Part shown: positions 1 through 37,872 of the stretch, in pieces | How positions within the stretch are numbered: position 1 is the first letter of the stretch | How the letters are laid out: the number at the start of each line of letters is the position of its first letter | Virus genome (UHGV): UHGV-0206450 | From: a virus | Length of the DNA stretch: 37,872 nt | Reading direction: 5' to 3' (one strand) | The notes under the pieces: generated by a model | The model's input: the letters and a program-made list of their open reading frames with translations, nothing else | What the model was told of the DNA's origin: nothing | The model's database searches: none | Translations under genes and position numbers: made by a program

Positions 1-18
1 TTGATAAGGGGTGAGTGT

Positions 19-285
19 ATGAATAGTTATATAGTTTCCTATGATCTAAATAATTCTGGCAAGAACTACGAGGATCTGATTTCCAAAATTAAAACATATT
101 CAAGATGGGCACATATCAATGAATCTGTTTGGTTTTTGAAAAGCGATAAAGGATGCGTTGCTATAAGAGATGAATTACTAGCAACAATAGATAAAGATGA
201 TAGTTTATTTGTAGCTGAATTGACTGGAAAAGCTGCTTGGCGCAACATAATTTGTAAAAGTCAATACCTTAAAGATTATTTGTAG
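19..285 (+). CDS. Small VapD/Cas2-superfamily-like protein (88 aa), an opposite-strand moron in the early region
   Basis: ATG at 19 is preceded by AAGGGG at 6-11. The sequence pattern YIVSYDL ... NYEDLISKIKTYSRWAHINESVWFLKSD ... LFVAELT resembles the VapD/Cas2 beta-alpha-beta core (compare VapD AYDDLRQELELLGFEWTQGSVYVNYSKEN). A terminator lies just downstream. Confidence 0.4.
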   Translation: MNSYIVSYDLNNSGKNYEDLISKIKTYSRWAHINESVWFLKSDKGCVAIRDELLATIDKDDSLFVAELTGKAAWRNIICKSQYLKDYL

Positions 286-490
286 TCTTCTCCTCGTCAC
301 TATTTGTGACGAGTTTTTTTATTTCAACTGTTTCAACATTCTCATCAATATGACTGATAACTAATTTTGTTAATTCTTTAAGGGTTAGGTTTTCAAATGT
401 AAATCCCTGTGTTTCTTCATCGATTAATAGTCTCTTTGATTTTTTCTGCACTCTTCTCACCTCAAATCTATTTGCCGATTCAACCGGCAT
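269..490 (-). CDS. Hypothetical early protein (73 aa)
   Basis: ORF in the leftward early operon with AGGAG upstream. No family recognised. Confidence 0.45.
   Translation of the reverse strand: MPVESANRFEVRRVQKKSKRLLIDEETQGFTFENLTLKELTKLVISHIDENVETVEIKKLVTNSDEEKTTNNL
293..322 (+). terminator. Rho-independent terminator for ORF 19..285
   Basis: Hairpin ctcgtcac-tattt-gtgacgag followed by ttttttt. Confidence 0.6.
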
Positions 491-620
491 TGATAAAGTA
501 ACTCCTAATATCTTTTGAGATCTCTAACTAGCAAATCTCGTTGAGAATCGCTCAGTAAGCTTTTTCGATCGTGTAGCTGCTCATGCAGGCTGTGTACTCT
601 CTCTTTGGCTAAGGTGTCGA

Positions 621-824
621 TCAGCAACTCTTGTTCAAGTGTGTAGGTCGTGCACTATCCCTACTTTCACTCCTAGAAATTTTTGACTGATATTCAAGTC
701 TTTCATCGTCCGTCATTTTCCGAATTGAAATTGAAACACGTTCGCCAGATTGTTCTTCATGAATCCTTTCCAAAGCCTTAGCTAATCTATCGAGATTCAA
801 ACTTCCGTTTATTTTAACCGTCAT
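621..824 (-). CDS. Hypothetical early protein (67 aa)
   Basis: ATG at 824 is preceded by AGGAGGGAG and follows the cro-like gene. Confidence 0.5.
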   Translation of the reverse strand: MTVKINGSLNLDRLAKALERIHEEQSGERVSISIRKMTDDERLEYQSKISRSESRDSARPTHLNKSC

Positions 825-841
825 TGAACTCCCTCCTCTTT

Positions 842-857
842 GTATCGTATACGATAC
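842..857. promoter_or_regulatory. Perfect 16-bp palindrome GTATCGTATACGATAC, an operator-like site downstream of the cro-like gene
   Basis: Seen directly in the sequence. Its half-sites match the palindrome at 1097-1112. Confidence 0.45.
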
Positions 858-859
858 TT

Positions 860-1075
860 TTAGTTAAAAAAAATAGCTAATACTTCATCATTGTTCAAAC
901 CAAGAGCTTTTGAGATAACCTGAATTTCGTTACGAGTAAAATCACTGTTCCCATTTTTTTTGTTATAAAAAGCTGATTTACTCATATCAATACCGTAGCT
1001 TTTCAACTTAACTAAGAATTCTTCGATAGTCATCTTATTAGCTACTATTTTTGCACGTAGCAGTTCTTCTCGCAT
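860..1075 (-). CDS. Cro/MOR-like small HTH regulator (71 aa)
   Basis: Small gene divergent from the CI-like repressor, with GGAGGAC as RBS. HTH-like KSAFYNKKNGNSDFTRNEIQVISKALGL and a C-terminal IFF, as in TP901-1 MOR-type proteins. Confidence 0.6.
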   Translation of the reverse strand: MREELLRAKIVANKMTIEEFLVKLKSYGIDMSKSAFYNKKNGNSDFTRNEIQVISKALGLNNDEVLAIFFN

Positions 1076-1096
1076 ATCATGTCCTCCTCTCTTGTT

Positions 1097-1112
1097 GTAT
1101 CGTTTACGATAC
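1097..1112. promoter_or_regulatory. Operator palindrome GTATCGTTTACGATAC in the cI/cro intergenic switch region
   Basis: Perfect inverted repeat 22 nt upstream of the cro-like start. A related site GTTTACAATACGATAC lies at 1193-1208. Confidence 0.5.
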
Positions 1113-1261
1113 TCATATTAGCACCTGTGCATTCGAGAGTCAACACAAAAATTTCTTAAAATACACAAAAACTGTTTTTTATAACACTGTCAGTTTACAA
1201 TACGATACAAAAGTAGTAAAATTATTTCTATAAAAGTCTAAGAAAGATAGGAGTGAAATTG

Positions 1262-1858
1262 ATGGCTACATTTAATTTAAAAAAACGTAGAGAAGAACTG
1301 AATTTATCGCAAGAATCTGTTGCTGAATCTATTGGCGTTACAAAAGCAACTGTAAGCAAGTGGGAAAAAGGCGATATAGCTAACATGAAAAGAGACAAGA
1401 TCGCTTTATTAGCAAAAGTTCTCAAAGTTAGCCCTTTAAGCATCTTGGGATTAGAGGATGTTAGTGACAGTGATCGAGTGATGATTCCTATACTAGGAAC
1501 AATAATGTGTGGTGAACCAATTTTAGCAGAAGAAAATATCGAGGGTTATAGAGAAGAGATTGCTGATTTCTTACCATCTGGCGAATTGTTCTTTCTCAAA
1601 ACAAAAGGTGACAGCATGGTACCTACAGTGCCTGAAAAAAGCTATGTTTTGCTGAGAAAACAAGAAGATGTCGAAGATGGCGAAATAGCTGCAGTCATAG
1701 TTAACGGGGATAATGAAGCAACCCTAAAACGAGTAAAAAGACAAAATGGAATAGTTATGCTTATTGCAGATAACAAAGATTATAGTCCAATATTAATTAC
1801 CCCTGAAAATCCAGCTCGCATTATTGGTAAAGCTGTTAAAGTTAGCTTCGATCTATAA
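1262..1858 (+). CDS. CI-like repressor with an XRE-family HTH and an S24 (LexA-like) autopeptidase domain
   Basis: AGGAG lies 8 nt before ATG 1262. N-terminal HTH (LSQESVAESIGVTKATVSKWEKG) and C-terminal GDSMVP with a downstream Lys (LKRVKR), typical of S24 self-cleaving repressors. Confidence 0.85.
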   Translation: MATFNLKKRREELNLSQESVAESIGVTKATVSKWEKGDIANMKRDKIALLAKVLKVSPLSILGLEDVSDSDRVMIPILGTIMCGEPILAEENIEGYREEIADFLPSGELFFLKTKGDSMVPTVPEKSYVLLRKQEDVEDGEIAAVIVNGDNEATLKRVKRQNGIVMLIADNKDYSPILITPENPARIIGKAVKVSFDL

Positions 1859-1940
1859 AAAATCCCCTACCAAAGTTGCGCCTTCGATAAGGGATCAGAA
1901 TATTATGCATATTAATTATATCAAAAAAGAGGTGGAAGTA

Positions 1941-2141
1941 ATGGCAAAAATTAAATGTCCTAAATGTAGAAGTACTGATGTTGAGTTTATGAGCAATAAT
2001 AGAAAAGGTTTTTCAGCTGGGAAAGCAGCTGCTGGTGCTGTATTGACTGGTGGTATTGGTCTATTGGCTGGTTTTGCCGGAAAAAAAGGCAAAAATGAAT
2101 TCTTCTGCAGGAAATGTAACAATACTTTTTTGCATAAATAA
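1941..2141 (+). CDS. Zinc-ribbon protein with a central glycine-zipper segment (66 aa)
   Basis: RBS agaggtggaag precedes ATG 1941. CPKC ... CRKC bracket GKAAAGAVLTGGIGLLAGFAGKKG. It lies between the repressor and the integrase on the lysogeny strand. Confidence 0.5.
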   Translation: MAKIKCPKCRSTDVEFMSNNRKGFSAGKAAAGAVLTGGIGLLAGFAGKKGKNEFFCRKCNNTFLHK

Positions 2142-2239
2142 AAAAACACGCTCCTCCGACCAAGAAAGCGCGTGTTTAAAATAAGGCAATAGCTTATTTA
2201 GCTATGCCTATTATACTAAATAATAGGATGTGATTCAAC

Positions 2240-3595
2240 TTGCAACGAGTAGCAATTTATATGCGTGTATCGACTGATCAGCAGGCAAAACATGGTGACA
2301 GTTTAAGAGAACAACAAGAAACATTGGATGAATACATTAAGCGAAACAAAAATCTTAAAGTTGTAGATAAGTATATTGATGGCGGGATATCAGGTCAAAA
2401 ATTAAATAGAGACGAATTCCAGCGACTACTAGATGACGTGAAAAACGATCAAATAGACCTAATACTTTTTACGAAGTTAGATCGCTGGTTTCGTAATTTA
2501 AGGCACTATTTGAACACTCAAGAAATTTTGGAAAAACACAATGTTTCATGGAATGCCGTGTCTCAACAATACTACGATACAACTACAGCTTATGGCAGAA
2601 CTTTTATCGCACAAGTAATGAGCTTTGCTGAATTGGAGGCACAAATGACTTCTGAAAGAATCAAATCTGTTTTTTCAAACAAAATCCAGCAAGGTGAAGT
2701 TGTTAGTGGGAAAGTACCTTTAGGCTATAAGATTGAAAACAAAAGGTTAGTTCCCACTTCTGATAAAGATATTGTGATAGATTTATTTGATTATTATGTT
2801 CGAGTTGGATCTTTGAGAAAAACAACGACTTATCTAGAAGAAAAACATGGAATAGTTCGAGATTATCAAAGTGTTCGAAAACTTTTAACCAATGAAAAAT
2901 ACATCGGCAAACTTCGAAATAATACAAACTATTGCGAACCTATTATCGACAAAGATATTTTTGAAACAGTTCAACTAAGGCTATCTCAAAATGTAAAAAC
3001 TAGCGGTTCACACGATTATATTTTTAGGGGACTTGTTCGATGTGCGGATTGTGATGGCAGCATGTCTTGTTCAACTTTAAAATCAAAGTATATAAAAAAG
3101 ACAGACGGAGAAGTATCATATTACATTCGGTCTTGTTACAGATGTACCAAACGAAGGAACAACCCTACAAGATGCAAAAATAAAAAGACTTACTATGAGC
3201 GAGCATTAGAACGTTACTTGCTAGATAACATACAAACGAATATTGCTATGCATGTACGAACATTGAAAAAAGAAGTAACAAAGAAAGATTCAGTAAAAAG
3301 AAAAAAAGATGCTCTTTTCGTAAAAATCGAAAGATTAAAAAAAGCCTATCTTAACGAAATCATTGAGTTAGATGAATATAAACGAGATAGAGAATTGTTG
3401 GAAAACGAAATAGCTAGTTTAAAAGAGCCTAAAATCAATAAAAACATAGCTCCTTTAAAAAAAGTTTTGAGCGATGACTTCTTTGAAAAATACGAAAAAG
3501 CTTCAATTAATCAAAAAAATGAGTTATGGCGTTCAATAATAGAATCAATAGAGGTTAGTGTTGATGGAAATATCACTATTAATTTCTTGCCCTAA
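2240..3595 (+). CDS. int: Large serine recombinase (phage integrase, serine type)
   Basis: N-terminal resolvase catalytic motif VAIYMRVSTDQQ, a recombinase domain and a Cys-rich zinc ribbon (CADCDGSMSCS ... CYRCTKRRNNPTRC) followed by a coiled-coil C-terminus. 451 aa, with a TTG start after an AGGATG RBS. Confidence 0.9.
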   Translation: MQRVAIYMRVSTDQQAKHGDSLREQQETLDEYIKRNKNLKVVDKYIDGGISGQKLNRDEFQRLLDDVKNDQIDLILFTKLDRWFRNLRHYLNTQEILEKHNVSWNAVSQQYYDTTTAYGRTFIAQVMSFAELEAQMTSERIKSVFSNKIQQGEVVSGKVPLGYKIENKRLVPTSDKDIVIDLFDYYVRVGSLRKTTTYLEEKHGIVRDYQSVRKLLTNEKYIGKLRNNTNYCEPIIDKDIFETVQLRLSQNVKTSGSHDYIFRGLVRCADCDGSMSCSTLKSKYIKKTDGEVSYYIRSCYRCTKRRNNPTRCKNKKTYYERALERYLLDNIQTNIAMHVRTLKKEVTKKDSVKRKKDALFVKIERLKKAYLNEIIELDEYKRDRELLENEIASLKEPKINKNIAPLKKVLSDDFFEKYEKASINQKNELWRSIIESIEVSVDGNITINFLP

Positions 3596-3656
3596 TTTAT
3601 GTGCCTAACTGATACTTTCCGCTGGGATGATATTGGTTAGTACGCCTAAAAAAACT

Positions 3657-3686
3657 TTCACATTTTACTAAGTAATTTGTTACAAT
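3657..3686 (+). promoter_or_regulatory. Candidate sigma-A promoter for ORF 3714
   Basis: TTCACA, a 17-nt spacer, then TGtTACAAT (extended -10). Confidence 0.3.
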
Positions 3687-3713
3687 AACATTAGAAGGAG
3701 GCAGCGAAATATA

Positions 3714-3983
3714 ATGAAAAGCAAAATATCTGTTGTTACTGGTGCACATCCAACGACAAAAAAAGAACGTATATATGAAACTGTTCTCTATACTTTTGTT
3801 TTGATTGTTTCCATTGCCATCGTCTCGTGGTTATTCCATTTAACTGACGGATGGTTAGTTCTTCTGTTATCGGGTTTCGTCTCTCTTATTTATTTCGCAA
3901 TAATGTATGATACTTGGACCAGACAAAGTACAGAAGATCATGAAATTATTGATAATCCTGTTTGTGAAAAGGATAAGGAGTGA
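3714..3983 (+). CDS. Small two-TM membrane protein (89 aa), a candidate lysogenic-conversion or exclusion gene
   Basis: Strong RBS GAAGGAGG. Two hydrophobic helices. Lysogeny-strand orientation between int and the lysis cassette. Confidence 0.5.
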   Translation: MKSKISVVTGAHPTTKKERIYETVLYTFVLIVSIAIVSWLFHLTDGWLVLLLSGFVSLIYFAIMYDTWTRQSTEDHEIIDNPVCEKDKE

Positions 3984-3987
3984 TTTT

Positions 3988-4116
3988 ATGGGAGTTAAAA
4001 ATGTTAGAAAGAAGATCCATGAAGATGTTTCTCTTTTTAGGGGTAGGGTAACATTGTGGATTGTAATAGACATAATATTAATAGACATGATTTTAACCCA
4101 CATAGTCTTTAAATAG
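3988..4116 (+). CDS. Small single-TM peptide (42 aa)
   Basis: AAGGAG lies 7 nt before ATG 3988. Charged N-terminus, then TLWIVIDIILIDMILTHIVF. Confidence 0.35.
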   Translation: MGVKNVRKKIHEDVSLFRGRVTLWIVIDIILIDMILTHIVFK

Positions 4117-4125
4117 AACTATTAA

Positions 4126-4145
4126 GCCCACTCAAACGAGTGGGC
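4126..4145. terminator. Hairpin between the convergent endolysin (-) and small + genes
   Basis: gcccactc-aaac-gagtgggc stem-loop. Confidence 0.45.
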
Positions 4146-4155
4146 CATTTGCATA

Positions 4156-5046
4156 TTATAGAATATTTCCCCAATCTGACAACTTACCTATAGCAATATA
4201 CCCCTTCTTGTAAGAATCATTTCGCGGTTGTACACCCCAAATATAGCCTGAACCAGTTACAATATCATTAAACTCAACTTTACTGCCCTTTTTTAAGGTT
4301 GCAATAATCTTGCTATTAGTATTTGCGCTAACACGTAAATTAACATTGTCTTTTAAAGTTACAGTTTTCATTTTTATTTTTCCTCCTATCGTCGAGTTAT
4401 TAGATGACCCATTGTTGTTTGAACTAGCAGAATGCTTACCAAAAAGATATTCAAATCCTTTGCGAACAATCCGATTCAAGTCGAGCGGTCCGGAATAGCC
4501 ACTTAGTTTTCCATTTGATGTGTACTGATGGAGATCATAGTTAGAAGTAGCTGTGGGATTCGAACCATTATACTGGCCATTGTTTGAACCGTATGAGGGA
4601 ATCCAGATACCATCAAATTTTGAAGTATCTAAATTAAAGTTTGCATACAAATGATTAGCAATATATGCCCCAACTTTCTTAGCACCTAGAGATTTCAATT
4701 TTGCTCGGTACTTTTCAATCCCAGTTCTCATATCGCTCATTGATTTTTCTTCCACGTCAAGCCACCAGAACGTTGGATTATATGCTTTCGCACGGTTATA
4801 GAAGTCTGTCGCCTCTTTCTCCATATCCGAATTAGAAACTCCTCGAACCCAAGCGTACACCGCTACTGGAACACCACGTTTTTGAAATTCTGCAATATGA
4901 GTTTTGTAGTGCTTGTCGATATACCTTGATCCATACTGTATACGAACAATTACACCGTCAATAGCACTGGCCAACTTATCATAATTGATAGTGTTTGGCG
5001 TTTGCCATTCACTAATATCCAAAATAACTGGTGTTGGAATACTCAT
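4156..5046 (-). CDS. Endolysin: GH25 muramidase plus a C-terminal SH3b-type cell-wall binding domain
   Basis: GH25 signature (ILDISEWQ ... YAWVRG ... WWLDVEE) and a C-terminal SH3_5-like segment. The start was refined to ATG 5046 (AAGGA RBS), just after the holin stop. Confidence 0.85.
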   Translation of the reverse strand: MSIPTPVILDISEWQTPNTINYDKLASAIDGVIVRIQYGSRYIDKHYKTHIAEFQKRGVPVAVYAWVRGVSNSDMEKEATDFYNRAKAYNPTFWWLDVEEKSMSDMRTGIEKYRAKLKSLGAKKVGAYIANHLYANFNLDTSKFDGIWIPSYGSNNGQYNGSNPTATSNYDLHQYTSNGKLSGYSGPLDLNRIVRKGFEYLFGKHSASSNNNGSSNNSTIGGKIKMKTVTLKDNVNLRVSANTNSKIIATLKKGSKVEFNDIVTGSGYIWGVQPRNDSYKKGYIAIGKLSDWGNIL

Positions 5047-5047
5047 T

Positions 5048-5359
5048 TTAATCATCCTTTCGCTCAGTGAATTCTTGGCCATCTCCATAATCGACTGTAT
5101 CTTTCTTTGGCTGTTCATAGGTTAAGGCTTGCTTGCTATCAGTAATACCTGTAGTTGTTGGATCATTGACGATGCCAATAATCACCAGAACTGCAAAAAC
5201 TGTATTGACTACTACGATCAGTTTGTTAACCAGGTCGCCAAAATCATACTCAAATCCAAAGACTGCAGCAATTGCTTGCACAGCTAATGCCAATGCTGGA
5301 ATCACTGCCAACCAAAATGCCTTGCTTTTCAAACGTAATTTCCAATTAATGTTGTTCAT
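5048..5359 (-). CDS. Holin (phi-LC3 / Phage_holin_1 type)
   Basis: MNNINWKLRLKSKAFWLAVIP with TM helices, immediately upstream of the endolysin. Confidence 0.8.
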   Translation of the reverse strand: MNNINWKLRLKSKAFWLAVIPALALAVQAIAAVFGFEYDFGDLVNKLIVVVNTVFAVLVIIGIVNDPTTTGITDSKQALTYEQPKKDTVDYGDGQEFTERKDD

Positions 5360-5361
5360 GT

Positions 5362-5724
5362 TTATCTACCTCCAAAAAATTTGATTAATTCTAAAACAAA
5401 TGCAAATACAGCTCCTGCTGATGCACCAATACCAAGGATCATTTTCCACATGTTAGTTTTATCAACCATCTTTAGTTCATAATCCCGTTCTTCTGATTTT
5501 TCATTTCTATTCAAAACAGCACGCAGGATTTCAGCATTTTGTTCGCTCTGTCGTGTGTTTTGCTCACGTAAGAAGCGATTTGATTCATCAACTCGTGCAA
5601 GTCCTTCGTTCATTGACTTTTGCATTTCTAATGTAATGTCATTAAGACGCCCCAACTCTTTGTCATGCTGTTTTAACCGCTCCTCATGCGCTTGGACCTG
5701 CTTTTCTATTTCCACATATGCCAC
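5362..5724 (-). CDS. XhlA-like protein (coiled coil plus a C-terminal TM)
   Basis: Coiled-coil N-terminus and a C-terminal TM (ILGIGASAGAVFAFVLELI), upstream of the holin as in XhlA-holin-lysin cassettes. Confidence 0.6.
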   Translation of the reverse strand: MAYVEIEKQVQAHEERLKQHDKELGRLNDITLEMQKSMNEGLARVDESNRFLREQNTRQSEQNAEILRAVLNRNEKSEERDYELKMVDKTNMWKMILGIGASAGAVFAFVLELIKFFGGR

Positions 5725-5753
5725 CTGCTTTCATAAACTAAAAAGAGCAAGCT

Positions 5754-6002
5754 TTACGCCTGCTCCTCCACTTCATTTAATAAATCATCCTCAATTGCCC
5801 AAACCTTTGCTTGAAAATCATCAATATCTTTACGACATTCGACGCGATTTTGACGGTACAGATTTTGGTCAGTAATCGATTGGTTAATATTTGTATTTCC
5901 AGCACTATCCGTTGTGACATTAGCATTTAGGTAAATAACTTGCTGCCCATTAATTTTCGATTCTCCTGTAATGCTGATTGATTTTTTAGTATTTAATGCC
6001 AT
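5754..6002 (-). CDS. Hypothetical protein (82 aa) between the tail fibre and the lysis genes
   Basis: ORF in operon context only. Confidence 0.4.
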   Translation of the reverse strand: MALNTKKSISITGESKINGQQVIYLNANVTTDSAGNTNINQSITDQNLYRQNRVECRKDIDDFQAKVWAIEDDLLNEVEEQA

Positions 6003-6035
6003 GATAAATTCCTCCTGTTTATTTAATAATACTGA

Positions 6036-6449
6036 CTATTCAGCAATTTCTTTTTCAAATTCATCTAACAACCGATCATAGATCTCGGCATCTTTACCAG
6101 ATAACATGCCATCGTACTCATTCAAAATCCGTGGAACTTCATCAAAGTTTCGGGCATACATACCGCCCTCAATCACAATTTCTTCATCCATCAAAATTCC
6201 TTGTTCTTTATTGAAAGCAGCCACATCTTTTGCATCTTGATCTTTGCCCTCTTTGAGTTGGCCACTCTCATCAAGCAGATTGAATTTTTCCATCAGAGAC
6301 TTTTCCTCCTCAGAAAGCTCTGTAAAGGCTTCTCGAATACGTTTTACCAGCTTTGTACGGTGTCGACTGTCCTTATTCGCTTTAAGCGTCATACCTTCTA
6401 AAAAATTGATTGCTGGTGCTAACTCGTTGTTCTTTAATATGATTTTCAT
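6036..6449 (-). CDS. Hypothetical acidic protein (137 aa) after the tail fibre
   Basis: ORF in operon context only. Confidence 0.5.
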   Translation of the reverse strand: MKIILKNNELAPAINFLEGMTLKANKDSRHRTKLVKRIREAFTELSEEEKSLMEKFNLLDESGQLKEGKDQDAKDVAAFNKEQGILMDEEIVIEGGMYARNFDEVPRILNEYDGMLSGKDAEIYDRLLDEFEKEIAE

Positions 6450-6481
6450 TTAAATTCCTCCATTAAAATAGGAGCTAGAAA

Positions 6482-9400
6482 CTATGCAGCCTCCAACTCC
6501 TGTATTCTTATTTTTAATTGTTCCACTTCTTGCTTCAGCAATTGAATTTCACGTTCATGATCAGAGAGTATTACGTTGTGGTACATGGTTAAACGATCAT
6601 AAGCTAATCCTTCTACTTGACCTTTCTCATCGTAGAATACAACTTCTGTCATCCCTTTTTCGTGAAATTCATCAGCAATAAACCCATAGTATCGGCCTTT
6701 TACGTTCCCCGAACTCAATTCAAATTTATCAATCCATGATACTGGATTGATTTCCAAAATTTTCTTGGCATCAGCTACTATCTTATTAGCTACTTGAATA
6801 TTCATTTTATACTTACGAGCAGAGGTAATCCGACCAAGGGTCCCGTAACTTGTGACGCATACTTGCGGCCCACTTGAATAGGTTTTATTATAGATCGATT
6901 TAGACCATACACGAGCACCATTAGAGTCTGCACCAAAACTTATACCACCATATAACGAGGAATCACCGCCACCATTTATATCTGTACGTTGTGCATTTAG
7001 AGTTATTTCTCCGGAATCACCAGCCCATAAGTCAATATATTTCGACTGCATAGCTATTTTGTATCCAGCAGTTATCGTTGCTGTTGAAGCCATTTGCTTA
7101 ATGCTTTCACTAGCACCACTATTTACCTTTGAGGTACCGAGCCTAATAGTAGGTGCTAAATATCTGCGTCCACTAATCGTAGAATCATAGGCATAACCGC
7201 TAGCTAAGTAAACACCATGTCTCGCTATAACCCAAGCTTCCGAAAACAAACCGCCAGCCTCATCTTTGTTGACGTCTGATCCAGATTGTTTTACGCCAAT
7301 ACCAGCACCACGGATATTCTGTTTAGTATCAGCACCGTTTTTATCCCCATAACCTAACCATGTAGCATCAGTAAAAAAACTACTCGAGAATGGTTCTTGG
7401 TATTCTGTTGATGATAAAAGAACGGCTCTGTGTACAGATTGCCACACGCTTGTATTTGGATTAGCCATTTTCAAAGCAATTGCTGGTCTATTTCCTGACC
7501 ACATGCCAGCTTGCCAGATACCATTTTCTTTATACTGACCAGAATGTGTTTCGGTTGTCAACCCACCATAAGATACAGTCGCTTCACCAAATGTTCCAGT
7601 ATAAAACTCAATTTTACCGTTCATCAGATTATAACCTGCTGCTAAAGTGTTACCTGTATCATTTGGCGATAAATATTCACCTCTAGATGCAGTTACTCCA
7701 GTAGTAATGTTCATTTGAAAAGTATCATCTAAGTTTTTGATGATTCCCTTGTTGAAAATGACTTCACCAGTAGCAAGGTTTATAGATAAGTTAGTCCCAC
7801 TGATCGTTCCCGTAGTAATACTATTTGCATTTAGGTTAATAATATTAACATTTGCAGCATTTAACGTGCCTGTAGTAATTTTAGTCGCTGATAGACTGCC
7901 GATTTTGGCATCAGTGATTGCAGCATTCGCAATTTTAGCAGTTGATACAGAAAGGTCTGCAATTTGTGCATTTTTAATCACTCCGTTATCAATTGTTGTC
8001 TGACCTGTAATGTGAACTTTATTACCGGAAATCAGTATTGATTCAGTTGATACATTGATTTGGTTGACGACATCATTTTTAGAAACTTTAAAATTGATCG
8101 TGTCGGACAGTTGGGTAAACTGAGCAGATGTAACATCTGTATTTGCTTCATAGATATATAATTCTCGTAGCCTTACTGCTTTGCCGGCTTCTACCCAAAT
8201 ACTAAAAGCAGTGTATGTTGTGGCTTTGATAGTACCTTGAACCCATGTGAGATATCCTGCTCGAGGCGTAACCTTAATGTTTTCTCCCTCAGCTGAGCCA
8301 ATTTCTACTGTTCCGCCAGTACTTCCTGTGTTCATGTATAATTTGATGTTATAAGTTTTTCCGACAGTTAAAGCAACAGGTGTAGATCCCCAATAAACCC
8401 TTTGCTTAGCGGTTCCTGAGGTATTATCAATAAGAAATCCATTTGCATCATATTGCCCAGTTATCCCATACCCTTCTACTGTAGGCTTTGGATTCTGCTT
8501 CTGGAAGTCTGGATCAGGAAATTTATTGACTAGGTCTGCAATGCTTCCTTGAACTTCTGTAACTGTCTGTCTAATTCCACTAGCTGTTGCTTCAACTTGT
8601 GTAGCTTTTGTAAGAGCTGAATTAGCTGTTGTCTCAACGCTAGAAATCGTTGTTTTCAAACCATTGGCTGTTGTCTCGACTTGAGTTGCTTTCGTAAGAG
8701 CTGAATCGGCGGTATTCTTGACACTAGCTATGGTTTGAATAGTGCCATTTACAGTGGATTCAATTTGATTGACTTTCGAGACAGTTGCTAAATCTGCTGG
8801 TGCTGGTGACCAATCTTTGAACACTACGTTTGATTTAGTAAGCTTTGCCCATTCGATTGAGCTAGTTACTCCTGTAACAGAACCTTCTCCCACATAAATA
8901 TAAATAATATTTGTTACTGTGTTTGTGCCTTTTTTTCCTTTAAATTTAGCATAGTAGGTTCCATCTGTATCTTTAGTTAATCGTCCTACTAATGAAATGA
9001 GACCACCATCTAACCATATGCCAGCCCATGTTTTTCCTGCACCTAAAGTCATCTTTGCTCTAAATACGTAATCTTCGCCCTCAACCATCAATTCACTCAT
9101 AGCAAACGTGCTAATCAAATAAGACTCATTAGAAGCTGGAACATTTGAATTCAGAAATAGATTTCGATCGCTGGTTACCTGGTTAGCAAGGTTTGTCTCA
9201 ACACTTGTCAACGTCTGCTTAACACCGTCAACGGTTGATTCCAAAACGTTCGCCTTACTCAAGGCGCTGTTAGCAGTGTTAGTCACCGTTGCTATGGTTT
9301 GTTTTTGACCATCCACTGTGACGACTAAATCATTCAGTTTCTTCGTGGTACTTGTGGCAGTCGATTCAACATCCGTGATCCTTCCGGTTAAACCAGTGAC

Positions 9401-10843
9401 TGAGGTTTCAAGCGTTGCCGTCCTACCTTCGACAGCATTCGCCTTATTATAGGCTTCGTTAGCTTTGCTACTAATAGAATTAACTGTCCCATTGATCGTA
9501 GTAACATCGGAAACAAGACCATTGACATCAATCTGGATTTTATCGGCTTTAGCCTGTGCAGACTGTGCATCAGCTTTTGCTTGATCAGCGGCTTCTTTTG
9601 CTTCGTCTCCGGCTTTTTTTGCCTCATCGACTGATTCTTTTACTGCATCCGGATTGATAAATGGTACCCAATCAAAGCCATCCCAGTAATTCATGATGGT
9701 TTGTTCACCATCTACCTGATACCAGATATCGCCTTTATTTGTAGCTGTAGGTCTATCCGGACCTTGAAAAACCTTGTTTTTGCCATCAGCAGAAATCCAA
9801 GCCTGATTTGCAGTACTTATTGCGTTTTCTAATCCAGCTTGAACTTCCTTACGGTATTCATTTTCTTGATTGATCTTCTTTTGAATAATATTGTCAGATC
9901 CACATGATACATCATGATCAATAATATTCCCTTCAGTATCATAACTTGTGGTATATGACATGATTCGAATTTTTTGTTCAAATCCAAGATCCTTATTAAT
10001 TGCCATGATATAATCGCCCTCATGGGGTTGATCATAATCATAGCCGGCTCTTGTTAAATCTTCCATATCGATATCAACTGATATCCCATAAGAACTTTCC
10101 ACATCATTTTTTAGACGATCAATAAAATTACTTTCAACTTTATACCGTTCATCAACGATAGGATCGCCCTCAAGTTTTCCGTATAACTCAGCAAGCGGAC
10201 TCAAATACTCAACTATTAATCTCCCCTTAGATTCATCATCGGGATCAAAAAAAGCACCATAGCCTCTCAAATAGGTAATGAATGATCCGGGATCTTTTTC
10301 AATCCTAAGTTCATTCAAATTAAATCCTTTTTTGACTACAGTTGAAAGGTTTGTCCCTACTTTTTCAAGAATACGGACTATTTTTCCATTTACTGAAAAC
10401 TCTACTCCGGTTGATGAAATGAAATCTTTAAATAAATCCAACCGGTTCTTCATACCAAAACTTTCTTTTTCAAAAGATGGTATGGTTACTTCTAAGCGAT
10501 ATTCATAACCGCTACCATTGAAAATGAATTGCAGATAGGCATTAGCAGTATTTGAACCATTCATTTCGGAATAAATTACAGATTTTCTCAAATCAAAAAA
10601 GAATTCATGAACCGCATCGAACTCAACAACAATACGATTACCTTCGTCAATAGGATTTACATAGGTTAAACAATAATTTTCCTCTTCAAACTGTAATCGC
10701 CATCCACGACCAATACCTTCTAAAATTTCATCGTTTGTATAGATAGTACCGGATAAAGATTTTTCGCCATTCACGCCCTTTGTTTTCTGACACTCAACAA
10801 TTGCAGCGTGTTGTTTACCGTATTCATCAATAAAATTAATCAC
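6482..10843 (-). CDS. Tail-associated lysin/fibre (Tal) fused to a receptor-binding fibre, with a C-terminal intramolecular-chaperone (peptidase S74-like) domain
   Basis: Prophage-tail (Tal) N-terminal domain, then a coiled-coil and repeat shaft (repeated SALTKATQVE.TA.G units). The C-terminus (GFIADEFHE ... AYDRL ... ILSDHEREIQLLKQEVEQLKIRIQELE) is typical of auto-cleaving fibre chaperone domains. Confidence 0.85.
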   Translation of the reverse strand: MINFIDEYGKQHAAIVECQKTKGVNGEKSLSGTIYTNDEILEGIGRGWRLQFEEENYCLTYVNPIDEGNRIVVEFDAVHEFFFDLRKSVIYSEMNGSNTANAYLQFIFNGSGYEYRLEVTIPSFEKESFGMKNRLDLFKDFISSTGVEFSVNGKIVRILEKVGTNLSTVVKKGFNLNELRIEKDPGSFITYLRGYGAFFDPDDESKGRLIVEYLSPLAELYGKLEGDPIVDERYKVESNFIDRLKNDVESSYGISVDIDMEDLTRAGYDYDQPHEGDYIMAINKDLGFEQKIRIMSYTTSYDTEGNIIDHDVSCGSDNIIQKKINQENEYRKEVQAGLENAISTANQAWISADGKNKVFQGPDRPTATNKGDIWYQVDGEQTIMNYWDGFDWVPFINPDAVKESVDEAKKAGDEAKEAADQAKADAQSAQAKADKIQIDVNGLVSDVTTINGTVNSISSKANEAYNKANAVEGRTATLETSVTGLTGRITDVESTATSTTKKLNDLVVTVDGQKQTIATVTNTANSALSKANVLESTVDGVKQTLTSVETNLANQVTSDRNLFLNSNVPASNESYLISTFAMSELMVEGEDYVFRAKMTLGAGKTWAGIWLDGGLISLVGRLTKDTDGTYYAKFKGKKGTNTVTNIIYIYVGEGSVTGVTSSIEWAKLTKSNVVFKDWSPAPADLATVSKVNQIESTVNGTIQTIASVKNTADSALTKATQVETTANGLKTTISSVETTANSALTKATQVEATASGIRQTVTEVQGSIADLVNKFPDPDFQKQNPKPTVEGYGITGQYDANGFLIDNTSGTAKQRVYWGSTPVALTVGKTYNIKLYMNTGSTGGTVEIGSAEGENIKVTPRAGYLTWVQGTIKATTYTAFSIWVEAGKAVRLRELYIYEANTDVTSAQFTQLSDTINFKVSKNDVVNQINVSTESILISGNKVHITGQTTIDNGVIKNAQIADLSVSTAKIANAAITDAKIGSLSATKITTGTLNAANVNIINLNANSITTGTISGTNLSINLATGEVIFNKGIIKNLDDTFQMNITTGVTASRGEYLSPNDTGNTLAAGYNLMNGKIEFYTGTFGEATVSYGGLTTETHSGQYKENGIWQAGMWSGNRPAIALKMANPNTSVWQSVHRAVLLSSTEYQEPFSSSFFTDATWLGYGDKNGADTKQNIRGAGIGVKQSGSDVNKDEAGGLFSEAWVIARHGVYLASGYAYDSTISGRRYLAPTIRLGTSKVNSGASESIKQMASTATITAGYKIAMQSKYIDLWAGDSGEITLNAQRTDINGGGDSSLYGGISFGADSNGARVWSKSIYNKTYSSGPQVCVTSYGTLGRITSARKYKMNIQVANKIVADAKKILEINPVSWIDKFELSSGNVKGRYYGFIADEFHEKGMTEVVFYDEKGQVEGLAYDRLTMYHNVILSDHEREIQLLKQEVEQLKIRIQELEAA

Positions 10844-10855
10844 TCAATCACCTCC

Positions 10856-11695
10856 CTACTTATAGAGTTCAACGAAATTGAGTAGTTGAATTGACCCTTT
10901 AAAATTTGTTGTCAAAGCGATTTTACCACTTGCAGATGGTGTTAAAATAAAGTGCTCATAATTCGTTTTATCATTGACATTCAACGAATTTAGTGTTGTT
11001 TCTATCCCTTTAATCATCAATACATCGCCACTTGCCATAGGTGTTACAGCATGATAGATAAATGTTCTATCCCCAACTTTTACAGTCACATCACCGTTTT
11101 GGATAGCATTCGACGTGAGCTTCATTATCCATGGCCATTCTAATTGGCTACATTTTGCAGTTCCTGCGTAATCAATAGTTGATGAAACAGTAACTGATCT
11201 TGGAATAGTCTCCCCAAATGGAAGCTCTGCCGTTCTTCCTTCAAAGGAAAATTTCATTCTTAAACCTGCAGCCGATAATCCGACAAATGTATATGAAATC
11301 TCGTTTTCTACGATTATTTTATATCGATACTTATACGCTTGATGTGGAATAGCAAGTAAATTTAAATCGCTTGTTTTTTGACCAGGTAATTCAAAATCAT
11401 ACAGTCCAGCAGTAGGGATTAATTTGGTAATATAAAAAGGCTCATCATTGCTGATAAGCCCATTTATTTGGTCCTTCTTTTCTTCTAATGCATATGCACT
11501 TTGAACAACGAAAGTTCCTGAAATAACGATTCGTTTTTCTTTGTGTACTGCCCCGGAGAATATATATCCACTTCGGTTTGTTACTTCTCTTTTATTCGTG
11601 ATTATAGAAGATGAACTGTCTTGAAAGTCAGTGACAAGTAACCCAATGGAGGAAAGTTTCGTTTCAACTCCATCTTTTGTGATCAAAGCATCCAT
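10856..11695 (-). CDS. Distal tail protein (Dit)
   Basis: Lies between the tape measure and Tal. Sipho_tail-like size (279 aa). Confidence 0.7.
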   Translation of the reverse strand: MDALITKDGVETKLSSIGLLVTDFQDSSSSIITNKREVTNRSGYIFSGAVHKEKRIVISGTFVVQSAYALEEKKDQINGLISNDEPFYITKLIPTAGLYDFELPGQKTSDLNLLAIPHQAYKYRYKIIVENEISYTFVGLSAAGLRMKFSFEGRTAELPFGETIPRSVTVSSTIDYAGTAKCSQLEWPWIMKLTSNAIQNGDVTVKVGDRTFIYHAVTPMASGDVLMIKGIETTLNSLNVNDKTNYEHFILTPSASGKIALTTNFKGSIQLLNFVELYK

Positions 11696-11707
11696 GATCT
11701 TTCCCCC

Positions 11708-14700
11708 TTAGTTAAAATAATCGTTTTTATTTTTATCACGTGCTTCTTTACGTTTAACTGTCGTGTAAATCTTATCTCCAACAATTTCATTGTGGACATA
11801 GATTTCATCCTTTTTGAGTTCTGATTCTGCGATATCTCGATCCATTTCATCAGTCAGGGTACTGATATTTTTATTAGTGAAAGTAGTATCACCAACCATA
11901 ACTGCTTCTGCTTGATACTGCTGCGCTTTGATAATGGATCCGAACTCGTTAGCTTGTTTGGCTACAAATCCAAACATTGACTGCATCCCTAGCCCAAGCC
12001 CTTTACCTAGCATTTCCCCCATCCAAGCAGTGACTCTGGAAGGTGAATGGATATCCAATGCCCTTTGAAGCGTTCTTCGTACATTAGCAGCGATACTATT
12101 TGCTACACTATAAATATATCCCGACGAACTCGAAAGCCCACTAGCAAGCCCAGAACCAGCGTAATAGCCGATACTGTTCATTTGGTATCGCAGACTTGAA
12201 AAGGCTGATACTATACGCGAAGATGCGCTTCTTGCTGTAGAAACCATCTTATTCATTCCATTGCTAAAGGCAGAAGCCATTTGAGAAGTGCTGCTGCTAA
12301 TTGAACGAGTTGCTTGGCTCATCGACTGCGTGCTTGCTTTACTTACGCTAGAAAAACCTTTGTTAACCGTACTTGATACTCTTTGCATTGCACTTGAAGC
12401 AGTTTGCTCCATGTTCTGCATAGACTGACCTACGCTTCTAGCCATTGATGTGATCTGTTTCGTAGAATTTTGATTAATGCCAGACGTGCTGTTATTAACA
12501 TTGTTCTGCATGGTATTCGCAGCACTTGTAGCGTTCTGTGTTGCTGTATTCATATTGCTAGTAACACTAGATTGTAGACTACCTAAAGAGCTCGTTACAT
12601 CACTGGCCATTGCAGAATAGTCACTAGTAGTATTAGATTTTGCATTCTTAGCGGCTTTTGTTGCATCTACCGAAGCAATGCTGCTTAAATCTGATACTGA
12701 ATTTTGCATGCTAGACATCGATTTACTAACGCTAGAGTTCGCTGTACTAAAACTGCTTGCGACTGATTGAGTAGCTGACTGTGTATCAGAATCCATTTCA
12801 TCGCCTTTGGATTTTGATTTGCCGGTGATTGTATCCCACAAATTACTAAATCCATTCTTGATTCCATCCCAAGCACCTTTTAATACTCCGGGAATAGCTT
12901 CTAAAACACCGCTCGCAAGAGATTTAACAATATCCCAACCAGCAGCTAAAATACTAGGCAACATTTGAATGATAGTTGCTACCAATGACATGATAATTTG
13001 AATACCACTTGAAATGATATTAGGTAGATTTTGTACTATACCGCTAACTAAAGCTTGGATAATCTGAACCGCTGCTTGTAAGATCATTGGTAAATTTTGC
13101 ACAATGAAATTACATAAGGCTTGAACGATTTGAACTGCACCGTTCAACAATTGAGGAATGTTAGCCATCAATCCATTGATTAAAGTCAAGATCGCATTCA
13201 AAGCTACTGGGAGTAACTGAGGTAACAATTGTGTTAATCCATTAATTAAACTTAATAGAATTTGAATACCGGTCTGAATAATCTGTGGTAGATTTGAAAC
13301 AATATTTCCAACAAAAGCTTCTAGAATTTGTTGCACTGAACTAACGATTTGCGGAATATTTTCTACAATACCGTTGATTAAGCTTAGCAATAAATTCATA
13401 CCCATCACTATCAATTGTGGCAATGCGCTTGCTAATGATGTCAGTATAGTTGTAATAATTGTCAAAGCTGAACTAATTAAAGAAGGTAGATTTTGAGCCA
13501 CACCGCCAACTAACGATCCAATAACGTCTACACCAGCTTGAACAATCAATGGCAACATTGTGGCAATCGTATTTGCTAATTTACTGATCAGCTGTGTACC
13601 GCTACTTATAAGTTGAGGTAATTGTGACGTAATCCCTTGAACAAATTTAGAAATTACTTCAGGACCTTTTGTCGTGACCATTTTTAACAAATCATCAATT
13701 TGAGATCCAAACTGATTATTTACTAATCCAAGTCCGGCGACAACAAGCCCTAAAATTGCTGCAGGTCCAACGGCTGCTAAGGCAACTTGCATGATCGTAG
13801 CCATTGCAGAAGTCATGCCGCCTAGCGCACCCATTCCTACAGTAGCCGCAGAAGAAAGTCCACCACCGATTTTAGGAAACAGACCAACTAATCCGCTCAC
13901 GTTTCCGGATACTAAACCGAAAGCTGAACTTAACGGACCAGATAAAATACCAGAAAAATTAATAAATCCTGTTGACAAAGTTTTTAGAACTGGCAAAGCG
14001 CTGTTTAGAGTTAATGCACCACCCAATAATCCAGCTATTGGAAGAATCCCAGAGATTACACTCTGCATATTTTTCAAAGACTCGCTAGACATCTCAGTGC
14101 CATTGACAAAATGATCTAAGATTGGAATAACACTATCAATTGCATTGTTAATCTTGTCCATATTGAAATCACCAATTTTATCGGTGATCTTACTAATGGC
14201 ATCAATCCCAACTTGGGAAAGTTTATCAAATGACGGTTGCAATTTATTTGTTAGAGTCTCTCGCAGACCATCCATTGCTTGCCCAACAGTTTTATACTCA
14301 GTCGCCATTTTGCTAAATGTGTCATTGGTTCCTACCTTCGTTATAGCATCAAAGAAATCTTGGGTCTTGATTGTACCGTCTTGAACAGCAGTGACCATTT
14401 CAGACGTTGACATTCCCATTTCCTTTGCTACTGCAGCAATACCAGCAGGTGTTTGTTCCAGCATCAACTTGAAGTCTTGCCATTGAACCATTGGTTTAGC
14501 AGCCATTTGGGTTGCCTGTTGACTAAGAGTTGTCATAGCTTGCGTTGGATTTTCAGCGGCTGCTGCCAAACCACCAAATCCCATTACCAATTTATCAGTA
14601 TTTTTTATACCTACCGCTGCTAACTGGCTGTAAGTTGTTGCCATCTCAGAAGCTGAATAAATTGTTTGAGTTGCAAAGTCTTGTAATTCTTTTTTTACTC

Positions 14701-15403
14701 CAGCAATTTCTTTCTTGCCCATGCCGATATTTTCCATATTGGCATTGAAAGTCTTCCAAGTGGCTGACCCTTCATTCAAATCTCCAACTAGCCCAGAAAT
14801 AGCACCAGAAATTAAAGAAATTCCTTTTTGTGCAATTGCATAAGCAGCACCGATACCAGCAACTTTTTTGATCAATCCGCTAGTGGCATCAGTTACTTTG
14901 TTGGTTTTGCTTCCCATGTTACTTAAGGCTGTTGCAGCTTTCGTTCCTGCTTTGTTAAAAGCACTAGTTAAACCACTACCGACTTTGGTACCAATCGTAG
15001 TAGTAGTTTTAACCATTCCATTCAAGCCTTTTGCAACTAGGCTCGAAGTATTACTTGCAGCTTTCGATACTTCTCCAAAGCCTTTTCTTATGGGCTGAGG
15101 TATTTTTTCTCCAATAGAAGCAATTACCCTTTGGATTTGACCACCAGCTGAGCTAAATGGCTCAACCATACTAGTTTTGAGACCACTTAACTTTGAAGGA
15201 ACGGCTGAACTGAGTTGCCCCATAATGCTACCAACCTTTGAAACAATACCATTTGTGCTGTTTGTCATGCTAGATTGAACTTTGCTCATAGCAGATGTAG
15301 TACTGCTTACAACATCAGACATAGCTTTTTTATAGTCGCCGGTATCTGCACCAATCAGCGCTTTTATAGATCCAGTGATTTCTCCTGCTACCATATATCT
15401 CAC
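11708..15403 (-). CDS. Tape measure protein
   Basis: 1231 aa, with a long helical region of periodic repeats (..NLPQII..GIQIL.SLINGL..), downstream of the G/T chaperone pair. Confidence 0.9.
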   Translation of the reverse strand: MRYMVAGEITGSIKALIGADTGDYKKAMSDVVSSTTSAMSKVQSSMTNSTNGIVSKVGSIMGQLSSAVPSKLSGLKTSMVEPFSSAGGQIQRVIASIGEKIPQPIRKGFGEVSKAASNTSSLVAKGLNGMVKTTTTIGTKVGSGLTSAFNKAGTKAATALSNMGSKTNKVTDATSGLIKKVAGIGAAYAIAQKGISLISGAISGLVGDLNEGSATWKTFNANMENIGMGKKEIAGVKKELQDFATQTIYSASEMATTYSQLAAVGIKNTDKLVMGFGGLAAAAENPTQAMTTLSQQATQMAAKPMVQWQDFKLMLEQTPAGIAAVAKEMGMSTSEMVTAVQDGTIKTQDFFDAITKVGTNDTFSKMATEYKTVGQAMDGLRETLTNKLQPSFDKLSQVGIDAISKITDKIGDFNMDKINNAIDSVIPILDHFVNGTEMSSESLKNMQSVISGILPIAGLLGGALTLNSALPVLKTLSTGFINFSGILSGPLSSAFGLVSGNVSGLVGLFPKIGGGLSSAATVGMGALGGMTSAMATIMQVALAAVGPAAILGLVVAGLGLVNNQFGSQIDDLLKMVTTKGPEVISKFVQGITSQLPQLISSGTQLISKLANTIATMLPLIVQAGVDVIGSLVGGVAQNLPSLISSALTIITTILTSLASALPQLIVMGMNLLLSLINGIVENIPQIVSSVQQILEAFVGNIVSNLPQIIQTGIQILLSLINGLTQLLPQLLPVALNAILTLINGLMANIPQLLNGAVQIVQALCNFIVQNLPMILQAAVQIIQALVSGIVQNLPNIISSGIQIIMSLVATIIQMLPSILAAGWDIVKSLASGVLEAIPGVLKGAWDGIKNGFSNLWDTITGKSKSKGDEMDSDTQSATQSVASSFSTANSSVSKSMSSMQNSVSDLSSIASVDATKAAKNAKSNTTSDYSAMASDVTSSLGSLQSSVTSNMNTATQNATSAANTMQNNVNNSTSGINQNSTKQITSMARSVGQSMQNMEQTASSAMQRVSSTVNKGFSSVSKASTQSMSQATRSISSSTSQMASAFSNGMNKMVSTARSASSRIVSAFSSLRYQMNSIGYYAGSGLASGLSSSSGYIYSVANSIAANVRRTLQRALDIHSPSRVTAWMGEMLGKGLGLGMQSMFGFVAKQANEFGSIIKAQQYQAEAVMVGDTTFTNKNISTLTDEMDRDIAESELKKDEIYVHNEIVGDKIYTTVKRKEARDKNKNDYFN

Positions 15404-15675
15404 CTCCTATTTCTAAAGTGTTCCAAAGCTTTCAAAGCTTTATCCAAGCGCTTGTTACCTTTTTTCGTTTGTTTAGCATTTCGATCAAATGCTTTCTTAA
15501 TTCGATTTTCTGCTGATTTTTTATTAATAATTTTTTTCATTTGTGGCTTTTTAGCATTTAAGATATAGCGCAAATTAAATCCAAAAATAGCATTTTGTTC
15601 CTGTTTGTCTAATTCACGCAAACTCAAGCCTTCAAGAATTGCTTCAAGTTCCCATAAGTAACAATTCATAATCAA
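15400..15675 (-). CDS. gpT-like extension of the tail assembly chaperone, reached by a -1 frameshift from the gpG frame
   Basis: The basic ORF lies in the -1 frame relative to 15711..16184, and that frame stays open across the G stop codon. This is the canonical G/G-T arrangement upstream of the tape measure. Confidence 0.5.
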   Translation of the reverse strand: MIMNCYLWELEAILEGLSLRELDKQEQNAIFGFNLRYILNAKKPQMKKIINKKSAENRIKKAFDRNAKQTKKGNKRLDKALKALEHFRNRR

Positions 15676-15710
15676 ATCAATATCAGTTAAACCATACCTT
15701 GCACAGTTGA

Positions 15711-16184
15711 CTATGAGATCTCTTTCGTGATTCTTTCCGCTAATTTCTTCAACTCGTCCGCTTGAAGCTTCGACTCTTCCGTTTCTCGAGCCGCTATAAC
15801 TTTGTGAGCTTTCTCCAGATTCTCCTTGTATTTGCGGATCTTGCTCACGAAAAAACCTGATGCTAACATTTCTTCTTTCAGATCAGCAAAAATTTGATTG
15901 TAGGCTTCCTCTTCACCCATTCCGCTATTAACAAGATTGTCTGTATAATTTTGTACAGCTTCTAAAACATCATTTTCGGTAAAATTCTTATCGACAAGTT
16001 GTAACAAGTTGACTAAAGCATCATCTTCTTTCTCTAGAACTTGAACAAAAAGAATCCCGGCACCATCATTTTGAGAATTTCCATCCGCATCTTTTGATGC
16101 TAATTTTTTGTTAGCCTTAAAATTTAAAGCGTAGTTGAATTTGATATTGCAATCTTTGTTTTTTACTTTGATATCAAAAGACAT
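15711..16184 (-). CDS. Tail assembly chaperone (gpG-like)
   Basis: Acidic 157-aa protein between the major tail protein region and the tape measure. GGAGG RBS. Confidence 0.7.
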   Translation of the reverse strand: MSFDIKVKNKDCNIKFNYALNFKANKKLASKDADGNSQNDGAGILFVQVLEKEDDALVNLLQLVDKNFTENDVLEAVQNYTDNLVNSGMGEEEAYNQIFADLKEEMLASGFFVSKIRKYKENLEKAHKVIAARETEESKLQADELKKLAERITKEIS

Positions 16185-16217
16185 TTAACCATTCCTCCTA
16201 AATAAAAAAGAGCCAGT

Positions 16218-17093
16218 CTAACGACTAACTCTTTTAATTGCTTCCACATATTTTGCTGACGCTTTTCTTTTATTAACAAAAGATAGATCATCTTCAAATG
16301 GTGATGTATCAACGTACTTGCCTTTAAAGAATAGATCGCGATCTTTTTCGGTTACTCCTGCATTATGAAGAATTTTTACTTGTTTACATTTCTCAATTGA
16401 ATCCGTAGAAAAGCAAAAAGATAATTCTTCGTGGATTTTAGGTCCAACATTGAAATACATCATATTCCAAAGTTGCGCCCACATTTCAGCAGTCCATTTT
16501 TGAATGTTGCTATTCACTTTTTTAAAGTATTGATAAAGACGATTTGAATCGAAATAAACTTTTTTCCAATACTCCGCTCTAGGATTCTTTATAACCCACT
16601 GTGCACCACCAGAATTAAAATTAATGGTTTCCAACGATTCCACTGAAACATTTACGATCTCAGCCATACCTTTCAAAATAGATTCTCCATTTTCACAACT
16701 GCGAATATAATCAAGATTTAGGTAGTGGTTGCAATCACTGCAATACCAAACATCTTCTTTTGAAGTCATTTTACGCAAATCAATCTTTTGATTGAAAATG
16801 ACATCCGAATCAATATAAACATACCGCTCTTTTTCACGTTTAGGATCTTCTTTCAAGTATTGCCACCACAGATAAGGCTTGATAGAAGGAATATAACCTT
16901 TATCCTCTCTATCATCTCTATATACGTGAACTTCAACATTGTATTTATCAGCTAAATAAGCAGGAATTGTTGAATCATGTTCGCTAAAAAGCAGTACAAT
17001 ATCATTGATACCGAACGACTTCAAGTTAGTTAAACAAACTTCAAGTTCCCACTTGAAACGATTGATAGCAGGTTGACAAAGAATATATTTCAT
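16218..17093 (-). CDS. Putative glycosyltransferase-like protein (291 aa) embedded in the tail gene cluster
   Basis: A hydrophobic strand followed by a DxD motif (RYVYIDSDVIF). Sits immediately after the major tail protein gene, and both major tail and major capsid proteins end in oligo-Thr tracts. The assignment rests on motif and position only. Confidence 0.4.
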   Translation of the reverse strand: MKYILCQPAINRFKWELEVCLTNLKSFGINDIVLLFSEHDSTIPAYLADKYNVEVHVYRDDREDKGYIPSIKPYLWWQYLKEDPKREKERYVYIDSDVIFNQKIDLRKMTSKEDVWYCSDCNHYLNLDYIRSCENGESILKGMAEIVNVSVESLETINFNSGGAQWVIKNPRAEYWKKVYFDSNRLYQYFKKVNSNIQKWTAEMWAQLWNMMYFNVGPKIHEELSFCFSTDSIEKCKQVKILHNAGVTEKDRDLFFKGKYVDTSPFEDDLSFVNKRKASAKYVEAIKRVSR

Positions 17094-17102
17094 TTTTCTC
17101 AC

Positions 17103-17726
17103 CTACTCCTGCGTCGTTGTGGTGGTAGTTGCTTGTGTTGTGGTCGTAGTCGTTTGAATATCATCGTAGTCTCCAGTTGTTTCACCTGGGTTTTGGTAAT
17201 CATACAGTGCTTCAATTGCTGAAATATCGTCATTTGATAATGGGAATTTACCTTCTTGAAGTTTTCCGATAATGTTTAATGTGTAAGAAGCTTCCACAAG
17301 ATCATCACCGTCCGCAATCTCCACATCATCGGGCATACCGTAGCCGAATTCCGCTGGATATAGCTTTACATCAGTTTCTCCTTCGGCTTCTTCAGCAACA
17401 GAATCATCAATTTCCACACGCCAAACTTTTACAGACGTTCCATTTTTCTTTGCATCTTTGACAACTTTGATCGCTTCGTCTTTCGGTACAAAATATTGTG
17501 TCAAATCAATCGAATGCTCGTCAGTTGATTTGATGATAATACGCCCCATTTTAGTTTGCTCATCAATATTTTCTCCGCCATATGTTACGCCCCCTTCTGT
17601 TTGAAAAGCAGGCAATAGCGCAGGTGAGCCAATTTCTGCAGAAACTGATTGGATAAAATACCAGACTTTCTTAGCAGTCAATGCTTTACCTGTAGTTTTT
17701 TTGACGCCATTATTTACAATAGCCAT
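17103..17726 (-). CDS. Major tail protein with a C-terminal oligo-threonine tail
   Basis: Position and size (207 aa). C-terminus DIQTTTTTTQATTTTTTQE, encoded by mixed Thr codons. Confidence 0.8.
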   Translation of the reverse strand: MAIVNNGVKKTTGKALTAKKVWYFIQSVSAEIGSPALLPAFQTEGGVTYGGENIDEQTKMGRIIIKSTDEHSIDLTQYFVPKDEAIKVVKDAKKNGTSVKVWRVEIDDSVAEEAEGETDVKLYPAEFGYGMPDDVEIADGDDLVEASYTLNIIGKLQEGKFPLSNDDISAIEALYDYQNPGETTGDYDDIQTTTTTTQATTTTTTQE

Positions 17727-17738
17727 GTTTCATTCCTC

Positions 17739-18089
17739 CTAAATTATTAGTTCGTTGATTCTGAAAACTACATGATAGACTTCTCGACCAACTGAGCTAT
17801 CAATAAGTACTTGGTGAGTAAGCCGCTTGTTTAACGCAACTTTCGTTTTAAAAATAGCTTCTTCTAAATTTGTCCGACTGTTAATCGGATAAAATAAATC
17901 GATCTGCAAACTTGTATCAACGATCGCTGGTCCAAATTTAGCACTTGGTGAATCGTCACCTGTATGAGCGCCTATCACATAAAAAGGCTCCTTGATCGAT
18001 TGATCTGGGAGCTTAAATTCTACTGGTATTCCTGTAGCTGAGAGCTTAATAGAAATATTTTTCAAGTATTCTGTCATTGGAGAGTACAT
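17739..18089 (-). CDS. Tail terminator / head-tail joining component (gp17-like)
   Basis: 116 aa, lying between the HK97 gp10-like gene and the major tail protein. Confidence 0.5.
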   Translation of the reverse strand: MYSPMTEYLKNISIKLSATGIPVEFKLPDQSIKEPFYVIGAHTGDDSPSAKFGPAIVDTSLQIDLFYPINSRTNLEEAIFKTKVALNKRLTHQVLIDSSVGREVYHVVFRINELII

Positions 18090-18093
18090 ACAA

Positions 18094-18438
18094 TCATCCT
18101 CTCACTAATTTGGTAAGTCGTTTTTGAAGTATTGGCCAATCTGCTTTTAATGCCGGAAATAGAAAAGGTTGTGCAAACATGAATCGTGTTCCCATCTCTA
18201 CAAAAATAGAATAGTTCGCTGGCGAAATAACTTCTGCTTGCATCAATCCGATTACACTAGCATAAATATTATTCGACATCCACCCGGTATCCCAAGGAGC
18301 TAATTTCTTACTTCCCTTTTCTACACGTAAACTAGATAGCTTAATTTCTTGATCAATTGCTTTTTCTAATTGTGGTGCTTTTCGCTGAACGTTTCGAATA
18401 AATTGCTTCATGCCTTTTATTTTCACGCTTTTACTCAT
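18094..18438 (-). CDS. HK97 gp10-family tail completion protein
   Basis: VEMGT ... AQPFL motif. ATG 18438 overlaps the upstream stop as ATGA. A GTG at 18471 is an alternative start. Confidence 0.6.
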   Translation of the reverse strand: MSKSVKIKGMKQFIRNVQRKAPQLEKAIDQEIKLSSLRVEKGSKKLAPWDTGWMSNNIYASVIGLMQAEVISPANYSIFVEMGTRFMFAQPFLFPALKADWPILQKRLTKLVRG

Positions 18439-18716
18439 GTCAAAATCACCACCGTTGAATTTCGGTGCCACTTCGTCTGATAAACAGATCGCTCCAGACC
18501 GTCATATTCAATTTTAGAAAAACCTTTGTGGATCCCTTGAATATGCAATTTGAACGCCTTCTGATTGTACTTTCCAAAGATTCCTATTTGTTCATTACTT
18601 GATAATCCAGTTTTGCCGCACGGCTCAATTACTTTCTTTTCCTCAATGTCGTCATCGCCAAGATAACCAGGGACCTTTCTTTCATAGGTTATCTTGACGC
18701 GATCATTGTAATTCAA
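18435..18716 (-). CDS. Head closure / head-tail adaptor protein
   Basis: Begins MNYNDRVKI, typical of head-closure proteins. The TTG start overlaps the connector stop as TTGA, with a GAGG RBS. Confidence 0.55.
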   Translation of the reverse strand: MNYNDRVKITYERKVPGYLGDDDIEEKKVIEPCGKTGLSSNEQIGIFGKYNQKAFKLHIQGIHKGFSKIEYDGLERSVYQTKWHRNSTVVILT

Positions 18717-19066
18717 CTAAAAAACCTCGTGATACCTTTGCCGGCACGAATTGTGGGCTTAGTATACTCATCGAAAATATCCAGATACTCATTCAAATAA
18801 GATGGTTCCCAAGAATAGGAACGACCTTCCTCACTATCTGCAGTAGTCCCCTCACTGTTGCGTTTATTAAAACGTTTGATAGCGACATCCCTTTGAATAT
18901 AGATCAGGTCTGTTGGAATAGTCTTGTGCTTGTCAGTATCATTTTTTGCAGCAAATTGATTTAAAACGGATAAGATCCGTTGCTCGCTATCCTCAATAAT
19001 CAAATTAAGCAACGGATCTTGTAACGCATCTTGAATACCTAGAAACAGCTTGATGTCTTCTAGCAT
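18713..19066 (-). CDS. gp6-like head-tail connector (DNA-packaging adaptor)
   Basis: Position directly after the major capsid gene. Size 117 aa. Confidence 0.6.
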   Translation of the reverse strand: MLEDIKLFLGIQDALQDPLLNLIIEDSEQRILSVLNQFAAKNDTDKHKTIPTDLIYIQRDVAIKRFNKRNSEGTTADSEEGRSYSWEPSYLNEYLDIFDEYTKPTIRAGKGITRFFS

Positions 19067-19080
19067 TTCTATCCCCTACC

Positions 19081-20040
19081 TTATCCTTCGGTCGTTGTAG
19101 TCGTTGTAGTTGGCGCTACGGCTTCGATAGTTGCTTCTACTACGCCAGCAGGAATTTCTGGGAACAAGACTAATGCATTCATGAATAGTGATTCGTAAGT
19201 TGCATTGCGCAATGTACGTCCGCGAGTAGCAGAAATGAACCCTGTTTCATCTGTGAAATCTACAAAGATATCACCTAGATCGCTAGCTTTCATATCCAAA
19301 TAAGCTAATACGATATTGTCAACTGCAGTTGAATAAACTTTACCTTCTGGAATTGCGTTTAATACAACAACATTAGTAGCTCCCAAGAAGTTTTTCAGCA
19401 ACGTCATTCCAAAAACATTCGATGCATCAGCTAAGACTTTTGTGTCACCAAGATATGTCGCTGCATCCATTGGATTAATAAATGAAACGAATTGTGCACC
19501 GTCAAACTCTTCAAATGTGCTTAATTTTCCCCAAGATTGAGCCAATGCTTTTTGCAATCCGTCTGCGGGAATTTTTGTTGGCGCTGTGCCTAAAAAGTCA
19601 ACAAATTTTGTTTTAATTCCACCTTGGATTTGACGTAATAATTTATTATCAGCTTGATCAATTGCTAATGATGCTCCATGCCGAGCAATCGATTCAGCAG
19701 TCACAGCGCGACGCCATTTGTTAAACGTTACTTGATAAGACTTATCTTTTGCACGAGTAACTTTAGATAGAGGAATGTCTTCACCTTCTGCGACATTTCC
19801 AGATTTTAAATCAGTCGTCCATTTGTACATTTGGATTTTCATATCACTTGATAATGGTTCTAAACGTGTAACGCCCAACAGTTCAAGTAATTCTTTGATA
19901 CCGGCTTCAAATCGGTTAACGAAATCGATCGACTTGATTTCCCCAAGATCGTCCATGGTTGTTAAATTTGTTTCAGCAGCAAAAAACTGTAGTTGCATTT
20001 TCATGAATCGTTTTTTATTTGTTTTTGACATGTTTTTCAT
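19081..20040 (-). CDS. Major capsid protein with a C-terminal oligo-threonine tail
   Basis: N-terminal MKMQLQFFAA motif, shared with the scaffold protein. C-terminus AVAPTTTTTTTEG with mixed Thr codons. GGAGG RBS. Confidence 0.8.
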   Translation of the reverse strand: MKNMSKTNKKRFMKMQLQFFAAETNLTTMDDLGEIKSIDFVNRFEAGIKELLELLGVTRLEPLSSDMKIQMYKWTTDLKSGNVAEGEDIPLSKVTRAKDKSYQVTFNKWRRAVTAESIARHGASLAIDQADNKLLRQIQGGIKTKFVDFLGTAPTKIPADGLQKALAQSWGKLSTFEEFDGAQFVSFINPMDAATYLGDTKVLADASNVFGMTLLKNFLGATNVVVLNAIPEGKVYSTAVDNIVLAYLDMKASDLGDIFVDFTDETGFISATRGRTLRNATYESLFMNALVLFPEIPAGVVEATIEAVAPTTTTTTTEG

Positions 20041-20052
20041 TTGTTGTTCCTC

Positions 20053-20673
20053 CTAAAATAGTTCTCTATTTGCAGCAATCATTCGTTGGCGTTCAGCGGT
20101 GTCTTTGATCGCCATGATTTCCGCTTTGGTCATTTGACCAGTACCAGTACCAACTTTTGTTTTGTTTTTAGAAGCCAATCGTTCATTGACCTTTGCTTCT
20201 ACCGCTTTGTCCCATTCGGCACGAAAAGCTTTCACATCTTCTAAAATATCTTCGGCAGTATCTCCGGTTATACGATGGGCAAAATCTGCCGGAATTCCTT
20301 GAGCAGTTAGTTGTTTGCCTTTTTCAACAAACAATTGCTCTTTCCGGAATTCTTCTTTTTCTTTCTCGAACTCCTCTTTTTCCTTTTGAATCAAGGCTTT
20401 TTGGCGATCTTCTTCAGAAAGCTTCGCCAATCTAGCAGCTTCATTTTTTTGTTCTTCTAATTCTTTTTGCCATCTTGATTTCTTGTTTTTAATGATAGAA
20501 TCAACATCTTTGTCATCTTTAAAACCAAATTTTGCCTTGATGGCCGCCAATTGTTCTTCATTCAATTCATCCACATTGAAATCTGGTGGTGTTTGATCTC
20601 CCGGGTCGTCTCCTCCACCATCTTCAGCGAAAAATTGTAGATTCAATGGCATAAATAACTTCTTTTTCATCAT
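20053..20673 (-). CDS. Scaffolding protein
   Basis: N-terminal MPLNLQFFAE. Highly charged coiled coil (EEQKNEAARLAKLSEEDRQKALIQKEKEEFEKEKEEFRKEQ). Confidence 0.75.
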   Translation of the reverse strand: MMKKKLFMPLNLQFFAEDGGGDDPGDQTPPDFNVDELNEEQLAAIKAKFGFKDDKDVDSIIKNKKSRWQKELEEQKNEAARLAKLSEEDRQKALIQKEKEEFEKEKEEFRKEQLFVEKGKQLTAQGIPADFAHRITGDTAEDILEDVKAFRAEWDKAVEAKVNERLASKNKTKVGTGTGQMTKAEIMAIKDTAERQRMIAANRELF

Positions 20674-20773
20674 ATGTTGCTCCTTCCATAGCTTTTAATG
20701 TGGATCAATGCTTGCACTTCCGCTGCTTTTATTGTCGTCACGCTTGGACAAAATAAAAAGCCTTAGTCAGTAA

Positions 20774-20995
20774 TTAGGCTTCCATTTCTTGTATTAGTTG
20801 ATGTTTAGCTAATTCCAGCATACCGATTACCTGTGTGGTACTTAGTTGTGTATAGAATGTGCTAATAAAGCCATCTTTATCCATTCCTACTACAACTATA
20901 CTTTCAGCATCTCTGAAAAATTCTTTTGATTGATCCATAAATTCTTCATTACTAACGCCACGTTCTTTTTTGCGTTTTAATTCTTTGAAATCCAT
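20774..20995 (-). CDS. Hypothetical protein (73 aa)
   Basis: GGAGG lies 8 nt before ATG 20995. Confidence 0.45.
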   Translation of the reverse strand: MDFKELKRKKERGVSNEEFMDQSKEFFRDAESIVVVGMDKDGFISTFYTQLSTTQVIGMLELAKHQLIQEMEA

Positions 20996-21051
20996 TGTTA
21001 TACCTCCAATAAAACTATTTAACGTATAGCTACGAGATATTCGGACCACCT

Positions 21052-21213
21052 TCACTTTCCGCCATGCCGGCTTTTGGATTCTGATGAATTGAAATCAAGT
21101 GGTTCTTTTTTATTGATTATGTTCCATCCGGTTTTTAAAATTGTGATTGTAATAACCAACGATAATGCTATCAAAGGCACTCCAACAAGCATTAGGACAA
21201 ATTTCATCATCAT
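21052..21213 (-). CDS. Small membrane peptide (53 aa)
   Basis: AGGAG lies 8 nt before ATGATGATG. MMMKFVLMLVGVPLIALSLVITITIL. Shorter than the ORF-track cutoff. Confidence 0.3.
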   Translation of the reverse strand: MMMKFVLMLVGVPLIALSLVITITILKTGWNIINKKEPLDFNSSESKSRHGGK

Positions 21214-21224
21214 AGATATCACTC

Positions 21225-22148
21225 CTATTCTTCATAACCTAGTTCTGAATCGTCCGGAACAATTCCAGTTCGACATCCAACGTGATAAGGTGGTGCAGTC
21301 ACTCCCGGCTCATATTCTGATAGCAAGTAAGATTTATCTTCACGATTAATTTGCAAACAGATATCAGTGGTCCTACTATCCACATGCACATTGTTTTTGT
21401 ATCTGGTCAATCCAAATTCTTCGAAACGCTTTGCCGCAGAAAGGTTGATAACATTCGTTCCATCTGTTCGAACAATTGCTTCTGCTCTACTTTTGGCCAC
21501 ATTGTATTTTTTACGCAATTCACGAGCCATATCTGCTGGACCAGATCCACGAATAAATCCTTGAGTAAGAACTTTTTTTAGGTCTTTGGCAAGATCATCT
21601 GTATTCCCCCAAATGCTGGAAGAATAATTTTTCCCATTAAATGGAGTTTTTACAATCTGTTCCAAAGCAGCTTTGTTCAATGTGCTTTTAGAGTTTCCGC
21701 CGATTATTTTACGATAGGCATATTGAGCTACTTCTTTTAGATATCGATCGAATGACTTATGCAATGCTCCGCTCATTTTGCCTAAGTGCCATTCCATATC
21801 TAGGTGCAATGCTTCAAGCCGTGTCACCTTTCCGGCTTTGTACTGCTCATTCAGCCGCTTCAATAGTTCGGGATCTTTTTCAGCTTGTTTGAAATACTTC
21901 TCAGCATTCGCTCGATAATCAGATAGATCTTCTCGCATGAGCCGTTTCTTTGCTTCCTGCATAGAGATATTGTTTTCTTTGGAGTATTTAGCGTAGAAGT
22001 TGTAAATCTCCTTCTGGATGTTCTGACGGCCTTCTGTGTAAACGTTCTGCAACTCATCGAAGAAATCGATATCCGTTCGATCAACATAAGCCATGATTTC
22101 ATCCATACGACTGGACCAATAATTTGGAGATTTATTGAGTTTAGCCAT
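21225..22148 (-). CDS. Minor capsid / head morphogenesis protein (SPP1 gp7 / Mu F-like)
   Basis: Follows the portal gene. AAGGAG RBS. Conserved C-terminal region (VDSRTTDICL ... PPYHVGCR). Confidence 0.8.
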   Translation of the reverse strand: MAKLNKSPNYWSSRMDEIMAYVDRTDIDFFDELQNVYTEGRQNIQKEIYNFYAKYSKENNISMQEAKKRLMREDLSDYRANAEKYFKQAEKDPELLKRLNEQYKAGKVTRLEALHLDMEWHLGKMSGALHKSFDRYLKEVAQYAYRKIIGGNSKSTLNKAALEQIVKTPFNGKNYSSSIWGNTDDLAKDLKKVLTQGFIRGSGPADMARELRKKYNVAKSRAEAIVRTDGTNVINLSAAKRFEEFGLTRYKNNVHVDSRTTDICLQINREDKSYLLSEYEPGVTAPPYHVGCRTGIVPDDSELGYEE

Positions 22149-22162
22149 TTAGGATCAGCTCC

Positions 22163-22366
22163 TTACTTCGCGGCACCAGTTAGAATACCAATCGTAAATT
22201 TTAATGCTTGTTCTTCGTTAAATCCTTCCGCTATACAATTATCAAATAAGCATTTACCTTGTTTAGCTATATACTCTAAACTGCGTTGCATTTCAAAGAA
22301 AGTGGCTTCAAGTGTTTGATTGTTCTCATTCATCTTCATTAGTTCTTTTAACTGCTTTTCATTCAT
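22163..22366 (-). CDS. Hypothetical small protein (67 aa)
   Basis: ATG 22366 with GGAGG 9 nt upstream. Overlaps the portal stop. Confidence 0.4.
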   Translation of the reverse strand: MNEKQLKELMKMNENNQTLEATFFEMQRSLEYIAKQGKCLFDNCIAEGFNEEQALKFTIGILTGAAK

Positions 22367-23870
22367 CGTCTTCATCCTCCGTTTCAGGTCGTCTTGGCGA
22401 TGGCTTCTCCCCAACTTCTTCTTTAATTCGTGCCAACTCAACTTCTGGATCTACACCAGTGACTGTTTTCAGAATTTCAAAGAGTGTCTCATCAGAAACT
22501 TGCCCCACAAGCTGACTTGCCAATGCAACAATTTCACTGTCTGACTTAGGAACATTGGCTGTAAATATGATATTTGTATCATTGATTTGATCATAAGCAA
22601 TAGAATCATTGCCTTTGATTCGCCAAATATTAACAGCTAGCCTCAAACGTCGCATCAAACCTTTTTCAAATAAACGCTGCTGCATCACACGACGATTATC
22701 GGCTGCCATCAATTTATATTTCATGCTTTCTCCAGACTGGACACCTGAAAAATTATCATCCGTTACATCCGGAGTAAATGTGAAGCGCAAAATATCATTC
22801 ACTAAGCGTTTCTTGTAGGCTTCAGCGCCTTCAGTATCGTATTCTTTTACAAGGTAAAAGGCATTTGGCTGTGCGCCATTTGGATTCGGATTATCATCTA
22901 AGTACATCAATTTCGCACGTTTGAACGCTAATGAAACAGCAAGCCGCGAATTAGGAACGATATTCCCTTCTTCGTCTAAGTCGTTTTGAGCAGTACCTGT
23001 ATATGGATTTCCAGCAATTACAAGGATTGCATCCATCGTGTCTTGCTGATAATTTGCTAGTTCGGATTGTGAAAGATCATAAGCATCGATCGAATCTAAA
23101 ACTGGTTCGAATGCTCCAGTGCGATCTTCATTGTTTGCAAACTCATTTACAGGAACACCGTCAAATGCATAATCGTCAAAATCGACTAGATGCATGCCTT
23201 TTTTATCTTGATTGCTGTTTACATACATATAGACCATGTCTGACGTATAGACATTAATAAAATCTTTGCGAACACCGTCACCATAATCCAGTGTGTAATA
23301 ATAAACGCCGAATAAAGAATTGCTGTCAGTTGTATCGTCGTAAACAACAAAGGTCTGTTCCGGATTTAATTTTACTAATTTGACATAAGCACTTCCTGAT
23401 TCGTCTAACACTGTAGTCTCCAGTTCATAGGCCCTACCATAAATAGATAAATCCGTCTTTATCAACACGTTATGATAAGTTTCGTTGTTCCTATTATTGA
23501 AATCGTCAATGTGTGCTTGGATATTATCGTCATTGTTTTTGTATTGAATAGGTTTACCCAACATGTATCCTTGCTCGAAAATGGTGATATAACGTGCAAA
23601 ATCGCTAGCAATACGATTATCTGCTGCAAACTCATCCGTTTTAGCTGGACGATATTTGATATTGTTGTCTGATAAAGAATACCGTTTGAGTTCTTTTAAT
23701 CTAGGTACTTGTTCATTTCGATGTCGATTAATGAATTTTTCTAGTCGGGAAATCCAAGTCTTGCTATCAAATTCCACCGAATCGAAATCTTCTTGTGCCA
23801 TTCTAAAAACAGCATTCGCATTTTTGTGGTAGCGATGGTTTCTTAGAAATGTAAAATTCTTACTGTCCAT
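22359..23870 (-). CDS. Portal protein (SPP1 gp6-like)
   Basis: 503 aa, immediately downstream of the large terminase. Acidic C-terminus. Confidence 0.9.
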   Translation of the reverse strand: MDSKNFTFLRNHRYHKNANAVFRMAQEDFDSVEFDSKTWISRLEKFINRHRNEQVPRLKELKRYSLSDNNIKYRPAKTDEFAADNRIASDFARYITIFEQGYMLGKPIQYKNNDDNIQAHIDDFNNRNNETYHNVLIKTDLSIYGRAYELETTVLDESGSAYVKLVKLNPEQTFVVYDDTTDSNSLFGVYYYTLDYGDGVRKDFINVYTSDMVYMYVNSNQDKKGMHLVDFDDYAFDGVPVNEFANNEDRTGAFEPVLDSIDAYDLSQSELANYQQDTMDAILVIAGNPYTGTAQNDLDEEGNIVPNSRLAVSLAFKRAKLMYLDDNPNPNGAQPNAFYLVKEYDTEGAEAYKKRLVNDILRFTFTPDVTDDNFSGVQSGESMKYKLMAADNRRVMQQRLFEKGLMRRLRLAVNIWRIKGNDSIAYDQINDTNIIFTANVPKSDSEIVALASQLVGQVSDETLFEILKTVTGVDPEVELARIKEEVGEKPSPRRPETEDEDDE

Positions 23871-23885
23871 TTCGACCTGCCCTTT

Positions 23886-25181
23886 CTAGCCAAAGAAAAA
23901 CTTGGCTGCTTTCATTTTTTCTTGAATATCTTGTTTACTGTACATATCATCAGAAAATGCATACCGAGTAGCATCAATCGTGTGATTGTCCTTATCCTCT
24001 AGGCGGGGCTTAGGATTTCCATCTTTATCTACTTGATAGTCGATATTTTCAAACTCCCTTGCAATATTGGGGGTTCTATTGGGATCGATACATATAAAGT
24101 CCAGGTCATCCAACCATTGTTCTCCGTACTCCACACTATCTGGTCCTTTTTTCACTCCGAATACCCGTGTCATAAAGTGGTCATTTCTCAATTCTGCTAT
24201 TGACTTTGGCTCTGCTGAATCGGCATTAATTCGATCCGATTGATACCCTTTCGCACACGCTTTACTTGCGAACTCACGGTTGCTAATCTTCACACCGTAG
24301 ATTTCGTCAACAGCATAGATGCCATTCTTTTTCTTGTCATAATGCCAACGGACAAATGCCAATGGATCCGTTGCATATCCAAAGTCTAGACCGTTACGGA
24401 TATTGTCGAAATTGGCTACCATGTCATCAGTGATGCTGCCAGATTTGACCTTGAGATTATCGAATGGTACGACACCAGAGCCGATAGCTTTCCCCATGTA
24501 CTCCCATTCGAATCGCCGGAAGTTACGTTCTTTCGTTACTTCTGCTTCCTCAATGAACTTTTTAGAGATGAACGGATTATCAAGATAAGTCGTATGATGG
24601 ACTTGAGTGTTTTCTGGTTGAAAGCTAGTTTCGTATTTTTTATTCACCCAAGACTGTTTTCGTTTAGGTGGGTTGTAGCTAAAAAAGAATTTATAAAAAA
24701 GACCATCAGAAAGTTCACCACGTAAAAGTGAGTTCGTAATGGTCGTTACAGATTCTTCTGTTTTGAATTCCGCCAGTTCTTCAATCCAAGCAATAGTAAA
24801 AGGGAATCTACTGTCCTTTAGAGATTTTATGCGATCTGGATTTTGTCCGCCACGAAATGCAATATAATTTCCGCGTGGTTTGTAAGTGATACGCATAGGG
24901 CTTTTGGTTATGCGAAAATAGGCATCAACCTCTTGTTCGGCAATAGCCCATTTCAATTGTTCATAAACAGAAAGCTCAATGTTCTCACCAACGTAGCGAA
25001 TGGCAACAGCATTCACTGGGTAACGCATGATTAATTGAATAATGATATGAGCGATATCAGAAGACTTACCTGAACCACGGCCGCCTTTTTCAACGACATT
25101 CAAGATATTTTGATTTAAAGCGGCACGCCATGTCGTATGGAAAGCTTTAGGTAGAAATTCAGATATCTTCTTAACTACCAT
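23886..25181 (-). CDS. terL: Terminase large subunit
   Basis: Walker A GGRGSGKS. 431 aa. Terminase_3/PBSX-like. Confidence 0.9.
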   Translation of the reverse strand: MVVKKISEFLPKAFHTTWRAALNQNILNVVEKGGRGSGKSSDIAHIIIQLIMRYPVNAVAIRYVGENIELSVYEQLKWAIAEQEVDAYFRITKSPMRITYKPRGNYIAFRGGQNPDRIKSLKDSRFPFTIAWIEELAEFKTEESVTTITNSLLRGELSDGLFYKFFFSYNPPKRKQSWVNKKYETSFQPENTQVHHTTYLDNPFISKKFIEEAEVTKERNFRRFEWEYMGKAIGSGVVPFDNLKVKSGSITDDMVANFDNIRNGLDFGYATDPLAFVRWHYDKKKNGIYAVDEIYGVKISNREFASKACAKGYQSDRINADSAEPKSIAELRNDHFMTRVFGVKKGPDSVEYGEQWLDDLDFICIDPNRTPNIAREFENIDYQVDKDGNPKPRLEDKDNHTIDATRYAFSDDMYSKQDIQEKMKAAKFFFG

Positions 25182-25614
25182 CTAAATCACCTATATCGTC
25201 AATAAATTGCGGCGGTTCTGTAATTGCCACCTCAGACTTATCAGTGAACAGTGCATAACGTTTACCAATATCAACGGCTGCGGCTCTCCTAGTCTGCACA
25301 CTTGGCTGCAGCTCAACAACTTTCTGATAGCCATCACCGTCTAAAATTGGAACAGGCTCTTTCACTTCACCTCTCATGACAGAAGTTAAAAATTCGATGA
25401 CTTCCTGTGCATCGGCAGTTCGCTCATTGTGCATAATTTCCAACTGTTCATCTATGTAGGCTTTTACGTTAACATTCGTTAACAATCGGCTAGCTGCAGC
25501 TTTTGCTACAGAATCCTTTTTGACGCTCTTGTATGCCGCTTTATAAGCTCTTGTGCCGTTTAGATCTTTGAGGTACTCATCTGCAAATACTTGTTGCTTA
25601 TTGGTAATAGTCAT
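25171..25614 (-). CDS. terS: Terminase small subunit
   Basis: N-terminal MTITNKQQVFADEYLKDLNGTRAYKAAYKS, typical of Terminase_2 small subunits. Overlaps terL by 11 nt. Confidence 0.8.
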   Translation of the reverse strand: MTITNKQQVFADEYLKDLNGTRAYKAAYKSVKKDSVAKAAASRLLTNVNVKAYIDEQLEIMHNERTADAQEVIEFLTSVMRGEVKEPVPILDGDGYQKVVELQPSVQTRRAAAVDIGKRYALFTDKSEVAITEPPQFIDDIGDLDGS

Positions 25615-25633
25615 GTTCGTTCACCTTCTTTCT

Positions 25634-25662
25634 GCACAAAAAAACGGCCCATAACAGGACCG
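25634..25662 (-). terminator. Terminator just 3' of the tRNA (- strand)
   Basis: On the - strand: CGGTCC-tgttat-GGGCCG (one G-U pair) followed by TTTTTTT. The hairpin is weaker on the + strand because of a C-A mismatch. Confidence 0.45.
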
Positions 25663-25729
25663 CTTTCTTTTTTATACTCTAGTAGGAAGTATCAAAGATC
25701 ATGTGAGTAATCTAACCGACAACTCCCAA

Positions 25730-25803
25730 TCAGGAATGTAGGATTTGAACCTACGACCTCTACTGCCCAAGAGTAGCGCTCTACCAAGCTGAGCCAATTC
25801 CTG
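25730..25803 (-). tRNA. tRNA-Pro (anticodon UGG), 74 nt, with no encoded CCA
   Basis: Hand-folded cloverleaf: 7-bp acceptor CAGGAAT/ATTCCTG with the C1-G72 pair characteristic of bacterial tRNA-Pro, A73 discriminator, D-arm GCTC-AGCTTGGTA-GAGC, anticodon arm CTACT-CTTGGGC-AGTAG (U33 U34 G35 G36 G37), T-arm GTAGG-TTCAAAT-CCTAC. Confidence 0.8.
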
Positions 25804-25967
25804 TCTTAAGACGGCTAGCGAATGAAGATAAGGAGTGTGTTCAACTCCATTCATTTTAAATTTTTGGGTGCCGTCTTAATTAAATACAGGGCGCTAAAAG
25901 GAGAATCACGAAAGTAGGTCTGCCAACTGATCATAAAGGAGTGCGCCCTGTTATTTACAATTTTTTG

Positions 25968-25997
25968 ATAATACTATTGTATTACGCCAAATGTCAA
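25968..25997 (-). promoter_or_regulatory. Near-consensus sigma-A promoter on the - strand, driving the tRNA leader and possibly late transcription
   Basis: On the - strand: TTTTTGACA, an 18-nt spacer, then TATTAT. It sits directly downstream of two direct repeats. Confidence 0.5.
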
Positions 25998-26003
25998 AAA
26001 TGT

Positions 26004-26040
26004 CCTATTTTATCCCTAACTTTTCCCTATTTTATCCCTA
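26004..26040. repeat. Two direct copies of CCTATTTTATCCCTA spaced 22 bp apart, immediately upstream of the - strand promoter
   Basis: Copies at 26004-26018 and 26026-40. Candidate activator (ArpU-type) binding sites. Confidence 0.4.
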
Positions 26041-26529
26041 ATTTTTTAGAGTGATCAGTTCTCCCATCTTATATGCTTCAGCAAATGCGATCAAAGCCTG
26101 TGCTTTTAAGCGTTCAATATTCTTGATGCTATAGTGAAATTCTTCCTTCTGGCCATAAGTGGTGATCCTGTATCCAGTTATGCTTGCTGCCAACTCGTTG
26201 ATCGTACATGGGTTCTTTACACAGTATGATTTTTTCAGTATCTTCTGATAAATGTCAGGCAGCTGCTTAATAGCATGATCGATTTCAGCAATTTTCCTAT
26301 TATAGTTTTGATGTTGCTTGGTTATCCCTCTAAACATCATAGCAGTTTTATGCTCCTGTCCATTACGGCTGCTTGGGCTTTTGGGCATGTCACTGTATTG
26401 TATGGCTTGAGTTAGATCATAGACACTGTCGTCAAAACTCACATGCCTCTTCATTGACATATAGTCTCCGAGAAGCTCACGTGCTCGTTCACGAGTTTTA
26501 TTCTCATCAATTTCTGGAAATAAGCTCAT
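26038..26529 (-). CDS. ArpU-family late transcriptional regulator
   Basis: 163 aa. Lies immediately upstream of the tRNA/terS region. Characteristic C-terminal segment (ASITGYRITTYGQKEEFHYSIKNIERL). GGAGGGG RBS. Confidence 0.75.
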   Translation of the reverse strand: MSLFPEIDENKTRERARELLGDYMSMKRHVSFDDSVYDLTQAIQYSDMPKSPSSRNGQEHKTAMMFRGITKQHQNYNRKIAEIDHAIKQLPDIYQKILKKSYCVKNPCTINELAASITGYRITTYGQKEEFHYSIKNIERLKAQALIAFAEAYKMGELITLKN

Positions 26530-26644
26530 AGCCTCGACCCCTCCGATATGTTAGAATTTATTTGTGGTTTATAACTTAGTCGGAGAAATCCGGCTTTTTT
26601 ATTTCTTTTTAGCAGTTCCATTAGCTTCTGCCTTTTGTTGCAAT

Positions 26645-26782
26645 CTACGCTTTTTCTTTTTTATTTTCGATTTTTTCTTTGGCAATGGCTTGCTTCTCCT
26701 TTTCATCTAATTCTTTACCAAAAATCACACTTGCGAATACTGCCGCTATTACGGCTACAAATATTAAAACCGCTTCTGTCAT
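26645..26782 (-). CDS. Small TM peptide (45 aa)
   Basis: Overlaps the upstream gene stop as ATGA. MTEAVLIFVAVIAAVFASVIF. Confidence 0.3.
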   Translation of the reverse strand: MTEAVLIFVAVIAAVFASVIFGKELDEKEKQAIAKEKIENKKEKA

Positions 26783-26973
26783 TTTCGCATCTTCTCAATT
26801 TCTCGCTCTAGCCATTCATCTTTCGTTGCTAGCAAGGTACCTTCTTTGGAGTAATATTCATTGATCAATCTTGCTGGATTTTCTTTGGTTCCCTCACCTT
26901 CGAACGAAACCACATGAATAACTTCCATCAATTTAACTTGTCGAATGTGATTTGATTTTTTAGGTATTTTCAT
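26779..26973 (-). CDS. Hypothetical protein (64 aa)
   Basis: GGAGGG lies 5 nt before ATG 26973. Confidence 0.45.
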   Translation of the reverse strand: MKIPKKSNHIRQVKLMEVIHVVSFEGEGTKENPARLINEYYSKEGTLLATKDEWLEREIEKMRK

Positions 26974-26986
26974 TGTCACCCTCCGC

Positions 26987-27355
26987 CTACAAATTGCTTA
27001 GAATACTCTTGATAATCGAGTACTCTGGCAAAATAATGTTTTGTAATTTGAAGAAAAGGAAAATTGTGGCAGCAATCAATACAAAAGGAGTTATAAACCC
27101 TATCATTACCTGAGGAATTTCCCAATCGTAAAAGTCGAAGTAATCACTCTTCAACTTACCTTTTTTGTGATATTTGAATAGATATACCAACAACGCTATA
27201 CACACACCATTCATAACTAGTGCCCAAACTAGCCAAATGACATTTTCCAAAACAAAACCTCGCACGTACATTTCCCAACCTTGGCTACCAATCTCTGGTA
27301 TTTGTTTTAAACCATCTTTTAGTAATTTCAATAATTCAGTAAGTTGTTTTTCCAT
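26987..27355 (-). CDS. Membrane protein (122 aa)
   Basis: Several hydrophobic helices. Confidence 0.5.
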   Translation of the reverse strand: MEKQLTELLKLLKDGLKQIPEIGSQGWEMYVRGFVLENVIWLVWALVMNGVCIALLVYLFKYHKKGKLKSDYFDFYDWEIPQVMIGFITPFVLIAATIFLFFKLQNIILPEYSIIKSILSNL

Positions 27356-27357
27356 TT

Positions 27358-27558
27358 TTACCCTCCACTTTCAATTACTTCACGCACAATTGGATCACGA
27401 TAAAGCATTTTATATTTTAGTTGCTCATGTTGCAGCTGTTGTTCTAACTGCTTAATTTGTTCCTGTTGGTCCACTATTGTATAGGATAGCCAACTTAGAC
27501 CAGCGATTGTTAACAGTATTGATACAACAGCTAGTACCGTACAATGATTAATTTTCAT
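27358..27558 (-). CDS. Small TM / coiled-coil protein (66 aa)
   Basis: GGAG lies 7 nt before ATG 27558. N-terminal TM followed by a Q-rich coiled coil. Confidence 0.4.
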   Translation of the reverse strand: MKINHCTVLAVVSILLTIAGLSWLSYTIVDQQEQIKQLEQQLQHEQLKYKMLYRDPIVREVIESGG

Positions 27559-27937
27559 CGGCTTGCTCCAATAGTTCTGGGTTTTCGTAGATATTGCCAA
27601 TAACTTCGCATCCGTCTTTCCAGATAATATTAAATTGTGTTGATGGGTCGTTTTGCATCAAGTTTTTTGGATTGTATGCCATATAAATCCCGTTTTGAAA
27701 AACAGGAGTATACCCGTTGGCCCACCTGTCAAACACTATGTCCCCCTCAAAAATCTCCTCACCGTTCTTGTCTTTCAAGCCAGTGGATTGCATGAGTTCG
27801 ATTTCCCTGAACCAAAACCACTCACCGATGGTAGCTTTCCCAATCTGTAAACAATACATATTCCTGCTAAAATCGATTGCTAAAATATTGTGCATCGTTT
27901 TAGCCTCAATTAAAAATGCTCTAAATTTTGGTACCAT
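27548..27937 (-). CDS. YopX-family phage protein
   Basis: Begins MVPKFRAF and ends VIGNIYENPELL, the typical YopX signature. Confidence 0.75.
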   Translation of the reverse strand: MVPKFRAFLIEAKTMHNILAIDFSRNMYCLQIGKATIGEWFWFREIELMQSTGLKDKNGEEIFEGDIVFDRWANGYTPVFQNGIYMAYNPKNLMQNDPSTQFNIIWKDGCEVIGNIYENPELLEQADEN

Positions 27938-27975
27938 CTTATCCCTCCTGTTTGCTATCGCTGACGATTGCGGAA

Positions 27976-28182
27976 TTACTGCACACTTTTTACTAAAGAC
28001 TTAAACTGATATAAACTTTTGCTTGTTTGACGATAGATCAACATTATTCGGTCATTGTTAATAGCCACTAAATCTAAATATTCAAAAACGTCATCTGGAT
28101 TTTTTTCTGCCTGATCTTTAAAAAAATCAGTTATCTGAGCATCAATAGATGGTGCTAAAAATTCCTTGAATTTTGTCATCAC
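27976..28182 (-). CDS. Hypothetical protein (68 aa)
   Basis: Translationally coupled ORF. Confidence 0.45.
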   Translation of the reverse strand: MMTKFKEFLAPSIDAQITDFFKDQAEKNPDDVFEYLDLVAINNDRIMLIYRQTSKSLYQFKSLVKSVQ

Positions 28183-28454
28183 TCTTCCTCCTTTAACAAT
28201 CTATCTACTACGGATTGTGGCTCAAACACATACTTTTTTACACGACCTTTTGGATTTATATTAATTAACCACGAAGGGATACGTTGAAGAGCCATAAATC
28301 CTGTACACACGCAATTATCGTTAAACTTTGCAAAACACTTCGTTTCTTCGGCAACTTCATCTGCATTTTCGCTAGTGACGTAGATAGCACGCACTTTTTT
28401 ATTTTTGATAGCATGGTGCTTTCCGATAACATCGAATGTTTTCCACTCATTCAT
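28179..28454 (-). CDS. Hypothetical protein (91 aa)
   Basis: AGGAGG lies 7 nt before ATG 28454. Overlaps the upstream stop. Confidence 0.45.
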   Translation of the reverse strand: MNEWKTFDVIGKHHAIKNKKVRAIYVTSENADEVAEETKCFAKFNDNCVCTGFMALQRIPSWLININPKGRVKKYVFEPQSVVDRLLKEEE

Positions 28455-28903
28455 CACTCTTCCTCCTGTTCCAAAGCCCATTTAGAAAATAATTCTAGGA
28501 CTTCAAATTGCTCAAGGGCTGTCAATTCGCCGTATGCTTTGATATAGGGTTTATCTTTTTCAATTCGTTTAAATTCTTCATAAGAAACCTTTCCCCAAGC
28601 GACATCAAATTGATAGTATAGTGAGTTAATGACTTCAAAAGGAAACCAACAATTTTTCTTTCGATCTATCCAAGTTGATTTCAACCAATTCAACACAATC
28701 TGCTGATTATCGTTGAGTTGCGGTTGATGATACTCGTATACCTCAATATCGTATTCACCCCAGTTTCGAGATTCGAAGAAATCTTCTGTTGGTTCTTGGT
28801 CGGTATCAATCAAATAATTAACCATTGATTCTTTGATCTTATTTTCGTTATTTGAAATACATAATACTTTTCCTTCGTTTGTACCTATTACAATTTTCAA
28901 CAT
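28454..28903 (-). CDS. Hypothetical phage protein (149 aa)
   Basis: ORF in operon context only. Confidence 0.5.
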   Translation of the reverse strand: MLKIVIGTNEGKVLCISNNENKIKESMVNYLIDTDQEPTEDFFESRNWGEYDIEVYEYHQPQLNDNQQIVLNWLKSTWIDRKKNCWFPFEVINSLYYQFDVAWGKVSYEEFKRIEKDKPYIKAYGELTALEQFEVLELFSKWALEQEEE

Positions 28904-28904
28904 G

Positions 28905-29195
28905 TTATTCCTCGCTTTCTGCTATTTCCACTTCTTCCGCTGAAAGAAAACTAGCAAGACAATTTGCATCACAAAACATATTGTCAGTTCCATCTTCAAA
29001 CTGGAAAAACTTAGCTATCATAAAATTGTCTCTAACCGTTAAATACGATTGATTAGTCCATGCTCCATCATTGAACAATGCGTTGCCACAATTAGCACAG
29101 ATGGAACTTTCTTTCTCAAAATTGGGATATACCATAATCTTTTTCCTTTCTGCTATTTCGTCGGATAGCTGACTTACTTCATAAATACTAACCAA
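28905..29195 (-). CDS. Small Cys-rich (zinc-finger-like) protein
   Basis: CANCGN ... CDANC motifs. Confidence 0.45.
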   Translation of the reverse strand: MVSIYEVSQLSDEIAERKKIMVYPNFEKESSICANCGNALFNDGAWTNQSYLTVRDNFMIAKFFQFEDGTDNMFCDANCLASFLSAEEVEIAESEE

Positions 29196-29626
29196 TGTGT
29201 TTTGCTCCTCTTATTACCAAACAACGGTTCTTCACCGATTGCCGCCAATACATCTTGTAAAGAAATTTGATCTTCATTCCATTTGAATATCAAGCTACCA
29301 TTGGGTTTTAGAACTCTCATACATTCTGCGAACCCTTGGCGGATATCTTCTGGCCAAAGCTCATCTAACTTACCGTACTTTTTTGCTAGCCAAGAATTGT
29401 CGCCTGCATGGATCAAGTGTGGTGGATCAAATACAACCATGTCGAATGTGTCAGATTCAAAAGGCATATCTCGGAAATCTCCGACAATATCTGGATTAAC
29501 ATCCACAACATGTCCAGTTTCAAGTTCCTCATAATGCCGTCGAATATCCATAAAAGTTACATTGGGATTCTGCTTATCAAACCAGAACATTCGGCTGCCG
29601 CAACATGCGTCTAATATCTTTTTCAT
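29174..29626 (-). CDS. Small SAM-dependent methyltransferase with a DPPH motif (probable DNA amino-methyltransferase, N6A/N4C type)
   Basis: N-terminal LDACCGSRMFWF (motif I-like) and FDMVVFDPPHL (motif IV-like). It overlaps the stop of the adjacent C5-cytosine methyltransferase gene. Confidence 0.5.
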   Translation of the reverse strand: MKKILDACCGSRMFWFDKQNPNVTFMDIRRHYEELETGHVVDVNPDIVGDFRDMPFESDTFDMVVFDPPHLIHAGDNSWLAKKYGKLDELWPEDIRQGFAECMRVLKPNGSLIFKWNEDQISLQDVLAAIGEEPLFGNKRSKTHWLVFMK

Positions 29627-30366
29627 AGGCTTTCTATCTCCATAATCGCTTTGAAAATTGGATAGATTTGTTGCGGCACTACAGCATTCCCTAATGATTT
29701 AACTCGGTCCACTTGATCGGGAATCCCATTATAAGCTCGGCATAATCTGGGTTGATATACTGCGGATCTTCGATTGATTTCCTCAAAGCTTCTTGCGTGA
29801 AACTCCCGCGATAATTCTCCCCCCCAAGGTATCTGGATCTCGCTGCACCTTTCCACATCGATGCCGTAGGAGTTGGCAACAATGAATGTTCGAAGCCTTT
29901 GATGTTCGGCACCGACGGCCAAAGCTGGAAGTACAAACGTTGTTGTTTGGTAATCGAAGTTTTCCAGGTCAGATATCGTACGGTCGAGTTCCATATTGGC
30001 GAAGTTAGCAACATTTTCTCCAACAACCCAATTGGGCCTGAGTTCTTCGACAACTCTAGACATTTCTGGCCAGAGATCACGGTCATCTTCTTTGCCTTTT
30101 TGCTCCCCGGATACACTGTAAGGTTGGCAAGGGAATCCTCCGTGAATAAGCTCAATTGTTCTGTTTCGATCGATAACACCTTCTTTCTCCAATGCTGCTC
30201 TATTGAGATCCTTTACATCTTTAAAGATTGGCACATTAGGCCAATGCTTATTTAAAACTTTCCTTGGGAAATCAGCATATTCGCAGAATGCTACTGTTTC
30301 AATACCGGCCCATTCTGCTGCTAAATCCATGCCGCCAATCCCCGAAAAAAGCGATAATGCTCTCAC
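29623..30366 (-). CDS. DNA cytosine-5 methyltransferase (orphan, phage type)
   Basis: Motifs LFSGIGG (I), GFPCQPYS (IV), ENV (VI) and LGNAV (X). Confidence 0.9.
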   Translation of the reverse strand: MRALSLFSGIGGMDLAAEWAGIETVAFCEYADFPRKVLNKHWPNVPIFKDVKDLNRAALEKEGVIDRNRTIELIHGGFPCQPYSVSGEQKGKEDDRDLWPEMSRVVEELRPNWVVGENVANFANMELDRTISDLENFDYQTTTFVLPALAVGAEHQRLRTFIVANSYGIDVERCSEIQIPWGGELSREFHARSFEEINRRSAVYQPRLCRAYNGIPDQVDRVKSLGNAVVPQQIYPIFKAIMEIESL

Positions 30367-30410
30367 CGACTTCCCTCCTTTCTAGTTGGTTATTTTGGTG
30401 GATAGCTTAC

Positions 30411-30563
30411 TTAATCATCATTCATATTTGCAAGCACGCTACCAAATATATACTCGACATTTTCCACATCTAGCTCTTCTGGAATCTTAAAACCCACTTC
30501 TTCTACACAATATTCCCCAATTTCAACATCAATTACTATTTGCTTTATCTTTTTATCAGTCAT
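30411..30563 (-). CDS. Small acidic protein (50 aa)
   Basis: Read by hand from the sequence as MTDKKIKQIVIDVEIGEYCVEEVGF... Shorter than the ORF-track cutoff. Confidence 0.3.
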   Translation of the reverse strand: MTDKKIKQIVIDVEIGEYCVEEVGFKIPEELDVENVEYIFGSVLANMNDD

Positions 30564-30607
30564 TATCAAACTATCCTTTCTAGTTGTTTATCTCTTCCGC
30601 TTAGTGA

Positions 30608-30880
30608 CTAATTGCCGCTAACGTATTTTCTGAGACTATGCAGTCCTTTGCCGCGTCTTTTCGTTCTCCGATCAATCCATGTACCAGTCGTTCCCCAGTA
30701 ATCAATCATACCTTTTGGCGTATTAATAGCGAATTGATGATTATTTGGATAATGGGTAAACTCAAAGCCCAAAACAGCAACATTTTTCAATGCTGAGTTA
30801 CCCATACGATTAACATGTTGGGCCCTCCGTTCCTTCAGATACGGTTTCACATCTTTCCAATATTCGCCCATATCTCCCAT
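30608..30880 (-). CDS. Hypothetical phage protein (90 aa)
   Basis: ORF in operon context only. Confidence 0.5.
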   Translation of the reverse strand: MGDMGEYWKDVKPYLKERRAQHVNRMGNSALKNVAVLGFEFTHYPNNHQFAINTPKGMIDYWGTTGTWIDRRTKRRGKGLHSLRKYVSGN

Positions 30881-30909
30881 AAAATACCTTCTTTCTTCCG
30901 ATTCTAGAA

Positions 30910-31212
30910 TTATTTCAGGTCACTGGACTTAACGAAAACACCATTGACCATCTTTCCAGTTCGTCCTTTGATTTCGTCATAAGCTAAATTCAAGCACTCG
31001 TATAAATCCATGTCGTTTTGTAAAGCTAAAATAATTATGGTCACTGCAACATCTCCGATGCCATCACGTAGTGCATCCTGATCATTTCTAGCTAATGCAG
31101 CCGCAACTTCGCCAGTTTCTTCGACAACTTTAAGCATTTGCTTGCTAGGGTCTGCCTTATCAAGCCCCTTATTTTTCGCCCATTGTTCTACTAGCTCAAC
31201 TAATTCATTCAT
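30910..31212 (-). CDS. MazG-like nucleotide pyrophosphohydrolase
   Basis: EETGEVAAAL ... GIGDVAVTIIILA, the all-alpha NTP-PPase signature. Confidence 0.75.
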   Translation of the reverse strand: MNELVELVEQWAKNKGLDKADPSKQMLKVVEETGEVAAALARNDQDALRDGIGDVAVTIIILALQNDMDLYECLNLAYDEIKGRTGKMVNGVFVKSSDLK

Positions 31213-31571
31213 TCTGATACCTCCGCATCACTAAAGAATAGGATCAGATAACCATTATTAGCTTCAACTGGGATGTAATATCTTTTGTTTTCTTCAAAGT
31301 TTTTAACAAATTTTGAAACAAGACGAACAAAATCCTTTGAAGAGAAACGTTTGTAACTCTGAATTTTAATAGGCATGGATGCAGCTGTTTTCCCAGATTC
31401 ACAAATACAGATTTGGCCTGATTTTGGGTCAACACCCACTTCTATGAATCCTTTATCAACGATCCGTGTGATGGCACTCTTATTAATTGTTAATGCCCCA
31501 TTGCTCAACACCGCTCTAGGTACCGATTGCACCTTATTTTGAATAACAATAGTTTTAAATCCTTCTAACAT
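31209..31571 (-). CDS. Hypothetical protein (120 aa)
   Basis: GGAGG lies 7 nt before ATG 31571. Confidence 0.5.
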   Translation of the reverse strand: MLEGFKTIVIQNKVQSVPRAVLSNGALTINKSAITRIVDKGFIEVGVDPKSGQICICESGKTAASMPIKIQSYKRFSSKDFVRLVSKFVKNFEENKRYYIPVEANNGYLILFFSDAEVSE

Positions 31572-31658
31572 TTCGTTTCCTCCTTTAGACTTATGCACAT
31601 ATCAACAGGTTTATCCACAATATATTGTAGGAACGTATTTTCGCCCACTATATATTGA

Positions 31659-31856
31659 TTATTTTGTTCTTCTATAGCCTAGTTCAATCAAAAACTCTTC
31701 CCTTTGGTTCAAAGCGTTACGATAAATCGCCTGTACACCAATTTGATCTGCGTAGGCTATTCCTTCTTGACTAGTAATGAAACGATAGGTCCTTGCTGTT
31801 TCATCCACTAAAATTGCATGAAATTCGTTGTAATAAATTCTTTTCAAAATATTCAC
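31659..31856 (-). CDS. Hypothetical protein (65 aa) immediately downstream of the tyrosine recombinase
   Basis: ORF in operon context only. Confidence 0.45.
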   Translation of the reverse strand: MNILKRIYYNEFHAILVDETARTYRFITSQEGIAYADQIGVQAIYRNALNQREEFLIELGYRRTK

Positions 31857-31857
31857 C

Positions 31858-32856
31858 TCAACTTACAAACTTTTGATGGGAGATCTTCACTTCATCATCA
31901 TTAATCATCGAGTAGGCCATCGTTGTCTCAATATTTTCATGACCGAGGAACCTAGAAACGAGTTCTATAGGCATCCCATGTCTTCTCGCAAGTGTTGCGG
32001 CTGTCCTTCTAAATCTGTGTGGATGAACATTCAAAACACCTGCACGCTCCCCTAGACGCTTGACCAACTTTTGGATTCCGGCAGTAGTCATCTCTTTCCC
32101 TCTCGTCTGTCCATAAAATAATGGACCAGTGATGTGAGGCATCTCTTTTAAGTAATGATTCAATGCTAGCTTTGCCTTGGCATTAAAGTATAAAGTTCTT
32201 TGCTTGTTGCCTTTTCCAATCACTTCAATCGAATCATTTTCTTGGTCATAGTCACTAAAATTTAGAGAAACCAATTCAGAGACTCGACATCCAGTACTCA
32301 ATAGCAGTTCGATGATGAGCGTTTCTTTTGCATTAAAAGCAGCACTTCGCAGCTTTTCAACTTCAAGCTCACTGAATTCTTGTTTGCGCCTTTTGGGTAC
32401 TTTTATCTTTTCCACCCTTGCGCCAGGATCTCGATCGATAAACTCTTCGATATAAAGCCAGTGAAAGAACCTAACGATGCAGCCACGTTCACGAGCAAGC
32501 GTACCTTTAGATATTCGATCCTGAATTTCCCTGTTAGCAATAAACAATCGGATGTCATTTGCGGTGATATCCTTAAACGGCTTTCTAAGCTTGCTCATGA
32601 AGAAATTGATCGTCTGCATATAAAGTTTCAATGTTCCGTCTGAAAGCCCCTGAATCTTCTTTGACACCATAAATTGATGGTATGCAGCTGCATCGGATCT
32701 CTCATCATAAATCACTACATCAGTTGAAGTTTTAACTAAGTCGAAGGAGTCCAAATGCATCAATAGGAGCATGTTTACTTTCCTAAGTTGTTCTGGATCC
32801 AAATCATTTTCTAAATCTCCAACAATTTTATTAATCAGCGACTCCTTACTGGTCAT
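31858..32856 (-). CDS. Tyrosine site-specific recombinase (XerC/D-like, phage integrase family)
   Basis: Core-binding N-terminal domain and a catalytic C-terminus (HPHRFRRTAAT ... LGHENIETTMAYS) carrying the R..H.R.Y signature. Co-oriented inside the early operon. Confidence 0.85.
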   Translation of the reverse strand: MTSKESLINKIVGDLENDLDPEQLRKVNMLLLMHLDSFDLVKTSTDVVIYDERSDAAAYHQFMVSKKIQGLSDGTLKLYMQTINFFMSKLRKPFKDITANDIRLFIANREIQDRISKGTLARERGCIVRFFHWLYIEEFIDRDPGARVEKIKVPKRRKQEFSELEVEKLRSAAFNAKETLIIELLLSTGCRVSELVSLNFSDYDQENDSIEVIGKGNKQRTLYFNAKAKLALNHYLKEMPHITGPLFYGQTRGKEMTTAGIQKLVKRLGERAGVLNVHPHRFRRTAATLARRHGMPIELVSRFLGHENIETTMAYSMINDDEVKISHQKFVS

Positions 32857-32865
32857 CGTTCACTC

Positions 32866-33048
32866 CTAACCGAAACTCTTCCGAATTTCATATTCGTGGT
32901 CGATCAGCTCTTTCAATGTATCTTTGGGATATAATTTCTTGCCTGATCGCTTTTGATGCTGCACACACAACCACTGAAACTTTTCGATGGTTGCATCATC
33001 CATAGCGTATCTGGGTCTTTTTTTCTTCGTAGCCAAAAGGTGGGACAC
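32866..33048 (-). CDS. Hypothetical basic protein (60 aa)
   Basis: ORF in operon context only. Confidence 0.4.
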   Translation of the reverse strand: MSHLLATKKKRPRYAMDDATIEKFQWLCVQHQKRSGKKLYPKDTLKELIDHEYEIRKSFG

Positions 33049-33077
33049 CTCCTATGAAATGGTGGGACACCTTGGGG

Positions 33078-33383
33078 TTACTCCTTCCAGCGGTATACTC
33101 GCCCTTGTTTATCAGGGTTCCCACTTTGGATTAAATTTTTAACAGTGACTTTGGACTTCTTGCATTTCTCACTAACGGTTTTCTTATTCCCTGTAAAAAT
33201 GACATCCCCTTTATACAGAACCTCAATTAAACGTTTTTCAGGATTTACACCTTCATAGAGATCCTCCCGAAGCTTTTCCCATTCCTTTTTGGCATCCGGG
33301 TCTTTTTCGAGATCGACTTTTTCTGCAAGGTACACCATCCGCTGCCGGCGAATCTTTTTTTCAAGGCTTTTTTCTTTATCCAT
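33078..33383 (-). CDS. Hypothetical protein (101 aa)
   Basis: ORF in operon context only. Confidence 0.45.
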   Translation of the reverse strand: MDKEKSLEKKIRRQRMVYLAEKVDLEKDPDAKKEWEKLREDLYEGVNPEKRLIEVLYKGDVIFTGNKKTVSEKCKKSKVTVKNLIQSGNPDKQGRVYRWKE

Positions 33384-34229
33384 CTAACCGCCTCCCTTTT
33401 TGTTTAGATAAGCTTGGACCTTAGCATTTATTTCCGCTTGGCGTTCTGGGGCAATTTCAGGCTCCAGTTCAGGATTAACAAATCTTTCTGGCAATGGTTC
33501 TTCTCGAATAAAAGGTTTCTTCATTCGCTTTTGGTTACTTGATTCCTTTTTTATCTCAAACTTGAGACTGTCAAATTTTTCTCTCAGCTTTTTAGCGCTT
33601 CTGATATTGCCAAACCAAAACTCGCTTGTAGGAAGCCAATTGATCACATACTCAATTTGTTTGATAGTACGATCATCCTTTTCCTCCATAAGGCGAATAA
33701 CATCTGCCCATTTTTCCAAGTTGGCTTTTTTCATTTCTTTAGGAAAATCATTAATCAAATTATTTTTAAGCTTTGAAGCAAGCGTGAAGTGTTCGGTAGA
33801 ATACTTCACAGGAGAAGTTTCAACTTCTTCTTTATTTGTATTATTAAATGTATTATTAATAGATGTATTATTATCTTGATAGATTTCTGGGTGAGGGGTC
33901 ACCCATTTTTCTGGGCTACCCCCTACATTTTTCTGGGTGGGGCCGTCTAGAATTCTGATATACCTAGCTTCAATTTCCTTAGTCCCTTTTTTGTATTTGA
34001 CCTCTCTGTATATGAACCCCCTATCTTCAAGGGATTTAAGCCAATTTTGAATTGTAGACTTACCTACTTTATACTGACTGGCGAAATAGTCATTACTTGC
34101 CCAGCAATAGCCTTTTTCATTGCACAAGGCGGTAATTTCTCCGTATAAAAGTTTTGCGTTAGGTATTAAAGTATCGTCATATCTAACACTGGCAGGAATT
34201 ACCGCAAAATAACTTCGGTGATCACTCAC
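33384..34229 (-). CDS. Phage replication initiator / replisome organiser (N-terminal HTH_36-like domain)
   Basis: LLYGEITALCNEKGYCWASNDYFASQYKVGKSTIQNWLKSLEDRGFI. The start was refined to GTG 34229, preceded by GGAGGAGGAG, just after the upstream stop. Confidence 0.65.
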   Translation of the reverse strand: MSDHRSYFAVIPASVRYDDTLIPNAKLLYGEITALCNEKGYCWASNDYFASQYKVGKSTIQNWLKSLEDRGFIYREVKYKKGTKEIEARYIRILDGPTQKNVGGSPEKWVTPHPEIYQDNNTSINNTFNNTNKEEVETSPVKYSTEHFTLASKLKNNLINDFPKEMKKANLEKWADVIRLMEEKDDRTIKQIEYVINWLPTSEFWFGNIRSAKKLREKFDSLKFEIKKESSNQKRMKKPFIREEPLPERFVNPELEPEIAPERQAEINAKVQAYLNKKGGG

Positions 34230-34947
34230 GATACTCCTCCTCCATAGCTTTCTTGAACAAATCTTCCGTTTCGTATTCTTCATCAAACCGCATGATCTGG
34301 GCGTTGTTCATAATTCCGATCTTAATTAATGCCTCTTGGTCTAAATAGACTGGTTTGATTTGATATTTTTTAATAAACTCTTCTTGACCCAAGTTATGAG
34401 CGATATTGTGGTACTTCCAACTCAAAGCAACAAATGGAAACTTACGATGATCGACTTTGTTCCTGTGTCGGTTCCCTACTGCCGTTACATGGTGGATCTG
34501 CGCTCCTGATTGACCAGTTACTGCGCATTTACGGTATTTGCAGCAGAAGTAGAAGAAACTGTCGTGTTCCAGAAGGTAGTTATAGCGCCTTGGCAACTGA
34601 ACCCCTTCTGCAACAACGTATTCGATTAGAAAGTCAATCCATTGGTTCATCTCTGATTTTGTTGCTGTAGCATGACTGAACTCACAATCATAGGTATCCT
34701 GATAAATTTTTCGCATTTTCTCTTTCGCTTCATAGCGTGGAATATTTTCACTCCCAGCGATATCTTTGATCAATGAATAAGACAACGCATTTTGCTTTGC
34801 ACTTCTGGGATCATTATCTATAAACTGGATTTCCGCGAATCCCTCCTGACCCCTGCGAATCGTTTCAAGGTGTTCAGGATTCACATTCTCGTCAACTTCC
34901 AGTAGAAATCTGTTCCCTTGTTGCTTTAGAATCTTGGCTAGCATCAC
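34222..34947 (-). CDS. HNH nuclease-domain protein from the replication module
   Basis: C ... C ... HH ... N ... H pattern (CCKYRKCAVTG ... IHHVTAVGNRHRNKVDH ... YHNIAH). Confidence 0.5.
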   Translation of the reverse strand: MMLAKILKQQGNRFLLEVDENVNPEHLETIRRGQEGFAEIQFIDNDPRSAKQNALSYSLIKDIAGSENIPRYEAKEKMRKIYQDTYDCEFSHATATKSEMNQWIDFLIEYVVAEGVQLPRRYNYLLEHDSFFYFCCKYRKCAVTGQSGAQIHHVTAVGNRHRNKVDHRKFPFVALSWKYHNIAHNLGQEEFIKKYQIKPVYLDQEALIKIGIMNNAQIMRFDEEYETEDLFKKAMEEEYRE

Positions 34948-35858
34948 TCAATCACTTCTATAACATCAATTTTTAATTCAACAATTCGTTTGTTTAGCTC
35001 ACGAAATTTTTCTTCCGATCCTCCAAGCTTTATAGTTGAGACTTTTTCATAAACCGGCGTTTCCCTTTCTCCGACTGATTCTTCTTTAATTTCGCCAGTT
35101 TCTAGGTCAATTGGCACCGAAGGTCCATGCTCTTTTTGTTTGACTTCTTGGATGACTTCTTCGCCTATAGCGATACGAGCTTTTTGCTCTGCAACAACTT
35201 GATTGATTTCATCAAAGACTTCTTGCAGCTCATGACCTTGATCAATCCAACGCACCCATGAAAAAGGATCTAGTCCAACGGCCTGCGCGTAGCTTTCAAC
35301 TGCTTGCTTATTTGCTGCCAATGTTTGTTTTTTTGATACAATTTCATTGATGCTATCTGTGATTTCTTTACTGATCGCTTTTGTTAATTCACCCTTAGCA
35401 GCAGTAAAGGCGCCTTTATTTGTCCATCGATCAGGAATTTCAATTTCATTTGGATCGACACCTAATGCATTGCACAGATTCTCTATTTTTTCTTTCACTT
35501 TCTGCAATCGGGAATCACGTTCTTTCGTTTCGAACTTTTCGAGGCTCTGAGAAATTCCTTCTTTGGCAGTTTCCATCTGATCAACAAATGATTTGATCTT
35601 GGCTTCAAATGCTTTTAACGGCTCAGAATAACCGTTTTTTACTTCTTTTCGTTTTACTTCCAACAATTTGATAATTTTATTTAGAGAAGATTGAGCATCT
35701 TTCGCCCCTTGAATGTCTCCTTCACTGAAAGTCAAACTATTGTAGTGATTGACGGTATTTTCAACCAGCGCTTCTAGCTCTGCTTCATTTTTGATTTCAA
35801 TGGTGCTAGGTGTATAGTCAATCTGAATGGATGTGTCCGTTTTGATTAATTCATTCAT
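34944..35858 (-). CDS. DUF1351-like phage protein (ERF partner)
   Basis: 304-aa coiled-coil-rich protein adjacent to ERF, the arrangement usual in Gram-positive siphophages. Confidence 0.6.
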   Translation of the reverse strand: MNELIKTDTSIQIDYTPSTIEIKNEAELEALVENTVNHYNSLTFSEGDIQGAKDAQSSLNKIIKLLEVKRKEVKNGYSEPLKAFEAKIKSFVDQMETAKEGISQSLEKFETKERDSRLQKVKEKIENLCNALGVDPNEIEIPDRWTNKGAFTAAKGELTKAISKEITDSINEIVSKKQTLAANKQAVESYAQAVGLDPFSWVRWIDQGHELQEVFDEINQVVAEQKARIAIGEEVIQEVKQKEHGPSVPIDLETGEIKEESVGERETPVYEKVSTIKLGGSEEKFRELNKRIVELKIDVIEVIE

Positions 35859-35859
35859 C

Positions 35860-36555
35860 CTATATTTCCCCCCATGTAAAAGATTTAGTTTCTTTCTGTG
35901 GCTTATGATCTACCACAGGTTTGTTTACTTTTTTTGTTTTTTGTTCTGCTTTTTTCAACAGTAATTTCATATAACCAATAACTTGTTGGTAATACTCAGG
36001 GGGGACTTGATCCAAATGATCGAATCCGTTTTTCCCAAGAATATTCGCTTCGATTACTTCTGGTTTTGTTTGAGTAAGACCAGAAACTTCTTCTACACGC
36101 CTATGGAATATTTCTAAAAATTCTTCACGCATTTGATCATCAGAAACGCTATCAGCTGTATTTTGAGAATCAGCATCAATTCCATCGTCAATTAGGTACA
36201 AGCCTTGTAGTGCGTATTTACGAGCATATGAAGATGCCGATCCAGTCACTTGGCTATCATCCATTTTGGGTTTTGCATCAGCTTCTCGAGCATATGCTTC
36301 CACTTTTAGCGAGTCCGTTCCATCAGTTAGGGTTGCGGTTGCTTTGATATAGAAGCGACCATCCATAAAAATGGGCATATCTGTCAAAGTTAGCAAAAGA
36401 CCATGGTTTAGATTATGTGGCTTTACCGCTTTCAAAATGTCTTCTGCATTTCGGAAATTGTATCCTCCGAAGTCGCTGTAATTACTTTTCGGGACCTTTA
36501 ATTCCGCTTGGATTTTTATCAGTTTCTGATTAAAAGTCAGTTCTAATTCACTCAT
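35860..36555 (-). CDS. ERF-family single-strand annealing protein
   Basis: YNFRNAEDILKAVKP and SSYARKYALQGL motifs. ATG 36555 overlaps the upstream stop as ATGA. Confidence 0.8.
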   Translation of the reverse strand: MSELELTFNQKLIKIQAELKVPKSNYSDFGGYNFRNAEDILKAVKPHNLNHGLLLTLTDMPIFMDGRFYIKATATLTDGTDSLKVEAYAREADAKPKMDDSQVTGSASSYARKYALQGLYLIDDGIDADSQNTADSVSDDQMREEFLEIFHRRVEEVSGLTQTKPEVIEANILGKNGFDHLDQVPPEYYQQVIGYMKLLLKKAEQKTKKVNKPVVDHKPQKETKSFTWGEI

Positions 36556-36740
36556 AACGGCACCGGCTTTCCTAGTTTTGATTTGCAATACTCCAAAAGG
36601 TCATCCTCATGGATGAATTGATCATCGACGGAATAGACTAGGTCACCTTGGTAAAGAGGATTTCCACGCCAATCAAATGCAATCGGATCTGGTTCATCTG
36701 GCGGCAATTGTCTTGCCCCTAGACTGTCAAATGGATTCAT
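36552..36740 (-). CDS. Hypothetical protein (62 aa)
   Basis: AAGGAG lies 8 nt before ATG 36740. Confidence 0.45.
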   Translation of the reverse strand: MNPFDSLGARQLPPDEPDPIAFDWRGNPLYQGDLVYSVDDQFIHEDDLLEYCKSKLGKPVPL

Positions 36741-36767
36741 AGTATAATCTCCTTAACTAATAATGTT

Positions 36768-36917
36768 TTACTCATTGCCTACACTGGCGGAAACCGGTGT
36801 AGGCTCTCTTTTTTTCATTCGTTCGATATGTTGTCTTGATTGGATCAACGGCTTGTTGTGTCTGTACCATCGATCAGCAATGACTTTACCGATGCGCAAA
36901 GCTTCTGCTCTAGTCAT
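36768..36917 (-). CDS. Small basic protein (49 aa)
   Basis: AAGGAAGGTGAG RBS. ATG overlaps the upstream stop. Contains an 11-bp stem hairpin within the coding region. Confidence 0.3.
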   Translation of the reverse strand: MTRAEALRIGKVIADRWYRHNKPLIQSRQHIERMKKREPTPVSASVGNE

Positions 36918-37098
36918 ACCGTCTCACCTTCCTTTTGCTTTTGTAATTAAGGAATACTCCGTAAGGACCAGTATCCGCACTTAGGAAGACCGGTCCTTTT
37001 TTTGCGGCAAGGTTGATGTCGCCATCCACCGTTTCTAAATTGAGGAATACGGGTGTTTCTGTAATTCTTAGATACCAGATACATAGCTTTTTAATCAT
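36910..37098 (-). CDS. Hypothetical protein (63 aa)
   Basis: GGAGG lies 7 nt before ATG 37098. Overlaps the Rha stop as ATGA. Confidence 0.4.
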   Translation of the reverse strand: MIKKLCIWYLRITETPVFLNLETVDGDINLAAKKGPVFLSADTGPYGVFLNYKSKRKVRRYD

Positions 37099-37814
37099 GC
37101 CCGATCCTCCATATCCAATTCTGTTTGAATCTGATTGATTCGTTCCTTGGTTACAGATGACGGCTGCCAATGATCAATGAACCCCAAAACTTTTTGGAAA
37201 TCCTTGTCTTTGATACGGCCACGATTCGGAACACCAAATAATTGTTTGATGCTAGATCCCAAATCCTGAAACAGCATGCTTTTTGCGCCTTGCCCAAGAT
37301 GTTGATCCTTGCAGATCTGATAGACTTTCTTTTGAACAGCTCGATCGATGGTGCCTTTGTCTTCGGTAGTGATCAGCTTGTTTTCTTCGATATCTACCAG
37401 ACGTTCGCTGATATCATCGATACGTTGGTTCGCTTCCTCGTTTGCAGCTAATGCCAACAATGCAAGACCTCGTGGTGTATCTGGAATTTGCGGTTGTTGC
37501 TTGATGTGATCCTCCATTTGGTTGAATGCTTCAATGTATTTAAGTTTGAACGCATCTGCTTTTTTGCCTGTGAATCCTACAGCGATAAATGTCCAACCGT
37601 CCCGATTCATGTAATACATCTTCTGTTCTCTTCCTCTAGAATCTCTATAAGACCCCAAGGCAAACATTTTTTCGTAATGCGCTGAATTTTCAGCCGATTG
37701 AATCTTGGATTCAATAGCCTGTATTACGTTTTTGTGTTCCTTCTCAAAACTTTCAGCTAAATTTAAGCTGGTTGTTACTGCTTGCTGATCTTTCATAATT
37801 ACTAAATTTGTCAT
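37095..37814 (-). CDS. Rha-family phage regulatory protein / antirepressor
   Basis: N-terminal MTNLVIMKDQQAVTTSLNLAESFEKEHKNVIQAI, typical of the Rha family. Confidence 0.8.
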   Translation of the reverse strand: MTNLVIMKDQQAVTTSLNLAESFEKEHKNVIQAIESKIQSAENSAHYEKMFALGSYRDSRGREQKMYYMNRDGWTFIAVGFTGKKADAFKLKYIEAFNQMEDHIKQQPQIPDTPRGLALLALAANEEANQRIDDISERLVDIEENKLITTEDKGTIDRAVQKKVYQICKDQHLGQGAKSMLFQDLGSSIKQLFGVPNRGRIKDKDFQKVLGFIDHWQPSSVTKERINQIQTELDMEDRA

Positions 37815-37834
37815 TTTTTAATTTCCTTTCTGTT

Positions 37835-37843
37835 GTATAATTT
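37835..37843 (+). promoter_or_regulatory. Extended -10 element (TGtTATAAT) on the + strand at the window end
   Basis: ctgTTGTATAATttcc. If the ends are contiguous it would drive ORF 19..285. Confidence 0.3.
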
Positions 37844-37872
37844 CCTTATCAGTCAGTGGTCGGCTGAAATAA

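Follow-up and report, generated by a model that had tools for sequence, protein, structure and literature searches.

Near-perfect coupling of a predicted GT-A glycosyltransferase gene with oligo-threonine tails on virion proteins points to a possible sugar coat on the particles of many phages of Gram-positive bacteria

Introduction

To our knowledge, glycosylation of the virion has so far been documented experimentally in tailed phages only for actinobacteriophages, where it blunts recognition by antibodies, and the tail-tube protein of mycobacteriophages is reportedly glycosylated as well. Three reports deal with virion glycosylation in Che8/cluster F1 mycobacteriophages (PMC11256854, PMC13313380, PMC12894461), and one of them (PMC11256854) describes glycans on the capsid protein and maps the cluster F1 glycosyltransferase genes close to the genome 3' end.

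Here we analysed a 37,872-nucleotide stretch of DNA from an Enterococcus prophage (UHGV virus genome UHGV-0206450, hereafter referred to as the window), in which a gene for a predicted GT-A glycosyltransferase (GT) lies among the head and tail genes, directly after a gene whose product ends in threonine runs. A sequence-only reading of this DNA knew of no description of such a system in phages of low-GC Gram-positive bacteria, and our search of the literature found no earlier description of the combination of this GT with Thr tails.

Results

The following features of the window are referred to in the text.

15400..16184, minus strand: tail assembly chaperone pair (G/T-like; 15711..16184 and 15400..15675), the downstream bound of the GT gene
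16206..16235, minus strand: terminator-like hairpin with T-run, overlapping the GT stop codon (putative function)
16213..17157, minus strand: indel cassette of 945 bp, made up of the last 18 codons of the major tail protein gene (Thr tag), the GT gene and a short spacer
16218..17093, minus strand: predicted GT-A glycosyltransferase (GT), 'writer' of the proposed system, 291 aa, phrog_4417
16365..16367, minus strand: invariant His246 in KILHNAGV, at the end of strand E244-246, candidate third metal ligand
16803..16811, minus strand: DSD (DxD) motif, putative metal and nucleotide-sugar site (D98/D100 counted from GTG 17102, D95/D97 from the ATG)
17103..17726, minus strand: major tail (tube) protein (MTP), 207 aa, phrog_238 (E 9e-50), Pfam Phage_tail_2 (E 3e-6)
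17106..17153, minus strand: MTP oligo-Thr C-terminal tag TTTTTTQATTTTTTQE, proposed O-glycosylation acceptor
19081..20040, minus strand: major capsid protein (MCP), 319 aa, phrog_544 'major head protein' (E 1e-70)
19084..19110, minus strand: MCP oligo-Thr C-terminal tag TTTTTTTEG, proposed O-glycosylation acceptor

Gene order and phrog matches confirmed the earlier placement of the 291-aa ORF between the MTP and the G/T-like chaperones, of which ORF 15711..16184 matched phrog_183 'tail chaperone' (E 4e-22) and, below threshold, Pfam Phage_TAC_12, while the pair also matched phrog_2567. The translated ORFs likewise bore out the claim that both MCP and MTP end in oligo-Thr, the former reading ...EAVAPTTTTTTTEG and the latter ...DIQTTTTTTQATTTTTTQE, and codon readout agreed with the reported use of mixed Thr codons (ACT ACA ACG ACT ACA ACG ACC in the MCP tract; ACG ACT ACG ACC ACA ACA and ACT ACC ACC ACA ACG ACG in the two MTP tracts). 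Besides these three tracts, no Thr run of five or more residues occurs in any of the six frames across the 37.9 kb of the window, and the chance expectation for T6 runs in the late proteins is ∼7e-4.

The ATG at position 17093 is the likely start of the GT, as it lies 9 nt past the MTP stop codon with an AGGAG 12 nt upstream, and as a database protein (P0001) that is 99% identical to the GT is also 291 aa long. The ORF listing extends to a GTG at 17102. The hairpin at 16206..16235 has a 13-pair stem and a folding energy of −16.7 kcal/mol (z −4.5), and a smaller hairpin with a T-run occurs at the same position in the GT-less relative L110. If it acts as a terminator, the transcription unit of MCP and MTP would include the GT and lie upstream of the genes for the chaperones and the tape measure. 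In the gene content of the window, the GT is the sole sugar enzyme, and there is no second GT. Two candidate functions fit poorly: that of a lysogenic-conversion glycosyltransferase acting on wall teichoic acid or O-antigen, in view of the late-operon site and the homologs in virulent phages, and that of a phage DNA glucosyltransferase, as the hydroxymethyl-pyrimidine pathway is missing from the window, which encodes no hydroxymethylase or dNMP-modifying enzyme. As candidates for DNA modification, the window encodes only a small methyltransferase and a fragmentary C5 DNA methylase.

Comparison by blastn with the GT-less relatives L110, L087 and L082 revealed flanks that are 84-91% identical, between which the 945 bp of the window are replaced by ∼87 bp. 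Residues after the last Thr run were identical in 39% of pairs within a genome as against 5.8% of pairs between genomes, and in iLp84 the MCP and MTP tails have 24 identical nucleotides in common. As the MTP tag and the GT are contained in a single indel and the tag endings of MCP and MTP usually match within a genome, the Thr tag and the GT appear to act as one portable module.

Across all loci examined, the GT gene was coupled almost perfectly with the presence of oligo-Thr tails in virion proteins. In the first set, all 81 loci (80 from IMG/VR and phiFL1A) carried the GT together with one or two oligo-Thr-tailed ORFs on the same strand. Of the 74 loci that had an MTP homolog, 10 had both GT and tail, 64 had neither and none was discordant; for MCP homologs the corresponding counts were 10, 40 and none (Fisher p, uncorrected and ignoring kinship, 1.4e-12 for MTP and 9.7e-11 for MCP). 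When the window and nine annotated phages were added to these two sets of 81 and 74 loci, 100 of the 165 loci had the GT and oligo-Thr tails, 64 had neither, and the single exception was a homolog at 30% identity, counts that include many near-identical Enterococcus prophages and ignore kinship. All 168 tailed ORFs were located on the GT strand and fell into 20 BLAST-distinct protein families, and at least three coupled gains or losses of GT and tail were found within the window's own MTP family. Distant homologs with no Thr tails nearby were those of 521B (30% identity) and of Bacteroidota (30-36%).

GT and tails were present in virulent and temperate phages alike (VPE25, 1706, iLp84, bIL285, phiCTP1, Semele and Sextaecvirus), VPE25, 1706 and Semele being among the virulent carriers. 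Applying a strict criterion to Bacillota reference genomes, with one genome per species, we found Thr tails at 48 of 51 loci. S. aureus loci carried tails of the TSTTT type. When 50,697 phage records were searched with the GT by tblastn, 77 matches were obtained, all of them in phages of Firmicutes hosts except for one Arcanobacterium and one Chryseobacterium record. The Arcanobacterium record is organized like the Staphylococcus Sextaecvirus phages. In phage 1706, the products of genes neighbouring the GT homolog, though not the homolog itself, are annotated as virion structural proteins.

Structure prediction, which had been suggested as a check on the ORF 16218..17093, yielded an AF2 model of high confidence (pLDDT 96.4) with a single Rossmann-like α/β/α domain of GT-A topology; the predicted fold is neither that of an esterase nor that of a tail structural domain. 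The DxD motif (in YVYIDSDVIF, encoded at 16794..16823 on the minus strand) follows strand E93-96 of the model and is conserved across the family, in keeping with the sequence-only reading, which had noted it in a hydrophobic-strand context and considered it GT-A-like. Both Asp residues are invariant in 46 homologs at 53-76% identity; in 81 cluster representatives at 31-49% identity, this applies to one of the two, and the other is kept in at least 90%. His246 is invariant in both alignments. By their spacing, the DxD and His246 resemble D103, D105 and H244 of LgtC, the metal ligands of that GT8 enzyme. Topology and conservation make the DxD and His246 candidates for the catalytic centre of the GT, in which the His might serve as a metal ligand.

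At the sequence level, the GT matched none of the curated glycosyltransferase families, and the 81 representatives gave no match at E ≤ 1 to Glyco_transf_8 or Glyco_transf_24, in a profile search in which the positive controls WaaJ and WaaO matched at 1e-63 and 1e-77. Alignment of the family with E. coli WaaJ (GT8) by hhalign reached a probability of only 2.9% (E 0.016), the sole and weak local match pairing fYxDSDIIF with LYLDADVVC. Among the curated families, a sequence signal was seen for Pfam PF23452 (plant hydroxyproline O-arabinosyltransferases, HPAT) alone, which 4 of the 81 representatives matched weakly, with an unreliable best E of 1.3e-4. The closest folds were those of the retaining GT8/GT24-type enzymes LgtC (1g9r), glycogenin (3u2t), the UGGT catalytic domain (6fsn), WbbM (6u4b) and LARGE1, at 9-16% identity. 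The likeness is one of predicted fold: the low identity, the lack of a Pfam match of the GT to GT8 (PF01501) or GT24 and the low hhalign probability set it apart from these enzymes. The GT is therefore assigned to a separate, hitherto unannotated family, with a predicted fold closest to retaining GT8/GT24 enzymes. This family comprises 865 clusters at 50% identity, and some of its proteins are fusions with GT2, Glyco_transf_7C, radical SAM or methyltransferase domains.

Discussion

Judging from the co-occurrence with Thr tails, the gene context and the modelled fold, we consider it probable that the GT is a cytoplasmic, metal-dependent O-glycosyltransferase which decorates the Thr tags of MCP and MTP with a host-derived sugar, giving rise to a coated particle. 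The enzyme, predicted to be soluble, would be made late in infection from the transcript common to MCP and MTP, and would draw its donor from the nucleotide-sugar pool of the host, since the phage has no other sugar enzyme. It would O-glycosylate Thr residues of the C-terminal tags before or during assembly, so that the particle would carry a dense sugar layer on head and tail. MCP and MTP are the two most abundant virion proteins. As a single GT may add just one sugar per Thr, the word 'coat' may overstate the outcome. Such a layer might shield the particle against antibodies, proteases and bacterial sensors, improve its solubility or mediate binding to mucus. Against this reading, glycoprotein staining of ten phages, which may or may not carry the GT, revealed no glycoproteins (PMC12894461), and Thr tails are missing near the distant homologs.

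The enzyme might instead be real and act on virion proteins while the Thr tails serve as a docking or recruitment tag or as a flexible spacer, the sugar being placed elsewhere on MCP, MTP or another virion protein. Co-occurrence shows a functional link and does not point to the modified residue, and the residues after the Thr run that match within a genome could be a recognition element. We nevertheless regard this reading as unlikely: the Thr run is the only feature common to the 20 unrelated tagged families, the tagged partner in several phages is a small protein consisting largely of Thr repeats, and Thr hydroxyls are standard acceptors of O-glycosylation.

Slightly less probable still is a non-protein target, be it host wall polymers (for example teichoic acid or EPA, by way of lysogenic conversion or superinfection exclusion) or phage DNA, in which case the Thr tails would be an unrelated trait of the lineage. 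Prophage-encoded GT-A enzymes modifying wall polymers do exist, and the closest folds of the GT include the LPS/O-antigen enzymes LgtC and WbbM. For two 'nucleotide sugar synthetase-like' ORFs of VPE25, the authors of that study proposed a role in DNA modification (PMC4999554). Against such targets, the GT gene follows a Thr-tailed gene within the late structural operon and lies outside any lysogeny or moron module; it occurs in the virulent phages, for which lysogenic conversion is irrelevant; and no hypermodification gene of any kind accompanies it in the window. In addition, the coupled gains and losses, involving tails on two separate genes, would be hard to explain, and the joint location of MTP tag and GT within one indel likewise speaks against such targets. 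That the GT-A fold is catalytically inactive, acting as an assembly chaperone or lectin-like binder of the Thr-tailed proteins, or that unmodified tails merely form a hydrophilic 'fuzz', would agree with the missing sequence-level membership in curated families, but is highly improbable given that DxD and His246 are conserved at 31-49% identity, as would be expected for a functional metal/nucleotide-sugar site, and that the fusions to glycan-building domains point to an enzymatic role.

Beyond the decoration of MCP and MTP Thr tags by the GT, we tentatively put forward, as possible rather than probable, a portable 'tag-and-writer' system, in which an oligo-Thr tag would mark any virion protein for one GT-A enzyme of the new family, and tag and enzyme would recombine jointly among unrelated capsid, tail-tube and decoration proteins across Bacillota phages. 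The residues that follow the Thr run would then constitute an enzyme-matched specificity code, and the Bacteroidota relatives, which are fused to extra domains and lie beside peptide exporters and small ORFs with Thr runs, might follow the same logic for secreted bacterial glycopeptides.

Taken together, the sequence comparisons suggest that many phages of Gram-positive bacteria may coat their particles with sugars. If so, such particles would be frequent in phages and prophages whose hosts are enterococci, lactobacilli, lactococci, staphylococci, listeriae, clostridia and many Bacillaceae, with a bearing on dairy and probiotic phage ecology. For phage therapy, immunogenicity and clearance would be concerned, since the GT is found in Enterococcus phage VPE25 and related phages. 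In virion proteomics, C-terminal peptides would escape detection and masses would be shifted, and the annotation of phrog_4417, currently labelled "unknown function", would be affected. A tag of 7-16 residues together with one soluble enzyme would also be attractive for the cytoplasmic glyco-engineering of proteins or phage particles. GT-carrying phages available from culture collections include phiFL1A, VPE25, 1706 and iLp84.

With the Che8/cluster F1 mycobacteriophages, the proposed system would have in common a phage-encoded glycosyltransferase (assigned here by fold), the targeting of the most abundant virion proteins (represented here by candidate tags on MCP and MTP), modification in the cytoplasm prior to release and an expected glycan layer over the particle. 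It differs in its enzyme family, in having a lone GT in place of the several GTs and a methyltransferase described there, in its proposed acceptor, a short and near-pure oligo-Thr tag, and in its hosts, which are Bacillota and not Actinobacteria. The sequence-only reading had assumed that mycobacteriophage glycosyltransferases are encoded in the structural operon; PMC11256854, which locates the F1 cluster near the genome 3' end, contradicts this, and the position of the GT in the tail/head operon beside its presumed substrate is a difference from the known system and not a likeness. In the tblastn search of the 50,697 phage records, no homolog of the GT was seen in any Mycobacterium phage. Plant HPATs (PF23452) resemble the GT in that they O-glycosylate low-complexity peptides, but their acceptor is Hyp and their donor UDP-Ara, and the window GT itself does not match PF23452. 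A64R (2p6w) of chlorovirus PBCV-1, a eukaryotic giant virus, is likewise a GT-A enzyme encoded by a virus and has a part in glycosylating the major capsid protein; its structural similarity to the GT is weaker, the glycans of this virus are N-linked and atypical, and a tag-plus-enzyme cassette is absent. A further known system acts on the serine-rich repeat adhesins of Gram-positive cocci, as in the glycosylation of PsrP by S. pneumoniae GlyE (5gvv). These adhesins are huge, secreted and primed first by the GT-B pair GtfA/GtfB, whereas the acceptors proposed here are tags of 7-16 residues on phage structural proteins, served by one enzyme only.

Late operon and oligo-threonine tails

The window (GC content ~38%) is a temperate siphophage or prophage, nearly complete and organized as follows:

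2240..3595, plus strand: large serine recombinase, adjoining the repressor at one end
plus strand: S24 repressor
minus strand: GH25 endolysin, holin, tail, head and packaging genes, and early genes
20053..20673, minus strand: scaffold
19081..20040, minus strand: major capsid protein (MCP)
between MCP and MTP, minus strand: head-tail connector genes
17103..17726, minus strand: major tail (tube) protein (MTP)
16218..17093, minus strand: predicted glycosyltransferase (GT), between MTP and the tail assembly chaperones
15711..16184 and 15400..15675, minus strand: tail assembly chaperones
11708..15403, minus strand: tape measure
10856..11695, minus strand: Dit
6482..10843, minus strand: Tal

Megablast of a 5.3-kb region against 50,697 phage records gave no DNA-level match, and the window is therefore not a deposited phage; the closest database protein to the GT, from Enterococcus gallinarum, is 99% identical. 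A second site-specific recombinase, a tyrosine 'Phage_integrase' family protein (31858..32856, minus strand), lies within the early or replication region. In the region 29174..30366 (minus strand), an ORF for a C5 cytosine DNA methylase covers only the N-terminal half of the Pfam model (1-164 of 324), and the 150-aa ORF next to it matches generic SAM methyltransferase models; possibly the methylase is split or frameshifted.

The operon map bears out the sequence-only reading in placing the GT between the MTP and the tail chaperones, and the oligo-threonine tails with mixed codons which it described on both major virion proteins were likewise confirmed. The C-terminus reads TTTTTTTEG in the MCP and TTTTTTQATTTTTTQE in the MTP, the tracts use all four threonine codons, and no other run of at least five threonines occurs in the six frames of the window, against a chance expectation of ~7e-4 runs (for T6 in the late proteins). 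An origin by slippage artefact or low-complexity DNA was ruled out by the mixed codons.

The GT start codon is located 9 nt past the MTP stop, with an AGGAG motif 12 nt upstream of the ATG. A terminator-like hairpin (16206..16235, minus strand; 13 bp followed by a T-run, −16.7 kcal/mol, z −4.5) overlaps the stop codon of the GT and shortly precedes the ribosome binding site of the tail chaperone, and its position at the end of the GT, before the chaperone gene, suggests that the GT is co-transcribed with MCP and MTP. As a smaller hairpin and T-run occupy the same position in a GT-less relative (L110), the GT cassette appears to lie upstream of a conserved attenuation point, which would divide the abundantly required genes (MCP to MTP) from those for less abundant tail proteins.

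Predicted fold and conservation of the GT

Sequence searches with the 291-aa GT yielded little: Pfam returned only a spurious zinc-finger (E 0.1), NCBIfam had no match, and PDB sequence profiles built from two alignments gave only chance matches (a kinetochore protein and TAL effector repeats). The sole sequence-level assignment was phrog_4417, of "unknown function". The AlphaFold2 model, computed from an alignment of 46 homologs, was confident (pLDDT 96.4, pTM 0.92), and in structural comparison it scored 15.2 with Skp1 alpha-galactosyltransferase, 14.8 with GlyE and 14.7 with LARGE1, followed by GT6 enzymes and PBCV-1 A64R (11.7). Foldseek agreed with a GT-A fold against both PDB and viral models (BFVD). 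On these structural matches the fold is predicted to be GT-A and closest to the retaining GT8/GT24 group, and we have hardly any doubt about the GT-A assignment, which had earlier been proposed from the DxD motif. That motif, in YVYIDSDVIF (16794..16823), is present as described and conserved across the family: both DSD aspartates (D98, D100) and His246 are invariant among close homologs (53-76% identity) and invariant or nearly so in 81 cluster representatives of just 31-49% identity. A tail structural protein was ruled out by the enzyme fold, and the homolog in phage 1706 carries no structural-protein annotation.

By sequence, the GT falls neither into GT8 nor into any other curated family and, by these searches, appears to belong to an unannotated one. 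Local profile comparison gave a single match to a genuine GT8 enzyme, E. coli WaaJ, with the DSD falling on the WaaJ DxD at low confidence. The family comprises 865 clusters at 50% identity, many members being fusions of 500-780 aa; Pfam-detectable partners, found in four of the ten scanned, were GT2, Glyco_transf_7C, radical SAM/SPASM and methyltransferase domains, which would fit a glycan-building role. Among the 81 representatives, four weakly match PF23452, the hydroxyproline O-arabinosyltransferase family of plants (best E 1.3e-4), and two match DUF6492, the sole curated-family signals obtained.

Co-occurrence of the GT with threonine tails

The coupling of the GT with threonine tails is the main new result. 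In a first set of 80 IMG/VR loci and phiFL1A, all of which carry the GT, 81/81 loci contained one or two same-strand ORFs ending in oligo-Thr. In most of these, neither the capsid protein (395 aa, phrog_10) nor the tail protein (phrog_117) is related to that of the window, and the GT is placed after the capsid gene. A control set of 74 viral contigs was picked solely for a homolog of the window MTP (49-97% identity); in all ten GT-positive loci MTP and MCP alike carried Thr tails, and none of the 64 GT-less loci had any, with zero discordant cases for either protein (Fisher p, uncorrected, 1.4e-12 for MTP and 9.7e-11 for MCP). In L110 the MTP is 97% identical to that of the window, the GT is absent, and the C-terminus reads ...DIKTTPAP. 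A tree of MTP cores required at least three changes of the combined GT-plus-tail state.

When the first set, the control loci, nine annotated phages and the window were pooled, 100 loci had both GT and tails, 64 had neither and one had the GT only. This single case is Lactobacillus phage 521B, with a homolog of 30% identity (11437..12972 of its locus). The gene directly upstream of the 521B homolog is annotated as an Ig-domain protein, a position held in other phages by a small Thr-repeat protein (phrog_14018). All tailed ORFs (168/168), which fall into 20 BLAST-distinct families, are on the GT strand. In bacterial reference genomes, one being taken for each species, a strict criterion recognised tails at 48/51 Bacillota loci, usually on the MCP, a ~105-aa protein and the MTP; the TSTTTSTTT-type tails of S. 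aureus are overlooked by this criterion.

Tag and enzyme form one module. DNA comparison revealed that window positions 16213..17157, encoding the Thr tag (final 18 codons of the MTP) and the GT, are replaced by ~87 bp in three GT-less relatives to which the flanks are 84-91% identical. The GT-less relatives carry C-terminal extensions of similar length and other composition, e.g. APTVPDDGGAGE on the MCP. Furthermore, tagged proteins have identical residues past their final Thr run in 39% of pairs from the same genome, against 5.8% between genomes, with matching MCP/tail endings such as SK/SK, HHD/HHD, QA/QA, SHA/SHA and SGAGA/SGAGA (examples from iLp84, positions 6374 and 9822; 1706, positions 6528 and 7975; and genome loci L170-L217), and 24 nucleotides are identical between the two tails, MCP and MTP, of iLp84. 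Such matching endings suggest intragenomic copying of the tag (gene conversion), a shared recognition element or code, or both.

By tblastn against 50,697 phage records, deposited GT homologs were found to be annotated as hypothetical. In annotated phages with the GT, the Thr tracts were located as follows:

VPE25: MTP
bIL285: MTP
1706: protease-capsid fusion and MTP, each ending TTTTTTTTTHHD
iLp84: MCP, MTP and, from the gene immediately preceding the GT, the small phrog_14018 protein
phiCTP1: three structural proteins
Semele (Herelleviridae): two small proteins whose genes immediately precede the GT
Sextaecvirus phages: MTP, protease/scaffold protein (with an internal tract) and a small protein encoded immediately ahead of the GT

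In the therapy-candidate phage VPE25, whose tail protein ends in TTTDTTTTTTTTTTAGK, the homolog (8738..9610 of its locus) directly follows the capsid gene and is annotated 'prophage pi2 protein 34'. The VPE25 paper treats two sugar-enzyme-like ORFs solely as DNA modifiers (PMC4999554).

Distant homologs

Homologs below ~40% identity, namely those of 521B and Bacteroidota, were not accompanied by oligo-Thr tails on nearby structural proteins. The Bacteroidota homologs (30-36% identity) are fusions of 540-610 aa in bacterial loci with ABC exporters. Thr/Ser-rich tracts nevertheless adjoin some distant homologs, as in L165, L247, L230 and L243. Near that of Sphingobacterium detergens (L230) lies an 82-aa ORF (2250..2498) with 13 consecutive threonines, and in Mucilaginibacter (L243) an 85-aa ORF ending KITTTTTSSAPATQ starts 414 nt upstream of the GT. 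These small ORFs may encode glycosylated secreted peptides. In L165, a phage contig of 85 kb whose portal is of T4 type, three large proteins (1528, 757 and 236 aa; 2409..10000) with repeated T/S-rich linkers such as TTTTSTSSTTTTTAPYTGSS are immediately followed by a GT-GT2 fusion (P0185). An ENA metagenome contig (L168) encodes a 763-aa family member (P0217, 10001..12292) next to a C39-peptidase ABC exporter, a hexapeptide acyltransferase, other GTs and a LanC-like gene, a context more suggestive of bacteriocin-type peptide maturation than of a phage.

Proposed function

We propose that the GT is a soluble, late-expressed GT-A enzyme which would use a host nucleotide-sugar to O-glycosylate, in the cytoplasm, the exposed oligo-Thr tags of capsid and tail-tube subunits; in other phages, decoration proteins would be modified likewise. 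We regard this model as a whole as probable; within it, the fold, the conservation of the motif, the operon position, the cassette structure and the co-occurrence are established by the present analysis, and we infer the identity of the acceptor, the O-linkage, the timing and the biological role. That the sugars are placed elsewhere than on the Thr run seems improbable. Modification of wall polymers (lysogenic conversion) or of DNA would fit poorly with the placement of the GT in the late operon, with its homologs in virulent phages, with the lack of hypermodification genes in the window, and with the gain and loss of the GT coupled with tags on two separate genes. The invariance of DxD and His argues against a non-catalytic role of a GT-A-fold protein.

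Comparison with known virion glycosylation

Virion glycosylation in mycobacteriophages was reportedly described by Freeman et al. in 2023. Our literature search found no description of virion glycosylation for Firmicutes phages, nor of this protein family, in line with the earlier supposition that the system is new to low-GC Gram-positive phages. The sequence-only reading had also assumed that mycobacteriophage GTs are encoded in the structural operon; this was not upheld, as in cluster F1 they are located near the genome 3' end (PMC11256854), in contrast to the tail operon here. The GT is predicted to resemble GT8/GT24 enzymes in structure but falls outside their sequence families, and tblastn against the 50,697 phage records gave no mycobacteriophage homolog. 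By function, the mycobacteriophage system, as cited through PMC11256854, PMC13313380 and PMC12894461, is the closest known, whereas in enzyme family, gene number, gene location, nature of the tag and host phylum the two differ.

Follow-up and report, generated by a model that had tools for sequence, protein, structure and literature searches.

Introduction

In the virus genome UHGV-0206450, a tRNA-Pro gene lies between the gene of the late regulator ArpU and terS, the first gene of the late operon, and is accompanied by direct repeats, a promoter, a structured leader and a terminator. This arrangement raises the question of whether the tRNA forms a unit of its own or is part of the beginning of late transcription. 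In a preliminary description, the unit was regarded as self-contained and two readings were offered: late transcription starts at this promoter and reads through the terminator, by ArpU-controlled antitermination or attenuation, or the tRNA is a moron with its own unit. Here, the locus is compared with related loci and with published systems. The window denotes the whole stretch of 37,872 nucleotides that was analysed, and the features discussed lie on its - strand unless stated otherwise. The comparative and published data favour late transcription from this promoter over a separate tRNA moron, and the region fairly probably comprises the control region of the phage's single late operon together with its processed leader.

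The late activator and its probable operator

The gene arpU (26038-26529) lies immediately upstream of the late promoter region and encodes an activator of late transcription, which belongs to class A within this group of phages. Its product scores 55.3 bits against the NCBIfam model TIGR01637 phage_arpU (cut-off 43.1) and matches PHROG 248, 'transcriptional activator', with E = 1.7e-21. Searches of the ArpU profile against PDB and Pfam gave just sub-threshold matches to sigma-70 region 4, and the best matches in the structure database, also sub-threshold, were to region 4 of ECF sigma factors.

Direct repeats are found immediately distal to the activator coding sequence. The sequence TTAGGGATAAAATAGG has two exact copies, at 26041-26026 and 26019-26004 (- strand), and three matches at up to 3 mismatches against 0.52 expected; the repeat family around it extends to 21 nt with 95% identity. 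The two 15-bp direct repeats reported earlier are therefore present, but their finer structure is that of four boxes, TAGGG at 26040-26036, 26029-26025 and 26018-26014 and TAGGA at 26007-26003, with box starts (26040, 26029, 26018 and 26007) exactly 11 bp apart. Together with the boxes of the relatives, they mark out a probable ArpU operator at 26003-26041, which spans about -79 to -42 relative to the predicted start. The overlap with the end of arpU also stands, as the stop codon TAG (26040-26038) is located inside the first box and the upstream repeat copy. No further copy of the TAGGG repeat occurs anywhere in the 37.9-kb genome.

Among the relatives, four activator classes can be distinguished, each with its own 11-bp-phased box: TAGGG, TGGCGG, ATGTGG and ATGCACA. 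Across 48 related loci, the box sequence follows the activator class, with the same -10 and leader downstream. At the locus L075, an ArpU that is 63% identical to that of the window is found with five TAGGG boxes and an unrelated leader. From this pattern, the repeats appear to be specific for their cognate activator. They covary with the activator class and match the published layout of an ArpU operator (PMC3753634), and in this respect the unit is not self-contained.

The best studied relative is the phage phiFL2A, whose ArpU is 70% identical to class B ArpU. Three TTGGCGG repeats are needed there for the activation of terS, and ArpU binding was observed in a gel-shift assay (PMC3753634). 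Moving repeat blocks ahead of the phiFL2A intergenic region transferred the specificity for the activator. The requirement of ArpU for terS transcription and the binding to repeats are known from phiFL2A and other Ltr proteins (PMC3753634). Because the boxes track the activator class and the phiFL2A repeats bind ArpU, the promoter of the window is most likely an ArpU-dependent late promoter.

The late promoter and the leader hairpins

The late promoter (25968-25997) consists of the -35 sequence TTGACA (25997-25992), an 18-nt spacer and the -10 sequence TATTAT (25973-25968), as originally described. It agrees with the consensus at 11 of 12 positions, and no site within 3 kb is better; transcription is predicted to start near A25961. 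The position of the -10 is fixed in all 37 distinct relatives, and a good -35 is seen only in class A. Classes B to D have none, and the promoter is therefore not constitutive in those classes. With its consensus -35, the promoter of the window might fire without ArpU, unlike those of classes B to D.

Leader hairpin 1 (25881-25957) has a 9-bp GC-rich stem (25951-25943 with 25894-25886) that is extended by A-U pairs. The nine pairs proposed earlier all form, and the folding energy is -24.4 kcal/mol (z = -4.2). The two AAAGGAG boxes reported inside it are present and read CUCCUUU in the RNA, which resembles an anti-Shine-Dalgarno sequence; in nearly all relatives they are unpaired within the hairpin. 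A reading of these boxes on the + strand was rejected, as no + strand open reading frame (ORF) lies downstream of them. Hairpin 1 is kept in 34 distinct relatives and is almost invariant, and its support consists of stability and conservation.

Leader hairpin 2 (25806-25879) adjoins the tRNA as described before, with a 10-bp outer stem that ends 2 nt before it. Its interior contains an A-rich segment, an inner GGAGU/ACUCC hairpin and then a U-rich run, and its folding energy is -20.7 kcal/mol (z = -4.5). A covariance model of this hairpin (R1) finds positions 25808-25877 (-) with 67.1 bits (E = 7e-12) as its sole sense-strand match in the window; on the + strand, the same site scores 24.8 bits (E 0.023). 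The motif was defined as an outer stem of at least 8 bp around GGAKKUGAA...CUCCUU, on the sense strand and about 75-150 nt after the late promoter, and the hairpin of the window conforms to this definition. Of 80 sources, 68 contain a match to R1, with sense-strand scores of 42-85 bits and antisense scores of 22-37 bits.

In the close cassette family alone, hairpins 1 and 2 are nearly invariant (89% column identity, covariation term -0.28), and the covariation of hairpin 2 is seen only once the versions from Enterococcus faecalis phages are added. Relative to those versions, the outer stem carries compensatory changes: it is 98.9% paired, with double changes in 6 of 8 pairs, and none of 500 shuffles reaches this number, although the training elements had been chosen for having a stem. 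Hairpin 2 is thus a member of a late-leader RNA motif that is absent from Rfam and present in most sampled Enterococcus ArpU phages. Rfam searches of the window at the gathering threshold, of 25500-26200 at E <= 10 and of 13 related loci returned tRNAs and chance-level matches to small nucleolar and small RNAs only. With no Rfam match, the leader was rejected as a T-box, a riboswitch or another curated family. A pairing of ACUCCU in the leader with GGGAGU in the trailer was dropped for lack of covariation support. A 51-aa ORF over hairpin 2 and the tRNA (25699-25854) was also discarded: it has no Shine-Dalgarno sequence, and a 1-nt indel breaks its frame in relatives.

Directly after hairpin 2, TTT(C/T/A) is present in 34 of the 48 relatives and AATT in 8 more; the window has TTAAGA, without a tract. 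In relatives of this kind, hairpin 2 could therefore end many transcripts ahead of the tRNA, which counts against the processed-leader reading set out below.

The tRNA and its exchangeable slot

The tRNA was called by ARAGORN as tRNA-Pro (tgg) at 25803-25730 and has no encoded CCA. Covariance scoring with the Rfam model RF00005 gives 66.9 bits (gathering score 29). As the preliminary description had argued, this is a genuine tRNA with the appearance of a functional one: C1-G72 and A73 are present, and so are the other identity and universal positions, namely G35-G36, G37, U8, G18G19 and U33 and, in the T loop (UUCAAAU), U54U55C56. By its sequence it is a canonical bacterial elongator tRNA, which may be aminoacylated and used in translation.

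In the relatives, the same slot is filled by tRNA-Pro, by tRNA-Lys(UUU) or by tRNA-like RNAs that do not decode. Both kinds of tRNA payload, tRNA-Pro and tRNA-Lys(UUU), are canonical and retain their identity elements. In the tRNA-like RNAs, which occupy 20 of the 48 slots, the acceptor stem and T arm are kept and a usable anticodon arm is missing. The acceptor stem and T arm are the parts recognised by RNase P and RNase Z. At one locus (L035), the slot contains ORFs.

The trailer, the terminator and terS

A trailer hairpin (25685-25727) begins 2 nt after the discriminator base of the tRNA. In 36 distinct relatives it shows many wobble-compatible one-sided changes and one double change, and it is proposed to be the 5' protective hairpin of the processed late mRNA. 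It is followed by an intrinsic terminator (25638-25669, including a 5' A-tract), in which a GC-rich hairpin stands directly before the U-tract and which a simple scan had missed. The hairpin with a U7 tract was correctly recognised in the preliminary description, but its limits (25634-25662) are a few nucleotides off, the stem being 25663-25645 and the tract 25644-25638. The folding energy of the terminator is -18 kcal/mol (z = -4.3). A hairpin with a T-run is found at this position in 36 of 36 distinct relatives, in two unrelated sequence types.

The gene terS (25171-25614; Pfam Terminase_2, E = 2.9e-27) is the first of a late operon of 21 kb that runs from terS to the endolysin gene (25614 to 4156), all on the - strand, and includes the genes for terL, the portal, the major head protein, the tape measure protein and the endolysin. 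The terminator is indeed near terS; its U-tract ends about 9 nt before the Shine-Dalgarno sequence (25628-25622) and not 20 nt before the ribosome binding site, as first estimated. The 23 nt between the U-tract and the terS ATG leave no space for a promoter, in agreement with the earlier view. As terS lacks a promoter of its own, late transcription is obliged to pass the terminator. From the repeats and the promoter through the leader and the tRNA to the terminator, all elements share one transcription path.

A conserved cassette with changing neighbours

The -10, hairpins 1 and 2, the trailer and the terminator are kept in 48 loci, and the mean column identity of the leader is 89%. The flanking activator and terS types vary among the loci that share these elements. 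The leader hairpins, the trailer hairpin and the terminator are therefore a cassette that is about 90% conserved between phages with different activators and terS. In a pattern scan of genome contigs, one true match was obtained, in Enterococcus casseliflavus, next to 21 chance matches in GC-rich genomes.

Attenuation by alternative pairing is unlikely, because two terminators of unrelated sequence occur behind one and the same trailer. The idea that the tRNA-Pro unit is an independent moron, with a constitutive promoter and an efficient terminator, expressed also in the prophage while the late genes are transcribed from elsewhere, could draw on the near-consensus promoter (11/12), the strong terminator 70 nt after the tRNA and the exchangeable slot, which at L035 even holds ORFs. 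It is very improbable, because there is no space for another promoter before terS, the ArpU boxes have no second copy in the genome, are placed precisely ahead of this promoter and change together with the activator, the promoter has no -35 in classes B to D and is hence not constitutive there, and the terS RNA of phiFL2A reaches upstream through the terminator to the tRNA. What is conserved is the leader and trailer around a tRNA that is interchangeable and that non-decoding tRNA-like RNA replaces in 20 of 48 loci, and neither a self-contained unit nor a moron is supported.

A probable processed leader of the late operon

In the reading preferred here, ArpU would bind the four phased TAGGG boxes, which start at its own stop codon, and would activate the adjacent promoter, with a start near 25961. 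The transcript would run through two stable hairpins, tRNA-Pro, the trailer hairpin and the terminator before it enters terS and the late genes (about 21 kb). Cleavage by RNase P at the 5' end of the tRNA would set free about 158 nt of leader RNA, with hairpin 2 at its end. As no CCA is encoded, RNase Z would cut after A73; the tRNA would be freed, and the 5' end of the late mRNA would be capped 2 nt away by the trailer hairpin, so that hairpins might protect the ends that processing leaves. The terminator would halt most transcripts, and the fraction that passes would be the late mRNA; the terminator would therefore also block read-through from the early operon that contains arpU. Against this reading, the terminator appears to be strong, with U7 and -18 kcal/mol, and may allow little simple leakage. 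RNase Z might also be hindered by a hairpin that directly follows the discriminator base.

Data for phiFL2A support this reading. The deposited sequence contains a tRNA-Arg in the gap between arpU and terS (2219-2291 of our locus L077), and the text of the paper does not contain the word tRNA (PMC3753634). According to that text, the 5' end obtained by RACE is a G 118 bp before the terS ATG, which the authors read as the start site (PMC3753634). The kit that was used does not separate primary from processed 5' ends. With the position taken from the paper's text, this end falls on L077 2294, which is 3 nt past the discriminator base of the tRNA and upstream of the terminator; an 8-bp hairpin directly follows the tRNA, and the end lies in its 5' arm. 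In the 820-nt interval of phiFL2A, the only promoter-like site lies directly after the repeats. Because the published end is 3 nt past tRNA-Arg and upstream of the terminator, it suggests processing at the tRNA end together with read-through.

Analogous hairpins stand 0 nt after the tRNAs in phiFL2A and phiFL1A. The distance of the phiFL2A 5' end from the tRNA end, 3 nt and not 0 nt, counts against processing.

Comparison with known systems

The locus of phiFL2A (Ltr family I; Quiles-Puchalt et al. 2013, PMC3753634) resembles that of the window in that the ArpU gene is directly followed by phased repeats that form the operator and by a long non-coding gap up to terS. The order of elements is also alike: a 5' hairpin, the hairpin-2 motif, a tRNA or tRNA-like RNA, a hairpin abutting the tRNA 3' end, a terminator and the ribosome binding site of terS. 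In contrast, its box is TTGGCGG (TAGGG in the window), its leader cannot be aligned with that of the window except for the hairpin-2 motif, it has tRNA-Arg(ACG) and a minimal tRNA-like RNA instead of tRNA-Pro, and its gap is about 795 nt versus 423 nt. Not all Ltr systems need work as proposed here, since in phi11 and 80alpha the true start, supported by exonuclease-treated RNA, is 23 bp before terS.

In the lactococcal phage TP901-1, Alt binds a series of repeats between -76 and -32, upstream of a late promoter that precedes terS, according to the work as cited in PMC3152322; the boxes of the window are at about -79 to -42. Alt is an activator of another family. To our knowledge, no tRNA or conserved leader has been described for TP901-1.

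The late region of phage 933W contains Q, PR', tR' and then the tRNA genes ileZ-argN-argO. In 933W and the lambdoid Stx phages, as in the window, tRNA genes are placed in the late transcript directly after the late regulator gene and promoter. These phages differ in using Q antitermination at a constitutive promoter and in having Gram-negative hosts, whereas the regulator of the window is an activator at upstream repeats, and they share no protein or RNA homology with it. They also have a promoter-proximal terminator that must be crossed, and their short terminated leader can be a functional RNA (StxS, PMC7547250). The window does not have the arrangement of lambda Q at PR'-tR': its regulator is ArpU, with sites upstream of the -35.

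In architecture only, the leader recalls HK022 put, where two stable stem-loops lie between the promoter and the terminators that essential genes must pass. The put RNAs of HK022 are cis-acting antiterminator RNAs. There is no sequence or Rfam match between the two (E <= 10), and the hairpins of the window are much larger (66 and 74 nt) and internally structured. A further likeness is to tRNA punctuation, in which tRNA ends, through RNase P and RNase Z or RNase E, set the ends of neighbouring RNAs and the flanks are stable and structured. In Escherichia coli, 3'ETS-leuZ is a small RNA from a tRNA spacer. The loci of the window type differ in that even non-decoding tRNA-like elements occupy the site, and we know of no case in which tRNA punctuation has been described for late mRNA in phages with Gram-positive hosts.

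Alternative explanations for the passage of the terminator

A rather unlikely alternative is active antitermination, in which polymerase from this promoter becomes resistant to terminators. Hairpins 1 and 2 could act in cis, as in HK022 put, or ArpU could travel with the polymerase, as lambda Q does; the terminator would then separate transcripts of the late promoter from read-through of the early operon. A terminator directly before the first late gene is indeed found with three unrelated leader types (the cassette of the window, L075 and L076) and in phiFL2A and phiFL1A. In the published reporter, read-through from Pcad across arpU was silent without the activator, and activator-dependent transcripts reached terS; since phiFL2A has no room for a terminator from the arpU stop codon up to the repeats, the blocking terminator must be downstream of the repeats. 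A terminator in the gap from ltr to terS was inferred from such reporters. A much stronger late promoter combined with a leaky terminator would, however, explain the reporter data equally well.

Hairpin 2 suits such a device, as a conserved, covarying and strand-specific motif between the late promoter and the terminator in most Enterococcus ArpU phages, and more sites with a hairpin and T-run (16235-16206 and 11461-11438) lie within the late operon. One trailer with two unrelated terminators argues against a specific antiterminator pairing. On the other hand, neither Rfam similarity nor a Q-like protein was found, the matches of ArpU to sigma-70 region 4 stay below the threshold, and many loci of the E. 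faecalis type with hairpin 2 have no clear terminator before the first ORF, in a survey whose terminator frequencies are crude lower bounds. With the related Ltr of phage Phi13, a terminator-free reporter that covers -200 to +50 depends on Ltr, so that initiation is at least one step on which Ltr proteins act.

It is improbable, though compatible with the processed leader, that small RNAs rather than mRNA processing are the point of the unit. The tRNA would then supplement or replace a host tRNA, for example against tRNA-cleaving defence nucleases, or the CUCCUUU boxes of the leader would act in trans as an anti-Shine-Dalgarno small RNA. The canonical tRNA-Pro and tRNA-Lys(UUU) payloads agree with the former, tRNA-Lys(UUU) being a classical target of the anticodon nucleases PrrC and PARIS, and the boxes that stay unpaired in nearly all relatives agree with the latter; the 20 of 48 payloads that are unable to decode speak against this explanation. 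StxS is a precedent for a regulatory small RNA that consists of the terminated leader of a late promoter (PMC7547250).

Implications for late gene control in phages of Gram-positive bacteria

In many phages that infect Gram-positive pathogens, packaging, lysis and transduction are governed by ArpU, RinA and other Ltr activators through late-gene control, and the Ltr mechanism has so far been pictured as simple activation with a start site that is oddly far away. The results suggest that the true late promoter of Enterococcus ArpU phages is directly adjacent to the operator and that the late mRNA starts as a long structured leader in which a tRNA or a mimic of one is often embedded. Among the published start sites, at least one probably reflects processing at the 3' end of a tRNA, upstream of a terminator. 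The cassette also offers tRNAs, tRNA-Lys(UUU) among them, a natural slot for exchange, which is relevant to tRNA-targeting defence systems.

Three ideas that can be tested directly follow: that tRNAs punctuate a phage late mRNA, that read-through or antitermination is obligatory, and that the leader contains a new conserved RNA motif. The most novel proposal, which is rather unlikely, is that the leader (hairpin 1 and the hairpin-2 motif) is a new cis-acting antitermination device, as RNA alone or with ArpU. If this is true, the device would give resistance to the terminator before terS and to later terminators, and the embedded tRNA or tRNA-like element would be the cutting mark that removes it from the late mRNA. 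RNA processing would then explain the published puzzle of activator sites far from the mapped "start sites", and Ltr-type late control would be activation plus antitermination.

Genome Context and the arpU-terS Gap

The whole window is one complete temperate siphophage genome. The repressor (1253-1858) and the serine integrase (2240-3595) are encoded on the + strand, and a gene train runs on the - strand from the antirepressor over arpU, terS, terL, the portal and the head/tail genes to the endolysin (4156-5118). The tRNA-bearing region is located between arpU (26529-26038, - strand; TIGR01637, 55.3 bits, cut-off 43.1) and terS (25614-25171, - strand; Terminase_2, E = 2.9e-27). In the interior of the late operon, two long hairpins with T-runs are also observed on the - strand, at 16235-16206 (13 pairs; after ORF 16218-17102) and at 11461-11438 (10 pairs; near the tape-measure gene); they may be internal terminators, which late transcription would likewise have to cross.

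The individual parts of the gap listed in the preliminary description were all recovered. The direct repeats are exact 16-nt copies (26041-26026 and 26019-26004), and the promoter TTGACA-18-TATTAT (25997-25968) has 11 of 12 matches and is the top site within 3 kb. Hairpin 1 (arms 25951-25943 and 25894-25886) and hairpin 2 (25879-25806) are both far more stable than shuffled sequences (z = -4.2 and -4.5, respectively). tRNA-Pro(UGG) occupies 25803-25730 (ARAGORN; Rfam covariance scoring, 66.9 bits); it has no encoded CCA and carries the proposed identity elements C1-G72 and A73, together with G37 and all universal positions. The hairpin and U7 terminator before terS are also present, with the U-tract at 25644-25638, and since only 23 nt separate the end of this tract from the terS ATG, there is no room for a late promoter, as had been claimed. 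Regarding the two interpretations offered, read-through from the promoter at 25997-25968 is supported, while a self-contained tRNA unit is unsupported.

In the - strand RNA, the 8-mer CACUCCUU occurs twice: one copy (25943-25936) lies in hairpin 1, within its internal loop, and the other (25837-25830) forms the 3' arm of the hairpin nested in hairpin 2. The segment AAUGGAGU (25851-25844) could pair with either copy, making an alternative pairing possible.

Probable Operator and Late Promoter

Resolved more finely, the repeats consist of four TAGGG/TAGGA boxes with a period of exactly 11 bp, and this array spans the stretch between the arpU stop codon and roughly position -42 of the promoter. 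In a genome-wide search of the window, the TAGGG repeat was found only at this gap. In related loci, four different activator genes precede the same -10 and leader, each with its own 11-bp-phased box. The window belongs to class A, with the box TAGGG and a consensus-like -35, and poor -35 elements are found in class B (TGGCGG), class C (ATGTGG; Enterococcus gallinarum phage EG-TP1) and class D (ATGCACA; non-ArpU activator). In locus L075, ArpU is 63% identical and the leader is unrelated, yet TAGGG boxes are present again. The class B ArpU shares 70% identity with that of E. faecalis phage phiFL2A, in which three TTGGCGG repeats immediately distal to arpU are bound by ArpU and needed for terS activation (PMC3753634). 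In addition, activator specificity moved with repeat blocks transplanted ahead of the phiFL2A intergenic region. In light of the class-specific boxes and the phiFL2A operator data, the promoter at 25997-25968 is best read as an ArpU-dependent late promoter.

The activator of class D (C-terminus ...GIDMINDW) is unlike ArpU and matches no NCBIfam model; it may be a member of another late transcriptional regulator (Ltr) family. Class D (ATGCACA x3) precedes the same cassette of leader hairpins, trailer and terminator in L003, L007, L008, L015, L019, L020, L026, L033 and L069.

A Conserved Cassette with an Exchangeable Slot

An exact-string search of viral contigs with the 3' arm of hairpin 2 yielded 42 loci, and a search with the trailer yielded three more. 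GenBank contributed EG-TP1 and one gut contig, and the species-representative genome set one true match, in E. casseliflavus. The sequence from the -10 to the terminator is highly conserved (mean column identity of 89% in the leader), although the activators and terS genes differ between phages, and the variable part of the cassette is the interval between hairpin 2 and the trailer. This slot carries tRNA-Pro(UGG) in 14 of the 48 loci (in three more with a second tRNA), tRNA-Lys(UUU) in 11/48 (including L002 150-225 and the slots of L011, L014, L016, L022, L030, L031, L034, L040 and L041) and a non-canonical tRNA-like RNA in 20/48. No payload encodes CCA, and the sequence after each is UUGGGAG or UUUGGGAG. 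tRNA-Lys(UUU) and the window tRNA-Pro(UGG) have their acceptor stem (C1-G72, A73), D arm and T arm in common and differ in the anticodon arm alone, as if this arm had been exchanged on a single scaffold.

In the tRNA-like RNAs, the 7-bp acceptor stem is conserved (GTCACTG/CAGTGRC) and is joined by a stem resembling a D arm and by a T arm, of which the loop is often UGCAAAU; their anticodon arm is absent, cut to a 5-nt loop or swapped for long inserts. Examples are EG-TP1 (L001 3195-3290), the slots of L003, L010, L018, L023, L027, L056 and L068, and phiFL2A (L077 2049-2097). The Rfam tRNA model did not detect them at E <= 1, and ARAGORN called two, as odd tRNA-Phe(AAA) and tRNA-Val(AAC).

In L035, the slot spans about 690 nt from hairpin 2 (end near 2082, - strand) to the trailer (1402); within it, an insert of about 590 nt shows coding potential on both strands and precedes a tRNA-like element, so protein-coding cargo can be accommodated there. 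L011, L022, L040 and L067 have an insertion 20-70 nt past the cassette terminator, between it and the packaging genes, that contains a promoter of extended -10 type (TGATATAAT) and a small ORF (start MKDYIL...); it looks like a separate moron that brings its own promoter.

Folding indicated that the trailer hairpin begins 2 nt past the discriminator base, and this fold is backed by one double change as well as by many changes compatible with wobble pairing. Each of the 36 distinct trailers has a hairpin and T-run at its end, of two unrelated sequence types, and thus the terminator function is conserved and a specific antiterminator pairing is not. In many E. faecalis-type ArpU phages (many loci from L082 to L153), a near-identical terminator, AGATCACTCnTTGAGTGGTCTTTTTATTT, is located 19-29 nt ahead of the first late ORF, and it is also present in L075 (3190-3325; leader otherwise unrelated).

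The Hairpin 2 RNA Motif

Among 80 surveyed ArpU loci, most Enterococcus phages were found to have a long hairpin about 145 nt past the arpU stop. Its outer stem of 8-14 bp encloses an inner hairpin, GGAKKUGAA...CUCCUU, with a U-rich run after it. These outer stems and that of hairpin 2 in the window are homologous and show compensatory differences (AAGACGGC/GCCGTCTT versus TAGACAGC/GCTGTCTA). Double changes occur in 6/8 pairs, 98.9% of cells are paired, the stem statistic was reached by 0/500 shuffles, and slid controls collapse. Single pairs run through A-U, G-U and G-C also inside the E. faecalis type. A covariance model gave sense-strand matches in 68 of 80 sources with 42-85 bits (antisense 22-37 bits), where the training elements had been picked for having the stem and 26 matches are the training sequences themselves. 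The window has one match, at 25808-25877 (-), with 67.1 bits, and Rfam searches returned no counterpart of the motif. Hairpin 1 is also conserved, but without comparable support from compensatory changes. The U-run that follows hairpin 2 in most relatives, where the two may end transcription before the tRNA, is missing from the window version.

The phiFL2A Parallel and Its Published Start Site

The arpU-terS gap of phiFL2A (L077, GQ478084.1 12412-15225) is 795 nt long and contains, in order, repeats, a promoter-like site, a 5' hairpin, the hairpin 2 motif, a minimal tRNA-like RNA (2049-2097), tRNA-Arg(ACG) (2219-2291), an 8-bp hairpin (from 2292) and a terminator (12 bp and U-tract) ahead of the terS RBS. 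The sole promoter-like site of the interval directly follows the ArpU repeats. The same order is observed in phiFL1A, with tRNA-Asn, and the corresponding gap of Streptococcus pneumoniae EJ-1 likewise contains a tRNA.

The published terS "start site" of phiFL2A is a G 118 bp before the ATG, obtained by RACE with a kit that did not separate primary from processed 5' ends; the word tRNA does not occur in that paper (PMC3753634). This G is L077 2294, 3 nt past the tRNA-Arg discriminator and upstream of the intrinsic terminator, and the chance of landing within 3 nt of a tRNA end in 795 nt is about 1%. In our reading, the terS mRNA reaches upstream across the terminator and owes its 5' end to processing of the tRNA 3' end. 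RNase Z would make this cut, possibly with trimming up to the hairpin afterwards. This reading does away with the odd 650-nt gap between operator and "start". In phi11 and 80alpha, there is better support for a real start, located 23 bp ahead of terS, and therefore the processing reading need not apply to every Ltr system.

Proposed Late Transcription Pathway

In the window, ArpU bound to the TAGGG boxes would activate the promoter, with a start near 25961, and the transcript would contain hairpins 1 and 2, tRNA-Pro, the trailer hairpin and the terminator. RNase Z processes CCA-less tRNAs in Firmicutes, and the tRNA would be cut out by RNase P and RNase Z. This would leave a leader RNA of about 158 nt with hairpin 2 at its end, and a late mRNA with its 5' end shielded by the trailer hairpin. 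In Bacillus subtilis, 5'-proximal stem-loops stabilise mRNA against RNase J1. The terminator would halt most transcripts, including early-operon read-through because there is no terminator between arpU and the promoter, and the remainder would express terS and the late genes.

The economical reading of terminator crossing is simple leakage from a strongly activated promoter. Active antitermination, by a put-like leader RNA or by ArpU acting after initiation, is a serious alternative, as a conserved structured RNA is placed between promoter and terminator, and unrelated leaders repeatedly have a terminator directly ahead of the first late gene. In published reporters, moreover, the gap terminator blocked read-through from Pcad, and activator-dependent transcripts still reached terS. 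Three points count against antitermination: a Q-like protein is absent, ArpU matches sigma region 4 below threshold only, and a related Ltr activated a reporter without a terminator.

The system in the window is of the known Ltr/ArpU late promoter kind, and Stx phages likewise carry tRNA genes in the late leader. In the literature searched, the conserved exchangeable cassette, the tRNA-like payloads, the hairpin 2 motif and the processing reading of the phiFL2A start site appear to be undescribed. The frequency of non-decoding payloads suggests that the slot is selected as a processing mark at least as much as for decoding, and a further role of the canonical Pro and Lys tRNAs may be to aid translation or counter tRNA-directed defence.
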